From Macrostomum lignano (lineage: Eukaryota): a stretch of 64,000 bases of DNA. The position numbers were made by a program, and so were the translations under genes. The DNA is taken from NCBI GenBank assembly GCA_002269645.1, contig NIVC01003196.1:48523-112522 (forward strand). The letters run 5' to 3'. The notes under the pieces were generated by a model that ran no database searches, had not been told where the DNA came from, and saw only the letters and a program-made list of their open reading frames with translations. Positions 1-64,000 of this stretch are shown here, piece by piece; within the stretch, counting starts at the first letter, position 1; each line of letters starts with the position of its first letter.

Positions 1-575
1 TGAACTGCGGCCCGTTGTCGGTCACGATCTTGCCTGGCAGTCCCCATCGAGCGAACAGGTCCTTGAGGAAGTCGGCGATGACCTCGGTCGTCACCGAAGC
101 CGTAGTCCGAATCTCTGGCCACTTGGAGTGCAGGTCGATGGCAATGATTGCAAATCGGCTGCTGGCCGGCGCTTCGTGGATCTCGCCGAAGATGTCCAGC
201 TGAATCGTGTGCCACGGCTCTTTGGGCCACTCGCTCGTCTGCGATGGAGCAGCGGGTCGCTTCCACTTCTCCGCCAGGCAGCAGCTGACGCAGGACTTGG
301 CCAGATCCTCCAGTTGGGCGTCGATTCCCGGCCACCAGACCGTATCGCGAGCTCGGTGCTTCATCTTGACGATGCCGCAATGTCCCTGGTGGATCAGCGC
401 TAGTGCAGTGGTGCGCAGACTCTCGGGCACGACCGCGCGGTTGCCGCGAACCAGGAAGTTGCCGACCGTTGACATCTCGTCTCGGAGCTTAAAGAAGATT
501 TTCTCCTCATCTGTTGGCGGCTCCTTCCAGTTGGCTTGAAGCTTTGGGAGACACTGCGAATGAGCGGATCGAACT
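1..575 (-). pseudogene. Integrase: zinc-binding domain and start of rve core
   Basis: Reads ...LIHQGHCGIVKMKHRARDTVWWPGIDAQLEDLAKSCVSC...WHTIQLDIFG...IDLHSKWPE...FARWGLPGKIVTDNGPQF. Confidence 0.9.
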
Positions 576-577
576 GC

Positions 578-745
578 CGGGGTGCAGTGGGATCTGCAAG
601 TAGCTTTGCTTCAGGTCCAGCTTGCTGAAAATCTGCGCGCCTGCAAACTCTGCGGCCAGCTCCTCCTGGGTCGGCACGGGAAACTTATCCGGGTTGATCG
701 CTTGGTTGCAGTTGCGCAGATCAACGCACAGTCGCAGGTCGCCAT
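578..745 (-). pseudogene. Reverse transcriptase fragment (shifted frame)
   Basis: Reads NGDLRLCVDLRNCNQAINPDKFPVPTQEELAAEFAGAQIFSKLDLKQSYLQIPLHP. The YxDD motif and RNase H are absent. Confidence 0.85.
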
Positions 746-1660
746 TCAGGGAGAGGCATCCATCTTCTCGATGACACCTGCGGCCTCCATCTTGCTTAGC
801 TCGTCCTTCACACGGTCCTGAAGTGCCAGCGGCACCCGGCGCAGCGGCTGAACTGTCGGTGTCGCATCCTGGCGCAGCTGTGGTCGATGGCGAAACTTCT
901 TGGCCATACCGATGCCGTCGAAGATTCCCGGGAACTCTCCAGCGATATCATCGATGTTGTTGATTGCGTTGACTCGAATTGAGAATCCCAGCTTGTCCAT
1001 GCCGTCCAGACCGAGGATGTTGGCACCTCGTCGAGCGATGAAGAAGCAGCAGATGGCGGACTTGCCGCGGTGCACAACGCACAGCTCTGCGGTCCCGAGC
1101 ACGTCAATTGCAGAGCCTGTGTACGAGAACAGCTGCTTCGGAGTCGGCGTGATGACGGGTTGCTTCGGCAGGCGTTTCACGGTCTTCTCGTTGATGATGT
1201 TGACTCTTGAGCCCGTGTCCAATAGGAGCCTGACGTCGATGTCAGCAATGCTGCACGTCGCGAAGTTAAGGAGCGAGGCTTCATATTCTACTGCAGACAC
1301 TTCGAATGGCTCGTCGTCTTCGTCCTTTACGGCGCGAACCTGGCGTCGCTGTCGGCAGCAAGCTTTGAAATGTCCGACCTTGTGGCAGTGCAAGCAGGTC
1401 TTGTCCTTCGCTGGACACTCTAAGGCGCGGGCGGCGTGCCCGGCCCTCCCGCAGTTGCCGCACCGTGTCTCTGCGCCGGATTTCTGAGGTGCCGCATGCT
1501 TGGGTCCCTTGCGTGATGACATACGCTGGCTGACCTTCTGGATGCGGGACTCGTCCTTGTCGCCCTTGCCGTCGCGCAGCTTCTTGGCGTCGTTGATTGC
1601 AGATTCGACCTGAACCGCTAATGTCATCGCCCTATCCAGCTCGAGCTCCTTCGAGAGGCA
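746..1660 (-). pseudogene. gag C-terminus (CCHC knuckles), aspartic protease and RT N-terminus; 5'-truncated
   Basis: ORF 746..1627 plus upstream LSKELELDRA. It ends at DASP-TGA, where the usual W(V)SPxVxVxK segment appears deleted. Confidence 0.88.
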
Positions 1661-4360
1661 AATGAGTTCGTTGCAACTCGCAAGTTACTATGTGTGCTTT
1701 CTGGGTAGCTATAGGCCGCGAACAAAGTGTGGGCCTATTAGGGGTGGTGGGATGACATTGAATTTGAGAGTTGTAGCTAATTTAAACCCTTAACTTGTCT
1801 TTTTTAGTGGTGTGGCTTACCTGCTCAACATTTTTAAAATTTTAGTTCTCGTAAGGATGGGGGGCTACTTCTTGAACTTCTTGTAACTTTTAAATATCTA
1901 ATGTTAAATTATAATTCATTGTACAAGGGGGTGCTTCCCTGCTTGTAATTTTTTTAAACTTATTTTATGCTAATTCTTGTTTTTTTGTTATCCATGTTCT
2001 GCAAATGAATTTTTAGATGTTTTTTGTGAGGCCCAGTTGCAGGTTATTTAGTATTCCAAAAAAAACCATTTTAATAGTTGAATACTCCTGCTAGAACTGA
2101 GGTTGATGAACTTTTTTCTTAACCTACATACCAGATCAAAGAATCTAGCTCATAGCTATAAGCCAGATGAAAGAGAAAAGGAAAGAAAATTGAAGATAAG
2201 AAAAAAAAGAGGATAGACAAGAGTCAAGACAAAAGCCAGGTTGCAGATGGTATGCATGTACACCGGAACTTTTCCGGCATACAAAACGGCCACCCTAAGT
2301 CCTTGGTGTACACAATCAGCATATATAACCCCTGGAGCACTTTGTTGGCGTACACTATTGGCGTACACAAGTAACACAGCCACGCATACTTTTTTGGCAT
2401 ACAAATTTTGGTGAATAAATTCATGCCATGCATGAAAATTGTTAAGTAAATTAACCTTTTTATATAAAATAAAGGAAAATTTATCATCAGTGATAAACTT
2501 TTTGCTTCTTTTAAATAATAATAAAAAAAATTAGTGTAAATTTTTGCTAAGAGTATTAATTTTGCATTATATTTTTTGTAGGTACAACTTAAGTTTGTTT
2601 AAATTGAAAATATTTGTAATATTTTAAAAACTGTTTTCATACAAAAGCTTTTCTTAGAAAACTCTACTTGTGAAAAGAAAACGGAATGACTTTTTAGGAA
2701 TTTTTGGTATACATTTTAGTGCAACTTTTTGTTTATGGTGTACACTAGCGTACAAAGTCCTTGATGCCCAATTTTTTTCCGGCATACACGGGTACATGAT
2801 TCGCACACTGAGACAAAAGATGGTGTGAGAGGAGATATAAGAGATAAAATAAGAAAAAAGATTAAAAAAGATAGAGAATCAAAGAAATAAGAGAGAAAAG
2901 GGAGAAAAAAGAAGAAAAAAGAGTTAAAAAGAAACATGAGCTTTGAGCAAGCCAGATTGCTGTTGTGAAGTTTCAAAGAACCCAAAGGTCAGATAGAGGG
3001 TCTATAGGCTGCATATAGCTTGCTAGCCATAGTTTGCTAATACCTAGGCTATACTAGAAAGTTGGCAAAAATCTTGTATATTATTAATTGTATAAATAAG
3101 ACCTATTTATAATTTAAGTATACATATAGTACTAATTTATTTTAATTTTATTCATTGTCTACTTTTCAATGGCTGTTACTTTAAAAAAATAGAGTCAAAT
3201 CAAACCAATAAGTAAAATAAAAAATGGACATATGCTAGCTGTTTTCGTTTTTTATAACTTTGTATAACTGTTAAGCCAATGCATGATTTTCATATTGAGA
3301 TATTTTATTGATACATATTAACTCTCTTAACAACACTTTTCTGGTATCTTTTTGCCAGAACTAATCAAGGAATATCTTGAAAAAATGTCTTCTGCACTAA
3401 ACTCAAACTTTGGCTTGGATAGAAAAACATGCAGCACATCTCCATATCAGTTTTCTGACTTGGCCTCCCTGAATTCTGTGCATAGCAATGCTGCAATTCG
3501 CTGGGAAGATTATTTTGATGAGCCAACTGGAACAGCCATTGCACCACCCACATCACTAAGCTGCAGATTGTTATCTGATCTTGGCATCAGCCCTGCTATT
3601 ATTCAACCAATGAAAGTGGAGATGTTCTACTGCTGTAGCAGTTGTGATTTTGGCTGTCAGCTATGCTTGAACACTACTAAAAGTAGTGCCAGTCTAGAGC
3701 TAACTTCAACAAGAACTGTGACACAAACCTGCTCAGAACGTTTAAAGAGACCAGCTGTGATCATTCAACATGGACAGCCCAGGCGGAGCCAACTTGGATA
3801 AACTACCAAGGATATTATTTTACTAGATGTTTAACTTGCATATTTTACATAGAATTGCCTCAATACTAAATTTGTTATCAGAGAATCAGTTTTTCAAATG
3901 ATGATTTTTATCAAGCATATAAGCTGCTGTATTACGGACTGTTGTGTTAACAAAACTCTGTGATAAAAAGATTTTTAAAATTGGGTTAATATTAATACTC
4001 ACTATATGCCTCTTCCAATCTGATCATTGTAAAGCAAACACTTTTTAAACTGTGAATTTATAAATAAGACAAACAATATATGCATAAATTAATCTGAAAT
4101 GCCTTTTCTATCCATTACTACTGGGCAGTTGTAACATTGTCAGCTAATTTGTACACAACAAAAATTTCTATTTACATTTATTGCTGTTCATAAAGCTTCA
4201 AAATAAATACCCTCTCTAAACAATTTTGGCTACTTTTATTGTTAGAATTGTGAAATTGTTTTTTAAAATCAAGCTTAAAACCTTTATATCTTCTTTTAAA
4301 AGTAGTAGCTAGGATTATAAATTATTGTATGGACTGAGGAGATGAATATTGTATTCAAAG

Positions 4361-4957
4361 AGAGGCAGAGTCAAGCACTGAGGGAGTGGAGACGCAGAGT
4401 CAAGCACTGAGGGAGTGGAGAGGCAGAGTCAAGCACTGAGGGGGAGTGGAGACGCAGAGTCAAGCACTGAGGGGGAGTGGAGACGCAGAGTCAAGCACTG
4501 AGGGGGAGTGGAGACGCAGAGTCAAGCACTGAGGGAGTGGAGACGCAGAGTCAAGCACTGAGGGAGTGGAGAGGCAGAGTCAAGCACTGAGGGGGAGTGG
4601 AGACGCAGAGTCAAGCACTGAGGGAGTGGAGACGCAGAGTCAAGCACTGAGGGGGAGTGGAGACGCAGAGTCAAGCACTGAGGGGGAGTGGAGACGCAGA
4701 GTCAAGCACTGAGGGGGAGTGGAGACGCAGAGTCAAGCACTGAGGGGGAGTGGAGACGCAGAGTCAAGCACTGAGGGGGAGTGGAGACGCAGAGTCAAGC
4801 ACTGAGGGGGAGTGGAGACGCAGAGTCAAGCACTGAGGGGGAGTGGAGACGCAGAGTCAAGCACTGAGGGGGAGTGGAGACGCAGAGTCAAGCACTGAGG
4901 GGGAGTGGAGACGCAGAGTCAAGCACTGAGGGGGAGTGGAGACGCAGAGTCAAGCAC
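4361..4957. repeat. Minisatellite, 29/31-bp unit GAGTCAAGCACTGAGG(GG)GAGTGGAGACGCA
   Basis: About 20 near-identical tandem copies, read directly. Confidence 0.97.
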
Positions 4958-5350
4958 CCAGGTAAGTGGAATTCTATTTTTTTCCAGATACAATTGCTCA
5001 AGTTTCTGAGAAGGAATTCGTGTCAAATTTGTGTCTAACGCTCCTAATTATCTTGTCTGTCACTCTGTATATCTTTCATATTTCTCTTGATAGAAATTTG
5101 TCAATAATTTGGTTGCATTGCTGGTACGTCTCATCGGATCCGAAGGATATGGATTTGTCTTAGTCGCACGCCAGTTAATCTGGTTAGAGTGGCATGGATA
5201 CACATTCGCACGGTTGCATACTTCGGCAAAACTACTTTAATGCAACTGAAGCAAGAGCGATTCAGGCGTAAAGGGGTGCGACTAACTTATTCCACTGTAG
5301 AATGGTCTTATCGTTTTTGTTAGAATAAATTGTCAAGTTCATTGTTCACT

Positions 5351-6688
5351 TGCTATCTCCATATCAGTGTGTGCTACCCTCCATATCAGTGTGTGCTATC
5401 CTCCAATATCAGTGTGCGTGCTACCCTCCATATCAGTGTGTGCTAACCTCCATACCAGTATGTGTGCTACCCTCCATATCAGTGTGTGTGCTACCCTCCA
5501 TATCAGTGTGCTATCCTCCATATCAGTGTGTGCTAACCTCCATACCAGTATGTGTGCTACCCTCCATATCAGTGTGTGTGCTACCCTCCATATCAGTGTG
5601 CTATCCTCCATATCAGTGTGTGCTACACTCCATATCAGTGTGTGCTACCCTCCATATCAGTGTGTGTGCTACCCTCCATATCAGTGTGTGTGCTACCCTC
5701 CATATCAGTGTGTGCTACCCTCCATATCAGTGTGTCCTACCCTCCATATCAGTGTGTCCTACCCTCCATATCAGTGTGTGTGCTACCCTCCATATCAGTT
5801 TGTGTACTACCCTCCATATCAGTGTGTGCTACCCTCCATATCAGTGTGTGTGCTACCCTCCATATCAGTATGTGTGCTACCCTCCATATCAGTGTGTGCT
5901 ATCCTCCATATCAATGTGTGCTATCCTCCATATCAGCGTGTGCTACCCTCCATATCAGTGTGTGCTATCCTCCATATCAGTGTGTGCGCTACCCTCCATA
6001 TCAGTGTGTGCTACCCTCCATATCAGTGTGTGCTATCCTCCAATATCAGTGTGCGTGCTACCCTCCATATCAGTGTGTGCTAACCTCCATACCAGTATGT
6101 GTGCTACCCTCCATATCAGTGTGTGTGCTACCCTCCATATCAGTGTGCGCTATCCTCCATATCAGTGTGTGCTACCCTCCATACCAGTATGTGTGCTGCC
6201 CTCCATACCAGTATGTGTGCTACCCTCCATACCAGTATGTGTGCTACCCTCCATACCAGTATGTGTGCTACCCTCCATATCAGTGTGTGCTACCCTCCAT
6301 ATCAGTGTGTGTGCTACCCTCCATATCAGTATGTGTGCTATCCTCCATATCAGTGTGTGCGCTACCCTCTATATCAGTGTGTGCGCTACCCTCCATATCA
6401 GTGTGCTATCCTCCATATCAGTGTGTGCTACCCTCCATATCAGTGTGTGTGCTACCCTCCATATCAGTGTGTGTGCTACCCTCCATACCAGTATGTGTGC
6501 TACCCTCCATACCAGTATGTGTGCTACCCTCCATACCAGTATGTGTGCTACCCTCCATACCAGTATGTGTGCTACCCTCCATAGCAGTATATGTGCTACC
6601 CTCCATACCAGTATGTGTGCTACCCTCCATACCAGTATATGTGCTACCCTCCATACCAGTATGTGTGCTACCCTCCATATCAGTGTGT
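5351..6688. repeat. Minisatellite, 22-24-bp unit CCATATCAGT(GT)GTGTGCTACCCT
   Basis: Tandem copies with a variable GT run; source of the YPPYQCV ORFs. Confidence 0.97.
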
Positions 6689-7507
6689 GCACTGCGAACC
6701 ATGTACCCGAAAAGCTTTAAGCTTTCACGTTAAGCCTCTGAATTTGTCAGGGTGTGTCGCGTACCAAAAAATATCTCAAAAAATTCACGCGATTTTCGGG
6801 TGTCTGGTAAAAATGACAGATTCTCCGTCTGAATATTTCAATGAAACGCTGCAATGTTTTGCATTATGGTGCAGTCTTCATTTATTATTAATCGTTAAAA
6901 ATTTCATACATAATGTTTCCTATTGATAGGCGACATATCTTCATTAGAATTTCGTGTCTAAGATGACTGGATTTGAGCTTGATGCAATTTGCTTGTGTTT
7001 CAATAGCATCATGGAAACCGGAGTAGGATGCTGCAATTTAACTTTCTTAGAAATGATTGATGCATATAGTTTGATGCTGCACTTACCGGTGAAAAGCTGT
7101 CAGCTCATTAAACTTTATAAGGTGAGATCTGACAACGTGCGGGCTTCTTGAATTTTAGTAATTTTTATAGTAATGCGCTATTCTTTGGCCAAACTGATCT
7201 GCGGTAAACTTTAAGCTGACTTGACTGCTTGATTGAGACTGATAGATGAATATGAAATCAACTTCATTAAGTTCTGCTCTCCTTGCAGTCTTTCCTTTAA
7301 TTTCCTTTCTAATCGGCCCGTCTCTCACAACAGTGATTGGATTCCTCTAAGTAGGCACCCCCTCACCTTACTGAAACTTAATCCGATTCAAATGAGCCTT
7401 CAGAGTCGCGGCTCGCTCACGCTGCCTTGAACGGGACGCCACAATCAACCAGCTTGCTGAGGCACTATTTTATTAATCAGGAAAAATACAACTCGACCAG
7501 TTGAGCT

Positions 7508-9033
7508 AATCTCCAATCTTGCATTGCACTGATCTCCAACCTTGCATTGCGATAATCTCCAATCTTGCATTGCGCTGATCTCCAATCTTGCATTGCACTG
7601 ATCTCCAATCTTGCATTGCGCTGATCTCCAATCTTGCATTGCGCTGATCTCCAATCTTGCATTGCGCTGATCTCCAATCTTGCATTGCGCTGGTCTCCAA
7701 TCTTGCATTGCGCTGATCTCCTATCTTGCATTGCGCTGATCTCCAATCTTGCATTGCGCTGATCTCCAATCTTGCATTGCGCTGATCTCCTATCTTGCAT
7801 TGCGCTGATCTCCAATCTTGCATTGCGCTGATCTCCAATCTTGCATTGCGCTGATCTTCAATCTTGCATTGCGATGATCTCCAATCTTGCATTGCGATAA
7901 TCTCCAATCTTACATTGCGCTGATCTCTAATCTTGCATTGCGCTGATCTCCAATATTGCATTGCGATGATCTCCAATCTTGCATTGCGCTGATCTCCTAT
8001 CTTGCATTGCGCTACTCTCCAATCTTGCATTGCGATGATCTCCAATCTTGCATTGCGCTGATCTCCAATCTTGCATTGAGCTGATCTCCAATCTTGCATT
8101 GCGCTGATCTCCAATCTTGCATTGCGCTGATCTTCAATCTTGCATTGCGATGATCTCCAATTTTACATTGCGATAATATCCAATCTTACATTGCGCTGAT
8201 CTCCAATCTTGCATTGCGCTGATCTCCAATCTTGCATTGCGATGATCTCTAATCTTGCATTGCGCTGATCTCCTATCTTGCATTGCGCTGATCTCCTATC
8301 TTGCATTGCGCTGATCTCCAATCTTGCATTGCGCTGATCTCTAATCTTGCATTGCGCTGATCTCCTATCTTGCATTGCGCTGATCTCCAATCTTGCATTG
8401 CGATGATCTCCAATCTTGCATTGCGCTGATCTCCAATCTTGCATTGCGCTGATCTCCAATCTTGCATTGCGATGATCTCCAAGATGATTGCGCTGATCTC
8501 CAATTTTGCATTGCGATGATCTCCAATCTTGCATTGCGCTGATCTCCAATCTTGCATTGCGCTGATCTCTAATCTTGCATTGCGCTGATCTCCTATCTTG
8601 CATTGCGCTGATCTCCAATCTTGCATTGCGATGATCTCCAATCTTGCATTGCGCTGATCTCCAATCTTGCATTGCGCTGATCTCCAATCTTGCATTGCGA
8701 TGATCTCCAAGATGATTGCGCTGATCTCCAATTTTGCATTGCGATGATCTCCAATCTTGCATTGCGCTGATCTCCAATCTTGCATTGCGATGATCTCCAA
8801 TCTTGCATTGCGCTGATCTCCAATCTTGCATTGCGCTGATCTCCTATCTTGCATTGCGATGATCTCCAATCTTGCATTGCGATGATCTATAATCTTACAT
8901 TGCGATAATATCCAATCTTGCATTGCGCTGATCTCCAATCTTGCATTGCGATGATCTCCAATCTTGCATTGCGCTGATCTTCAATCTTGCATTGCGATGA
9001 TCTCCAATCTTGCATTGCGCTGATCTCTAATCT
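7508..9033. repeat. Minisatellite, 23-bp unit GATCTCCAATCTTGCATTGCGCT
   Basis: Continuous tandem copies, read directly. Confidence 0.97.
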
Positions 9034-9621
9034 TGCTACGCATTGCGCTACGCAGTCTCCAGTTTGCACCGCACCAGCGACAGCTCGAATCGATTTGCCG
9101 GCTTTCAGCCTGCCAACAGCGCGCCATCTCTAATAGTCTGCTGTGATCTGGCGCAACCATTTTCAGGGCATAAGACAGAAAAAAATTGAGTACAAGCGTT
9201 TGAATCCAATGTTTACCGGGCATAAACCTTCCGCCATCCCCACCCAACACTCTACTGCACTATCGCGCAAGTTGCGTTATTTGGGTCGTTTGCAGTTGCC
9301 AGCAGTGTTCACCCGGTGAATCAGCAAGACTAAGCCAAAGATGCACAGTCGACTGGAAATCTGAGAAAATTCACGATTGTATTTTTAGCAGCCTAAAAAT
9401 AACGATTTCAAAGCGGGGAAGAATTTGCTTAGAGCGTGGGACAATGACTGTCAGCGTCTCTTGTCAGATTGTGTATCAGCTGTCTTTAGCTTGTCTCAAA
9501 ATAGAAAACGATTCAATGGCAACGCAAATAAAAAGGATTCGTCTTTGAATATAACACCTGTTTACACAGCGCATTTCGTGCACATTTTTTATGATTTAGG
9601 ACTGTCTTCAAATGCAATGTG

Positions 9622-12600
9622 GAACACACGACACTGCAGGACACAGGGCACTGCAGGACACATGGCACTGCAGGAGACACGGCACTGCAGGACACACGGC
9701 ACTGCAGGACACACGGCACTGCAGGACACAGGGCAATGCAGGACACATGGCACTGCAGGAGACACGGCACTGCAGGACACACGGCACTGCAGGACACACG
9801 GCACTGCAGGACACAGGGCACTGCAGGACACATGGCACTGCAGGAGACACGGCACTGCAGGACACACGGCACTGCAGGACACACGACACTGCAGGACACA
9901 TGGCACTGCAGGAGACACGGCACTGCAGGACACAGGGCACTGCAGGACACAAAGCACTGCAGGACACATGGCACTGCAGGAGACACGGCACTGCAGGACA
10001 CACGGCACTGCAGGACACAGGGCACTGCAGGACACGGCACTGCAGGACACACGGCACTGCAGGACACAGGGCACTGCAGGAGACACGGCACTGCAGGACA
10101 CAGGGCACTGCAGGACACATGGCACTGCAGGACACACGACACTGCAGGACACATCGCACTGCAGGACACAGGGCACACATCGCACTGCAGGACACACGGC
10201 ACTGCAGGACACATCGCACTGCAGGACACACGACACTGCAGGACACAGGGCACTGCAGGACACACGGCACTGCAGGACACAGGGCACTGCAGGACACACG
10301 ACACTGCAGGACACAGGGCACTGCAGGAGACACGGCACTGCAGGACACACGGCACTGCAGGACACAGGACACTGCAGGACACACGACACTGAAGGACACA
10401 CGAAACTGCAGGACACATCGCACTGCAGGACACACGGCACTGCAGGACACACGGCACTGCAGGAGACACGGCACTGCAGGACACACGGTACTGCAGGACA
10501 CACGGCACTGCAGGACACACGGCACTACAGGACACATGGCACTGCAGGACACATGGCACTGCAGGACACACGGCACTGCAGGACACACGGCACTGCAGGA
10601 CACACGGCACTGCAGGACACAGGGCACTGCAGGACACATGGCACTGCAGGACACACGACACTGCAGGACACAGGGCACTGCAGGAGACACGGCACTGCAG
10701 GACACACGGCACTGCAGGACACAGGACACTGCAGGACACACGACACTGAAGGACACACGAAACTGCAGGACACATCGCACTGCAGGACACACGGCACTGC
10801 AGGACACACGGCACTGCAGGAGACACGGCACTGCAGGACACACGGTACTGCAGGACACACGGCACTGCAGGACACACGGCACTGCAGGACACACGGCACT
10901 GCAGGACACAGGGCACTGCAGAACACACGGCACTGCAGGACACACGGCACTGCAGGACACACGGCACTGCAGGACACAGGGCACTGCAGGACACAGGGCA
11001 CTGCAGGACACATGGCACTGCAGGACACACGGCACTGCAGGACACACGGCACTGCAGGACACAGGGCACTGCAGGACACACGGCACACAAGACACTGCAG
11101 GACACACGGCACTGCAGGACACATGGCACTGCAGGAGACACGGCACTGCAGGACACACGGCACTGCAGGACACACGGCACTGCAGGAGACACGGCACTAC
11201 AGGACACACGGCACTGCAGGACACATGGCACTACAGGACACACGGCACTGCAGGACACACGGCACTGCAGGACACACGGCACTGCAGGACACACGGCACT
11301 GCAGGACACAGGGCACTGCAGGACACATGGCACTGCAGGACACACGGCACTGCAAGACACACGGCACTGCAGGACACACGGCACTGCAGGACACAGGGCA
11401 CTGCAGGACACATGGCACTGCAGGACACACGGCACTGCAGGACACACGGCACTGCAGGACACAGGGCACTGCAGGACACACGGCACACAAGACACTGCAG
11501 GACACACGGCACTGCAGGACACACGGCACTGCAGGACACACGGCACTGCAGGACACACGGTACTGCAGGACACACGGCACTGCAGGACACACGGCACTAC
11601 AGGACACACGGCACTGCAGGACACATGGCACTGCAGGACACACGGCACTGCAGGACACACGGCACTGCAGGACACAGGGCACTGCAGGACACATGGCACT
11701 GCAGGACACACGGCACTGCAAGACACACGGCACTGCAGGACACACGGCACTGCAGGACACAGGGCACTGCAGGACACATGGCACTGCAGGACACACGGCA
11801 CTACAGGACACACGGCACTGCAGGACACATGGCACTGCAGGACACACGGCACTGCAGGACACACGGCACTGCAGGACACAGGGCACTGCAGGACACATGG
11901 CACTGCAGGACACACGGCACTGCAAGACACACGGCACTACAGGACACACGGCACTGCAGGACACACGGTACTGCAGGACACACGGCACTGCAGGACACAC
12001 GGCACTACAGGACACACGGCACTGCAGGACACATGGCACTGCAAGACACACGGCACTGCAGGAGACACGGCACTGCAGGACACACGGCACTGCAAGACAC
12101 ACGGCACTGCAGGAGACACGGCACACACGGCACTGCAGGACACACGGCACTGCAGGACACACGGCACTGCAGGAGACACGGCACTGCAGGACACACGGCA
12201 CTGCAAGACACACGGCACTGCAGGAGACACGGCACACACGGCACTGCAGGACACACGGCACTGCAGGACACACGGCACTGCAGGACACACGGCACTGCAG
12301 GACACACGGCACTGCAGGACACAGGGCACTGCAGGACACACGGCACACAAGACACTGCAGGACACACGGCACTGCAGGACACACGGCACTGCAGGACACA
12401 CGGCACTGCAGGACACACGGCACTGCAAGACACACGGCACTGCAGGAGACACGGCACTGCAGGACACACGGCACTGCAAGACACACGGCACTGCAGGAGA
12501 CACGGCACACACGGCACTGCAGGACACACGGCACTGCAGGACACACGGCACTGCAGGACACACGGCACTGCAGGACACAGGGCACTGCAGGACACACGGC

Positions 12601-15600
12601 ACACAAGACACTGCAGGACACACGGCACTGCAGGACACACGGCACTGCAGGACACACGGCACTGCAGGACACACGGCACTGCAAGACACACGGCACTGCA
12701 GGAGACACGGCACTGCAGGACACACGGCACTGCAAGACACACGGCACTGCAGGAGACACGGCACACACGGCACTGCAGGACACACGGCACTGCAGGACAC
12801 ACGGCACTGCAGGAGACACGGCACTGCAGGACACACGGCACTGCAAGACACACGGCACTGCAGGAGACACGGCACACACGGCACTGCAGGACACACGGCA
12901 CTGCAGGACACACGGCACTGCAGGACACACGGCACTGCAGGACACAGGGCACTGCAGGACACACGGCACACAAGACACTGCAGGACACACGGCACTGCAG
13001 GACACACGGCACTGCAGGACACACGGCACTGCAGGACACACGGCACTGCAAGACACACGGCACTGCAGGAGACACGGCACTGCAGGACACACGGCACTGC
13101 AAGACACAGGGCACTGCAGGAGACACGGCACACACGGCACTGCAGGACACACGGCACTGCAGGACACACGGCACTGCAGGAGACACGGCACTGCAGGACA
13201 CACGGCACTGCAAGACACACGGCACTGCAGGAGACACGGCACACACGGCACTGCAGGACACACGGCACTGCAGGACACACGGCACTGCAGGACACACGGC
13301 ACTGCAGGACACACGGCACTGCAGGACACACGGCACTGCAGGACACAGGGCACTGCAGGACACACGGCACACAAGACACTGCAGGACACACGGCACTGCA
13401 GGACACACGGCACTGCAGGACACACGGCACTGCAGGACACACGGCACTGCAAGACACACGGCACTGCAGGAGACACGGCACTGCAGGACACACGGCACTG
13501 CAAGACACACGGCACTGCAGGACACAGGGCACTGCAGGACACACGGCACACAAGACACTGCAGGACACACGGCACTGCAGGAGACACGGCACTGCAGGAC
13601 ACACGACACTGAAGGACACACGAAACTGCAGGACACATCGCACTGCAGGACACACGGCACTGCAGGACACACGGCACTGCAGGAGACACGGCACTGCAGG
13701 ACACACGGTACTGCAGGACACACGGCACTGCAGGACACACGGCACTGCAGGACACACGGCACTGCAGGACACACGGCACTGCAGGACACACGGCACTGCA
13801 GGACACAGGGCACTGCAGGACACACGGCACACAAGACACTGCAGGACACACGGCACTGCAGGACACATGGCACTGCAGGAGACACGGCACTGCAGGACAC
13901 ACGGCACTGCAGGACACACGGCACTGCAGGAGACACGGCACTACAGGACACACGGCACTGCAGGACACATGGCACTACAGGACACACGGCACTGCAGGAC
14001 ACAGGGCACTGCAGGACACACGGCACACAAGACACTGCAGGACACACGGCACTGCAGGACACACGGCACTGCAGGACACACGGCACTGCAGGACACACGG
14101 CACTGCAAGACACACGGCACTGCAGGAGACACGGCACTGCAGGACACACGGCACTGCAAGACACACGGCCTTGCAGGAGACACGGCACACACGGCACAGC
14201 AGGACACACGGCACTGCAGGACACACGGCACTGCAGGAGACACGGCACTGCAGGACACACGGCACTGCAAGACACACGGCACTGCAGAAGACACGGCACA
14301 CACGGCACTGCAGGACACACGGCACTGCAGGACACACGGCACTGCAGGACACACGGCACTGCAGGACACACGGCACTGCAGGACACAGGGCACTGCAGGA
14401 CACACGGCACACAAGACACTGCAGGACACACGGCACTGCAGGACACACGGCACTGCAGGACACACGGCACTGCAGGACACACGGCACTGCAAGACACACG
14501 GCACTGCAGGAGACACGGCACTGCAGGACACACGGCACTGCAAGACACACGGCACTGCAGGAGACACGGCACACACGGCACTGCAGGACACACGGCACTG
14601 CAGGACACACGGCACTGCAGGAGACACGGCACTGCAGGACACACGGCACTGCAAGACACACGGCACTGCAGGAGACACGGCACACACGGCACTGCAGGAC
14701 ACACGGCACTGCAGGACACACGGCACTGCAGGACACACGGCACTGCAGGACACACGGCACTGCAGGACACACGGCACTGCAGGACACAGGGCACTGCAGG
14801 ACACACGGCACACAAGACACTGCAGGACACACGGCACTGCAGGACACACGGCACTGCAGGACACACGGCACTGCAGGACACACGGCACTGCAAGACACAC
14901 GGCACTGCAGGAGACACGGCACTGCAGGACACACGGCACTGCAAGACACACGGCACTGCAGGACACAGGGCACTGCAGGACACACGGCACACAAGACACT
15001 GCAGGACACACGGCACTGCAGGAGACACGGCACTGCAGGACACACGACACTGAAGGACACACGAAACTGCAGGACACATCGCACTGCAGGACACACGGCA
15101 CTGCAGGACACACGGCACTGCAGGAGACACGGCACTGCAGGACACACGGTACTGCCGGACACACGGCACTGCAGGACACACGGCACTGCAGGACACACGG
15201 CACTGCAGGACACAGGGCACTGCAGGACACACGGCACTGCAGGACACACGGCACTGCAGGACACACGGCACTGCAGGACACAGGGCACTGCAGGACACAG
15301 GGCACTGCAGGACACATGGCACTGCAGGACACACGGCACTGCAGGACACACGGCACTGCAGGACACAGGGCACTGCAGGACACACGGCACACAAGACACT
15401 GCAGGACACACGGCACTGCAGGACACATGGCACTGCAGGAGACACGGCACTGCAGGACACAGGGCACTGCAGGACACACGGCACTGCAGGACACACGGCA
15501 CTGCAGGACACACGGCACTGCAGGACACAGGGCACTGCAGGACACAGGGCACTGCAGGACACATGGCACTGCAGGACACACGGCACTGCAGGACACACGG

Positions 15601-18600
15601 CACTGCAGGACACAGGGCACTGCAGGACACACGGCACACAAGACACTGCAGGACACACGGCACTGCAGGACACATGGCACTGCAGGAGACACGGCACTGC
15701 AGGACACACGGCACTGCAGGACACACGGCACTGCAGGAGACACGGCACTACAGGACACACGGCACTGCAGGACACATGGCACTACAGGACACACGGCACT
15801 GCAGGACACAGGGCACTGCAGGACACACGGCACACAAGACACTGCAGGACACACGGCACTGCAGGACACACGGCACTGCAGGACACACGGCACTGCAGGA
15901 CACACGGCACTGCAAGACACACGGCACTGCAGGAGACACGGCACTGCAGGACACACGGCACTGCAAGACACACGGCCTTGCAGGAGACACGGCACACACG
16001 GCACTGCAGGACACACGGCACTGCAGGACACACGGCACTGCAGGAGACACGGCACTGCAGGACACACGGCACTGCAAGACACACGGCACTGCAGAAGACA
16101 CGGCACACACGGCACTGCAGGACACACGGCACTGCAGGACACACGGCACTGCAAGACACACGGCACTGCAGAAGACACGGCACACACGGCACTGCAGGAC
16201 ACACGGCACTGCAGGACACACGGCACTGCAGGACACACGGCACTGCAGGACACACGGCACTGCAGGACACAGGGCACTGCAGGACACACGGCACACAAGA
16301 CACTGCAGGACACACGGCACTGCAGGACACACGGCACTGCAGGACACACGGCACTGCAGGACACACGGCACTGCAAGACACACGGCACTGCAGGAGACAC
16401 GGCACTGCAGGAGACACGGCACTGCAGGACACACGGCACTGCAGGACACACGGCACTGCAGGACACACGGCACTGCAGGACACACGGCACTGCAGGACAC
16501 ACGGCACTGCAAGACACACGGCACTGCAGGAGACACGGCACTGCAGGACACACGGCACTGCAAGACACACGGCACTGCAGGAGACACGGCACACACGGCA
16601 CTGCAGGACACACGGCACTGCAGGACACACGGCACTGCAGGAGACACGGCACTGCAGGACACACGGCACTGCAAGACACACGGCACTGCAGGAGACACGG
16701 CACACACGGCACTGCAGGACACACGGCACTGCAGGACACACGGCACTGCAGGACACACGGCACTGCAGGACACACGGCACTGCAGGACACACGGCACTGC
16801 AGGACACAGGGCACTGCAGGACACACGGCACACAAGACACTGCAGGACACACGGCACTGCAGGACACACGGCACTGCAGGACACACGGCACTGCAGGACA
16901 CACGGCACTGCAAGACACACGGCACTGCAGGAGACACGGCACTGCAGGACACACGGCACTGCAAGACACACGGCACTGCAGGACACAGGGCACTGCAGGA
17001 CACACGGCACACAAGACACTGCAGGACACACGGCACTGCAGGAGACACGGCACTGCAGGACACACGACACTGAAGGACACACGAAACTGCAGGACACATC
17101 GCACTGCAGGACACACGGCACTGCAGGACACACGGCACTGCAGGAGACACGGCACTGCAGGACACACGGTACTGCCGGACACACGGCACTGCAGGACACA
17201 CGGCACTGCAGGACACACGGCACTGCAGGACACACGGCACTGCAGGACACACGGCACTGCAGGACACACGGCACTGCAGGACACACGGCACTGCAGGACA
17301 CAGGGCACTGCAGGACACAGGGCACTGCAGGACACATGGCACTGCAGGACACACGGCACTGCAGGACACACGGCACTGCAGGACACAGGGCACTGCAGGA
17401 CACACGGCACACAAGACACTGCAGGACACACGGCACTGCAGGACACATGGCACTGCAGGAGACACGGCACTGCAGGACACACGGCACTGCAGGACACACG
17501 GCACTGCAGGAGACACGGCACTACAGGACACACGGCACTGCAGGACACATGGCACTACAGGACACACGGCACTGCAGGACACACGGCACTGCAGGACACA
17601 CGGCACTGCAGGACACACGGCACTGCAGGACACAGGGCACTGCAGGACACATGGCACTGCAGGACACACGGCACTGCAAGACACACGGCACTGCAGGACA
17701 CACGGCACTGCAGGACACACGGCACTGCAGGACACATGGCACTGCAGGACACACGGCACTGCAGGACACACGGCACTGCAGGACACAGGGCACTGCAGGA
17801 CACACGGCACACAAGACACTGCAGGACACACGGCACACAAGACACTGCAGGACACACGGCACTGCAGGACACACGGCACTGCAGGACACACGGCACTGCA
17901 GGACACACGGTACTGCAGGACACACGGCACTGCAGGACACACGGCACTACAGGACACAGGGCACTGCAGGACACATGGCACTGCAAGACACACGGCACTG
18001 CAGGAGACACGGCACTGCAGGACACACGGCACTGCAAGACACACGGCACTGCAGGAGACACGGCACACACGGCACTGCAGGACACACGGCACTGCAGGAC
18101 ACAGGGCACTGCAGGACACATGGCACTGCAGGACACACGGCACTGCAAGACACACGGCACTGCAGGACACACGGCACTGCAGGACACACGGCACTGCAGG
18201 ACACATGGCACTGCAGGACACACGGCACTGCAGGACACACGGCACTGCAGGACACAGGGCACTGCAGGACACACGGCACACAAGACACTGCAGGACACAC
18301 GGCACACAAGACACTGCAGGACACACGGCACTGCAGGACACACGGCACTGCAGGAGACACGGCACTGCAGGACACACGGTACTGCCGGACACACGGCACT
18401 GCAGGACACACGGCACTGCAGGACACACGGCACTGCAGGACACAGGGCACTGCAGGACACACGGCACTGCAGGACACACGGCACTGCAGGACACACGGCA
18501 CTGCAGGACACAGGGCACTGCAGGACACAGGGCACTGCAGGACACATGGCACTGCAGGACACACGGCACTGCAGGACACACGGCACTGCAGGACACAGGG

Positions 18601-21600
18601 CACTGCAGGACACACGGCACACAAGACACTGCAGGACACACGGCACTGCAGGACACATGGCACTGCAGGAGACACGGCACTGCAGGACACAGGGCACTGC
18701 AGGACACACGGCACTGCAGGACACACGCACTGCAGGACACACGGCACTGCAGGACACAGGGCACTGCAGGACACAGGGCACTGCAGGACACATGGCACTG
18801 CAGGACACACGGCACTGCAGGACACACGGCACTGCAGGACACAGGGCACTGCAGGACACACGGCACACAAGACACTGCAGGACACACGGCACTGCAGGAC
18901 ACATGGCACTGCAGGAGACACGGCACTGCAGGACACACGGCACTGCAGGACACACGGCACTGCAGGAGACACGGCACTACAGGACACACGGCACTGCAGG
19001 ACACATGGCACTACAGGACACACGGCACTGCAGGACACAGGGCACTGCAGGACACACGGCACACAAGACACTGCAGGACACACGGCACTGCAGGACACAC
19101 GGCACTGCAGGACACACGGCACTGCAGGACACACGGCACTGCAAGACACACGGCACTGCAGGAGACACGGCACTGCAGGACACACGGCACTGCAAGACAC
19201 ACGGCCTTGCAGGAGACACGGCACACACGGCACTGCAGGACACACGACACTGCAGGACACACGGCACTGCAGGAGACACGGCACTGCAGGACACACGGCA
19301 CTGCAAGACACACGGCACTGCAGAAGACACGGCACACACGGCACTGCAGGACACACGGCACTGCAGGACACACGGCACTGCAAGACACACGGCACTGCAG
19401 AAGACACGGCACACACGGCACTGCAGGACACACGGCACTGCAGGACACACGGCACTGCAGGACACACGGCACTGCAGGACACACGGCACTGCAGGACACA
19501 GGGCACTGCAGGACACACGGCACACAAGACACTGCAGGACACACGGCACTGCAGGACACACGGCACTGCAGGACACACGGCACTGCAAGACACACGGCAC
19601 TGCAGGAGACACGGCACTGCAGGACACACGGCACTGCAAGACACACGGCACTGCAGGACACAGGGCACTGCAGGACACACGGCACACAAGACACTGCAGG
19701 ACACACGGCACTGCAGGAGACACGGCACTGCAGGACACACGACACTGAAGGACACACGAAACTGCAGGACACATCGCACTGCAGGACACACGGCACTGCA
19801 GGACACACGGCACTGCAGGAGACACGGCACTGCAGGACACACGGTACTGCCGGACACACGGCACTGCAGGACACACGGCACTGCAGGACACACGGCACTG
19901 CAGGACACACGGCACTGCAGGACACACGGCACTGCAGGACACACGGCACTGCAGGACACACGGCACTGCAGGACACAGGGCACTGCAGGACACAGGGCAC
20001 TGCAGGACACATGGCACTGCAGGACACACGGCACTGCAGGACACACGGCACTGCAGGACACAGGGCACTGCAGGACACACGGCACACAAGACACTGCAGG
20101 ACACACGGCACTGCAGGACACATGCACTGCAGGAGACACGGCACTGCAGGACACAGGGCACTGCAGGACACACGGCACTGCAGGACACACGGCACTGCAG
20201 GACACACGGCACTGCAGGACACAGGGCACTGCAGGACACAGGCACTGCAGGACACATGGCACTGCAGGACACACGGCACTGCAGGACACACGGCACTGCA
20301 GGACACAGGGCACTGCAGGACACACGGCACACAAGACACTGCAGGACACACGGCACTGCAGGACACATGGCACTGCAGGAGACACGGCACTGCAGGACAC
20401 ACGGCACTGCAGGACACACGGCACTGCAGGAGACACGGCACTACAGGACACACGGCACTGCAGGACACATGGCACTACAGGACACACGGCACTGCAGGAC
20501 ACAGGGCACTGCAGGACACACGGCACACAAGACACTGCAGGACACACGGCACTGCAGGACACACGGCACTGCAGGACACACGGCACTGCAGGACACACGG
20601 CACTGCAAGACACACGGCACTGCAGGAGACACGGCACTGCAGGACACACGGCACTGCAAGACACACGGCCTTGCAGGAGACACGGCACACACGGCACTGC
20701 AGGACACACGCACTGCAGGACACACGGCACTGCAGGAGACACGGCACTGCAGGACACACGGCACTGCAAGACACACGGCACTGCAGAAGACACGGCACAC
20801 ACGGCACTGCAGGACACACGGCACTGCAGGACACACGGCACTGCAAGACACACGGCACTGCAGAAGACACGGCACACACGGCACTGCAGGACACACGGCA
20901 CTGCAGGACACACGGCACTGCAGGACACACGGCACTGCAGGACACACGGCACTGCAGGACACAGGGCACTGCAGGACACACGGCACACAAGACACTGCAG
21001 GACACACGGCACTGCAGGACACACGGCACTGCAGGACACACGGCACTGCAGGACACACGGCACTGCAAGACACACGGCACTGCAGGAGACACGGCACTGC
21101 AGGACACACGGCACTGCAAGACACACGGCACTGCAGGAGACACGGCACACACGGCACTGCAGGACACACGGCACTGCAGGACACACGGCACTGCAGGAGA
21201 CACGGCACTGCAGGACACACGGCACTGCAAGACACACGGCACTGCAGGAGACACGGCACACACGGCACTGCAGGACACACGGCACTGCAGGACACACGGC
21301 ACTGCAGGACACACGGCACTGCAGGACACACGGCACTGCAGGACACACGGCACTGCAGGACACAGGGCACTGCAGGACACACGGCACACAAGACACTGCA
21401 GGACACACGGCACTGCAGGACACACGGCACTGCAGGACACACGGCACTGCAGGACACACGGCACTGCAAGACACACGGCACTGCAGGAGACACGGCACTG
21501 CAGGACACACGGCACTGCAAGACACACGGCACTGCAGGACACAGGGCACTGCAGGACACACGGCACACAAGACACTGCAGGACACACGGCACTGCAGGAG

Positions 21601-24600
21601 ACACGGCACTGCAGGACACACGACACTGAAGGACACACGAAACTGCAGGACACATCGCACTGCAGGACACACGGCACTGCAGGACACACGGCACTGCAGG
21701 AGACACGGCACTGCAGGACACACGGTACTGCCGGACACACGGCACTGCAGGACACACGGCACTGCAGGACACACGGCACTGCAGGACACACGGCACTGCA
21801 GGACACACGGCACTGCAGGACACACGGCACTGCAGGACACACGGCACTGCAGGACACAGGGCACTGCAGGACACAGGGCACTGCAGGACACATGGCACTG
21901 CAGGACACACGGCACTGCAGGACACACGGCACTGCAGGACACAGGGCACTGCAGGACACACGGCACACAAGACACTGCAGGACACACGGCACTGCAGGAC
22001 ACATGGCACTGCAGGAGACACGGCACTGCAGGACACACGGCACTGCAGGACACACGGCACTGCAGGAGACACGGCACTACAGGACACACGGCACTGCAGG
22101 ACACATGGCACTACAGGACACACGGCACTGCAGGACACACGGCACTGCAGGACACACGGCACTGCAGGACACACGGCACTGCAGGACACAGGGCACTGCA
22201 GGACACATGGCACTGCAGGACACACGGCACTGCAAGACACACGGCACTGCAGGACACACGGCACTGCAGGACACACGGCACTGCAGGACACATGGCACTG
22301 CAGGACACACGGCACTGCAGGACACACGGCACTGCAGGACACAGGGCACTGCAGGACACACGGCACACAAGACACTGCAGGACACACGGCACACAAGACA
22401 CTGCAGGACACACGGCACTGCAGGACACACGGCACTGCAGGACACACGGCACTGCAGGACACACGGTACTGCAGGACACACGGCACTGCAGGACACACGG
22501 CACTACAGGACACACGGCACTGCAGGACAAATGGCACTGCAGGACACACGGCACTGCAGGACACACGGCACTGCAGGACACAGGGCACTGCAGGACACAC
22601 GGCACTGCAGGACACACGGCACTGCAAGACACACGGCACTGCAGAACACACGGCACTGCAGGACACAGGGCACTGCAGGACACATGGCACTGCAGGACAC
22701 ACGGCACTGCAGGACACACGGCACTGCAGGACACAGGGCACTGCAGGACACACGGCACACAAGACACTGCAGGACACACGGCACTGCAGGACACATGGCA
22801 CTGCAGGAGACACGGCACTGCAGGACACACGGTACTGCAGGACACACGGCACTGCAGGACACACGGCACTACAGGACACAGGGCACTGCAGGACACATGG
22901 CACTGCAAGACACACGGCACTGCAGGAGACACGGCACTGCAGGACACACGGCACTGCAAGACACACGGCACTGCAGGAGACACGGCACACACGGCACTGC
23001 AGGACACACGGCACTGCAGGACACACGGCACTGCAGGAGACACGGCACTGCAGGACACACGGCACTGCAAGACACACGGCACTGCAGGAGACACGGCACA
23101 CACGGCACTGCAGGACACACGGCACTGCAGGACACACGGCACTGCAGGACACACGGCACTGCAGGACACACGGCACTGCAGGACACAGGGCACTGCAGGA
23201 CACACGGCACACAAGACACTGCAGGACACACGGCACTGCAGGACACACGGCACTGCAGGACACACGGCACTGCAGGACACACGGCACTGCAAGACACACG
23301 GCACTGCAGGAGACACGGCACTGCAGGACACACGGCACTGCAAGACACACGGCACTGCAGGAGACACGGCACACACGGCACTGCAGGACACACGGCACTG
23401 CAGGACACACGGCACTGCAGGACACACGGCACTGCAGGACACAGGGCACTGCAGGACACACGGCACACAAGACACTGCAGGACACACGGCACTGCAGGAC
23501 ACACGGCACTGCAGGACACACGGCACTGCAGGACACACGGCACTGCAAGACACACGGCACTGCAGGAGACACGGCACTGCAGGACACACGGCACTGCAAG
23601 ACACACGGCACTGCAGGAGACACGGCACACACGGCACTGCAGGACACACGGCACTGCAGGACACACGGCACTGCAGGAGACACGGCACTGCAGGACACAC
23701 GGCACTGCAAGACACACGGCACTGCAGGAGACACGGCACACACGGCACTGCAGGACACACGGCACTGCAGGACACACGGCACTGCAGGACACACGGCACT
23801 GCAGGACACACGGCACTGCAGGACACAGGGCACTGCAGGACACACGGCACACAAGACACTGCAGGACACACGGCACTGCAGGACACACGGCACTGCAGGA
23901 CACACGGCACTGCAGGACACACGGCACTGCAAGACACACGGCACTGCAGGAGACACGGCACTGCAGGACACACGGCACTGCAAGACACACGGCACTGCAG
24001 GAGACACGGCACACACGGCACTGCAGGACACACGGCACTGCAGGACACACGGCACTGCAGGACACACGGCACTGCAGGACACACGGCACTGCAGGACACA
24101 CGGCACTGCAGGACACACGGCACTGCAGGACACAGGGCACTGCAGGAAACACGGCACACAAGACACTGCAGGACACACGGCACTGCAGGACACACGGCAC
24201 TGCAGGACACACGGCACTGCAGGACACACGGCACTGCAAGACACACGGCACTGCAGGAGACACGGCACTGCAGGACACACGGCACTGCAAGACACACGGC
24301 ACTGCAGGAGACACGGCACACACGGCACTGCAGGACACACGGCACTGCAGGACACATGGCACTGCAGGACACATGGCACTGCAGGACACAGGGCACTGCA
24401 GGACACACGGCACTGCAGGACACACGGCACTGCAGGACACAGGGCACTGCAGGAGACACGGCACTGCAGGAGACACGGCACTGCAGGACACAGGGCACTG
24501 CAGGACACACGGCACACAAGACACTGCAGGACACAGGGCACTGCAGGACACACGGCACTGCAGGACACACGGCACTGCAGGACACACGGCACTGCAGGAC

Positions 24601-25917
24601 ACACGGCACACAAGACACTGCAGGACACACGGCACTGCAGGAGACACGGCACTGCAGGAGACACGGCACTGCAGGACACACGGCACTGCAAAACACACGG
24701 CACTGCAGGAGACACGGCACACACGGTACTGCAGGACACACGGCACTGCAGGACACATGGCACTGCAGGACACACGGCACTGCAGGACACAGGGCACTGC
24801 AGGAGACACGGCACTGCAGGAGACACGGCACTGCAGGACACAGGGCACTGCAGGACACACGGCACACAAGACACTGCAGGACACAGGGCACTGCAGGACA
24901 CACGGCACTGCAGGACACACGGCACTGCAGGACACACGGCACACAAGACACTGCAGGACACACGGCACTGCAGGACACACGGCACTGCAGGAGACACGGC
25001 ACTGCAGGACACACGGCACTGCAAGACACACGGCACTGCAGGAGACACGGCACACACGGCACTGCAGGACACACGGCACTGCAGGACACACGGCACTGCA
25101 GGACACACGGCACTGCAGGACACAGGGCACTGCAGGAGACACGGCACTGCAGGAGACACGGCACTGCAGGACACAGGGCACTGCAGGACACACGGCACAC
25201 AAGACACTGCAGGACACACGGCACTGCAGGACACACGGCACTGCAGGAGACACGGCACTGCAGGACACAGGGCACTGCAGGACACACGGCACACAAGACA
25301 CTGCAGGACACACGGCACTGCAGGACACACGGCACTGCAGGACACACGGCACTGCAGGACACACGGCACTGCAGGACACAGGGCACTGCAGGAGACACGG
25401 CACTGCAGGAGACACGGCACTGCAGGACACAGGGCACTGCAGGACACACGGCACACAAGACACTGCAGGACACACGGCACTGCAGGACACACGGCACTGC
25501 AGGACACACGGCACTGCAGGACACACGGCACTGCAGGACACACGGCACTGCAGGACACACGGCACTGCAGGACACAGGGCACTGCAGGAGACACGGCACT
25601 GCAGGAGACACGGCACTGCAGGACACAGGGCACTGCAGGACACACGGCACACAAGACACTGCAGGACACAGGGCACTGCAGGACACACGGCACTGCAGGA
25701 CACAGGGCACTGCAGGAGACACGACACTGCAGGAGACACGGCACTGCAGGACACAGGGCACTGCAGGACACACGGCACACAAGACACTGCAGGACACAGG
25801 GCACTGCAGGACACACGGCACTGCAGGAGACACGGCACTGCAGGACACACGGCACACAAGGCACTGCAGGACACACGGCACTGCAGGTGCACACGGCACT
25901 GTAGGAGACACGGCAAT
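9622..25917. repeat. Giant satellite array (~16.3 kb), 17-bp unit GGCACTGCAGGACACAC
   Basis: Roughly 950 units by length. One PstI site per unit; recurrent variant blocks indicate higher-order duplication. Confidence 0.98.
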
Positions 25918-26369
25918 AAGGCTTGACAAATTAAAACAAAGCGAAAGAGTCTCAGGCTCATAATAGGTTGCCTCAGCATGTGCAAGGAATTGCAATCCAA
26001 CAACGCCTTTACTGAAGTACGAAGTACTCGTATATTGTGTTGTAGGTAGGGCGTGGGACAGGCTAGAGAATGATGTTAAGTCCAACAGGAAGCTGCACGC
26101 AACAATGGGTCCTCGAAAATCTTTTATTTGACAAAATAAGCCACTCCTGATTTTAATATACAAGTAAACTAAACATGTGTAGGCAAACCCTTTGGGAACT
26201 TTCGCACCTGTGCCCGAATTTCACTTCAAGCGAGGCCATGTCTATTGTAGCAGGATAAAATTGGAGTGCTCAGTTTGTCAATCAACATCTGATCCATTCA
26301 TTATACGATAGGCGCTGTCAGTCTCTGCCTGTCCGTCCCTTGGGTCCTCGCAGCAGGTCAAGCTGAAGC

Positions 26370-26391
26370 TTAGCGCCTCCTCTTGCCAAAT
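26370..26391 (-). CDS. NPF: Neuropeptide F/Y precursor, exon 2 (R-F-G-K-R-R-R-stop)
   Basis: tttcag|A TTT GGC AAG AGG AGG CGC TAA completes RPRF-amide with a GKR amidation/cleavage site. Joined CDS is 91 aa. Candidate AATAAA at 26123-26128 (-). Confidence 0.92.
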
Positions 26392-26863
26392 CTGAAATCG
26401 GACAGTTAATTAATGCAGCCGTGAAACTTGCAATTTAATGATTGTCACGAAGCTTTATTTATCAATGCAGGAGGGATGGAGAGTTGGGGGGCCAGGAGAA
26501 AAGGTGAGAAGGGATGGGATAAAGGGAAGTGGCGCTTCTGGTCCTGGCAGCGGATACGTAGGAGAAGAGGAATGGAGAGTTTAAGAAGGAAAATAGATAT
26601 TGAGACGGGAGATAAGATAAGGAATATAGAGGTAAGATAGACAGAGAGCTGGAGATGCCGAAAGAAAGCAAGGGGATTAAACCAGGCGAGAGCAACTGAG
26701 GGGAACCTGTGGCTGAGATAATCGGCTTGAGAAGTTCGAGGCAAACTGAGGGGGGTGGTGAGACGCTCTTCAACAAAACTTCCTCGCCTCCCTCGTAATG
26801 AGGATTAAATTCCCCAGAGGATCAGCCCTGGCTGGCTGCTAGCTAATTAAAAGTTAGCAAAAT

Positions 26864-26866
<3 letters not shown>

Positions 26867-26904
<38 letters not shown>
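26867..26904. repeat. (AG)n microsatellite in NPF intron
   Basis: Read directly. Confidence 0.95.
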
Positions 26905-27119
26905 CGGGTGATTGCTATCGGAGCTGCGCTGATGAATCGGAAGAGTGGAAGGAGGGTTGCGGCGCCACCGCTGCGCCCGTTTTTAATGAAAAAATTCAAA
27001 ATGAAAAATGAAAGGGGTGGCGGGGGCCGGCTACGCGATCTGAGGATCTGGGGTTTTGGAAGTTGGGAACTAACGATCTATCATGATTCTGGCGTCTGGT
27101 ACGAGTATGGGGCTTAAGG

Positions 27120-27370
27120 ATCTTGGATATGCGATCTGAGGAACTTGATGATGGGTCTGAGGATCTGGGGATCTGAGGATCTGGGGATCTGAGGATCTGG
27201 GGATCTGAGGATCTGGGGATCTGGAATCCAGGGATCTGAGGATCTGGGGATCTGGAATCCAGGGATCTGAGGATCTGGGGATCTGAGGATCTGGGGATCT
27301 GAGGATCTGGGATCTGAGGATCTGGGGATATGAGGATCTGGGGATCTGAGATCTGGGGGTCTGAGGATCT
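27120..27370. repeat. 16-bp minisatellite GGATCTGAGGATCTGG starting at the NPF donor site
   Basis: Tandem copies immediately after the 5' splice site. Confidence 0.95.
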
Positions 27371-27373
27371 CAC

Positions 27374-27627
27374 CTGGGCCGGCTGACCATGGCATAGTAC
27401 ACCTGTAGCCTGTCCAGATAATCCTTCAAGGCTGCCTCGGATTCGAAGTCGCCGTTGCCGCCGGTGGTGGCTCCGCCATCTCCCAGCTCCCTAGCCCTGT
27501 CTGAGTCCGCAGCCGACTGCAGCAGTTCGGCGACTGCGGCTCGCGGCATGGCTTCAACTTGCTGCACCAGGCAGCAAGCGACCGCAGCGAAGGTGACGGC
27601 GAGGACAAGCAGTGCGACACTCTTCAT
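27374..27627 (-). CDS. NPF: Neuropeptide F/Y precursor, exon 1 (signal peptide and most of the mature peptide)
   Basis: Signal peptide MKSVALLVLAVTFAAVACCLVQQVEA, then ...FESEAALKDYLDRLQVYYAMVSRP. Phase-2 donor AG|GTGAG lies inside the Arg codon, the conserved NPY/NPF intron position. Confidence 0.93.
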
Positions 27628-27727
27628 GGCTCAGATTGTTTGCTTGGCCTGTTGTTGGCTTCGTTAGTTCGTATAGAATATTCTTCTGGAGTCTCAGCAA
27701 GCGAGGGAGATCCGCGACTGCGACGCA

Positions 27728-27781
27728 TTTATAGCCGCGGCACCGAGACGGGGCCTCTGGGCGGGGATGTCCGGTGATTGG
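27728..27781 (-). promoter_or_regulatory. Candidate NPF core promoter: TATA box, GC box, CCAAT box
   Basis: TATAAA (-) at 27728-27733, GGGCGGGG at 27759-27766 and CCAAT (-) at 27777-27781, in canonical order about 100-150 nt upstream of the ATG. Confidence 0.65.
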
Positions 27782-27845
27782 CTGGCTGGGGGAATGCGTC
27801 TCCTCAGTAGGGCTTGGAATGATTTTAGGGAGGAATAACACGTTG

Positions 27846-28485
27846 GAGAGTGACACAGGAGTGACACGCATTTAAGACATGGAGTGAAACGCATTTAAGA
27901 CATGGAGTTACATAGAGTGACACACTTTGAAGACAGGGAGTGACACATTGGAGACAGGGAGTGACACACTTGAGACAGGGAGTGACTTACTGGAGACAGG
28001 GAGTGACACATTGAAGACAGGGAGTGACACATTCAAGATAAGGAGTGACACACATTAAAGACAGGGAGTGACACATTCAAGATAAGGAGTGACACACATT
28101 AAAGACAGGGAGTGACACATATTGAAGATAAGAAGTGATACACATTGAAGATAAGAAGTGACACACATTAAAGACAGGGAGTGACACACATTGAAGATAA
28201 GAAGTGACACACATTAAAGACAGGGAGTGACACACATTGAAGATAAGAAGTGACACACATTAAAGACAGGGAGTGACACACATTGAAGACATGGAGTGAT
28301 ACACTGGAGATATTGAGTGTAACACATTTTAGACAGGGAGTGACACAAATACGAGACGAGGAGTGACACATGGAAGACGAGGAGTGACACATGGAAGACA
28401 GAGAGTGACACAGGGAGTGACGCACATTGGAGACGCAGGCGTCACACAGGAGACGGAGTGACACAATAGAGAAACAGAAGTGTGA
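27846..28485. repeat. Degenerate 21-25-bp minisatellite (GAGTGACACACATT..AGACAGG core)
   Basis: Tandem, heterogeneous units. Confidence 0.9.
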
Positions 28486-29057
28486 CATGGGAAACTCAGG
28501 TGTTCAGAGACAGCAATGGCCCGGAGAGATCTGAATTCATCAATTCATTTGCAATGTTGCTTTGGCTATAAAAAGCTCAGAAGCGATTAGTCAGTTCCAT
28601 TTCGATGTTATTGCATTATCTATACAAGGTGCTAATTGATTTAGCCATTGTCAAATATGCTTTGTTAGCATATCTGCAATGTTAGGGGCAGTACTGTGTA
28701 GTTATTGCCCAAAATTATCAGGTGCAAAGTGAAATCCATTTCAGTGGCAGAATCTCATTGCAGATGGTTAGGTTTTTATAATTGCTTCGGGTTGTCAATG
28801 TAAACAGACTGCACAGCGCGGGTGGACAGAGTTAAATGAGTTTTTTTTGCATTCGCTTAAAATTTTCTTTAGTTGGTTTCCATAAGGTTTCTACGGTGAC
28901 CATATTAAACATATTGCTCATTAGTGAAGTATTGATTAATTGCTTGTTGACTGATTGACACCTGCGGGACTGCCTGTTGCTCTTTGGCCAATCCCAATGT
29001 ACTTTTATATACTTCAGGTGTTCTTATGGATTTCTACAATAATTAACTTCAGCGCGA

Positions 29058-29525
29058 ATTGTGTCTTTTCGGTGCCGGATTGTGTCTTTTGGGTGCCGAA
29101 TTGTGTCTCATCGGTGCCAAATAGTGTCTTATCGGTGCAAAATAGTGTCTTATCGGTGCAAAATAGTGTCTTATCGGTGCAAAATAGTGTCTTATCGGTG
29201 CAAAATAGTGTCTTATCGGTGCCGAATTGTGTATTTTGAGTGCTAAATTGTGTCTTTTGAGTGAAAAATTGTCTTTTGAGTGCTAAATTGTGTCTTTTGA
29301 GTGAAAAATTGTCTTTTGAGTGCTAAATTGTGTCTTTTGAGTGAAAAATTGTCTTTTGAGTGCTGAATTGAGTCTTTTGAGTGAAAAATTTTCTTTTGAG
29401 TGCTAAATTGTGTCTTTTGGGTGCCAAATTGTGTCTTATCGGTGTCGAATTGTGTCTTATCGGTGTCGAATTGTGTCTTATCGGTGTCGAATTGTGTCTT
29501 ATTGGTGCCAAATTGTGTCTTATCG
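29058..29525. repeat. 20-22-bp minisatellites (TTGTGTCTTATCGGTG.. / TTGTCTTTTGAGTG..)
   Basis: Tandem copies, read directly. Confidence 0.92.
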
Positions 29526-29688
29526 GTCGCAGGTGCAGTTGGTCGGAAATGAAATTATTCTGACTCATAGATGACCACTGGACTGTGACAGTAACCAGCT
29601 TAGCTTAGAAATATTTACTCTGCAGACTCACTCACTCTTACTCACTATACGAGTCATTAGAAAACGCCTAACTTGAAACAAAAACAAA

Positions 29689-29707
29689 ATGCTTCGTACC
29701 TTGACTG
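29689..29707 (+). CDS. iGluR/IR-like receptor, candidate exon 1
   Basis: aaaATG CTT CGT ACC TTG ACT G|gtaagt. This phase-1 donor matches the phase-1 acceptor at 30167 and gives MLRTLTALFWPREASA, a weak signal-peptide-like start. Confidence 0.45.
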
Positions 29708-30166
29708 GTAAGTCAAAGAAGACAGGCAGAATTGCTGGCACAGAGAGTGGATCTAGCAGCAGGCTGGGGGTGGTTAAACACACATCTCATTGTGCCATGG
29801 ACTGCTTGTTTACTGGGGTTTAACAGGAACGGAAGGGCGCAGAGGTCACGAATGGAGCAGTGTACATTGGTTACTAATAAAAGCCTAATTCTCTGTGAGT
29901 TGAAGACTAAGAAATGAAATCCAGATTGCTTAAAACTTGACAAAAAATGTTTTTCTATCAAAATGGACTTATTAAAATCTGTGTCCAAGCTAATTATTTT
30001 GTTTGCCGTTTGTCCGGCTTGGTATTCTTCGTTCGGTATTGCAGATTTGTCCAATGCTACTGAAGGTGTCCGGTTCGGTGAGTGACGTCAATTAGTCAAA
30101 CACCAATTTAAAACAGAATTCCCTATTCATAATTCATGCCGTCTCTACTTGAATCCCTCCTTACAG

Positions 30167-30325
30167 CCCTGTTCTGGCCGAGAGAGGCGTCAGCTCTGGA
30201 GGCGGCGCGGATGTTTGACGACATCTTTCAGCCCTGGCTGAAGACTGCATGTCCACTGGCTGCCAGGCTTACAAAGGACTTCGTGCACTTTAGCCTGCCG
30301 AATGATTTGGATGGCCTGATTAATG
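30167..30325 (+). CDS. iGluR/IR-like receptor, exon 2 (start of amino-terminal domain)
   Basis: ttacag|..ALFWPREASALEAARMFDDIF..LIN G|gtgggt; phase 1 at both ends, in frame with the next exon. Confidence 0.65.
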
Positions 30326-30354
30326 GTGGGTTGACGGTTAGTGCGGCTTCATGG

Positions 30355-30681
30355 GAATCAAGCACTGAGGGAGTCAGGCACTGAGGGAGTCAGGCACTGA
30401 GGGAGTCAGGCACTGGGGGAGTCAGGCACTGGGGGAGTCAAGCACTGAGGGAGTCAAGCTCTGAGGGAGTCAAGCTCTGAGGGAGTCAAGCACTGAGGGA
30501 GTCAAGCACTGAGGGAGTCAAGCTCTGAGGGAGTCAAGCTCTGAGGGAGTCAAGCACTGAGGGAGTCAGACACTGAGGGAGTCAAGCTCTGAGGGAGTCA
30601 GGCTCTGAGGGAGTCAAGCACTGAGGGAGTCAGGCACTGAGGGAGTCAGGCACTGAGGGAGTCAAGCACTGAGGGAGTCAA
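30355..30681. repeat. 16-bp minisatellite GAGTCAAGCACTGAGG (intronic)
   Basis: Tandem copies; same core as the array at 4361-4957. Confidence 0.96.
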
Positions 30682-30704
30682 AGCCAGTGCCTCACCCTCT
30701 CCAG

Positions 30705-31254
30705 TGACCCAGCAGCTGGCCGCCAAGCCGGTGGTCCTCGCGTCAATCATGGAAGATCGTCCGTCAGCTGCCGGGACATCCAGCTGGGCCGTCAAGGTGG
30801 TCAAGCTGGCCACCGCCACCGTGGCGTCGTCCAGAGCGGCGGATTCGACACTCCAGGTCCATCTGATGTCGCCTCCGGATGGCCCAACCTTGGCCGAATT
30901 GCTACTTCGAGTGTTGCGCGTCTCCTTGAGGTTGCCTAGCAACCATCCGCACAGGGCCTCGGACCGGCGTCTCGGCCTGTTGCTAGGGAAGCCGTTCAGC
31001 CTGGTTGATCTGCACCCGGTCCTGAAGGCGTTCGGCGGCCGAGTGTTCGTTCAGAGTCTGGACGATCGGTCGGGAGCTCTGGAGAGACTGAGGAGGCGGC
31101 TGCAGCGGCCTTCATGGCCTTGGAGAAGCTGGAGCGGCAGGGCGTCAGGGACCTGCTGGTGGTGGCCAACAGGCGGGCCGCCCAGCGCCTGTTGCGGCTG
31201 TCAATCAAGACGCCGAGCTCGAGGCCGGTGTACCGGTGGCTGGTGTTCAATGGG
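30705..31254 (+). CDS. iGluR/IR-like receptor, exon 3 (amino-terminal domain; apparent frameshift at ~31005-31100)
   Basis: ctccag|TG ACC CAG..TQQLAAKPVVLAS..; the shifted frame gives MALEKLERQGVRDLLVV..YRWLVFNG. Donor position is uncertain. Confidence 0.7.
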
Positions 31255-31317
31255 GTTGGTGAATGCATTTTTACAGAATTTCGGGTTGAAGTGGCGCGGT
31301 GTCAGATGATTTACAAG

Positions 31318-32151
31318 CGAGTGTCAGATGAGTGTCAAATGAGTGTCAGGTGAGTGTCAAATGAGTGTCAGGTGAGTGTCAAATGAGTGTCAGATAAGTG
31401 TCAGATAAGTGTCAGATAAGTGTCAGATAAGTGTCAGATAAGTGTCAGATGAGTGTCAGATGAATGTCAGATAAGTGACAGGTGGGTGTCAGATGAGTGT
31501 CAGGTGAGTGTCAGGTGAGTGTCAGGTGAGTGTCAGATAAGTGTCAGATAAGTGTCAGATGAGTGTCAGATAAGTGTCAGATAAGTGTCAGATAAGTGTC
31601 AGATAAGTGTCAGATAAGTGTCAGATGAGTGTCAGATAAGTGACAGGTGGGTGTCAGATGAGTGTCAGGTGAGTGTCAGGTGAGTGTCAGGTGAGTGTCA
31701 GATAAGTGTCAGATAAGTGTCAGATAAGTGTCAGATAAGTGTCAGATGAGTGTCAGATAAGTGACAGGTGGGTGTCAGATGAGTGTCAGGTGAGTGTCAG
31801 GTGAGTGTCAGGTGAGTGTCAGATAAGTGTCAGATAAGTGTCAGATAAGTGTCAGGTGAGTGTCAATTGAGTGCCAGGGGAATGTCAGGTGAGTGTCAGG
31901 TGAGTGTCAGGCGAGTGTCAGATGAGTGTCAGATAAATGTCAGGTGAGTATCAGATGAGTATCAGATGAGTGACAGATGAGTGACAGATGAGTGACAGAT
32001 GAGTGACAGATAAGTGTCAGATAAGTGTCAGGTGAGTGTCAATTGAGTGCCAGGGGAGTGTCAGGTGAGTGTCAGGTGAGTGTCAGGTGAGTGTCAGGTG
32101 AGTGTTAGATGAGTGTCAGGTGAGTGTCAGGTGAGTGTTAGATGAGTGTCA
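31318..32151. repeat. 10-bp minisatellite GTCAGATAAGT/GTCAGGTGAGT (intronic)
   Basis: Tandem copies; many units contain CAGGTGAGT. Confidence 0.96.
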
Positions 32152-32187
32152 GGATATTTTCATGATTAAACTCTTAATCGCCTTAAG

Positions 32188-32373
32188 GACATGACAGACT
32201 CCAGCAGCGGCACCCAGTGGCCGAATCCATCGCTCAACGTCACCACAGTGGAGTACCAGAAACCGCGTACTGAACTCCTGAAGCGAGTTCTGAGCAATCG
32301 AACGGACAGTCTGCAGCTGTACGATCAGATGAGCCTGTGGGCCCAATGCCTGGCCAACCTGTACTGCACCAAT
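32188..32373 (+). CDS. iGluR/IR-like receptor, exon 4
   Basis: ttaag|DMTDSSSG..LNVTTVEYQKP..LYCTN|gtgagt. Confidence 0.75.
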
Positions 32374-32447
32374 GTGAGTTGTAGTTATAATTACCTAAAC
32401 TATAGAATTCAATGTTGAAAAAAATGATTTGGTTTCTGGACTAACAG

Positions 32448-32573
32448 ACTTCGAAGAAGGACACCGTTGTCACGGGTCTGACTGGAGATTTTCTGCTCAG
32501 CAGCAATGGCAGCATAGAGAGGCTAAACTGGCGGTTTGACATCTACAGAGGCCTGCTGGTTGAGGCTGAGCTG
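32448..32573 (+). CDS. iGluR/IR-like receptor, exon 5
   Basis: ctaacag|TSKKDTVVTGLTGDFLLSSNGSIERLNWRFDIY..EAEL|gtgagg. The GLTG..G..R..DI pattern marks the end of the iGluR amino-terminal domain. Confidence 0.85.
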
Positions 32574-32599
32574 GTGAGGCACCTTTAATGCTTTTTCCC

Positions 32600-33500
32600 A
32601 GCTGCCCAGCTGACACTTCTGACTCATCTGCTGACTCTCCAGCGTCTCATCTGACTCTCCAGTGTCTCATCTGACTCTCCAGTGTCTCATCTGACTCTCC
32701 AGTGTCTCATCTGACACCCCAGTGTCTCATCTGACACTCCAGCGTCTCATCTGACTCTCCAGTGTCTCATCTGACTCTCCAGTGTCTCATCTGACTCTCC
32801 AGTGTCTCATCTGACTCTCCAGTGTCTCATTTGACACCCCAGTGTCTCATCTGACTCTCCAGTGTCTCATCTGACTCTCCAGTGTCTCATCTGACACTCC
32901 AGTATCTCATCTGACACCCCAGTGTCTCATCTGACACTCCAGTGTCTCATCTGCTGACTCTCCAGTGTCTCATCTGACACTCCAGTATCTCATCTGACAC
33001 CCCAGTGTCTCATCTGACACTCCAGTGTCTCATCTGCTGACTCTCCAGTGTCTCATCTGACACTCCAGTATCTCATCTGACACCCCAGCGTCTCATCTGA
33101 CTCTCCAGTGTCTCATCTGACTCTCCAGTGTCTCATCTGACTCTCCAGTGTCTCATCTGACTCTCCAGTGTCTCATCTGACTCTCCAGTGTCTCATCTGA
33201 CACTCCAGTATCTTAGCTAACACTTCAGTATCTCAACTGACAATCCAGTATATCATCTGACACTCCAGTATCTCAGCTGACACTCCAGTATATCATCTGA
33301 CACTCCAGTATCTCAGCTGACACTCCAGTATATCATCTGACACTCCAGTATGTCATCTGACACTCCAGTATATCATCTGACAGTCCAGTATCTCATCTGA
33401 CACTCCAGTATCTCAACTGACACTCCAGTATGTCATCTGACATTCCCAGTGTCAATTACTGACAAGTGTCTGACACTCCAGTGTCCCATCTGACACTCCA
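32600..33500. repeat. 20-bp minisatellite CTCCAGTGTCTCATCTGAC(A/T) (intronic)
   Basis: Tandem copies. Confidence 0.96.
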
Positions 33501-33801
33501 GTGCTTCCATCCCTGTCTTGCCTCTTGCGTACTCCGCTGTCTTTTGTGACGCTCCACAGTAGCAGAAAATCCCATTCTCAAAAAATAGTAATTGACAGCT
33601 CGCGGACAGAGAGGTGGAACGAGCTGCCTCAAAACCCAATAGAGAGCCCTAAGAGTCAATTCTCATAACTGCATGGCTTCCATCTGCGTGTAATCACTTA
33701 TTTTTGCACGTGTTACTGTTGCTGCCCGCCTACGCTCCTCTTCATCCACTGGAGTGGCTGAAGTGGTGGCTGTCAATCAAAATAACCAGATGCCACTCTG
33801 T

Positions 33802-34685
<884 letters not shown>

Positions 34686-34691
34686 ACCCAG

Positions 34692-34811
34692 GCAGGTCGG
34701 ATATCAACAGACGGCCAGTTCAACCTGTCTGAGCCAATCGAACGCACAGGCTCGAGAGCGGAGGTTCTTGGCGATGTGAGGCGCCGCACACTTCGGGTTT
34801 ACACCATATTA
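34692..34811 (+). CDS. iGluR/IR-like receptor, exon 6
   Basis: cccag|AGRISTDGQFNL..RRRTLRVYTIL|gtaagt (start of S1). Confidence 0.85.
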
Positions 34812-35324
34812 GTAAGTTGCAAACGAATTTCAATCAGAGCGACTTGGGATTTCGCCCAAAGATTTTCTAATCAGGTATTCCGCAAGCTTTTAGCCAACTC
34901 AGAACTCAAAGGCAAGACGGGAGTCTCACAAGCCACATGACCGAAACCTTTCACGCAGAAGGCGCGGTCCCTGCTGACTCTGAGGACACGCCTCACCACT
35001 TCAGTGTCAAATTTACGTTTCAAGTACTCGCGCATTTCCTGTTTTTAAGCCTCTAATTAGTCACAGTCAGAGCCATCCATAAGTGGATATTTGCATCATT
35101 GGCCTCCTCAATATGGATGACGTCGTATTGACCTTTGCAGTGGCTGTTTGCATTCACATTGGTTGCCGAATTTGAGCAGAAATGCCTATTTTAGCATTTC
35201 GCTTCACATTCTACGAGTTTGAGCTTTCTGTTAACACACGCTCAGGACACAGTTTGCTCCATTCATAAGTTGCGTACTGCATAGTCAGATCTTCCCTCTT
35301 TTAGATTGCTATCACCTCTTTTTG

Positions 35325-36132
35325 TGATGTGTCTCAGATGTGTCTCTGCTGTGTCTCAGATGTGTCTTTTATGTGCCCTTGATGTGTCCTTGATGTGTCT
35401 CTGATGTGTCTCAGATGTTTTCTTTATATGTTTCTACTGTGTCTCAGATTTGTCTCAGATGTGTCTCTTGAAGTGTCCTTTATGTGTCCTTGATGCGTCT
35501 CAGATGTGTCTTAGATGTGTCACAGACGTGTCCTTTATGTGCCCTTGATGTGCCCTTGATCTGTCTCAGATGTGTCTCTGCTGTATCTCAGATGCGTCTC
35601 AGATGTGTCTCTCTGTGTCCTTGATGTGTCTCTCATGTGTGTCAGATGTGTCCTTTATGTTTCCTTGATGTGTCTCTGATGTGTCTCTGCTGTGTCTCAG
35701 ATGTGTCTCAAATGTGTCCTTGATGTGTCTCTGCTGTGTCTCAGATGTGTCTTAAATGTGTCCTTGATGTGTCTCAGATGTGTCTTAAATGTGTCCTTGA
35801 TGTGTCTCAGATGTGTCTCTGATGTATCTCTGATGTGTCTCTGGTGTGTCTCTGATGTATCTCTGATGTGTCTCTGATGTTTCTCAGATGTGTCCTTTAT
35901 GTGTCCTTGATGTGTCTCTAATGTATTTCTAATGTGTCTCTGATTTATCTGGTATCTATCTGTGATCTTTTTGGGATCTATCTGGAATCGACCTGTGATC
36001 TATCGGTGATCTATCTGTGATCTATATGTGATCTATCTATGATCTATCTGTGATACATCTGTGATATATCGGTGATTTATCTGTGATCTATCGGTGATCT
36101 ATTTGTGATCTATCTGGGATCTATCTGTGACT
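35325..36132. repeat. Two adjacent degenerate 10-bp-type arrays (GATGTGTCTC; GATCTATCTGT)
   Basis: Read directly. Confidence 0.9.
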
Positions 36133-36177
36133 CCTTTCACCGCAAGCTTCAAACACGGAACCGTTGCCAATACGCAG

Positions 36178-36294
36178 GAGGGCCCCTACGTGCGCTACAA
36201 AAAAGGCCTGGAAAACCGGCCCGACTTGCCCTTGAAAGATCGCCTCGAAGGATTCTCGTTCGAGCTGTGCCTTCGGGTGTTGCGCAATTTCGGG
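36178..36294 (+). CDS. iGluR/IR-like receptor, exon 7 (S1)
   Basis: cgcag|EGPYVRYKK..RLEGFSFELCLRVLRNFG|gtgaga. Confidence 0.88.
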
Positions 36295-36388
36295 GTGAGA
36301 CTTGGACTTTTCTGCTGTGGCTGAGGTTTCGGTGCGATGCGGGTGCAAAGGTTTTGCGTACACTGCTGTCTCTTCACTTCATGCACGT

Positions 36389-36490
36389 CTCCCATCTCTA
36401 ATCATCTGTCATGCACCTGTCTCCCGTCTCTAATCATCTGTCATGCACCTGTCTCCCGTCTCTAATCATCTGTCATGCACCTGTCTCACG
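36389..36490. repeat. 32-bp repeat, about 3 copies (intronic)
   Basis: Unit CTCCCGTCTCTAATCATCTGTCATGCACCTGT. Confidence 0.9.
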
Positions 36491-36512
36491 CCTGTCATCT
36501 TCTCCCATCTAG

Positions 36513-37040
36513 ATCACGGACTTTTCCGTGCAATTTCAAAACGACTCAATCTACGGCGATGTCGTCAATGGCCAGTGGAACGGCCTGATCCGATCAATCA
36601 TGCTGGGCCATGTTGACCTGGCCTGCGTGGCCATGAACCCGCTCAGCTCCAGGGCTGAGGTCATTGATTTCACGGCAAGCTACCTGTCGTACAACATGTC
36701 GCTATTGTACACCGAGGAGCCTCCAGACGCCTGGGAGGAGATATTTCTATTCAGTCAGCCCTATGACATCTACACCTGGCTGGGGGTGCTCGGCGCCACC
36801 GCGACAACGGCAGTGGTGGTCACCGCTCTGCATCGAATCAGACAGAACAATGTCAACTTCGACCTGTTGCACATTTTGTACTGCGCCTTCTCGTCTTTGT
36901 GCCGCGGCCCGAGGCAGGGTCGACTGCCGAATAAGCCGGCAACTCGAGTTCTGGTGGGGGCGTTTTGGCTGTTCTCGCTGGTTGTGCTCATCAATTATGC
37001 AGCTCGGCTTGGCGCCCAGCTGGTTCTGAGGCGGATTCAG
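36513..37040 (+). CDS. iGluR/IR-like receptor, exon 8 (S1, M1, pore loop, M3)
   Basis: YG..NGQWNGLI..VDLA..RAEVIDF..; M1 WLGVLGA..; M3 RVLVGAFWLFSLVVLINYAARLGAQL|gtgagc. Confidence 0.95.
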
Positions 37041-37057
37041 GTGAGCTGGGGGCTGCT

Positions 37058-38612
37058 GGCTATTGATGACACAGTGGGGTGTGGTGGGGGGCTATTGATG
37101 ACACAGTGGGGTGTGGTGGGGGGCTATTGATGACTCAGTGGGGTGTGGTGGGGGCTATTGATGACACAGTGGGGTGTGGTGGGGGGGCTATTGATGACAC
37201 AGTGGGGTGTGGTGGGGGCTATTGATGACACAGTGGGGTGTGGTGGATGCTATTGATGACACAGTGGGGTGTGGTGGGGGGCTATTGATGACACAGTGGA
37301 GTGTGGTGGGGGGCTATTGATGACACAGTGGGTGTGGTGGGGGGCTATTGATGACACAGTGGGGTGTGGTGGGGGCTATTGATGACACAGTGGGGTGTGG
37401 TGGGGGCTATTGATGACACAGTGGGGTGTGGTGGATGCTATTGATGACACAGTGGGGTGTGGTGGGGGCTATTGATGACACAGTGGGGTGTGGTGGGGGC
37501 TATTGATGACACAGTGGGGTGTGGTGGGGGGCTATTGGTGACACAGTGAGGTGTGGTGGGGCTATTGATGACACAGTGGGGTGTGGTGGGGGCTATTGGT
37601 GACACAGTGGGGTGGGCTGGGGGTCTATTGAGGACACAGTGGGGTGTGGTGGGGGGCTATTGATGACACAGTGGGGTGTGGTGGATGCTATTGATGACAC
37701 AGTGGGGTGTGGTGGGGGGCTATTGATGACACAGTGGGGTGTGGTGGGGGGCTATTGATGACACAGTGGGTGTGGTGGGGGCTATTGATGACACAGTGGG
37801 GTGTGGTGGGGGCTATTGATGACACAGTGGGGTGTGGTGGGGGGCTATTGGTGACACAGTGAGGTGTGGTGGGGCTATTGATGACACAGTGGGGTGTGGT
37901 GGGGGGCTATTGGTGACACAGTGGGGTGGGCTGGGGGCTATTGATGACCCAGTGGGGTGTGGTGGGGGCTATTGATGACTCAGTGGGGTGTGGTGGGGGC
38001 TATTGATGACACAGTGGGGTGTGGTGGGGGCTATTGATGACCCAGTGGGTGTGGTGGGGGCTATTGATGACACAGTGAGGTGTGGTGGGTGCTATTGATG
38101 ACACAGTGGGGTGTGGTGGGGGCTATTGATGACACAGTGGGGTGTGGTGGGTGCTATTGATGACGCAGTGGGGTGTGGTGGGGGCTATTGATGACACAGT
38201 GGGGTGTGGTGGGGGGGGCTATTGATGACACAGTGGGGTGTGGTGGGGGGGGCTATTGATGACACAGTGGGGTGTGGTGGGGGCGCTATTGATGACACAG
38301 TGGGGTGCTGGGGGCTATTGATGACACAGTGGGGTGTGGTGGGGGGGCTATTGATGACACAGTGGGGTGTGGTGGGGGGGGGGGCTATTGATGACACAGT
38401 GGGGTGTGGTGGGGGCGCTATTGATGACACAGTGGGGTGCTGGGGGCTATTGATGACACAGTGGGGTGTGGTGGGTGCGCTATTGATGACACAGTGGGGT
38501 GCTGGGGGCTATTGATGACACAGTGGGGTGTGGTGGGGGGGCTATTGATGACACAGTGGGGTGTGGGGGGCTATTGATGACACAGTGGGGTGTGGGGGGC
38601 TATTGATGACGC
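37058..38612. repeat. G-rich ~30-bp minisatellite GGGGCTATTGATGACACAGTGGGGTGTGGT (intronic)
   Basis: Tandem copies. Confidence 0.97.
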
Positions 38613-39169
38613 AATGGGGTGCTGCCTTTATAAGTAAAGCAGATTATTTTTAATTATAAATGCAAGCAATTTTTAAGTTCCTGAATGCATCCGTGATTTC
38701 CTCGAATATTGCTGAATGCAGTCCAATATTTGCTGGGCATAAAGCAGTATTATGCGGCGAGCTCTGGGTGCAAGAAATATTGACTCTTAGGACAAGTGAT
38801 CAGGATTCGGTTTTCAATTTCATAGGTGGCTGAAAGTGTATTACAAAATGCAAATCTCACCAGCACGCTTATGAACTGACTAAAATATTTTCGACTTATG
38901 GGAAACAGGAGAGTCAAATATGGGCATCGCGCAGCTTCTCTTCCTCTAGGCTGCGATGTCGGGTGAAGGAAATTCTGCTTGGCATGGCAGGCAAACGTGA
39001 GCACTAAATCCTCATGAGGTCATTCTGGCAGGCCACGCAAACGGAACCTGTGCATCAGCAAATGAAGACGATGATTTATTGTTGAGCTTGGATCACACAG
39101 GTGTAAATATAACTGTTAGGTATTGGGGTGTCATAACTGTTCAATTGGCACCAATTAGTTAGATTTAAG

Positions 39170-40346
39170 GGCTGCCATAACTGTTAGACAAAGCTGCCAT
39201 AACTGTTAGACAAAGCTGCCATAACTGTTAGACAAAGCTGCCATAACTGTTAGACAAACCTGCCATAACTGTTAGACAAAGCTGCCATAACTGTTAGACA
39301 AACCTGCCATAACTGTTAGACAAAGTTGCCATAACTGTTAGACAAACCTGCCATAACTGTTAGACAAAGCTGCCATAACTGTTAGACAAACCTGCCATAA
39401 CTGTTAGACAAAGTTGCCATAACTGTTAGACAAACCTGCCATAACTGTTAGACAAACCTGCCATAACTGTTAGACAAAGCTGCAATAACTGTTAGACAAA
39501 GCAACCATAACTGTTAGACAAAGCAACCATAACTGTTAGACAAAGCAACCATAACTGTTAGACAAAGCAACCATAACTGTTAGACAAAGTTGCCATAACT
39601 GTTAGACAAAGCAACCATAACTGTTAGACAAAGCAACCATAACTGTTAGACAAAGTTGCCATAACTGTTAGACAAAGTTGCCATAACTGTTAGACAAAGC
39701 AACCATAACTGTTAGACAAAGCAACCATAACTGTTAGACAAAGTTGCCATAACTGTTAGACAAAGCTGCAATAACTGTTAGACAAAGCAACCATAACTGT
39801 TAGACAAAGTTGCCATAACTGTTAGACAAAGTTGCCATAACTGTTAGACAAAGTTGCCATAACTGTTAGACAAAGCAACCATAACTGTTAGACAAAGCAA
39901 CCATAACTGTTAGACAAAGTTGCCATAACTGTTAGACAAAGCTGCAATAACTGTTAGACAAAGCAACCATAACTGTTAGACAAAGTTGCCATAACTGTTA
40001 GACAAAGTTGCCATAACTGTTAGACAAAGTTGCCATAACTGTTAGACAAAGTTGCCATAACTGTTAGACAAAGCTACCATAACTGTTAGACAAAGTTGCC
40101 ATAAGTGTTAGACAAAGTTGCCATAACTGTTAGACAACGCTGCCATAACTGTTAGACAAAGTTGCTATAACTGTTAGACAAAGCTGCCATAACTATTAGA
40201 CAACGCTGCCATAACTGTTAGACAAAGCAACCATAACTGTTAGACAAAGCTGCCATAACTGTTAGACAAAGCTGCCATAACTGTTAGACAAAGCTGCCAT
40301 AACTGTTAGACAAAGCTGTCGTCACTTTTAGACAAAGCTGCCATAG
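39170..40346. repeat. 22-bp minisatellite GCCATAACTGTTAGACAAAGCT (intronic)
   Basis: Tandem copies. Confidence 0.97.
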
Positions 40347-40371
40347 CCGTAGCCAACCGCTATATTCGCAG

Positions 40372-40757
40372 GTGGACCTGAGCGCGCTGCAAAATCTGCC
40401 CAAACAGACCGCCTATCGCTACGGCACTCTCGGTGACTCATCATTCTCAATTGTATTCAGAAACTCGTCATTTATGTACATGCGCAGCATCTACACCACA
40501 ATGGCCACGCAGCGCTGGCTGGTGAAGTCCGCCTCCGAGGGCATTGAAAATGCCAAAGCCGGCGGCTTCGCTTTGATTTACGACACTCCGATGAATCAAT
40601 ACTTCCAACAGCAGATCTGCAATGCGCACCTGTCTGCCTACTTTCAAAACTATGAGGTGGCTTTTGCTATTCCGCAAATGTCCGAACTGAGAGATCTGGT
40701 TTCCGGCGAGATTGTTAAATTGAAAGCGGCCGGGGAAGTGAAGAGAATCTACGATAG
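40372..40757 (+). CDS. iGluR/IR-like receptor, exon 9 (S2)
   Basis: cgcag|VDLSAL..YRYGTLGDSS..GFALIYDT..AFAIP..SELRD..EIVKL..GEV; probable GC donor AG|gcgagt. Confidence 0.92.
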
Positions 40758-40797
40758 GCGAGTAGAATGTACATTCAGACTGAAATGGGTGGAAGTG

Positions 40798-40938
40798 CTG
40801 CTGAGGGGTGGTGGGTGATGAGGGGTAGTGGGTGCTGAGGGGTGGTGGGTGCTGAGGGGTGGTGGGTGCTGAGGGGTGGTGGGTGCTGAGGGTGGTGGGT
40901 GCTGAGGGGTGGTGGGTGCTGAGGGGTGGTGAGTGCTG
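40798..40938. repeat. 17-bp minisatellite GTGGTGGGTGCTGAGGG (intronic)
   Basis: Tandem copies. Confidence 0.93.
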
Positions 40939-40982
40939 AGTGCCGGTGCCGCAATCGCAAGCGCCTCAACTCCCCTATCCAG

Positions 40983-41421
40983 CTACTTCACGGTAAGCCC
41001 AAAGGACAGACCGGACTGCCGCACCAGCACCACTTGGATCACGGATCTCGTTCCGGCGGAGCCGCCGGCGCTGGCGCCAAGAAAAGGCGCCCTGACCCTG
41101 CTAAACTGTCTGGGCATATTTCTGGTGAATTTAGTTGGGTGCACTGCCGCAGTCCTGGCCGCTTTGATGGAGCGCTACTGGTCCACCGTCCTGTACAGGT
41201 ACCGGCAGCTGAGGTCGGCAGAAGCAGGGAATGATGGACAGCAAAAGCGTCGCCGGAGCACCTTGCACACCGTGCTGACCAGCATCTACAGCTCATCGGA
41301 GGCCCAGGGATGCAGGTGCACTGATGCGGCAGCTGAGAGTCTGATTCCAGCAGTTTTTACAACCAATATGAGTGCTTTTGAGTGTATATTTTATTCACTA
41401 TGTTGTTTTTGTATAAAATAG
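40983..41421 (+). CDS. iGluR/IR-like receptor, exon 10 (M4 and C-terminal tail)
   Basis: atccag|C YFTVSPKDRPDC..ALTLLNCLGIFLVNLVGCTAAVLAALMERYW; the true 3' end of the CDS is less certain. Confidence 0.85.
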
Positions 41422-41549
41422 ATTAACTTCGATCAATATGCGAGCGTAGGTCAAAGCTTTAACGAGCGGAAATGCATACCGTAAGAATCTGCATCACTGT
41501 TCCCGAAATTTGGTTTTTTGCAATTCGTTTCCTCCTTCGATGTGCACTG

Positions 41550-42240
41550 GGTCACGCAGTTATTGGGTCATAGAGCTAGTGGGTCATGCAGTTATTTCTG
41601 TCATAGAGCTTGTGGGTCATGCAGTTATTGGGTCATAGAGCTAGTGGGTCATGCAGTTATTGGGTCATAGAGCTAGTGGGTCATGGACTATAGTGGGTCA
41701 TGGACTATAGTAGGTCATATAGACAAGTGGTTCATGGACTATAGTGGGTCCTGGACTATGATGGGCCATGGACTATAGTGGGTCAGAGACTAGTGGGTCG
41801 TGCAGTTATTGGGTCATAGAGCTAGAGGTTCATGGACTAGTGGGTCATGAAGTTATTGGGTCATAGAGCTAGTGGGTCATGCAGTTATTGGGTCATAGAG
41901 CTTGTGGGTCATGCAGTTATTGGGTCATAGAGCTAGTGGGTCATGCAGTTATTGGGTCATAGAGCTAGTGGGTCATGGACTATAGTGGGTCATGGACTAT
42001 AGTAGGTCATATAGACAAGTGGGTCATGGACTATTGTGGGTCATGGACTATAATGGGCCATGGACTATAGTGGGTCATGGACTATAGTAGGTCATATAGA
42101 CAAGTGGGTCATGGACTATAGTGGGTCAGAGACTAGTGGGTCGTGCAGTTATTGGGTCATAAAGCTAGTGGGTCATGCAGTTATTGGGTCATAGTTGTAG
42201 TGGGCCATGGACTAGTGGGTCATGCAGTTATTGGGCCATA
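41550..42240. repeat. 15/17/32-bp satellite (GGGTCATAGAGCTAGT / GGGTCATGCAGTTATT), left part
   Basis: Same family resumes at 43144. Confidence 0.93.
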
Positions 42241-43143
42241 AATGTGCAATCGTGTCCTTTTTAGCCCTACTGCCGCACCCCGACCCTTCCAGTCTGCCCC
42301 ACCCTTTTTTTTCTCCATCAGTAATCAATGCGTACGCCACCTTGCACCTCACCCCCCATACCGTACATTTGTTCTAAGTTATATTCATGTACGCGTAGGA
42401 CAAGTGAAAAATATATACTGAATGGCCTGACGGCAGTCAGCATCGCGAGTCGGCCTCATGCTGAACGCGCGGAAGACGGTAGCGGACAACGCCGAGACCT
42501 GGACCCTGACGGCGCTTTGGAGAAGCAGCTGGACGCTGCGCATGCATACGTGCTCTACACGAGGGCACGCCTGATGCGGCCTTCTGACCTGCTGCTCGAG
42601 CGGCGACTTCGACTGGCTGGCCACGTCATCCGGTCGGAGGCTCGCTGCCCTGAGCCCCCTGTACGAGGTGCTGCTGCTCAAGCTGCAGGGACCGCGCAGG
42701 CGAGGCCAAGGGCGAACGGCGAGATTTCTGACAGGCTTTTGACCGATGCTGGCGCCCCGGACCAAGCTGGAGGTGTGACTTTCTGAGGCCTATGGCCCAG
42801 AGACGCGCTTTCTGACTTCTCCCCCCTTTCTGGCCACTGTGTGGCTGGCGGGGTGAAGAACTTTGTTGTTGTTGTTGTTGTATATAATGAAGTCGCTGCC
42901 TGGTGGGCAGCCGCCTCCCCTTGCTTGCGTTTGGTCCGCCCCCGTTGGCTATTGAGCAAAACTAAGTACTCGTCTACCATGAAAAGTGCACGGCGAACTG
43001 CATCGGCTTTGTTCGTGAGCTACTGTTCTTTTCCTGCTTCTCCCTAGGGCGCGGGACGGGAGCCTTGACTGGGGACCTGGGGGGTCGCAGCTTCCCACGA
43101 GTTAGGCTGCCGGCGTCGCTCCGAAGGGGGGCAGAACAACGCC
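42241..43143 (+). mobile_element. Insertion containing an internally deleted non-LTR (RTE-like) retrotransposon 3' fragment
   Basis: Across frames it reads RVGLMLNARKT (late RT motif), NAETWTLTA, LEKQLDAAH and RRLRLAGHVIR, followed by a (GTT)n tail at ~42860-42880. Confidence 0.75.
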
Positions 43144-44152
43144 TAGAGCTAGTGGGTCATGGACTAGTGGGTCATGCAGTTATTGGGTCATAGAGCTAGT
43201 AGGCCATGGCCTAGTGGGTCATAGAGCTAGTGGAACATGGACTAGTGGGTCATGCAGTTATTGGGTCATAGAGCTAGTGGGTCATGGACTAGTGGGTCAT
43301 GCAGTTATTGGGTCATAGAGCTAGTGGGTCATGGACTAGTGGGTCATGCAGTTATTAGTTCATAGAGCTAGTGGGTCATGGACTAGTGGGTCATGAAGTT
43401 ATTGGTTCATAGAGCTAGTAGGCCATGGCTTAGTGGGTCATAGAGCTAGTGGGTCATGGACTAGTGGGTCATGTAGTTATTGGTTCATAGAGCTAGTGGG
43501 TCATGGACTAGTGGGTCATGTAGTTATTGGTTCATAGTGCTAGTGGGTCATGGACTAGTGGGTCAAAGAATATTTGGTCATAGACTAGGGGTTCATAGAC
43601 TAGTGGGTCATAGAATAGTGGGTCATGGACTAGTTGGTTGTAGAATAGTGGGTCATGGACTAGTTGGTCGTAGAATAGTGGGTCATGGACTAGTTGGTCA
43701 TAGAATAGTGGGTCATGGACTAGTTTGTCATAGAATAGTAGGTCATGGACTAGTTGGTCATAGAATAGTGGGTCATGGACTAGTTGGTCATAGAATAGTG
43801 GGTCATGGACTAGATGGTCATAGAATAGTGGGTCAAGGACTAGTTGGTCATAAAATAGTGGGTCAAGGACTAGTTGGTCATAGAATAGTGGGTCATAGAC
43901 TAGTTTGTCATAGAATAGTAGGTCATGGACTAGTTGGTCATAGAATAGTGGGTCATGGACTAGTTGGTCATAGAATAGTAGGTCATGGACTAGATGGTCA
44001 TAGAATAGTGGGTCAAGGACTAGTTGGTCATAAAATAGTGGGTCAAGGACTAGTTGGTCATAGAATAGTGGGTCATGGACTATTTGGTCATAGAATAGTG
44101 GGTCATGGACTATTTGGTCATAGAATAGTGGGTCATGGACTAGTTGGTCATA
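43144..44152. repeat. Same satellite family, right part, grading into a 30-bp unit
   Basis: Unit GGTCATAGAATAGTGGGTCATGGACTAGTT. Confidence 0.94.
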
Positions 44153-44499
44153 GTACAAGGGAATCTAAGAGCTCGAGTTTATTTCGTATATTTACCAAGA
44201 CAAATTGGAATTATTTTTTTTTTTTTGCTTCGTAAATTTAAATAATCAGCAAAATAGTTTTCAATAATACATGTATATTTTATTGAGCTTTAAATAATAG
44301 TAAAATATGGCAAAATTATAGCATAATAAATCAACTTCTGCAGAAATTATTGCGTGATAAACAGACACATAAAAATTGTCACTAATAATCAACGTTTGGT
44401 AAAATAACTGCAATAAATCCAAATGGAATAAAAGTATTGATTTGTTGTTACTGTAAAATTTATTTGTTATAGTGCGAAAATTCATTCAGGATCCACTCA

Positions 44500-45240
44500 C
44501 ATCTAACAATGAGCAATTGCCATCTGTCTATGACCAACTCACATCTGTCAATGACCAACTCACTTCTGTCAATGACCAACTTATATCTGTCAATGACCAG
44601 CTCAGATCTGTCAATGACCAACTCACATTTATCAATGACCAACTCACATCTGTCTATGACTAACCTATATTTGTCTATGACCAACTTATATCTGTCTATG
44701 ACCAACTCACATTTATCAATGACCAACTTATATCTGTCTATGACCAACTTATATCTGTCTATGACCAAGCTCAGATCTGTCAATGACCAACTCAGATCTG
44801 TCAATGACCAGCTCAGATCTGTCAATGACCAACTCAGATCTATCAATGACCAAATTACATTATCAATAACCAAATCCAACTCGTATTTATCAATGACCAA
44901 CTCACATTTATTAATGACCAACTCACATCTATCAATGACCAACTCAGATTTATCAATGACCAAATCACATCTATCAATGACCAAATCACATCTATCAATG
45001 ACCAACTTACATCTATCAGTGACCAAATCACATCTATCAATGACCAAATCACATCTATCAATGACCAACTCCAACTCGCATTTATCAATCACCAACTCCA
45101 ACTCGCATTTATCAATGACCAACTCCAACTCGCATTTATCAATGACCAACTCCAACTCGCATTTATCAATGACCAACTCCAACTCGCATTTATCAATGAC
45201 CAACTCCAACTCGCATTTATCAATGACCAACTGATGCCAT
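44500..45240. repeat. 21/27-bp minisatellite ATCTATCAATGACCAACTCAC downstream of the CRYM stop
   Basis: Tandem copies; reverse complement of the array at 45785-46080. Confidence 0.95.
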
Positions 45241-45363
45241 CTTCAATGATAAATTAACATTATACCATAGTCAACAGACCTATAAGCAACTCAATGAACT
45301 CATGAAAACAAATGAGCAATTAGCATCTACCAATAACCAATAGGCTGTCACCAATGACCAGTT

Positions 45364-45768
45364 TCACTCCTTCATCCGGAGATCCCACACTAGCCGGGCA
45401 GTGGCGGCGTCCTCAATGCCCAGTCCAAGCGACTTGAAGACGGTGAGGCCGCCGCGGCTGGCCCGGGCCTCGCGGAACCGCTCGGGATGGGCGATGAGCT
45501 CGCCAAGCTCCGCGTGCACCGTCGCCTTGTTGACGATGACGTCGCCCGACTCACTGCTCGCCGACTCTCGACTGTCAGCGACGAGGAACGCCGCCGAGGT
45601 GACGGACTCGTCCAGCTCGCGCTGGTCCGGCCGGCAGGCGCCGACAGCGTTCACGTGACACAGGCGGGGCAGCCAATCGGCGCGCAGCACTGGGTCACGT
45701 GACGAGGTCACCGTGCACACAATGTCTGCCTGGTCTACGGCAGCCTTGGCCGATTCGCAGTCCTCAAC
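45364..45768 (-). CDS. CRYM: Mu-crystallin/ornithine cyclodeaminase family, exon 3 (terminal)
   Basis: ctgtcag|VEDCESAKAAVDQADIVCTVT..HVNAVGA..ELD..LVAD..ESGD..ELGEL..TVFKSLGLGIEDAATA..TGA. Confidence 0.95.
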   Translation of the reverse strand, partial: VEDCESAKAAVDQADIVCTVTSSRDPVLRADWLPRLCHVNAVGACRPDQRELDESVTSAAFLVADSRESASSESGDVIVNKATVHAELGELIAHPERFREARASRGGLTVFKSLGLGIEDAATARLVWDLRMKE

Positions 45769-45784
45769 CTGACAGGAATTGATA

Positions 45785-46080
45785 AATATGAGTTGGTCAT
45801 TGATAGATGCGAGTTGGTAATTGATAGATATGAGTTGGTCATTGATAGATATGAGTTGGTCATTGATAGATGAGAGTTGGTCATTGATAGATGAGAGTTG
45901 GTCATTGATAGATATGAGCTGGTCGTTGATAGATAAGAGTTGGTCATTGATAGATAATATTTGGTCATTGATAGATATGAGTTGGTCATTGATAGATGCG
46001 AGTTGGACATTGATAGATAATATTTGGTCATTGATAGATATGAGTTGGTCATTGATAGATGCGAATTGGTCATTGATCGA
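45785..46080. repeat. 21-bp minisatellite GAGTTGGTCATTGATAGATAT (CRYM intron 2)
   Basis: Tandem copies. Confidence 0.95.
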
Positions 46081-46143
46081 TAGGGGTTGCTCATTGATGG
46101 ATGCGCTTGTTAAATCTCTAACCAGTCCTTTCAGCTAGATTAC

Positions 46144-46336
46144 CTTCATGACATCCGGCTTGAATTTGGCAGACAGCATAATCTTTTCTACCAGAGCAGC
46201 TCGCCTCTCGGGGTTCCGACTGTGCACCCGGATGCATTCAATGGCGAACAGAGTGGCTATGGCCTCGAAGTGGCTGAACGCTTGGGCGCCGGAGCCCAGC
46301 AAAGCCAGGGTTCGACTTTGCGGATGAGCAAGGTGC
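46144..46336 (-). CDS. CRYM: CRYM exon 2 (Rossmann fold start)
   Basis: ctcaaag|G HLAHPQSRTLALLGSGAQA..VMK|gtaat. It carries the GxGxQA nucleotide-binding motif and is phase-compatible with both first exons. Confidence 0.94.
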
Positions 46337-46409
46337 CTTTGAGATAAAGAGGTTGGGTCAGGATAAGCAAAGTAGAGTGACGTCATATTTGTAGGCTCGA
46401 TTGAGAAAT

Positions 46410-46700
46410 GTATATCAAACGGCAAGAGCAGATAGCGTGGCGGTACATCAAAGGACATGGGCAGATAGGGTGGCGATACATCAAAGAACATGGACAGATA
46501 GGATGGCGGTACTCGTACAACAAAGTACATGGGCAGAAAAGGTGGCGGAACATCAAAGGACATTGGCAGATAAGGGTAGCGGCACTTCAAAGGACATGTG
46601 TAGATAGGGTGGCGGCACTTCAAAGGACATGGGTAGATAGGGCGGCGGCACATCAAAAGACATGGGCAGATAGGGTGGGCGGCACATCAAAGGAACTGAG
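46410..46700. repeat. Degenerate 33-bp repeat (CRYM intron)
   Basis: Unit GGCGGCACATCAAAGGACATGGGCAGATAGGGT. Confidence 0.9.
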
Positions 46701-46723
46701 AGTAGGTCCCACTGCAGGCTAAC

Positions 46724-47109
46724 CTGGATGCCACAGCACTGGCAGCAGCAGTTCGAATACAGGTGATCTCCTCAGCATCCAGCAGAGCTTGCAGACTGCC
46801 ATTGTTGGGGTCAAACAAGGTCACAATGCCTTGGTGACTGGACAGGTCAGTGTTTCCAGGAAACACAGTGACCAGCTTGCAAGCGAGGGCGGAGTCGGGC
46901 GCGCTGTAGCAGGGCATGGTGAGCAGCAAGCCGGTGCTGCCGGAGTCCACTTTAGTGCGCATAGGCTGACAAAACTCGGACTTCTTAGTCGAGTAGGTGA
47001 TGAGGGATCGTTCCACGGTGGGGATCAGATCCTCATAGGAGAGCAATCCTTTGATTTCTTGGCCCGAGATGAATGGGGGTGTACCGTGTTGTTGTTGAGT
47101 TGTTGCCAT
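46724..47109 (-). CDS. CRYM: CRYM first coding exon, proximal copy (1B)
   Basis: MATTQQ..MPCY..LACKLVTVFPGN..HQGIVTLFDPNNGSLQALLDAEEITCIRTAAASAVAS; donor AG|gttag, phase 2. Confidence 0.94.
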
Positions 47110-47281
47110 GGTAACTGTAATTTTTTTTCTGAATTTCTATACCGACTGTTAATGTTAATGAATCAAGTGCAGGTTCACTCACATAACTTAAATTACTTAG
47201 GTACATCAATAATAGAATATGGTATTATTTTGGACAATAAAGTGACGCATTTAGCAAAGAATGATGCACCTGATGTGCAGA

Positions 47282-47880
47282 TGTGCCACCTAAGCGAATC
47301 ATAAAAGCCCATAGCCCTTTCATGTGCCACCTAAGCGAATCATAAAAGTCCATAGCCCTTTCATGTGCCACCTCAGCGAATCATAAAAGTCCATAGCCCT
47401 TTCATGTGCCACCTCAGTGAATCATAAAAGTCCATAGCCCTTTCATGTGCCACCTCAGTGAATCATAAAAGTCCATAGCCCTGAAGTGCCACCTCAGTGA
47501 ATCATAAAAGTCCATAGCCCTTTCATGTGCCACCTCAGCGAATCATAAAAGTCCATAACCCTTTTATGTGCTACCTCAGCGAATCATAAAAGTCCATAGC
47601 CCTTTCATGTGCCACCTCAGCGAATCATAAAAGTCCATAGCCCTTTCATGTGCCACTTCAGCGAATCATAAAAGTCCATAGCCCTTTTATGTGCCACCTC
47701 AGCGAATCATAAAAGTCCATAGCCCTTTCATGTGCCACCTCAGCGAATCATAAAAGTCCAAAACCCTTTTGACGTGCCGCCTTGGCAAATCATAAACCTT
47801 TAACGTGCCGCCTCGGAAAATTATAACCCTTTGATGTGCCGCCTTGGCAAACTCATAACCCTTTGATGTGCCGCCTTAGC
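47282..47880. repeat. 41-bp minisatellite between CRYM exons 1A and 1B
   Basis: Unit ATGTGCCACCTCAGCGAATCATAAAAGTCCATAGCCCTTTC. Confidence 0.95.
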
Positions 47881-47947
47881 AAACGCTGATCTTTTGATGC
47901 AGAGCAAACGTCTAGCAAGTGGCTGGAAATGCCAAGCAAAAATCTAC

Positions 47948-48312
47948 CTGGATGCCACAGCACTGGCAGCAGCAGTTCGAATACAGGTGATCTCCTCAGC
48001 ATCCAGCAGAGCTTGCAGACTGCCATTGTTGGGGTCAAACAAGGTCACAATGCCTTGGTGACTGGGCAGGTCATTGTTTCCAGGAAACACAGTGACCAGC
48101 TTGCAGGCGAGAGCAGCATCAGGCGCATTGTAGCAGGGCATGGTAGCCAAAATGCCATTGTTGCTAGTGAAAACTTTTTCTCTAAGTGGCTGGTGGAATT
48201 GGGACTTCCAGTTTGAATAAGTGACTAAAGAGCGTTCCACAACTGGGATGAGGTCCTCATAGGTTAGGAGAGCTTTAATTTCAGGACCAGTGATAAAAAC
48301 AGGGTTGCTCAT
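47948..48312 (-). CDS. CRYM: CRYM first coding exon, distal copy (1A)
   Basis: MSNPVFITGPEIKALL..RTAAASAVAS; donor AG|gtaga, phase 2; reading frame intact. Confidence 0.9.
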
Positions 48313-50143
48313 TGTGCTAGAAACATAGTTTGGTTTAATAAATATTAGGAAATTCGAAAATATTATTAAAATGCAATAATTTAAACAACAGAACCTAAAA
48401 TACAATTCTTGAAACTCTAATCTCAAATCTGCCTTATCTTTTCATCTTTTTCATACATAATAAATTATGATAATGCATTATAAAAGTAAATGTTGGAACA
48501 ATTTGAATATAATAATATAATCTATTTTAGCATTGTTCATCCTAATATCAATATTCAATAACTGACTGACTAAAAATTATTACATAGTTTAATGTCATGA
48601 TTCAATACTTTTATGGCCAATAAAATCCTATTTTTGTGTGTTTCTTATACATTTAAGTAATTTATCCGATGGTTTAATGATTGAATAATTGAATGACTAA
48701 ATGGCCATATGATTCACAGTTTTCACTTTACTTTTTACATCACCCTTGTCCCTTGCAAAGTTTGAATCTGTTTGATAGAACTCAAACTAACATTTTTGTG
48801 ATTTCAAAAGGTAGTAAGACATAAGGCATAAGGCATTTGCTTAAGACAATGCAATAATGATGTTCTACTTTTTTGCGTTCTCGTGCAAAATGGATTTGGC
48901 TGTAGAAAGTGATCGACAGGTATTTTTAACAGCATAAACTAATTGAAATCTTAAGCCGTTAAGGTAGCATATACTGTGGAAACAAAATGCAATTACAGAA
49001 AACTGTCTGTCTGTATTTTTATTCTAAGAAAAGTTAGTTCAGTCATTGACCAAAGGGTCAAAGCTGTCACTTCGTAACTAACAACGATCATAATGGTGGA
49101 ATATATATTTATTAGAATATTAAAATTTCGAGCGATAACTCTAGATCTTTTAAGCGGGTGAAAAAATAAAACAGGAAAAACATAAGTTTATTTTAAAAAA
49201 TGTATAGAGCTGTTTAGGTAAGTTATTAAATATTTAATATAAAAATTTTTTATCTTTAACAAATGAGCTACAATATACAGCATTTAAATTTGTTTTAAAT
49301 AGTTTTTAGAGTCTCGTGCTACTTTTAATTCAGCAATTGAGAGTGTTATTTTTGCCTCTCTTGCAAACTGCTCTGTAAGAAGGAACAATAATAAATCACT
49401 TAAAGATACGCATATAGAGCTGCATCTCTATTTTTGTAGATTAGGAAACATGCACCATTGCAGCTATGAATTGTAAACTGGAACTAAAATCAAGCTAGTC
49501 AATACAATAGTTCGGCGATTTTCGACTTTCCCGCTCTAAATTATTTTTCGGAAAAGTCGAAAATCGCCAACACTTCAAATTCACACAGAATTATAATTGT
49601 AAGTTAAGGACCTATCAATCATATTAATTTTGACCAGTGTAGTAGGACAGTGGTTTTTTCACAATCAAGATCTGTAATTTGTGCTTTTGCTATTGTAATC
49701 AGTGCTTGTTCAATTGTTCTAGAAATTTGTATAGGCCTAGGTAGGCATAGGGAGTAACAACTGAATGATTCCATGAAATTAAGCCTATTTAATGCCAATT
49801 GCCAATGAATTCGAAGGCCTATGGTAAGGGTCTATTTTAGTTATGCTCTCTGTAATAGGCCTATGCCTATGGACCTAGTTATGGTAAAGCTGTTGAAATT
49901 TTATCTAATTTTATATAGGGTCTAGTATACTTATCCAGACAGTGGATTTTAGATATTATTTTCAGGTTTAGTTATATAGATTAATGATTGAACAGTGCAA
50001 GTTTCATAAAAAAGCAGTTGAGTAGTTTTTAAAAAATTAATTGCTTATATACCTAGATAGATACTTATTTATGCAGATTTTAGATATTATGTTTATAGTT
50101 CCTCTTTGTCTGCTTTGTTAATATAGTACTTGGCTATAGTAGC

Positions 50144-50870
50144 GGCTTCCAGACAATCCGGCGACAAGACAATCCGGCAACAGACAATCCGTCGATAGTC
50201 AATCTGGCAACAGATGATCTGGCAACAGATATTAAATCAACATATATTAGCATATATACGGATTAGTAGAGCTACTATTTTTAGCTCTTTGTACTTGTAC
50301 TTAAATACTTTAATAACAATTACTTAAACTACAATTGTTGCAGTTATTACTGCTGTACTTATAGCTGTTGATTTTCAAAATATCATTTTCAAAGAAAGCT
50401 ACCCCTATAAAAATAGTCTTAGCTTGTTTTTTACTGCCAAGTTTTATATTTACATGTACATGCGAAAAAGCAAATAGTTTAGAATATAATATTGGATCAT
50501 AGTCATACAAATTTGATTTCTAAGCAGATTTAACTGATAAAATTGTATTCAGAAAGAAATTAATCTAGAATTTAGCTAAAACAATCTAGAAAAATTAGCC
50601 GGCAAAACACAACCTTTCTTTGAAAATAACATTTTGCAAATCAATAGCTATGTATAGCTGTAAAAATAAAACTGCAAAAATTAAAGTTCAGGTAATTGTT
50701 ATTTAATTATTTAAGTATTACTAAGTAATAATAAAGAGCTAAAAATAATAGCTTAACTATATGCTGATATATCTTGATTTAATATCTGTCGCTGGATCAT
50801 CTGTCGCCGGATTGACTGTCGCCAGATTGTCTGTCGCCGGATCGTCTTGTCGCCAGATTGACTGGATACC
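50144..50870. mobile_element. Non-autonomous DNA transposon (MITE), 727 bp, long imperfect terminal inverted repeats (TIRs), 8-bp TSD ATAGTAGC
   Basis: Ends are GGCTTCCAGACAATC... and ...GATTGACTGGATACC. Arms of ~170 bp carry subterminal CCGGCGACA repeats. ATAGTAGC occurs at 50136-50143 and 50871-50878. Confidence 0.88.
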
Positions 50871-52435
50871 ATAGTAGCTTACCCAAGAGGGTAAGGAGGG
50901 AGGTAATTGGCCCCTTTAGTCTATATCAAGACTTTAAAAAATCAAGAAGGACAAGTGCATTTTTGCCAAAATATAGAGCTACCCCCTTTGCCTCTCTCTT
51001 GACTCTTAGATCTTTATCCTTTAAAATCTATTTCCTTTTTCAATAAATTTCTGGGTATTCTATCTGGACCTTAGTTTTTTAAACCTCTCAATAGTAATCT
51101 ACCCTACTTAATGTTTATTTTTCTTATTGATATTTTACAATAGTCCACTCTTTGATCACATGTATCCTAATGAGATTATCTAAGTGTGTTAGTTCTTTTC
51201 TTTAATATCTGATCTTCCCTCTTCTGTCTTTTCTTCTTTTCTTCTCTCTTTTCTCTTATCCTTTCTTCTCTTTTCCTTGATTTTTTCTTGTCTTTCCTCC
51301 ACTTTATCTTCTTTCCTCTCTTTTTTATTCTCTTAACTTTCCTTTTTCTATCTCCCTCCTCTTCTCTATTCCCTTTCCTATCCCTTCTTTTGGCCTACAG
51401 TGATGCTCTAGGCTGTCTATTTAGTCTAGGTCCTCAAAATTAAAAAAATTTGCTTTCCTTAATCTAAGTAGTTCTTATTTCTTACTAGTCATATTCTTAT
51501 TATTTACTAGTAGCATTCTTAGTTCTAAACTAGTAGCATTCTTGTTATATACCAAAAGGTCTATTACTAATATTTTATTTTTTGTATATATTTCTTAGAA
51601 TAATTCTTCTTGGAATATATCTGCTATTTAAGAATTTAACTATCTAGTCTTTAGGTAAAACCAAGAGTAGAAAGTCATGAGTTTCTTTATACTATATATT
51701 TATCTCCAAGATCTATAAGTATGAGTATTTGTATTATATTTCTTTTATCTATTTATGAGTATTTTGCTCTTTTTAGAAATAAGAAAGTCTAAAATAGAAT
51801 TCTCAATGTTTACTTGGAATACAACTGTAAGTCTTACATCTTACCAAATTTTGTATTTGTTTATACTAATTTTTTGGTTCATTTAAAGCAAAAAGTGAAT
51901 GTGAATATCATTATAAAATGTGTATAAACTTTAAAAAAATATAGTAGAGTTGTATATACATTAAATTTGTACTAAATTTTTTGTTAGAAAAAGGAAAGTT
52001 TTCTATATATAATATTATATATTTTATATTTTTTAAACCTATTTTTTCTAAACTACATCTTATAATATGGTCTTAGTTTAAAACTTAGGTCTATTTTCAT
52101 TTTGCAGTGTATTTACTCAAGATATAGGGCCATAGCACTCTTATGATGTCACAAAGCATGCTATCTTTAGACTTTGATTATGTAAGTATTTTTAAACTAA
52201 AAACTATTTTCTTGATGATAAATTAATGTTAATGTTTTATGCAGATATTGATACATAATATTGACACTTATGCTTGCTAATACAGAAGGTGCCATAGCCA
52301 TACTCTTTCTAACATTACAACTTTATTTAGGCAAATTCATTCTAAATCTTTCTGAACAATTAATTCACATGCCAGAACTATTAAAAGAAATTTTAAGGAA
52401 AAACTTCATAAACAGAGAAACAGAACAAAATTTTA

Positions 52436-52989
52436 ATGAATCCTATGTCACAGACAGTTTTTGATCACGAAGAGCTCCATCATCTGCCCCTGCCAGCATC
52501 TTGCCACCTGCTCGAGTCAGAAATTCTTCTGCGGGTTGGTCGCCTCGCCAATGGCCAGATCATCGCCCTGACCAGCTACCGATTGCTCATCCTTGTGCAC
52601 AGATTTGTCAGCTGTGACAGTGTCCCGGAGTCAAGTCTTGATCCAGTCTTTGTCCAGCCGCTGCGTTGCATCTCTCGATTAATCACGGCAGGCATTGAGT
52701 TTACCGCTATTCGAGTTGAATTTGTTTTAATTGCCTCACCGCTTGCGCTGCAGTTTGCCAGTGCGGCTGAGGCTCTGAGCTGGGCGCGGCAGCTGGACCC
52801 GTCCGCCATCGCTGCGCTGCCCCATCTGCGTTGCAGTTTGAATTCGAGCAGTCTGACCGAAGATGAAGCTGCTGATCCGAACGAATTGATTGTTGCCATG
52901 GAAACCCGCCGGTTAGGCTTAACAGAAGCAAATGGCTGGCGGCTGAGCAAAGCGAATGAGGAGTACTCAGTCTGCAGCAGTTATTCCAG
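52436..52989 (+). CDS. MTMR3/4: Myotubularin-related protein, exon 1 (PH-GRAM-like region, WRLS..N..YSVCSSY)
   Basis: Donor AG|gtgagg, phase 2; the start codon choice is uncertain. Confidence 0.85.
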
Positions 52990-52994
52990 GTGAG

Positions 52995-53720
52995 GCTGAG
53001 AATTTGATCGTTTGAGAATTCTTATGGTGAGATTTTAAAAATCTAGATTTTTGTCACCGGTGAGATTTTGAAGATTTAGATTTTTGTTGATCTAGATTCT
53101 TGTCATCGGTGAGATTTTAAAGATCTAGATTCTTATCATCGATGAGATTTTGAAGATCTAGATTCTTTAAGGGTGAGATTTTGAGGATCTAGATTCTGTC
53201 AAGGCTGAGAATTTGATCGTTTGAGAATTCTTATGGTGAGATTTTAAAAATCTAGATTTTTGTCACTGGTGAGATTTTTAAGATTTAGATTCTTGTCATC
53301 GGTGAGATTTTAAAGATCTAGATTCTTGTCATCGGTGAGATTTTGAAGATCTAGATTCTTGTCATCGGTGAGATTTTGAAGATCTAGATTCTTGTCATCG
53401 GTGAGATTTTAAAGATCTAGATTCTTGTCATCGGTGAGATTTTAAAGATCTAGATTCTTGTCATTGGTGAGATTTTGAACATCTAAATTCTTGTCATCGG
53501 TGAGATTTTAAAGATCTAGATTCTTGTCATTGGTGAGATTTTGAGGATCTAGATTCTGTCAAGGGTGAGATTTTGAAGATCTAGATTCTTGCCAAGGGTA
53601 AGATTTTGAGGATCTAGATTCTGTCAAGGGTGAGATTTTGAAGATCTAGATTCTTGCCAAGGGTAAGATTTTGAGGATCTCGATTTTTGTTAAGGGTGAG
53701 ATTTTTAATACCAGAATTTC
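52995..53720. repeat. 33-bp minisatellite GGTGAGATTTTAAAGATCTAGATTCTTGTCATC (MTMR intron 1)
   Basis: Tandem copies. Confidence 0.95.
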
Positions 53721-53868
53721 TTAAAGTTAAGATTTTGCAGATTAGAGAGGGGTTCTGAGGGTGAGCATTTAAAATGCTGAGATTCTGTCACCAAACGATT
53801 GGTTGATAAGGTGAGATTTGAGGATACAAATTCCGTTCCTTGAAGATTCGAACCCTAACCAACTACAG

Positions 53869-54111
53869 ACGTCACGTGACGCCAACGAAGCTGTCAGACG
53901 CGGAGCTCATCGCCTCAAGCAAATATCGGTCTCGCGGTCGGTTTCCCAGCATTGTTTGGCGTTGTCAAGGCAACGGCGCCGTTTTAGCGCGCTCCGGCCA
54001 GCCGCTGGTGGCGCTGCTTGGCTGGCGTTGCGAGGCCGACGAGAAATTGCTGGCCCTGATTGGCAACTCGGGCAGGGGCAGACTGCTCATTGCCGACGCC
54101 AGGACTTACAG
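53869..54111 (+). CDS. MTMR3/4: MTMR exon 2
   Basis: ctacag|..KYRSRGRFPSIVWR..GAVLARSGQP..WRCEADEKLL..LLIADARTY|gtatga. Confidence 0.94.
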
Positions 54112-54496
54112 GTATGACCTGCATGACTGGCTGTATGACCTGCATGACTGGCTGTATGACCTGCAGGACTGACTGATATGACCTGCATGACTGGCTGTAT
54201 GACCTGCAGGACTGACTGATATGACCTGCATGACTGGCTGTATGACCTGCATGACTGGCTGTATGACCTTCATGACTGGCTGTATGACCTGCATGACTGA
54301 CTGTATGACCTGCATGACTGGCTGTACCACCTGCATGACTGGCTGTATGACCTGCATGACTGGCTGTATGACCTGCATGACTGGCTGTATGACCTTCATG
54401 ACTGGCTGTACGACCTGCATGACTGACTGTATGACCTGCATGACTGGCTGTACCACCTGCATGACTGGCTGTATGACCTGCATGACTGGCTGTATG
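54112..54496. repeat. 21-bp minisatellite GTATGACCTGCATGACTGGCT starting at the donor
   Basis: The first unit is the 5' splice site itself. Confidence 0.96.
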
Positions 54497-55116
54497 ATCC
54501 AAACGACTTGAACTGTACGACTCGAATGAGTGGCTCTATGACCGAAAGTACAACCTCATCCTCAGCAACTTCATAGCGTTTTTTCCAAACGGAGCAAAAC
54601 TGCTGTGCTGAACTAATCCAGGACCTGCTTCCCAAGGGAAATGTCTTATTATAGCTAATTTAACCTGTAGCCGTTCATACTTCGCCGTGCCCGGCCTCTA
54701 ATAAGCCCGGCTAATTTCTGCCCAATTATTATTGCCGAAACTGTCGCAAACTGTTCGAATCTATTTTTAGCTTGTACATATAGCTTCTACCATTCCCTAC
54801 CCCTCCTGTCTGGCCGGCTAGGCGTGTTTATTATGGCATGCCACGTGACGGCTTTGCCTTAGGACTCAAAAACTCAACCTAAAATAGGTGTTGCATAAAT
54901 GCACGCTTGTTCCATTATACACCCGCTATATCTGGTTTCTTTATCTAGACTAGCGTGAGCCAGTTTGAGTCACGTGACCAGTACTTGCTGGTGGTGTGAG
55001 CGACTCGATAATACTGTTGCAGGTGCTGCGTGTTATGCGTGTCGTACAATTATATGATATTAAATATTATGCACTTTATTTTCGCTGTCTGTATAGAACC
55101 AGTTGCGCGACATACT

Positions 55117-57650
55117 AACACTCCAGTGACTCTCCTGACACTCCAGTGACTCTCCTGACACTCCAGTGACTCTCCTGACACTCCAGTGACTCTCCTGACA
55201 CTCTAGTGACTCTCCTGACACTCCAGTGACTCTCCTGACACTCTAGTGACTCTCCTGACACTCCAGTGACTCTCCTGACACTACAGTGACTCTCCTGACA
55301 CTCCAGTGACTCTCCTGACACTCCAGTGACTCTCCTGACACTCCAGTGACTCTCCTGACACTCCAGTGACTCTCCTGACACTACAGTGACTCTCCTGACA
55401 CTCCAGTGACTCTCCTGACACTCCAGTGACTCTCCTGACACTCCAGTGACTCTCCTGACACTACAGTGACTCTCCTGACACTCCAGTGACTCTCCTGACA
55501 CTCCAGTGACTCTCCTGACACTCCAGTGACTCTCCTGACACTCCAGTGACTCTCCTGACACTCCAGTGACTCTCCTGACACTCCAGTGACTCTCCTGACA
55601 CTACAGTGACTCTCCTGACACTCCAGTGACTTTCCTGACACTACAGTGACTCTCCTGACACTTCAGTGACTCTCCTGACACTACAGTGACTCTCCTGACA
55701 CTCCAGTGACTCTCCTGACACTACAGTGACTCTCCTGACACTCCAGTGACTTTCCTGACACTACAGTGACTCTCCTGACACTTCAGTGACTCTCCTGACA
55801 CTACAGTGACTCTCCTGACACTCCAGTGACTCTCCTGACACTACAGTGACTCTCCTGACACTTCAGTGACTCTTCTGACACTACAGTGACTCTCCTGACA
55901 CTCCAGTGACTCTCCTGACACTACAGTGACTCTCCTGATACTCCAGTGACTCTCCTGACACTCTAGTGACTCTCCTGACACTACAGTGACTCTCCTGACA
56001 CTTCAGTGACTCTCCTGACACTACAGTGACTCTCCTGACACTCCAGTGACTCTCCAGACACTACAGTGACTCTCCTGATACTCCAGTGACTCTCCTGACA
56101 CTACAGTGACTCTCCTGACACTCCAGTGACTCTCCTGACACTACAGTGACTCTCCTGATACTCCAGTGACTCTCCTGACACTCTAGTGACTCTCCTGACA
56201 CTACAGTGACTCTCCTGACACTCCAGTGACTTTCCTGACACTACAGTGACTCTCCTGACACTCCAGTGACTGTCAAAACACTCTAGTGACTCTCATGACA
56301 CTCCAGTGACTCTTCCGACACTCAAGTGACTCTCCTGACACTCCAGTGACTCTCATGACCCTCTAGTGACTCTCCTGACACTCCAGTGACTCTCCTGACA
56401 CTCTAGTGACTCTCCTGACACTCCAGTGACTCTCCTGACACTACAGTGACTCTCCTGACACTCCAGTGACTCTCCTGACACTCCAGTGACTCTCCTGACA
56501 CTCCAGTGACTCTCCTGACACTCCAGTGACTCTCCTGACACTACAGTGACTCTCCTGACACTCCAGTGACTCTCCTGACACTCCAGTGACTCTCCTGACA
56601 CTCCAGTGACTCTCCTGACACTACAGTGACTCTCCTGACACTCCAGTGACTCTCCTGACACTCCAGTGACTCTCCTGACACTCCAGTGACTCTCCTGACA
56701 CTCCAGTGACTCTCCTGACACTCCAGTGACTCTCCTGACACTCCAGTGACTCTCCTGACACTCCAGTGACTCTCCTGACACTACAGTGACTCTCCTGACA
56801 CTCCAGTGACTTTCCTGACACTACAGTGACTCTCCTGACACTTCAGTGACTCTCCTGACACTACAGTGACTCTCCTGACACTCCAGTGACTCTCCTGACA
56901 CTACAGTGACTCTCCTGACACTCCAGTGACTTTCCTGACACTACAGTGACTCTCCTGACACTTCAGTGACTCTCCTGACACTACAGTGACTCTCCTGACA
57001 CTCCAGTGACTCTCCTGACACTACAGTGACTCTCCTGACACTTCAGTGACTCTTCTGACACTACAGTGACTCTCCTGACACTCCAGTGACTCTCCTGACA
57101 CTACAGTGACTCTCCTGATACTCCAGTGACTCTCCTGACACTCTAGTGACTCTCCTGACACTACAGTGACTCTCCTGACACTTCAGTGACTCTCCTGACA
57201 CTACAGTGACTCTCCTGACACTCCAGTGACTCTCCAGACACTACAGTGACTCTCCTGATACTCCAGTGACTCTCCTGACACTACAGTGACTCTCCTGACA
57301 CTCCAGTGACTCTCCTGACACTACAGTGACTCTCCTGATACTCCAGTGACTCTCCTGACACTCTAGTGACTCTCCTGACACTACAGTGACTCTCCTGACA
57401 CTCCAGTGACTTTCCTGACACTACAGTGACTCTCCTGACACTCCAGTGACTGTCAAAACACTCTAGTGACTCTCATGACACTCCAGTGACTCTTCCGACA
57501 CTCAAGTGACTCTCCTGACACTCCAGTGACTCTCATGACCCTCTAGTGACTCTCAAAACACTCTAGTGACTCTCATGACACTCCAGTGACTCTTCCGACA
57601 CTCAAGTGACTCTCCCGACGCTCCAGTGACTCTCATGACACTCCATTAAA
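55117..57650. repeat. 20-bp satellite CTCCAGTGACTCTCCTGACA (MTMR intron 2)
   Basis: About 125 copies, with an internal 1180-bp duplication. Confidence 0.98.
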
Positions 57651-57917
57651 CTCTCCTAACACGGCTATGACTGTTTCGACAAGCCATTAACTGTTTTGAC
57701 ATTCCATTGACTCTCCGGACCCTCATTGACTGTTCTGATACCTCCTAACAGTTTATTGACTCTCCTAACACCTCACAGACACTGTGACACCTCATTGACT
57801 CTTCTTATACTCGATCAATCGTTCTGACACCACATCCGCTACCTTTTTGAGTTCTGACCGAATTTCGAGCTTTGCCAGCACGGCAGCCCTACAAATTTGC
57901 AACCCGCCAATCCGCAG

Positions 57918-58198
57918 AAGCGCCCTGGCCAACCGCACAGTTGGTGGCGGCTTTGAAAACGGCAGCTACTATTCGAACTCTGAGATCGCCTTCCTTGAGC
58001 TGCCGAATTTGCATTCGATTCGGCAGAGCTTCCTTGCTATGCAGCAGAGAGCCTTGGCTCCGGACGCGGATTTTGCTGAGCTGGCAGACGCTGGCGGAGC
58101 GTGCCTTCTCGGCGAGCTGGAGAAGTCCCGCTGGCTGCAGCTTGTCTCGGCTCTGATGGGGCACGCCACGAGGCTGGCAGCCGCCCTTGTTGTTGATG
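57918..58198 (+). CDS. MTMR3/4: MTMR exon 3
   Basis: ccgcag|A SALANRTVGGGFE..YY..LPNLHSIRQSF..LEKSRWLQ..VVD G|gtgagc. Confidence 0.94.
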
Positions 58199-58221
58199 GT
58201 GAGCTGGATTTGTGTTGACTT

Positions 58222-58395
58222 GGATTGCTGATCTATCCGATGGATTGCTAATCTATCCCATAGATTGCTAATCTATTCCATGGATTGGTAATCTATCCCA
58301 TGGATTGCTAATCTATCCCATGGATTGCTAATCTATTCCATGGATTGCTAATCTATTCCATGGATTGCTAATCTATCCCATGGATTGCTAATCCA
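58222..58395. repeat. 20-bp minisatellite ATGGATTGCTAATCTATCCC (MTMR intron 3)
   Basis: Tandem copies. Confidence 0.94.
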
Positions 58396-58416
58396 TCTCT
58401 CCCAAACTACTCGCAG

Positions 58417-58988
58417 GCCGATCAGTTCTGGTCCACTGCTCGGACGGCTGGGATCGGACTCCCCAGCTCACCTGCCTGACTCTGTTGCTAAGCGACCCGC
58501 ACTATCGCAGTTTGGCCGGCTTTCGAACTCTGCTAGACCGCGAGTGGCTGCAGTTCGGGCACAAGTTCGCCAGCCGCTGCGGCCCCGCTGAGCCCAACGA
58601 ATGGTCGCCAATATTTGTGCAGTTTCTGGACTGCCTTCATCAGTTAATTAGCCAGTTTCCGGGCGAGTTTGAGTTCACGGATCTGCTGCTGCGCAGGCTG
58701 GCAACGCACTGCTATAGTGGCCTGTTCGGGCAGCTGAGCTGCAACTCTGATGCGGAGCGTTCGGCTGTTGCTATGGCAACTCAGCAGCGGTGGAGTCTGT
58801 GGAGCCTGTTCGAGCTGCAGGGAGTTCGGAATCTGTTCTATCAGCCCAGCCGCGAGGTGCTGTCCCCGGACATCGGGCTGGCTAGCCTGAGCATCTGGTC
58901 CGAGCTCTACGTTCAGGGCAGTCGGATGGCTCCGGACAGTGTCCGATGCGACCTGGACGGACTGCCGGTTGAGATTGAGCCGCCACAG
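58417..58988 (+). CDS. MTMR3/4: MTMR exon 4, with the intact catalytic motif
   Basis: Contains VLVHCSDGWDRTPQ, DPHYRSLAGF, EWLQFGHKF..RC and SPIFVQFLDC..Q..P.EFEF. Confidence 0.97.
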
Positions 58989-59131
58989 GTGAATTTCTGT
59001 GTGGTTTCTATTCTAGCAGGATTGGCTAGAGATTTTGTTGTGGGATTTAGGATGTATAGAGCATCAATGATTTGGGATCCAGAGATAGATTGGAGTCTGA
59101 AGTCTTGAGATTGAAGTCTTAGAGATTATTG

Positions 59132-59435
59132 ATTATGGATTCAGAGACTGGGATTATTGATTATGGATTCAGAGACTGGGATTATTGATTATGGATTCAG
59201 AGACTGGGATTATTGATTATGGATTCAGAGACTGGGATTATTGATTATGGATTTAGAGACTGGGATTATTGATTATGGATTCAGAGACTGGGATTATTGA
59301 TTATGGATTCAGAGACTGGGATTATTGATTATGGATTCAGAGACTGGGATTATTGATTATGGATTCAGAGACTGGGATTATTGATTATGGATTCAGAGAC
59401 TGGGATTATTGATTATGGATTCAGAGACTGGGATC
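59132..59435. repeat. 28-bp minisatellite GGATTATTGATTATGGATTCAGAGACTG (MTMR intron 4)
   Basis: Tandem copies. Confidence 0.95.
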
Positions 59436-59565
59436 ATCAATGATTTGGGATTCAGAGACTGGGATCTAGGATGTGGGATTCAGATCGAGAATGTGCCACT
59501 TTGAGCTTTGAAGTCTTAGAGTCAACTCAGTAATAAAATCTTCATCTTCAATTTCTCACCTTCAG

Positions 59566-60159
59566 GCGCAGCTTCTCTCCCTCATCAACCAGCTGGAGAC
59601 GACTCGCATTCAAGCGCGCCAACTGCAGGACCAGCTGAACTCTTCTCAGCTGGCATCAACATCGCCAGTTGTAGAATCACCAACTTTGGCCGCCTCTCTG
59701 CAGCAGCAGCCACCGAAGTCCTCTCTGCCCAGCATTGAAGTTGTTGACGGGGCCGACGCTCGCCGCTGCTTCACCCACTGGGTGCCCGACCACCAGCGAA
59801 GCAGGTGCGCCGGCTGCGCTGCGACATTCTGGAAAGCAATCAGGCGTCGGCATCATTGCCGCGCCTGTGGCGACGTGTTCTGCCACGCCTGCTGCTGCGA
59901 GTACGTGCAGCTGCCCAGCCAGCTGCTGTCGGGCCCCAGCCGGGTCTGCAGGCCCTGCGCCACCGCGGTCAGGAATGTCGTTCAGCAGGTCGAGTTTGGC
60001 GGCGGCAGCAGCGGCGACGGCGGCAACGATGATACCGCCGCTCTGACGGCAGCGGCAGCGGCGGCCGCTGCGGCGGCTGCAGTTCTTACTACACAGCAGA
60101 TGCCGGCGCCTTCGATATCGATGACGTCATCGGACAGCCAGATTACCGTGAAATCTTAA
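59566..60159 (+). CDS. MTMR3/4: MTMR exon 5 (coiled coil and FYVE finger)
   Basis: Contains WVPD..C..C..RRHHCRACG..C..CC..RVC..C. A C-terminal FYVE domain defines the MTMR3/4 subgroup. Confidence 0.94.
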   Translation, partial: AQLLSLINQLETTRIQARQLQDQLNSSQLASTSPVVESPTLAASLQQQPPKSSLPSIEVVDGADARRCFTHWVPDHQRSRCAGCAATFWKAIRRRHHCRACGDVFCHACCCEYVQLPSQLLSGPSRVCRPCATAVRNVVQQVEFGGGSSGDGGNDDTAALTAAAAAAAAAAAVLTTQQMPAPSISMTSSDSQITVKS

Positions 60160-61427
60160 TTGATTCCTGTGGATTCTATTTTGCAAAACAATGATGTTCA
60201 ACAATATATAGCTGGTAATTTCTAATCAGTAGCAAGTAAAGAAAGCTGTAAGTGTTTTGTTAGAATAGCTAGATAATTAAGATCAACTTGTTTCGATCAG
60301 TTCAGTAGTTAGGACGCTAAACCCGAGGCAGAAGTAATGTACATTTGCACTGAGCAAAGCGCAAGCGGGGCAGATAAATGTACATATAAATTTAAGCCCC
60401 GTCCCGACGCTGGAGGATTAAGTCCGTAAAAATAAAGAAAATATTTTATTGCCAACCGATTTTATTGAAGCGAATCACGTGACATGCCTTCGGGCCTACA
60501 TGTACATTGGCGTTAACTAGCCCAGTTAATATTGTACACTGCTTTACGTACCCGCCTAGTCAATTAAAAAAATCAGGGATTGATTTTATTCCATGCCATG
60601 ACCCCGTTTTATTGAGGGGTAGAGGCTGAAAACACGTGACGCTGATTCCTCCGGCCTAATGTACATTATTACCAGGCTAAACGCCCAGGACGCGAGAGAG
60701 CAATAAAATCTGCGAAGCAGCTTTGCGTGTGTTGATAAATAGGAAGAACTGGCTACTGGCCTACTGATTTGGAAGTAGCTTAGAAGCATATTCACAGGTT
60801 AATCAGATTTTTTATCGTTTTGTGTAAATAAGTATTCGCCATCGCCACATGATTTGCTCATCTGCCATTTTTCAATTGTAGTTTTTTTGACACTATAAAG
60901 CTGTAAAAATTTACACGTCAAGTGTTTTTAATACCATCATTTGTATTACCTTTGCATGCGTCAATTAGCTTTTTCGTGTCTCCTAATTGTGATAAAATCA
61001 AATTATCTGTGTATCGCTCTATTTTTTATAAGCTAAGAGTCTAGCATACTGTTAGTGTTTTATTAAATTGAACTCAAGTTTTCTTTACGTGCCTAATCGC
61101 TTAAGTGTTTAGAAATTCTTTTTCAAAAATTGATTTCAAGGGTTTCATTAATTCCACTGGCTTACGTAAGAAGTTCATGTCGAACTCGTGCATGCATTGC
61201 CTGCTCATTAAATAACCCCCGGCGAGTGCCAGGGAAATGTCTAACCAAATTCTAATAATGACCGGTGGATTTCGAAGTTTGTAACTAAACCTCACGTTCG
61301 ACAACACTGTATAGTTAGGTGTATTGTGCAAGTCAAATTTTTCTATTTACATTATGCGGTGTATTGTTTTGTGCATAAGTTCAAGCGTCATTTTATCTAA
61401 TTATAGCATATGTAATTATCTACAACC

Positions 61428-61770
61428 CGGGTGTACACTGGCCCAATATCAATACTCACCACCCCGCAATGTACACTGGCCCCTATCAACACCCACCACC
61501 CCGCAGTGTACACTGGTCCCTATCAACACCCACCACCCCGCAGTATACACTGGTCCCTATCAACACCCACCACCCCGCAGTATACACTGGCCCCTATCAA
61601 CACCCACCACCCGACAGTGTACACTGGGCCCTATCAACACCCACCACCCCGCAGTATACACTGATCCCTATCAACACCCACCACCCCGCAGTATACACTG
61701 GTCCCTATCAACACCCACCACCCGACAGTGTACACTGGGCCCTATTAACACCCACCACCCCGCAGGGTAC
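61428..61770. repeat. 37-bp minisatellite CCCGCAGTATACACTGGTCCCTATCAACACCCACCAC
   Basis: About 9 tandem copies. Confidence 0.95.
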
Positions 61771-62437
61771 ACCTAACGTCACCAATGTCTCTAATTCTAA
61801 GCGTTTCTTATGTAGTGACTATTTTTAATTACCGCACCTGTACGTTACTCCAGTACTCTGTAAAAGCGTTTTACATTAACTTTGGCATCAATATATCATT
61901 AGGAATCGCCCCACACCGAAAATGTGTTTCAATCGTCAGATTTTCAAGTAAAAAAATTCAGCAGATCCAACGAGTATGACTTATTAATTTCTTTTCAAAT
62001 TCAAAGCTTCAAGACTGGCGAAACGGCATAAAATGGTTCATATTTTAATAATACGCACTGCCCACCGAAGGCCAAGGAGACACGCCGGCAATATCAACTA
62101 AAGGAACATAAGAGCCAGAACTGAGAGAAGTGTTCTTTCTGACGAAAATAGAATCAATAGAAGCGATGATGGTAGTGTAAATCCGGGAGTTGGGACTGTC
62201 GGACTGACTGACTGAATGGCAGCAAGATAAAAAAAACGCAAATCTATCGTTCTGAACTAGTCAAAGTACTTGCAGTAGTAAACTGTTATTAGTTTTGTCA
62301 CCAGGAGAGCAAACAGAAGACAAACAAGTTAATTCGGGGGCTTGGAAGACCTACTCGCTCGCTCACTGTCACACAGGAGGGGGGGGCTAAAAAATTAATT
62401 CCGCTATTTGAGTAACCCAGTCCGAGGGCCAAGCAGT

Positions 62438-62925
62438 TCAGGCATAGTAGTTAGGCGACACCAGCAGGTCCGTGAGCACTAGCAGCTGCTCCTCGGTGAA
62501 CATGTCCTTGTCGGCGTGCCACGTCTCCTGGTGGGTCCGCTTGAAGCTGGCCAGGGTGCTGCGAACCGAGCTTTTTATTGGCTCGGGGTCGTTCACGTGC
62601 TGGCACAGCTGCATCAGCACGGGCGGCAGGTGCGCCGGGACATCGTAGGGCGCCGATTCAACTATGGAGCAGAGGCCGAGCACCCCGCTATGCCTGGCGT
62701 TCACCTGGCCGAGCTCCGGGCCGCTGCCGCCCGGCTGCCGCTTCCTCAGGCGGGTGCGCGCACAGGCGCTGCAGGTCGGGCAGCAGCTGGGCTCCGTCAT
62801 CAGTCAGCCGGAGGTAGCCGCAGCGCAGCAGGCCCGACAGCGTCCCGAGGCCGCCTTGCGCACGTCCAGACTGTCGTCCTGCAGCAGGCGGAGCACCAGG
62901 CGGCGAACTCGGGAGGGCAGGTCGC
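62438..62925 (-). CDS. PSME4: Proteasome activator PA200/Blm10, terminal exon (two apparent frameshifts)
   Basis: LLQDDSLDVRKAA..LSGLLRC..RHSGVLGLC..PYDVP..DPEPI..FKRTH..FTEEQLLVLTDLLVSPNYYA-stop, the conserved YYA C-terminus. Confidence 0.93.
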
Positions 62926-62929
62926 CTGG

Positions 62930-63668
62930 AGATGTCAGGAGAAAATTATCGGTAAAGACATTGAGCTGTCAGGAGAGACACTGAGGTGTCAGGAGAGACA
63001 CTGAGGTGTCAGGAAAGCCATTTAGGTGTCAGGAAGGACATGGAGGTTTCAGGAGAGACACTGAGGTGTCAGGAGAAACACAGAGGTGTCAGGAGAGACA
63101 CTGAGGTGTCAGGAAAGCCATTTAGGTGTCAGGAAGGACATGGAGGTTTCAGGAGAGACACTGAGGTGTCAGGAGAAACACAGAGGTGTCAGGAGAGACA
63201 CTGAGGTGTCAGGAAAGCCATTTAGGTGTCAGGAAGGACATGGAGGTTTCAGGAGAGACACTGAGGTGTCAGGAGAAACACAGAGGTGTCAGGAGAGACA
63301 CTGAGGTGTCAGGAAAGCCATTTAGGTGTCAGGAAGGACATGGAGGTTTCAGGAGAGACACTGAGGTGTCAGGAGAAACACAGAGGTGTCAGGAGAGACA
63401 CTGAGGTGTCAGGAAAGCCATTTAGGTGTCAGGAAGGACATGGAGGTTTCAGGAGAGACACTGAGGTGTCAGGAGAAACACAGAGGTGTCAGGAGAGACA
63501 CTGAGGTGTCAGGAAAGCCATTTAGGTGTCAGGAAGGACATGGAGGTTTCAGGAGAGACACTGAGGTGTCAGGAGAAACACAGAGGTGTCAGGAAAGCCA
63601 TTTAGGTGTCAGGAAAGCCATTTAGGTGTCAGGAAAGACATGGAGGTGTCAGGAGAGACACTGAGGTG
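62930..63668. repeat. 20-bp monomers arranged as an exact 100-bp higher-order repeat (PSME4 intron)
   Basis: Identical translations recur at 62986, 63086, 63186, 63286 and 63386. Confidence 0.97.
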
Positions 63669-63704
63669 AAAAAAGACAGAAGATCCCAGATGCAGGCCAC
63701 TCAC

Positions 63705-64000
63705 CAGCGGCCATGACAAACAGGTTGAAGAACACGCAGCACTGCAGCAGCCTGAGCAGGCATTCCCGCGACTTCCAGGAAATCAAGCTGGTCGACAGCT
63801 GTTCAAAACGGTCCACAAGCTGCGGAGCAACCTCAGAAGTGACAGGGAGCACGGCGAACATGTCCAAAGCCGCTTGCAAGTCTTTGTCCAGCATCAGATC
63901 GAAGCTGGAGATTTGCAGCAGTTCGAGCATCGGCGGCAGCAGCAGCCAGATGGACTCATTCGGCTGGGTTGATGCCGAATAGCCAGCCTGGTTAACTGCA
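63705..64000 (-). CDS. PSME4: PSME4 penultimate exon (partial; continues past window end)
   Basis: ..SWKSRECLLRLLQCCVFFNLFVMAA G|gtgagt; phase 1 matches the acceptor at 62925. Confidence 0.88.

What the first reader, a model, noticed from the sequence alone, without database searches (positions are those of the whole stretch)
45364..48312. CRYM/ornithine cyclodeaminase gene with two intact, alternative N-terminal-domain exons sharing one C-terminal half
Seen: two homologous first coding exons (1A 47948-48312, 1B 46724-47109). Each has its own ATG, an open frame and a phase-2 donor at the identical codon, but there is only one copy of exons 2-3. Their first ~70 aa have clearly diverged (e.g. 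NWKSQFHQPLREKVFTSNNGILA vs TKKSEFCQPMRTKVDSGSTGLLL). Established: in the mu-crystallin/OCD fold the N-terminal part builds the dimer and substrate-binding domain, while the later part is the NAD(P)-binding Rossmann fold. Inference: one locus makes two ketimine-reductase-like isozymes with swappable substrate/dimer modules on a common cofactor domain, in a cassette-like manner. I am not aware of this arrangement in this family.
Basis: partly seen in the sequence, partly recalled or inferred. Interest (0 to 1): 0.75.

Follow-up and report, generated by a model that had tools for sequence, protein, structure and literature searches.

The report
Flatworm CRYM gene, duplicated first exon
A mu-crystallin/ketimine-reductase gene of the flatworm Macrostomum lignano carries two intact, selectively maintained copies of its first coding exon ahead of one shared cofactor-binding half, most likely used as alternative first exons; this is a familiar way of making two enzyme variants, and use of the upstream copy in mRNA is still unproven.

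Summary
The window is Macrostomum lignano DNA. On the minus strand lies a 3-exon OCD/mu-crystallin gene with two homologous first exons and one copy of exons 2-3. Exon 1A is 47948-48312 and exon 1B is 46724-47109. Each has its own ATG and the same phase-2 donor.

- Not an assembly artefact: a second, collinear copy of the locus (NIVC01000070.1) has the same pair.
- Exon 1A is not a neutral relic. Its diverged 5' two-thirds show pS 0.80 against pN 0.23 versus 1B. It is no further from a related species' ortholog than 1B is. It fits the family profile as well as 1B and has no stops or indels.
- The 3' 160 nt of both exons are kept nearly identical by gene conversion. The two predicted proteins therefore differ only in about the first 83 residues.
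- No transcript evidence for a 1A-exon 2 junction could be obtained. Public models either use 1B alone or chain 1A and 1B, which is probably an artefact.
- The design is the known one of tandem exon duplication giving alternative first exons, as in UGT1A.
- RefSeq already annotates a mutually exclusive N-domain exon pair in a Ptychodera flava CRYM-like gene.

Verdict: real, moderately interesting, a new member of a known kind.

The parts
47948..48312 (-). Exon 1A: the upstream alternative first coding exon. It is 365 nt, has its ATG at 48312 and encodes 121 codons plus 2 nt. If left unspliced, a TAG follows directly after the donor.
   Evidence: Against 1B, the 5' part has pS 0.80 and pN 0.23. 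It scores 128.0 bits on the family HMM, against 124.3 for 1B.
47948..48108 (-). The 3' part of exon 1A that is homogenised with exon 1B (gene-conversion tract).
   Evidence: 158/161 nt identical to 46724-46884. Identity stops at the GT of the donor. Three substitutions are shared by both exons of the second locus.
47110..47947 (-). Intron after exon 1A. It holds minisatellites at 47281-47899 (41-nt and 31-nt units) carrying 12 transcript-sense copies of the core GGCGGCACATCAAAGG. It has no AATAAA or ATTAAA.
47110..47280 (-). Unique AT-rich segment just 5' of exon 1B. It is the probable 5' UTR and internal promoter region. It contains an A8 run (A7 in the second locus) and candidate acceptors TTCAG| (47129) and TTACAG| (47115).
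   Evidence: The GenBank model PAA91884.1 reads through this segment unspliced.
46724..47109 (-). Exon 1B: the proximal first coding exon (386 nt). This is the form found in the transcript-based GenBank model of the second locus and the one closest to the related species' mRNA.
46337..46723 (-). Intron between exon 1B and exon 2. Its 33-nt minisatellite (46414-46694) carries 6 copies of the reverse complement of the intron-A core.
46144..46336 (-). Exon 2, shared by both forms. It is the start of the Rossmann fold and contains the GSGAQA motif.
45769..46143 (-). Intron 2, with a 21/63-nt minisatellite at 45778-46102.
45364..45768 (-). Exon 3, shared by both forms. It is the last coding exon and includes the TGA stop.
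44495..45232 (+). Minisatellite in the 3' flank. It is inverted relative to the intron-2 array, so exon 3 is also bracketed by inverted arrays.

Best explanation
This is a mu-crystallin/ketimine-reductase-like gene of Macrostomum lignano whose first coding exon was duplicated in tandem long ago. That exon encodes the whole N-terminal lobe, up to an intron position conserved across animals.

Both copies have been kept as coding sequence. They are most likely used as alternative first exons, each spliced through the same phase-2 donor to the single exon 2:
- 1B from a start site inside the 1A-1B intron.
- 1A from an upstream start site in the 4-kb AT-rich region shared with a divergently oriented myotubularin-related gene.

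The products would be two NAD(P)H-dependent imine-reductase subunits of 320 and 327 aa. They are identical from about residue 84 onward and differ at 26 positions plus a 7-residue N-terminal extension. The differences include the strand and loop next to the substrate-binding Arg.

Recurrent gene conversion between the two exons keeps their 3' 160 nt identical.

Shown: anatomy, family membership, antiquity of the duplication, purifying selection on both copies, conversion, presence in two copies of the locus.

Inferred: the 1A-exon 2 splice, separate promoters, any functional difference.
For: - **Anatomy and frames:**
- **Organism and second locus:** the organism is identified by a 100% match to UniProt A0A1I8HNF4. 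A collinear second locus, L001 = NIVC01000070.1, is 95-97% identical and has both exons intact with the same donors. M. lignano is a recent hidden polyploid (PMC10468722).
- **Long-term constraint on 1A:**
  - In the unconverted 5' part, pS is 0.80 (saturated) and pN is 0.23 against 1B.
  - Amino-acid identity is 65% for each of 1A-1B, 1A-outgroup and 1B-outgroup.
  - The nonsynonymous branch lengths I derived from the pN values are 0.106 for 1A and 0.127 for 1B.
  - On a profile built from 48 non-Macrostomum family members, 1A scores 128.0 bits and 1B 124.3. For the diverged part alone the scores are 44.6 and 41.6.
  - All family-invariant residues in exon 1 are kept in both.
  - Neutral simulation at the observed divergence gives P < 5e-5 of keeping the frame open with at least 65% identity.
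- **Recent constraint on 1A:** between the two loci the 5' part has 3 nonsynonymous and 5 synonymous changes (binomial p = 0.017). There are 0 indels where 2.9 are expected from the flanks.
- **One transcription unit:** there is no polyadenylation hexamer between 1A and the 3' end of the gene, so a 1A transcript must run into the shared exons.
- **1B as a true first exon:** the transcript-based GenBank model PAA91884.1 starts 96 nt upstream of the 1B ATG and reads unspliced through the candidate acceptors.
- **The 1A-1B linker is not coding:** an A8/A7 length difference shifts its frame between the two loci.
- **Domain boundary:** the exon 1/2 boundary coincides with the start of the Rossmann match. 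It also coincides with an intron position shared with Mytilus, Aplysia and Ptychodera.
Against: - No mRNA or protein record joining 1A to exon 2 was found for either locus.
- The GenBank annotation of the second locus, taken here to be transcript-based, has no called gene over 1A.
- Two RNA assemblies from the related species show only one N-terminus, and it is 1B-like.
- 1A has a lower GC3 (0.48) than 1B (0.68) and exons 2-3 (0.76).
- Between the two loci 1A changes at about the neutral rate (8/198). This includes replacements L15F, P23T and H40Y in the second locus. The same part of 1B has 1/198. So present-day constraint on 1A may be weaker.
- A YTNCAG-type acceptor (TTACAG) 5 nt before the 1B ATG could capture the 1A donor and give a frameshifted product.
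Confidence: 0.55

Rival explanations
1. Exon 1A is a formerly functional duplicate that is now unused or only rarely used. It still looks intact because it died recently and because gene conversion from or with 1B refreshes its 3' third. The gene effectively makes only the 1B protein.
For: - Only 1B-type models come from the GenBank annotation (taken here to be transcript-based), and no called gene covers 1A there.
- The related species expresses one 1B-like form.
- GC3 of 1A has drifted towards the AT-rich surroundings.
- Between the two loci, 1A has 8 changes in its 5' part against 1 in 1B. One of them replaces the consensus Pro of the LIP motif.
- Conversion is demonstrated.
Against: - Conversion does not reach the 5' 200 nt. 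That part still has an open frame, no indels, a 3N:5S pattern between loci (p = 0.017) and an undiminished family-profile score.
- Both copies of the locus keep the ATG and the donor.
- The composition of the shared 3' part resembles 1A more than 1B (GC3 0.54 against 0.68). This hints at conversion from 1A into 1B rather than rescue of 1A.
Confidence: 0.22
2. Both exons lie in one mRNA, 1A spliced to an extended 1B. The product would be a protein of about 455-487 aa with two tandem N-terminal lobes on one Rossmann domain, as in UniProt models A0A1I8HNF4 and A0A1I8GHK4.
For: - Two UniProt models chain the exons.
- In the window, the 1A donor joined directly to the acceptor TTCAG|A at 47129 is in frame through 1B.
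- Purifying selection on 1A would also fit this reading.
Against: - The linker frame is not conserved. With A8 against A7, the same acceptor is out of frame in the second locus.
- The two UniProt models use different acceptors, plus a roughly 36-nt intron and an 84-nt mini-exon inside a minisatellite.
- The GenBank model reads unspliced through these acceptors.
- The direct-fusion protein is in no database searched.
- A duplicated half-domain has no precedent among the solved family structures matched here.
Confidence: 0.07
3. Exon 1A is expressed but serves another role than making a full enzyme. It could give a stand-alone 122-aa N-lobe peptide from unspliced RNA, since a stop follows directly after the donor, and this peptide might interfere with dimers. 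Alternatively it could act as an upstream ORF or NMD switch by splicing to the TTACAG acceptor and so regulate 1B output.
For: - A TAG follows immediately after the 1A donor.
- The TTACAG acceptor matches the species' YTNCAG acceptor motif. Joining it to 1A gives a premature stop.
Against: - There is no polyadenylation hexamer after 1A.
- Conservation of the donor in the same phase as 1B, and of the substrate-binding residues, is best explained by a full enzyme.
- The 122-aa ORF is not recorded anywhere searched.
Confidence: 0.1
4. The duplicate exon is an assembly or haplotype artefact.
For: The 3' 160 nt of the two exons are almost identical.
Against: - The 5' 200 nt are 37% different.
- The pair occurs in the same order in a second locus from an independent assembly, and in gene models from a third source.
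- The flanking introns are unrelated to each other.
Confidence: 0.01

Closest known systems
Mammalian mu-crystallin / ketimine reductase (CRYM; mouse 4BV8/4BVA, human 2I99)
   Same: - Best solved relatives (E = 7e-62 and 4e-60, aligned over residues 4-315).
- Same two-lobe layout.
- The equivalents of Arg47, Lys75 and Arg118 are kept in both exon versions.
- Rossmann GxGxxA motif present.
   Different: - About 43% identity.
- The flatworm gene has 3 coding exons rather than about 8 and has a duplicated first exon.
- Enzyme activity and substrates are untested.
- Positions equivalent to mouse Val49 and Phe79 are Lys and Val in both forms. Phe58 is Ile in 1A and Leu in 1B (numbering from PMC9202446 mapped through the alignment).
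UGT1A-type loci: tandemly duplicated alternative first exons on shared downstream exons
   Same: Homologous first exons, each with its own ATG, encode the substrate-side N-terminal part and join common exons that encode the cofactor-binding part (PMC9013439).
   Different: - Only two first exons here, and a different enzyme family.
- Separate promoters are not demonstrated.
- The 3' third of the two exons is homogenised by conversion, so the variable part is only about 83 residues.
Ptychodera flava ketimine reductase mu-crystallin-like isoforms X1/X2 (XP_070580653.1 / XP_070580654.1)
   Same: - Same protein family.
- Two homologous alternative exons inside the N-terminal lobe on a common Rossmann half.
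- I rebuilt isoform X1 from the genomic exon 2b and it matched the RefSeq protein exactly.
   Different: - An independent duplication of a different, internal exon. It is 151 nt, covers residues about 61-110, and is strictly mutually exclusive because 151 is not a multiple of 3.
- It is not a first exon.
- The two copies are only about 36% identical, with no sign of conversion.
Mutually exclusive exon choice by competing or looping intronic RNA pairing (Dscam, 14-3-3zeta, PGRP-LC; exon skipping by flanking inverted repeats)
   Same: - Exon 1B is bracketed by arrays of a 16-nt core and its reverse complement: 12 and 6 copies, against 0.04 expected by chance.
- The second locus has the same arrangement.
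- The predicted fold of the pre-mRNA pairs the two introns (168 pairs) and loops 1B out.
   Different: - The arrays are minisatellites, not single conserved docking and selector sites.
- The same inverted-array arrangement also brackets constitutive exon 3 and two non-coding segments in this window.
- The folding energy is no better than with one array flipped.
- No conservation beyond the 4%-diverged second locus could be tested.
Existing public models of this gene (UniProt A0A1I8HNF4, A0A1I8GHK4; GenBank PAA91884.1)
   Same: They cover the same exons. A0A1I8HNF4 is 100% identical to the window's exons.
   Different: - None represents 1A+2+3.
- The UniProt models fuse 1A and 1B.
- The GenBank model starts at an upstream ATG that is in frame only in the second locus.

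Membership tests
Ornithine cyclodeaminase / mu-crystallin family (Pfam PF02423) | Full-length match to the family profile above the curated cut-off | tested here: met
   217.2 bits with 1A and 212.0 bits with 1B, against a cut-off of 24. Profile positions 7-308 of 314 are covered.
Ornithine cyclodeaminase / mu-crystallin family (Pfam PF02423) | Rossmann NAD(P)-binding domain with a glycine-rich motif after the N-terminal lobe | tested here: met
   The LLGSGAQA motif lies in exon 2. A Shikimate_DH-type match starts at residue 120 or 127, but at 21.4/21.3 bits it is below Pfam's curated cut-off of 24.3. It aligns to VLCILGAGVQA of mouse CRYM.
Ornithine cyclodeaminase / mu-crystallin family (Pfam PF02423) | Conserved substrate-carboxylate-binding Arg, Lys and Arg in the N-terminal lobe | tested here: met
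   R44, K71 and R112 (1A numbering) are invariant or nearly invariant in the 50-sequence alignment and are present in both 1A and 1B. They align to mouse Arg47, Lys75 and Arg118 (PMC9202446).
Ornithine cyclodeaminase / mu-crystallin family (Pfam PF02423) | NAD(P)H-dependent imine reduction or cyclodeamination activity | not testable with these tools
   Needs an enzyme assay.
Alternative first exons that arose by tandem exon duplication (UGT1A type) | Adjacent homologous exons in the same orientation, each with a start codon, with the same donor phase onto one shared exon | tested here: met
Alternative first exons that arose by tandem exon duplication (UGT1A type) | Both exon copies maintained by purifying selection | tested here: met
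   Constraint on 1A since the two loci split is suggestive only (3N:5S, p = 0.017).
Alternative first exons that arose by tandem exon duplication (UGT1A type) | mRNAs contain one or the other first exon, never both | not testable with these tools
   Only a 1B-first model exists. No 1A-exon 2 record was found. The fusion models are probably artefacts.
Alternative first exons that arose by tandem exon duplication (UGT1A type) | A separate transcription start for each first exon | not testable with these tools
   Indirect only. The GenBank model extends at least 96 nt into the 1A-1B intron without splicing.
RNA-structure-guided exon choice (docking/selector or looping-out) | Complementary intronic elements positioned to loop out or select one exon | tested here: met
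   16-nt perfect complements lie 72 nt after the 1A donor and 30 nt after the 1B donor, in multiple copies, in both loci.
RNA-structure-guided exon choice (docking/selector or looping-out) | The pairing elements are specific to the alternative exons and conserved across species | tested here: not met
   - The same inverted-minisatellite layout brackets exon 3 and two non-coding segments.
- There is no energy gain over a flipped control.
- Cross-species conservation could not be tested.

The most novel reading that the evidence does not exclude
Both exons are used. The choice between the distal 1A donor and the proximal 1B donor would be steered by the inverted minisatellite arrays. In transcripts that start upstream of 1A, the arrays pair across exon 1B and loop it out. 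Transcripts that start inside the intron lack the upstream arm and so use 1B. This would be an RNA-structure-coupled promoter and first-exon switch in a flatworm. It would yield two ketimine-reductase isozymes with different substrate-loop sequences, and it would have arisen in parallel with the hemichordate exon pair in the same enzyme family.
Probability: 0.1. Interest if true: 0.6.

Novelty: new member of a known kind. Interest (0 to 1): 0.33.

Why it matters
**Annotation.** No public model represents the likely 320-aa 1A form. Two UniProt entries carry an implausible tandem-lobe fusion. The GenBank entry starts at a non-conserved upstream ATG.

**Biology.** If both forms are made, this is a compact natural experiment in the OCD/mu-crystallin fold. 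About 80 N-terminal residues around the substrate-binding strand are varied on a constant cofactor domain. An independent parallel exists in a hemichordate, which suggests that this lobe is a recurrent target for isoform diversification.

**Evolution.** The locus is a clean example of partial exon homogenisation by gene conversion. The tract is bounded exactly by the splice donor, and there is concerted change within each of two genome copies.

None of this overturns current understanding.

Tried and rejected
- **Exact look-ups of spliced products.** I looked up 1A+2+3 and 1B+2+3 from both loci, the direct fusion, and the unspliced 1A and 1B ORFs, in the 15-billion-protein collection and the contig index.
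- **Three homology searches.** They returned no further Macrostomum sequences beyond the two UniProt fusion models, PAA91884.1, a frameshifted third model (A0A1I8FN45) and one related-species transcript. The index is not exhaustive: the 100%-identical P0001 was missed. Absence is therefore weak evidence.
- **Literature searches.** Searches for the gene identifier, for Macrostomum with crystallin, and for mu-crystallin with mutually exclusive exons gave nothing relevant.
- **Rfam scan** of 43000-53000 found nothing.
- **SL trans-splicing.** I considered it as the way 1B gets its 5' end, because TTACAG matches the species' acceptor motif. It could not be tested. The related species' mRNA has an adapter-defined 5' end without a spliced leader.
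- **Inverted arrays as a dedicated 1B-skipping device.** I downgraded this after finding the same layout around exon 3 and around non-coding segments, and after the flipped-array control.
- **Exon duplicates in other animals.** Mytilus trossulus and Aplysia californica CRYM loci have none.
Full report
**What is there**

The region lies in a repeat-rich eukaryotic window. A full-length protein assembled from the proposed exons is 100% identical to a Macrostomum lignano UniProt entry, so the organism is this free-living flatworm.

| Feature | Coordinates | Length | Notes |
|---|---|---|---|
| Exon 1A | 47948-48312 | 365 nt | ATG at 48312, donor CAG\|GTAGAT |
| Exon 1B | 46724-47109 | 386 nt | donor CAG\|GTTAGC |
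| Exon 2 | 46144-46336 | 193 nt | shared |
| Exon 3 | 45364-45768 | 405 nt | shared, includes TGA |

- Both first exons have an ATG and end in phase 2 within the same Arg codon.
- 1A+2+3 encodes 320 aa and 1B+2+3 encodes 327 aa. Each matches Pfam OCD_Mu_crystall over its whole length (217 and 212 bits).
- The closest solved structures are mouse and human mu-crystallin.
- Exons 2 and 3 occur once in the 64 kb.
- The exon 1/2 junction sits where a sub-threshold NAD-binding Pfam match (Shikimate_DH, 21.4 bits against a cut-off of 24.3) begins.
- That junction also coincides with an intron position shared with Mytilus, Aplysia and Ptychodera. There the same stretch is split into three exons.
- The duplicated unit is therefore the whole N-terminal lobe.

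**Not an artefact**

A second, collinear locus in an independent assembly (L001, NIVC01000070.1) is 95-97% identical in its flanks. It has 1A', 1B', exon 2 and exon 3 in the same order, with all frames and donors intact. M. lignano is a recent hidden polyploid (PMC10468722). The two loci are therefore probably duplicated genome copies. The exon pair predates their split.

**Mosaic history of the two exons**

- The last roughly 160 nt of 1A and 1B differ at 2-3 positions, and identity stops exactly at the GT of the donor.
- The first roughly 207 aligned nt differ at 76 positions (Fisher p = 2.6e-19).
- In the second locus both exons carry the same three changes relative to the window: Leu->Met, a silent GAT->GAC, and Ile->Met.
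- This is concerted evolution, meaning gene conversion between 1A and 1B after the loci separated.
- The predicted proteins therefore differ only in about the first 83 residues: 26 substitutions plus a 7-residue extension on 1B.

**Is 1A a live exon?**

Long-term evidence from the unconverted 5' part:
- Synonymous sites are saturated (pS 0.80) while pN is 0.23.
- A transcript from a related species serves as outgroup.
- 1A, 1B and the outgroup are each 65% identical to one another at the protein level. From the pN values I derive nonsynonymous branch lengths of 0.106 for 1A and 0.127 for 1B.
- Against a profile built only from 48 non-Macrostomum family members, 1A scores slightly higher than 1B (128.0 against 124.3 bits; 44.6 against 41.6 for the diverged part).
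- Every family-invariant residue of this region is present in both.
- A neutral simulation at the observed divergence keeps an open frame with at least 65% identity in fewer than 1 of 20,000 trials.
- So 1A was under protein-level selection for most of its history.

Evidence since the two loci split is thinner:
- There are 3 replacement and 5 silent changes in the 5' part (p = 0.017 against neutrality).
- There are no indels where about 2.9 are expected from the flanks.
- However, the overall rate is near neutral (8/198) while 1B has 1/198.
- GC3 of 1A is lower (0.48 against 0.68).

**Transcript evidence**

This is the gap in the case.
- No database record joins 1A to exon 2.
- GenBank PAA91884.1, at the second locus, starts at an ATG 96 nt upstream of the 1B start codon. 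It reads unspliced through the candidate acceptors. This argues for a transcription start inside the 1A-1B intron, so that 1B is a true first exon.
- That upstream ATG is in frame only in the second locus, because an A-run is A7 there and A8 in the window. It is therefore 5' UTR.
- The same 1-nt difference breaks the frame of a direct 1A-to-1B splice in one locus or the other.
- The two UniProt fusion models (483 and 487 aa) need a roughly 36-nt intron, a mini-exon inside a minisatellite, and different acceptors in the two loci. I regard them as prediction artefacts.
- There is no AATAAA or ATTAAA between 1A and the end of the gene. A transcript that begins at 1A must therefore continue into the shared exons.

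**A possible mechanism, and why I hold it loosely**

- The intron after 1A contains 12 copies of GGCGGCACATCAAAGG in the sense of the transcript.
- The intron between 1B and exon 2 contains 6 copies of its reverse complement. The motif occurs nowhere else in the window, and 0.04 matches are expected by chance.
- The second locus has 12 and 11 copies.
- The predicted fold of the 1.7-kb pre-mRNA pairs the two introns (168 pairs) and encloses 1B.
- Such pairing would favour the distal 1A donor in transcripts that contain both arms. Transcripts that start inside the intron would lack the upstream arm.

Three results argue against a dedicated role:
- The same layout of inverted minisatellite arrays also brackets the constitutive exon 3.
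- It also brackets two segments with no sign of coding.
- Flipping one array leaves the folding energy unchanged (-536.0 against -535.5), and shuffles give up to 142 cross pairs.

The layout looks like a general property of this genome, which may or may not be exploited here.

**Functional difference**

- The substrate-binding Arg, Lys and Arg are identical in both forms.
- Of the mouse CRYM ligand-contact positions listed in PMC9202446, only the Phe58 equivalent differs (Ile against Leu).
- Non-conservative differences lie next to the Arg: Glu against Thr at +1, Phe against Asp at +4, and TSNN against SGST in the following loop.
- A different substrate range is possible, but it is only an inference.

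**Comparison with known cases**

- The design is that of UGT1A and other genes with tandemly duplicated alternative first exons (PMC9013439).
- Within the same enzyme family there is already a public example. The Ptychodera flava CRYM-like gene has two 151-nt homologous exons in the N-terminal lobe. The isoform I assembled with the second exon is exactly RefSeq XP_070580653.1 (isoform X1), and the other is XP_070580654.1 (isoform X2).
- That duplication is independent of the flatworm one.
- Mytilus and Aplysia have no such duplicate.

**Verdict**

It is unproven at the RNA level, its scope is smaller than claimed, and it is less unusual than thought. It is a new member of a known kind.

Noticed in passing
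window 45118-46123, compared with L001 about 11282-12287: A stretch of 1,006 bp has zero differences between the two loci. It covers intron 2 with its whole minisatellite, exon 3 and 247 nt of 3' flank. The flanks differ by 3-5%. This points to a recent conversion between the two genome copies, and copy number within the array is preserved.
   Followed up: partly
window 31319-33503, 43150-45232, 44495-46102, 46414-47899: Four of 29 neighbouring minisatellite arrays are reverse complements of each other and are separated by 340-590 bp of unique sequence. Only one neighbouring pair is direct. Two spacers hold exons (1B and 3) and two look non-coding. This foldback-like layout appears to be a recurrent feature of the genome.
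   Followed up: partly
window 9624-25915: A 16.3-kb array of about 1,000 copies of a 17-nt unit (ACACACGGCACTGCAGG). It has 63% GC and a strong strand asymmetry, with AT skew of about 0.67.
   Followed up: no
L004 (Ptychodera flava CM083797.1) about 12704-12854 and 15233-15383: A mutually exclusive pair of 151-nt homologous exons in a CRYM-like gene, corresponding to RefSeq isoforms X2 and X1. The copy used in X2 is strongly diverged from the family consensus (RFRDRDKTCVAGPRS in place of YPGNAEKGLQTH).
   Followed up: yes
window 52436-52993 (+) and onward to about 59200: A divergently oriented neighbour gene starts 4.1 kb upstream of exon 1A. Its counterpart in L001 is annotated with myotubularin-related and FYVE domains. 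Its introns carry a 2.5-kb array of a 20-nt unit at 55118-57662.
   Followed up: no
L002 1-61 and L006 1-79: Two independent RNA assemblies of the related species' ortholog begin at the same nucleotide. In one, that nucleotide directly follows Illumina adapter sequence. The 5' end is therefore probably the true cap site. The 5' UTR is 61 nt and has no spliced leader.
   Followed up: partly
UniProt A0A1I8FN45 (P0003): A third M. lignano model of this gene carries 1B-type sequence with several apparent frameshifts. It may be a further copy or a low-quality assembly region. No DNA was available to check.
   Followed up: no
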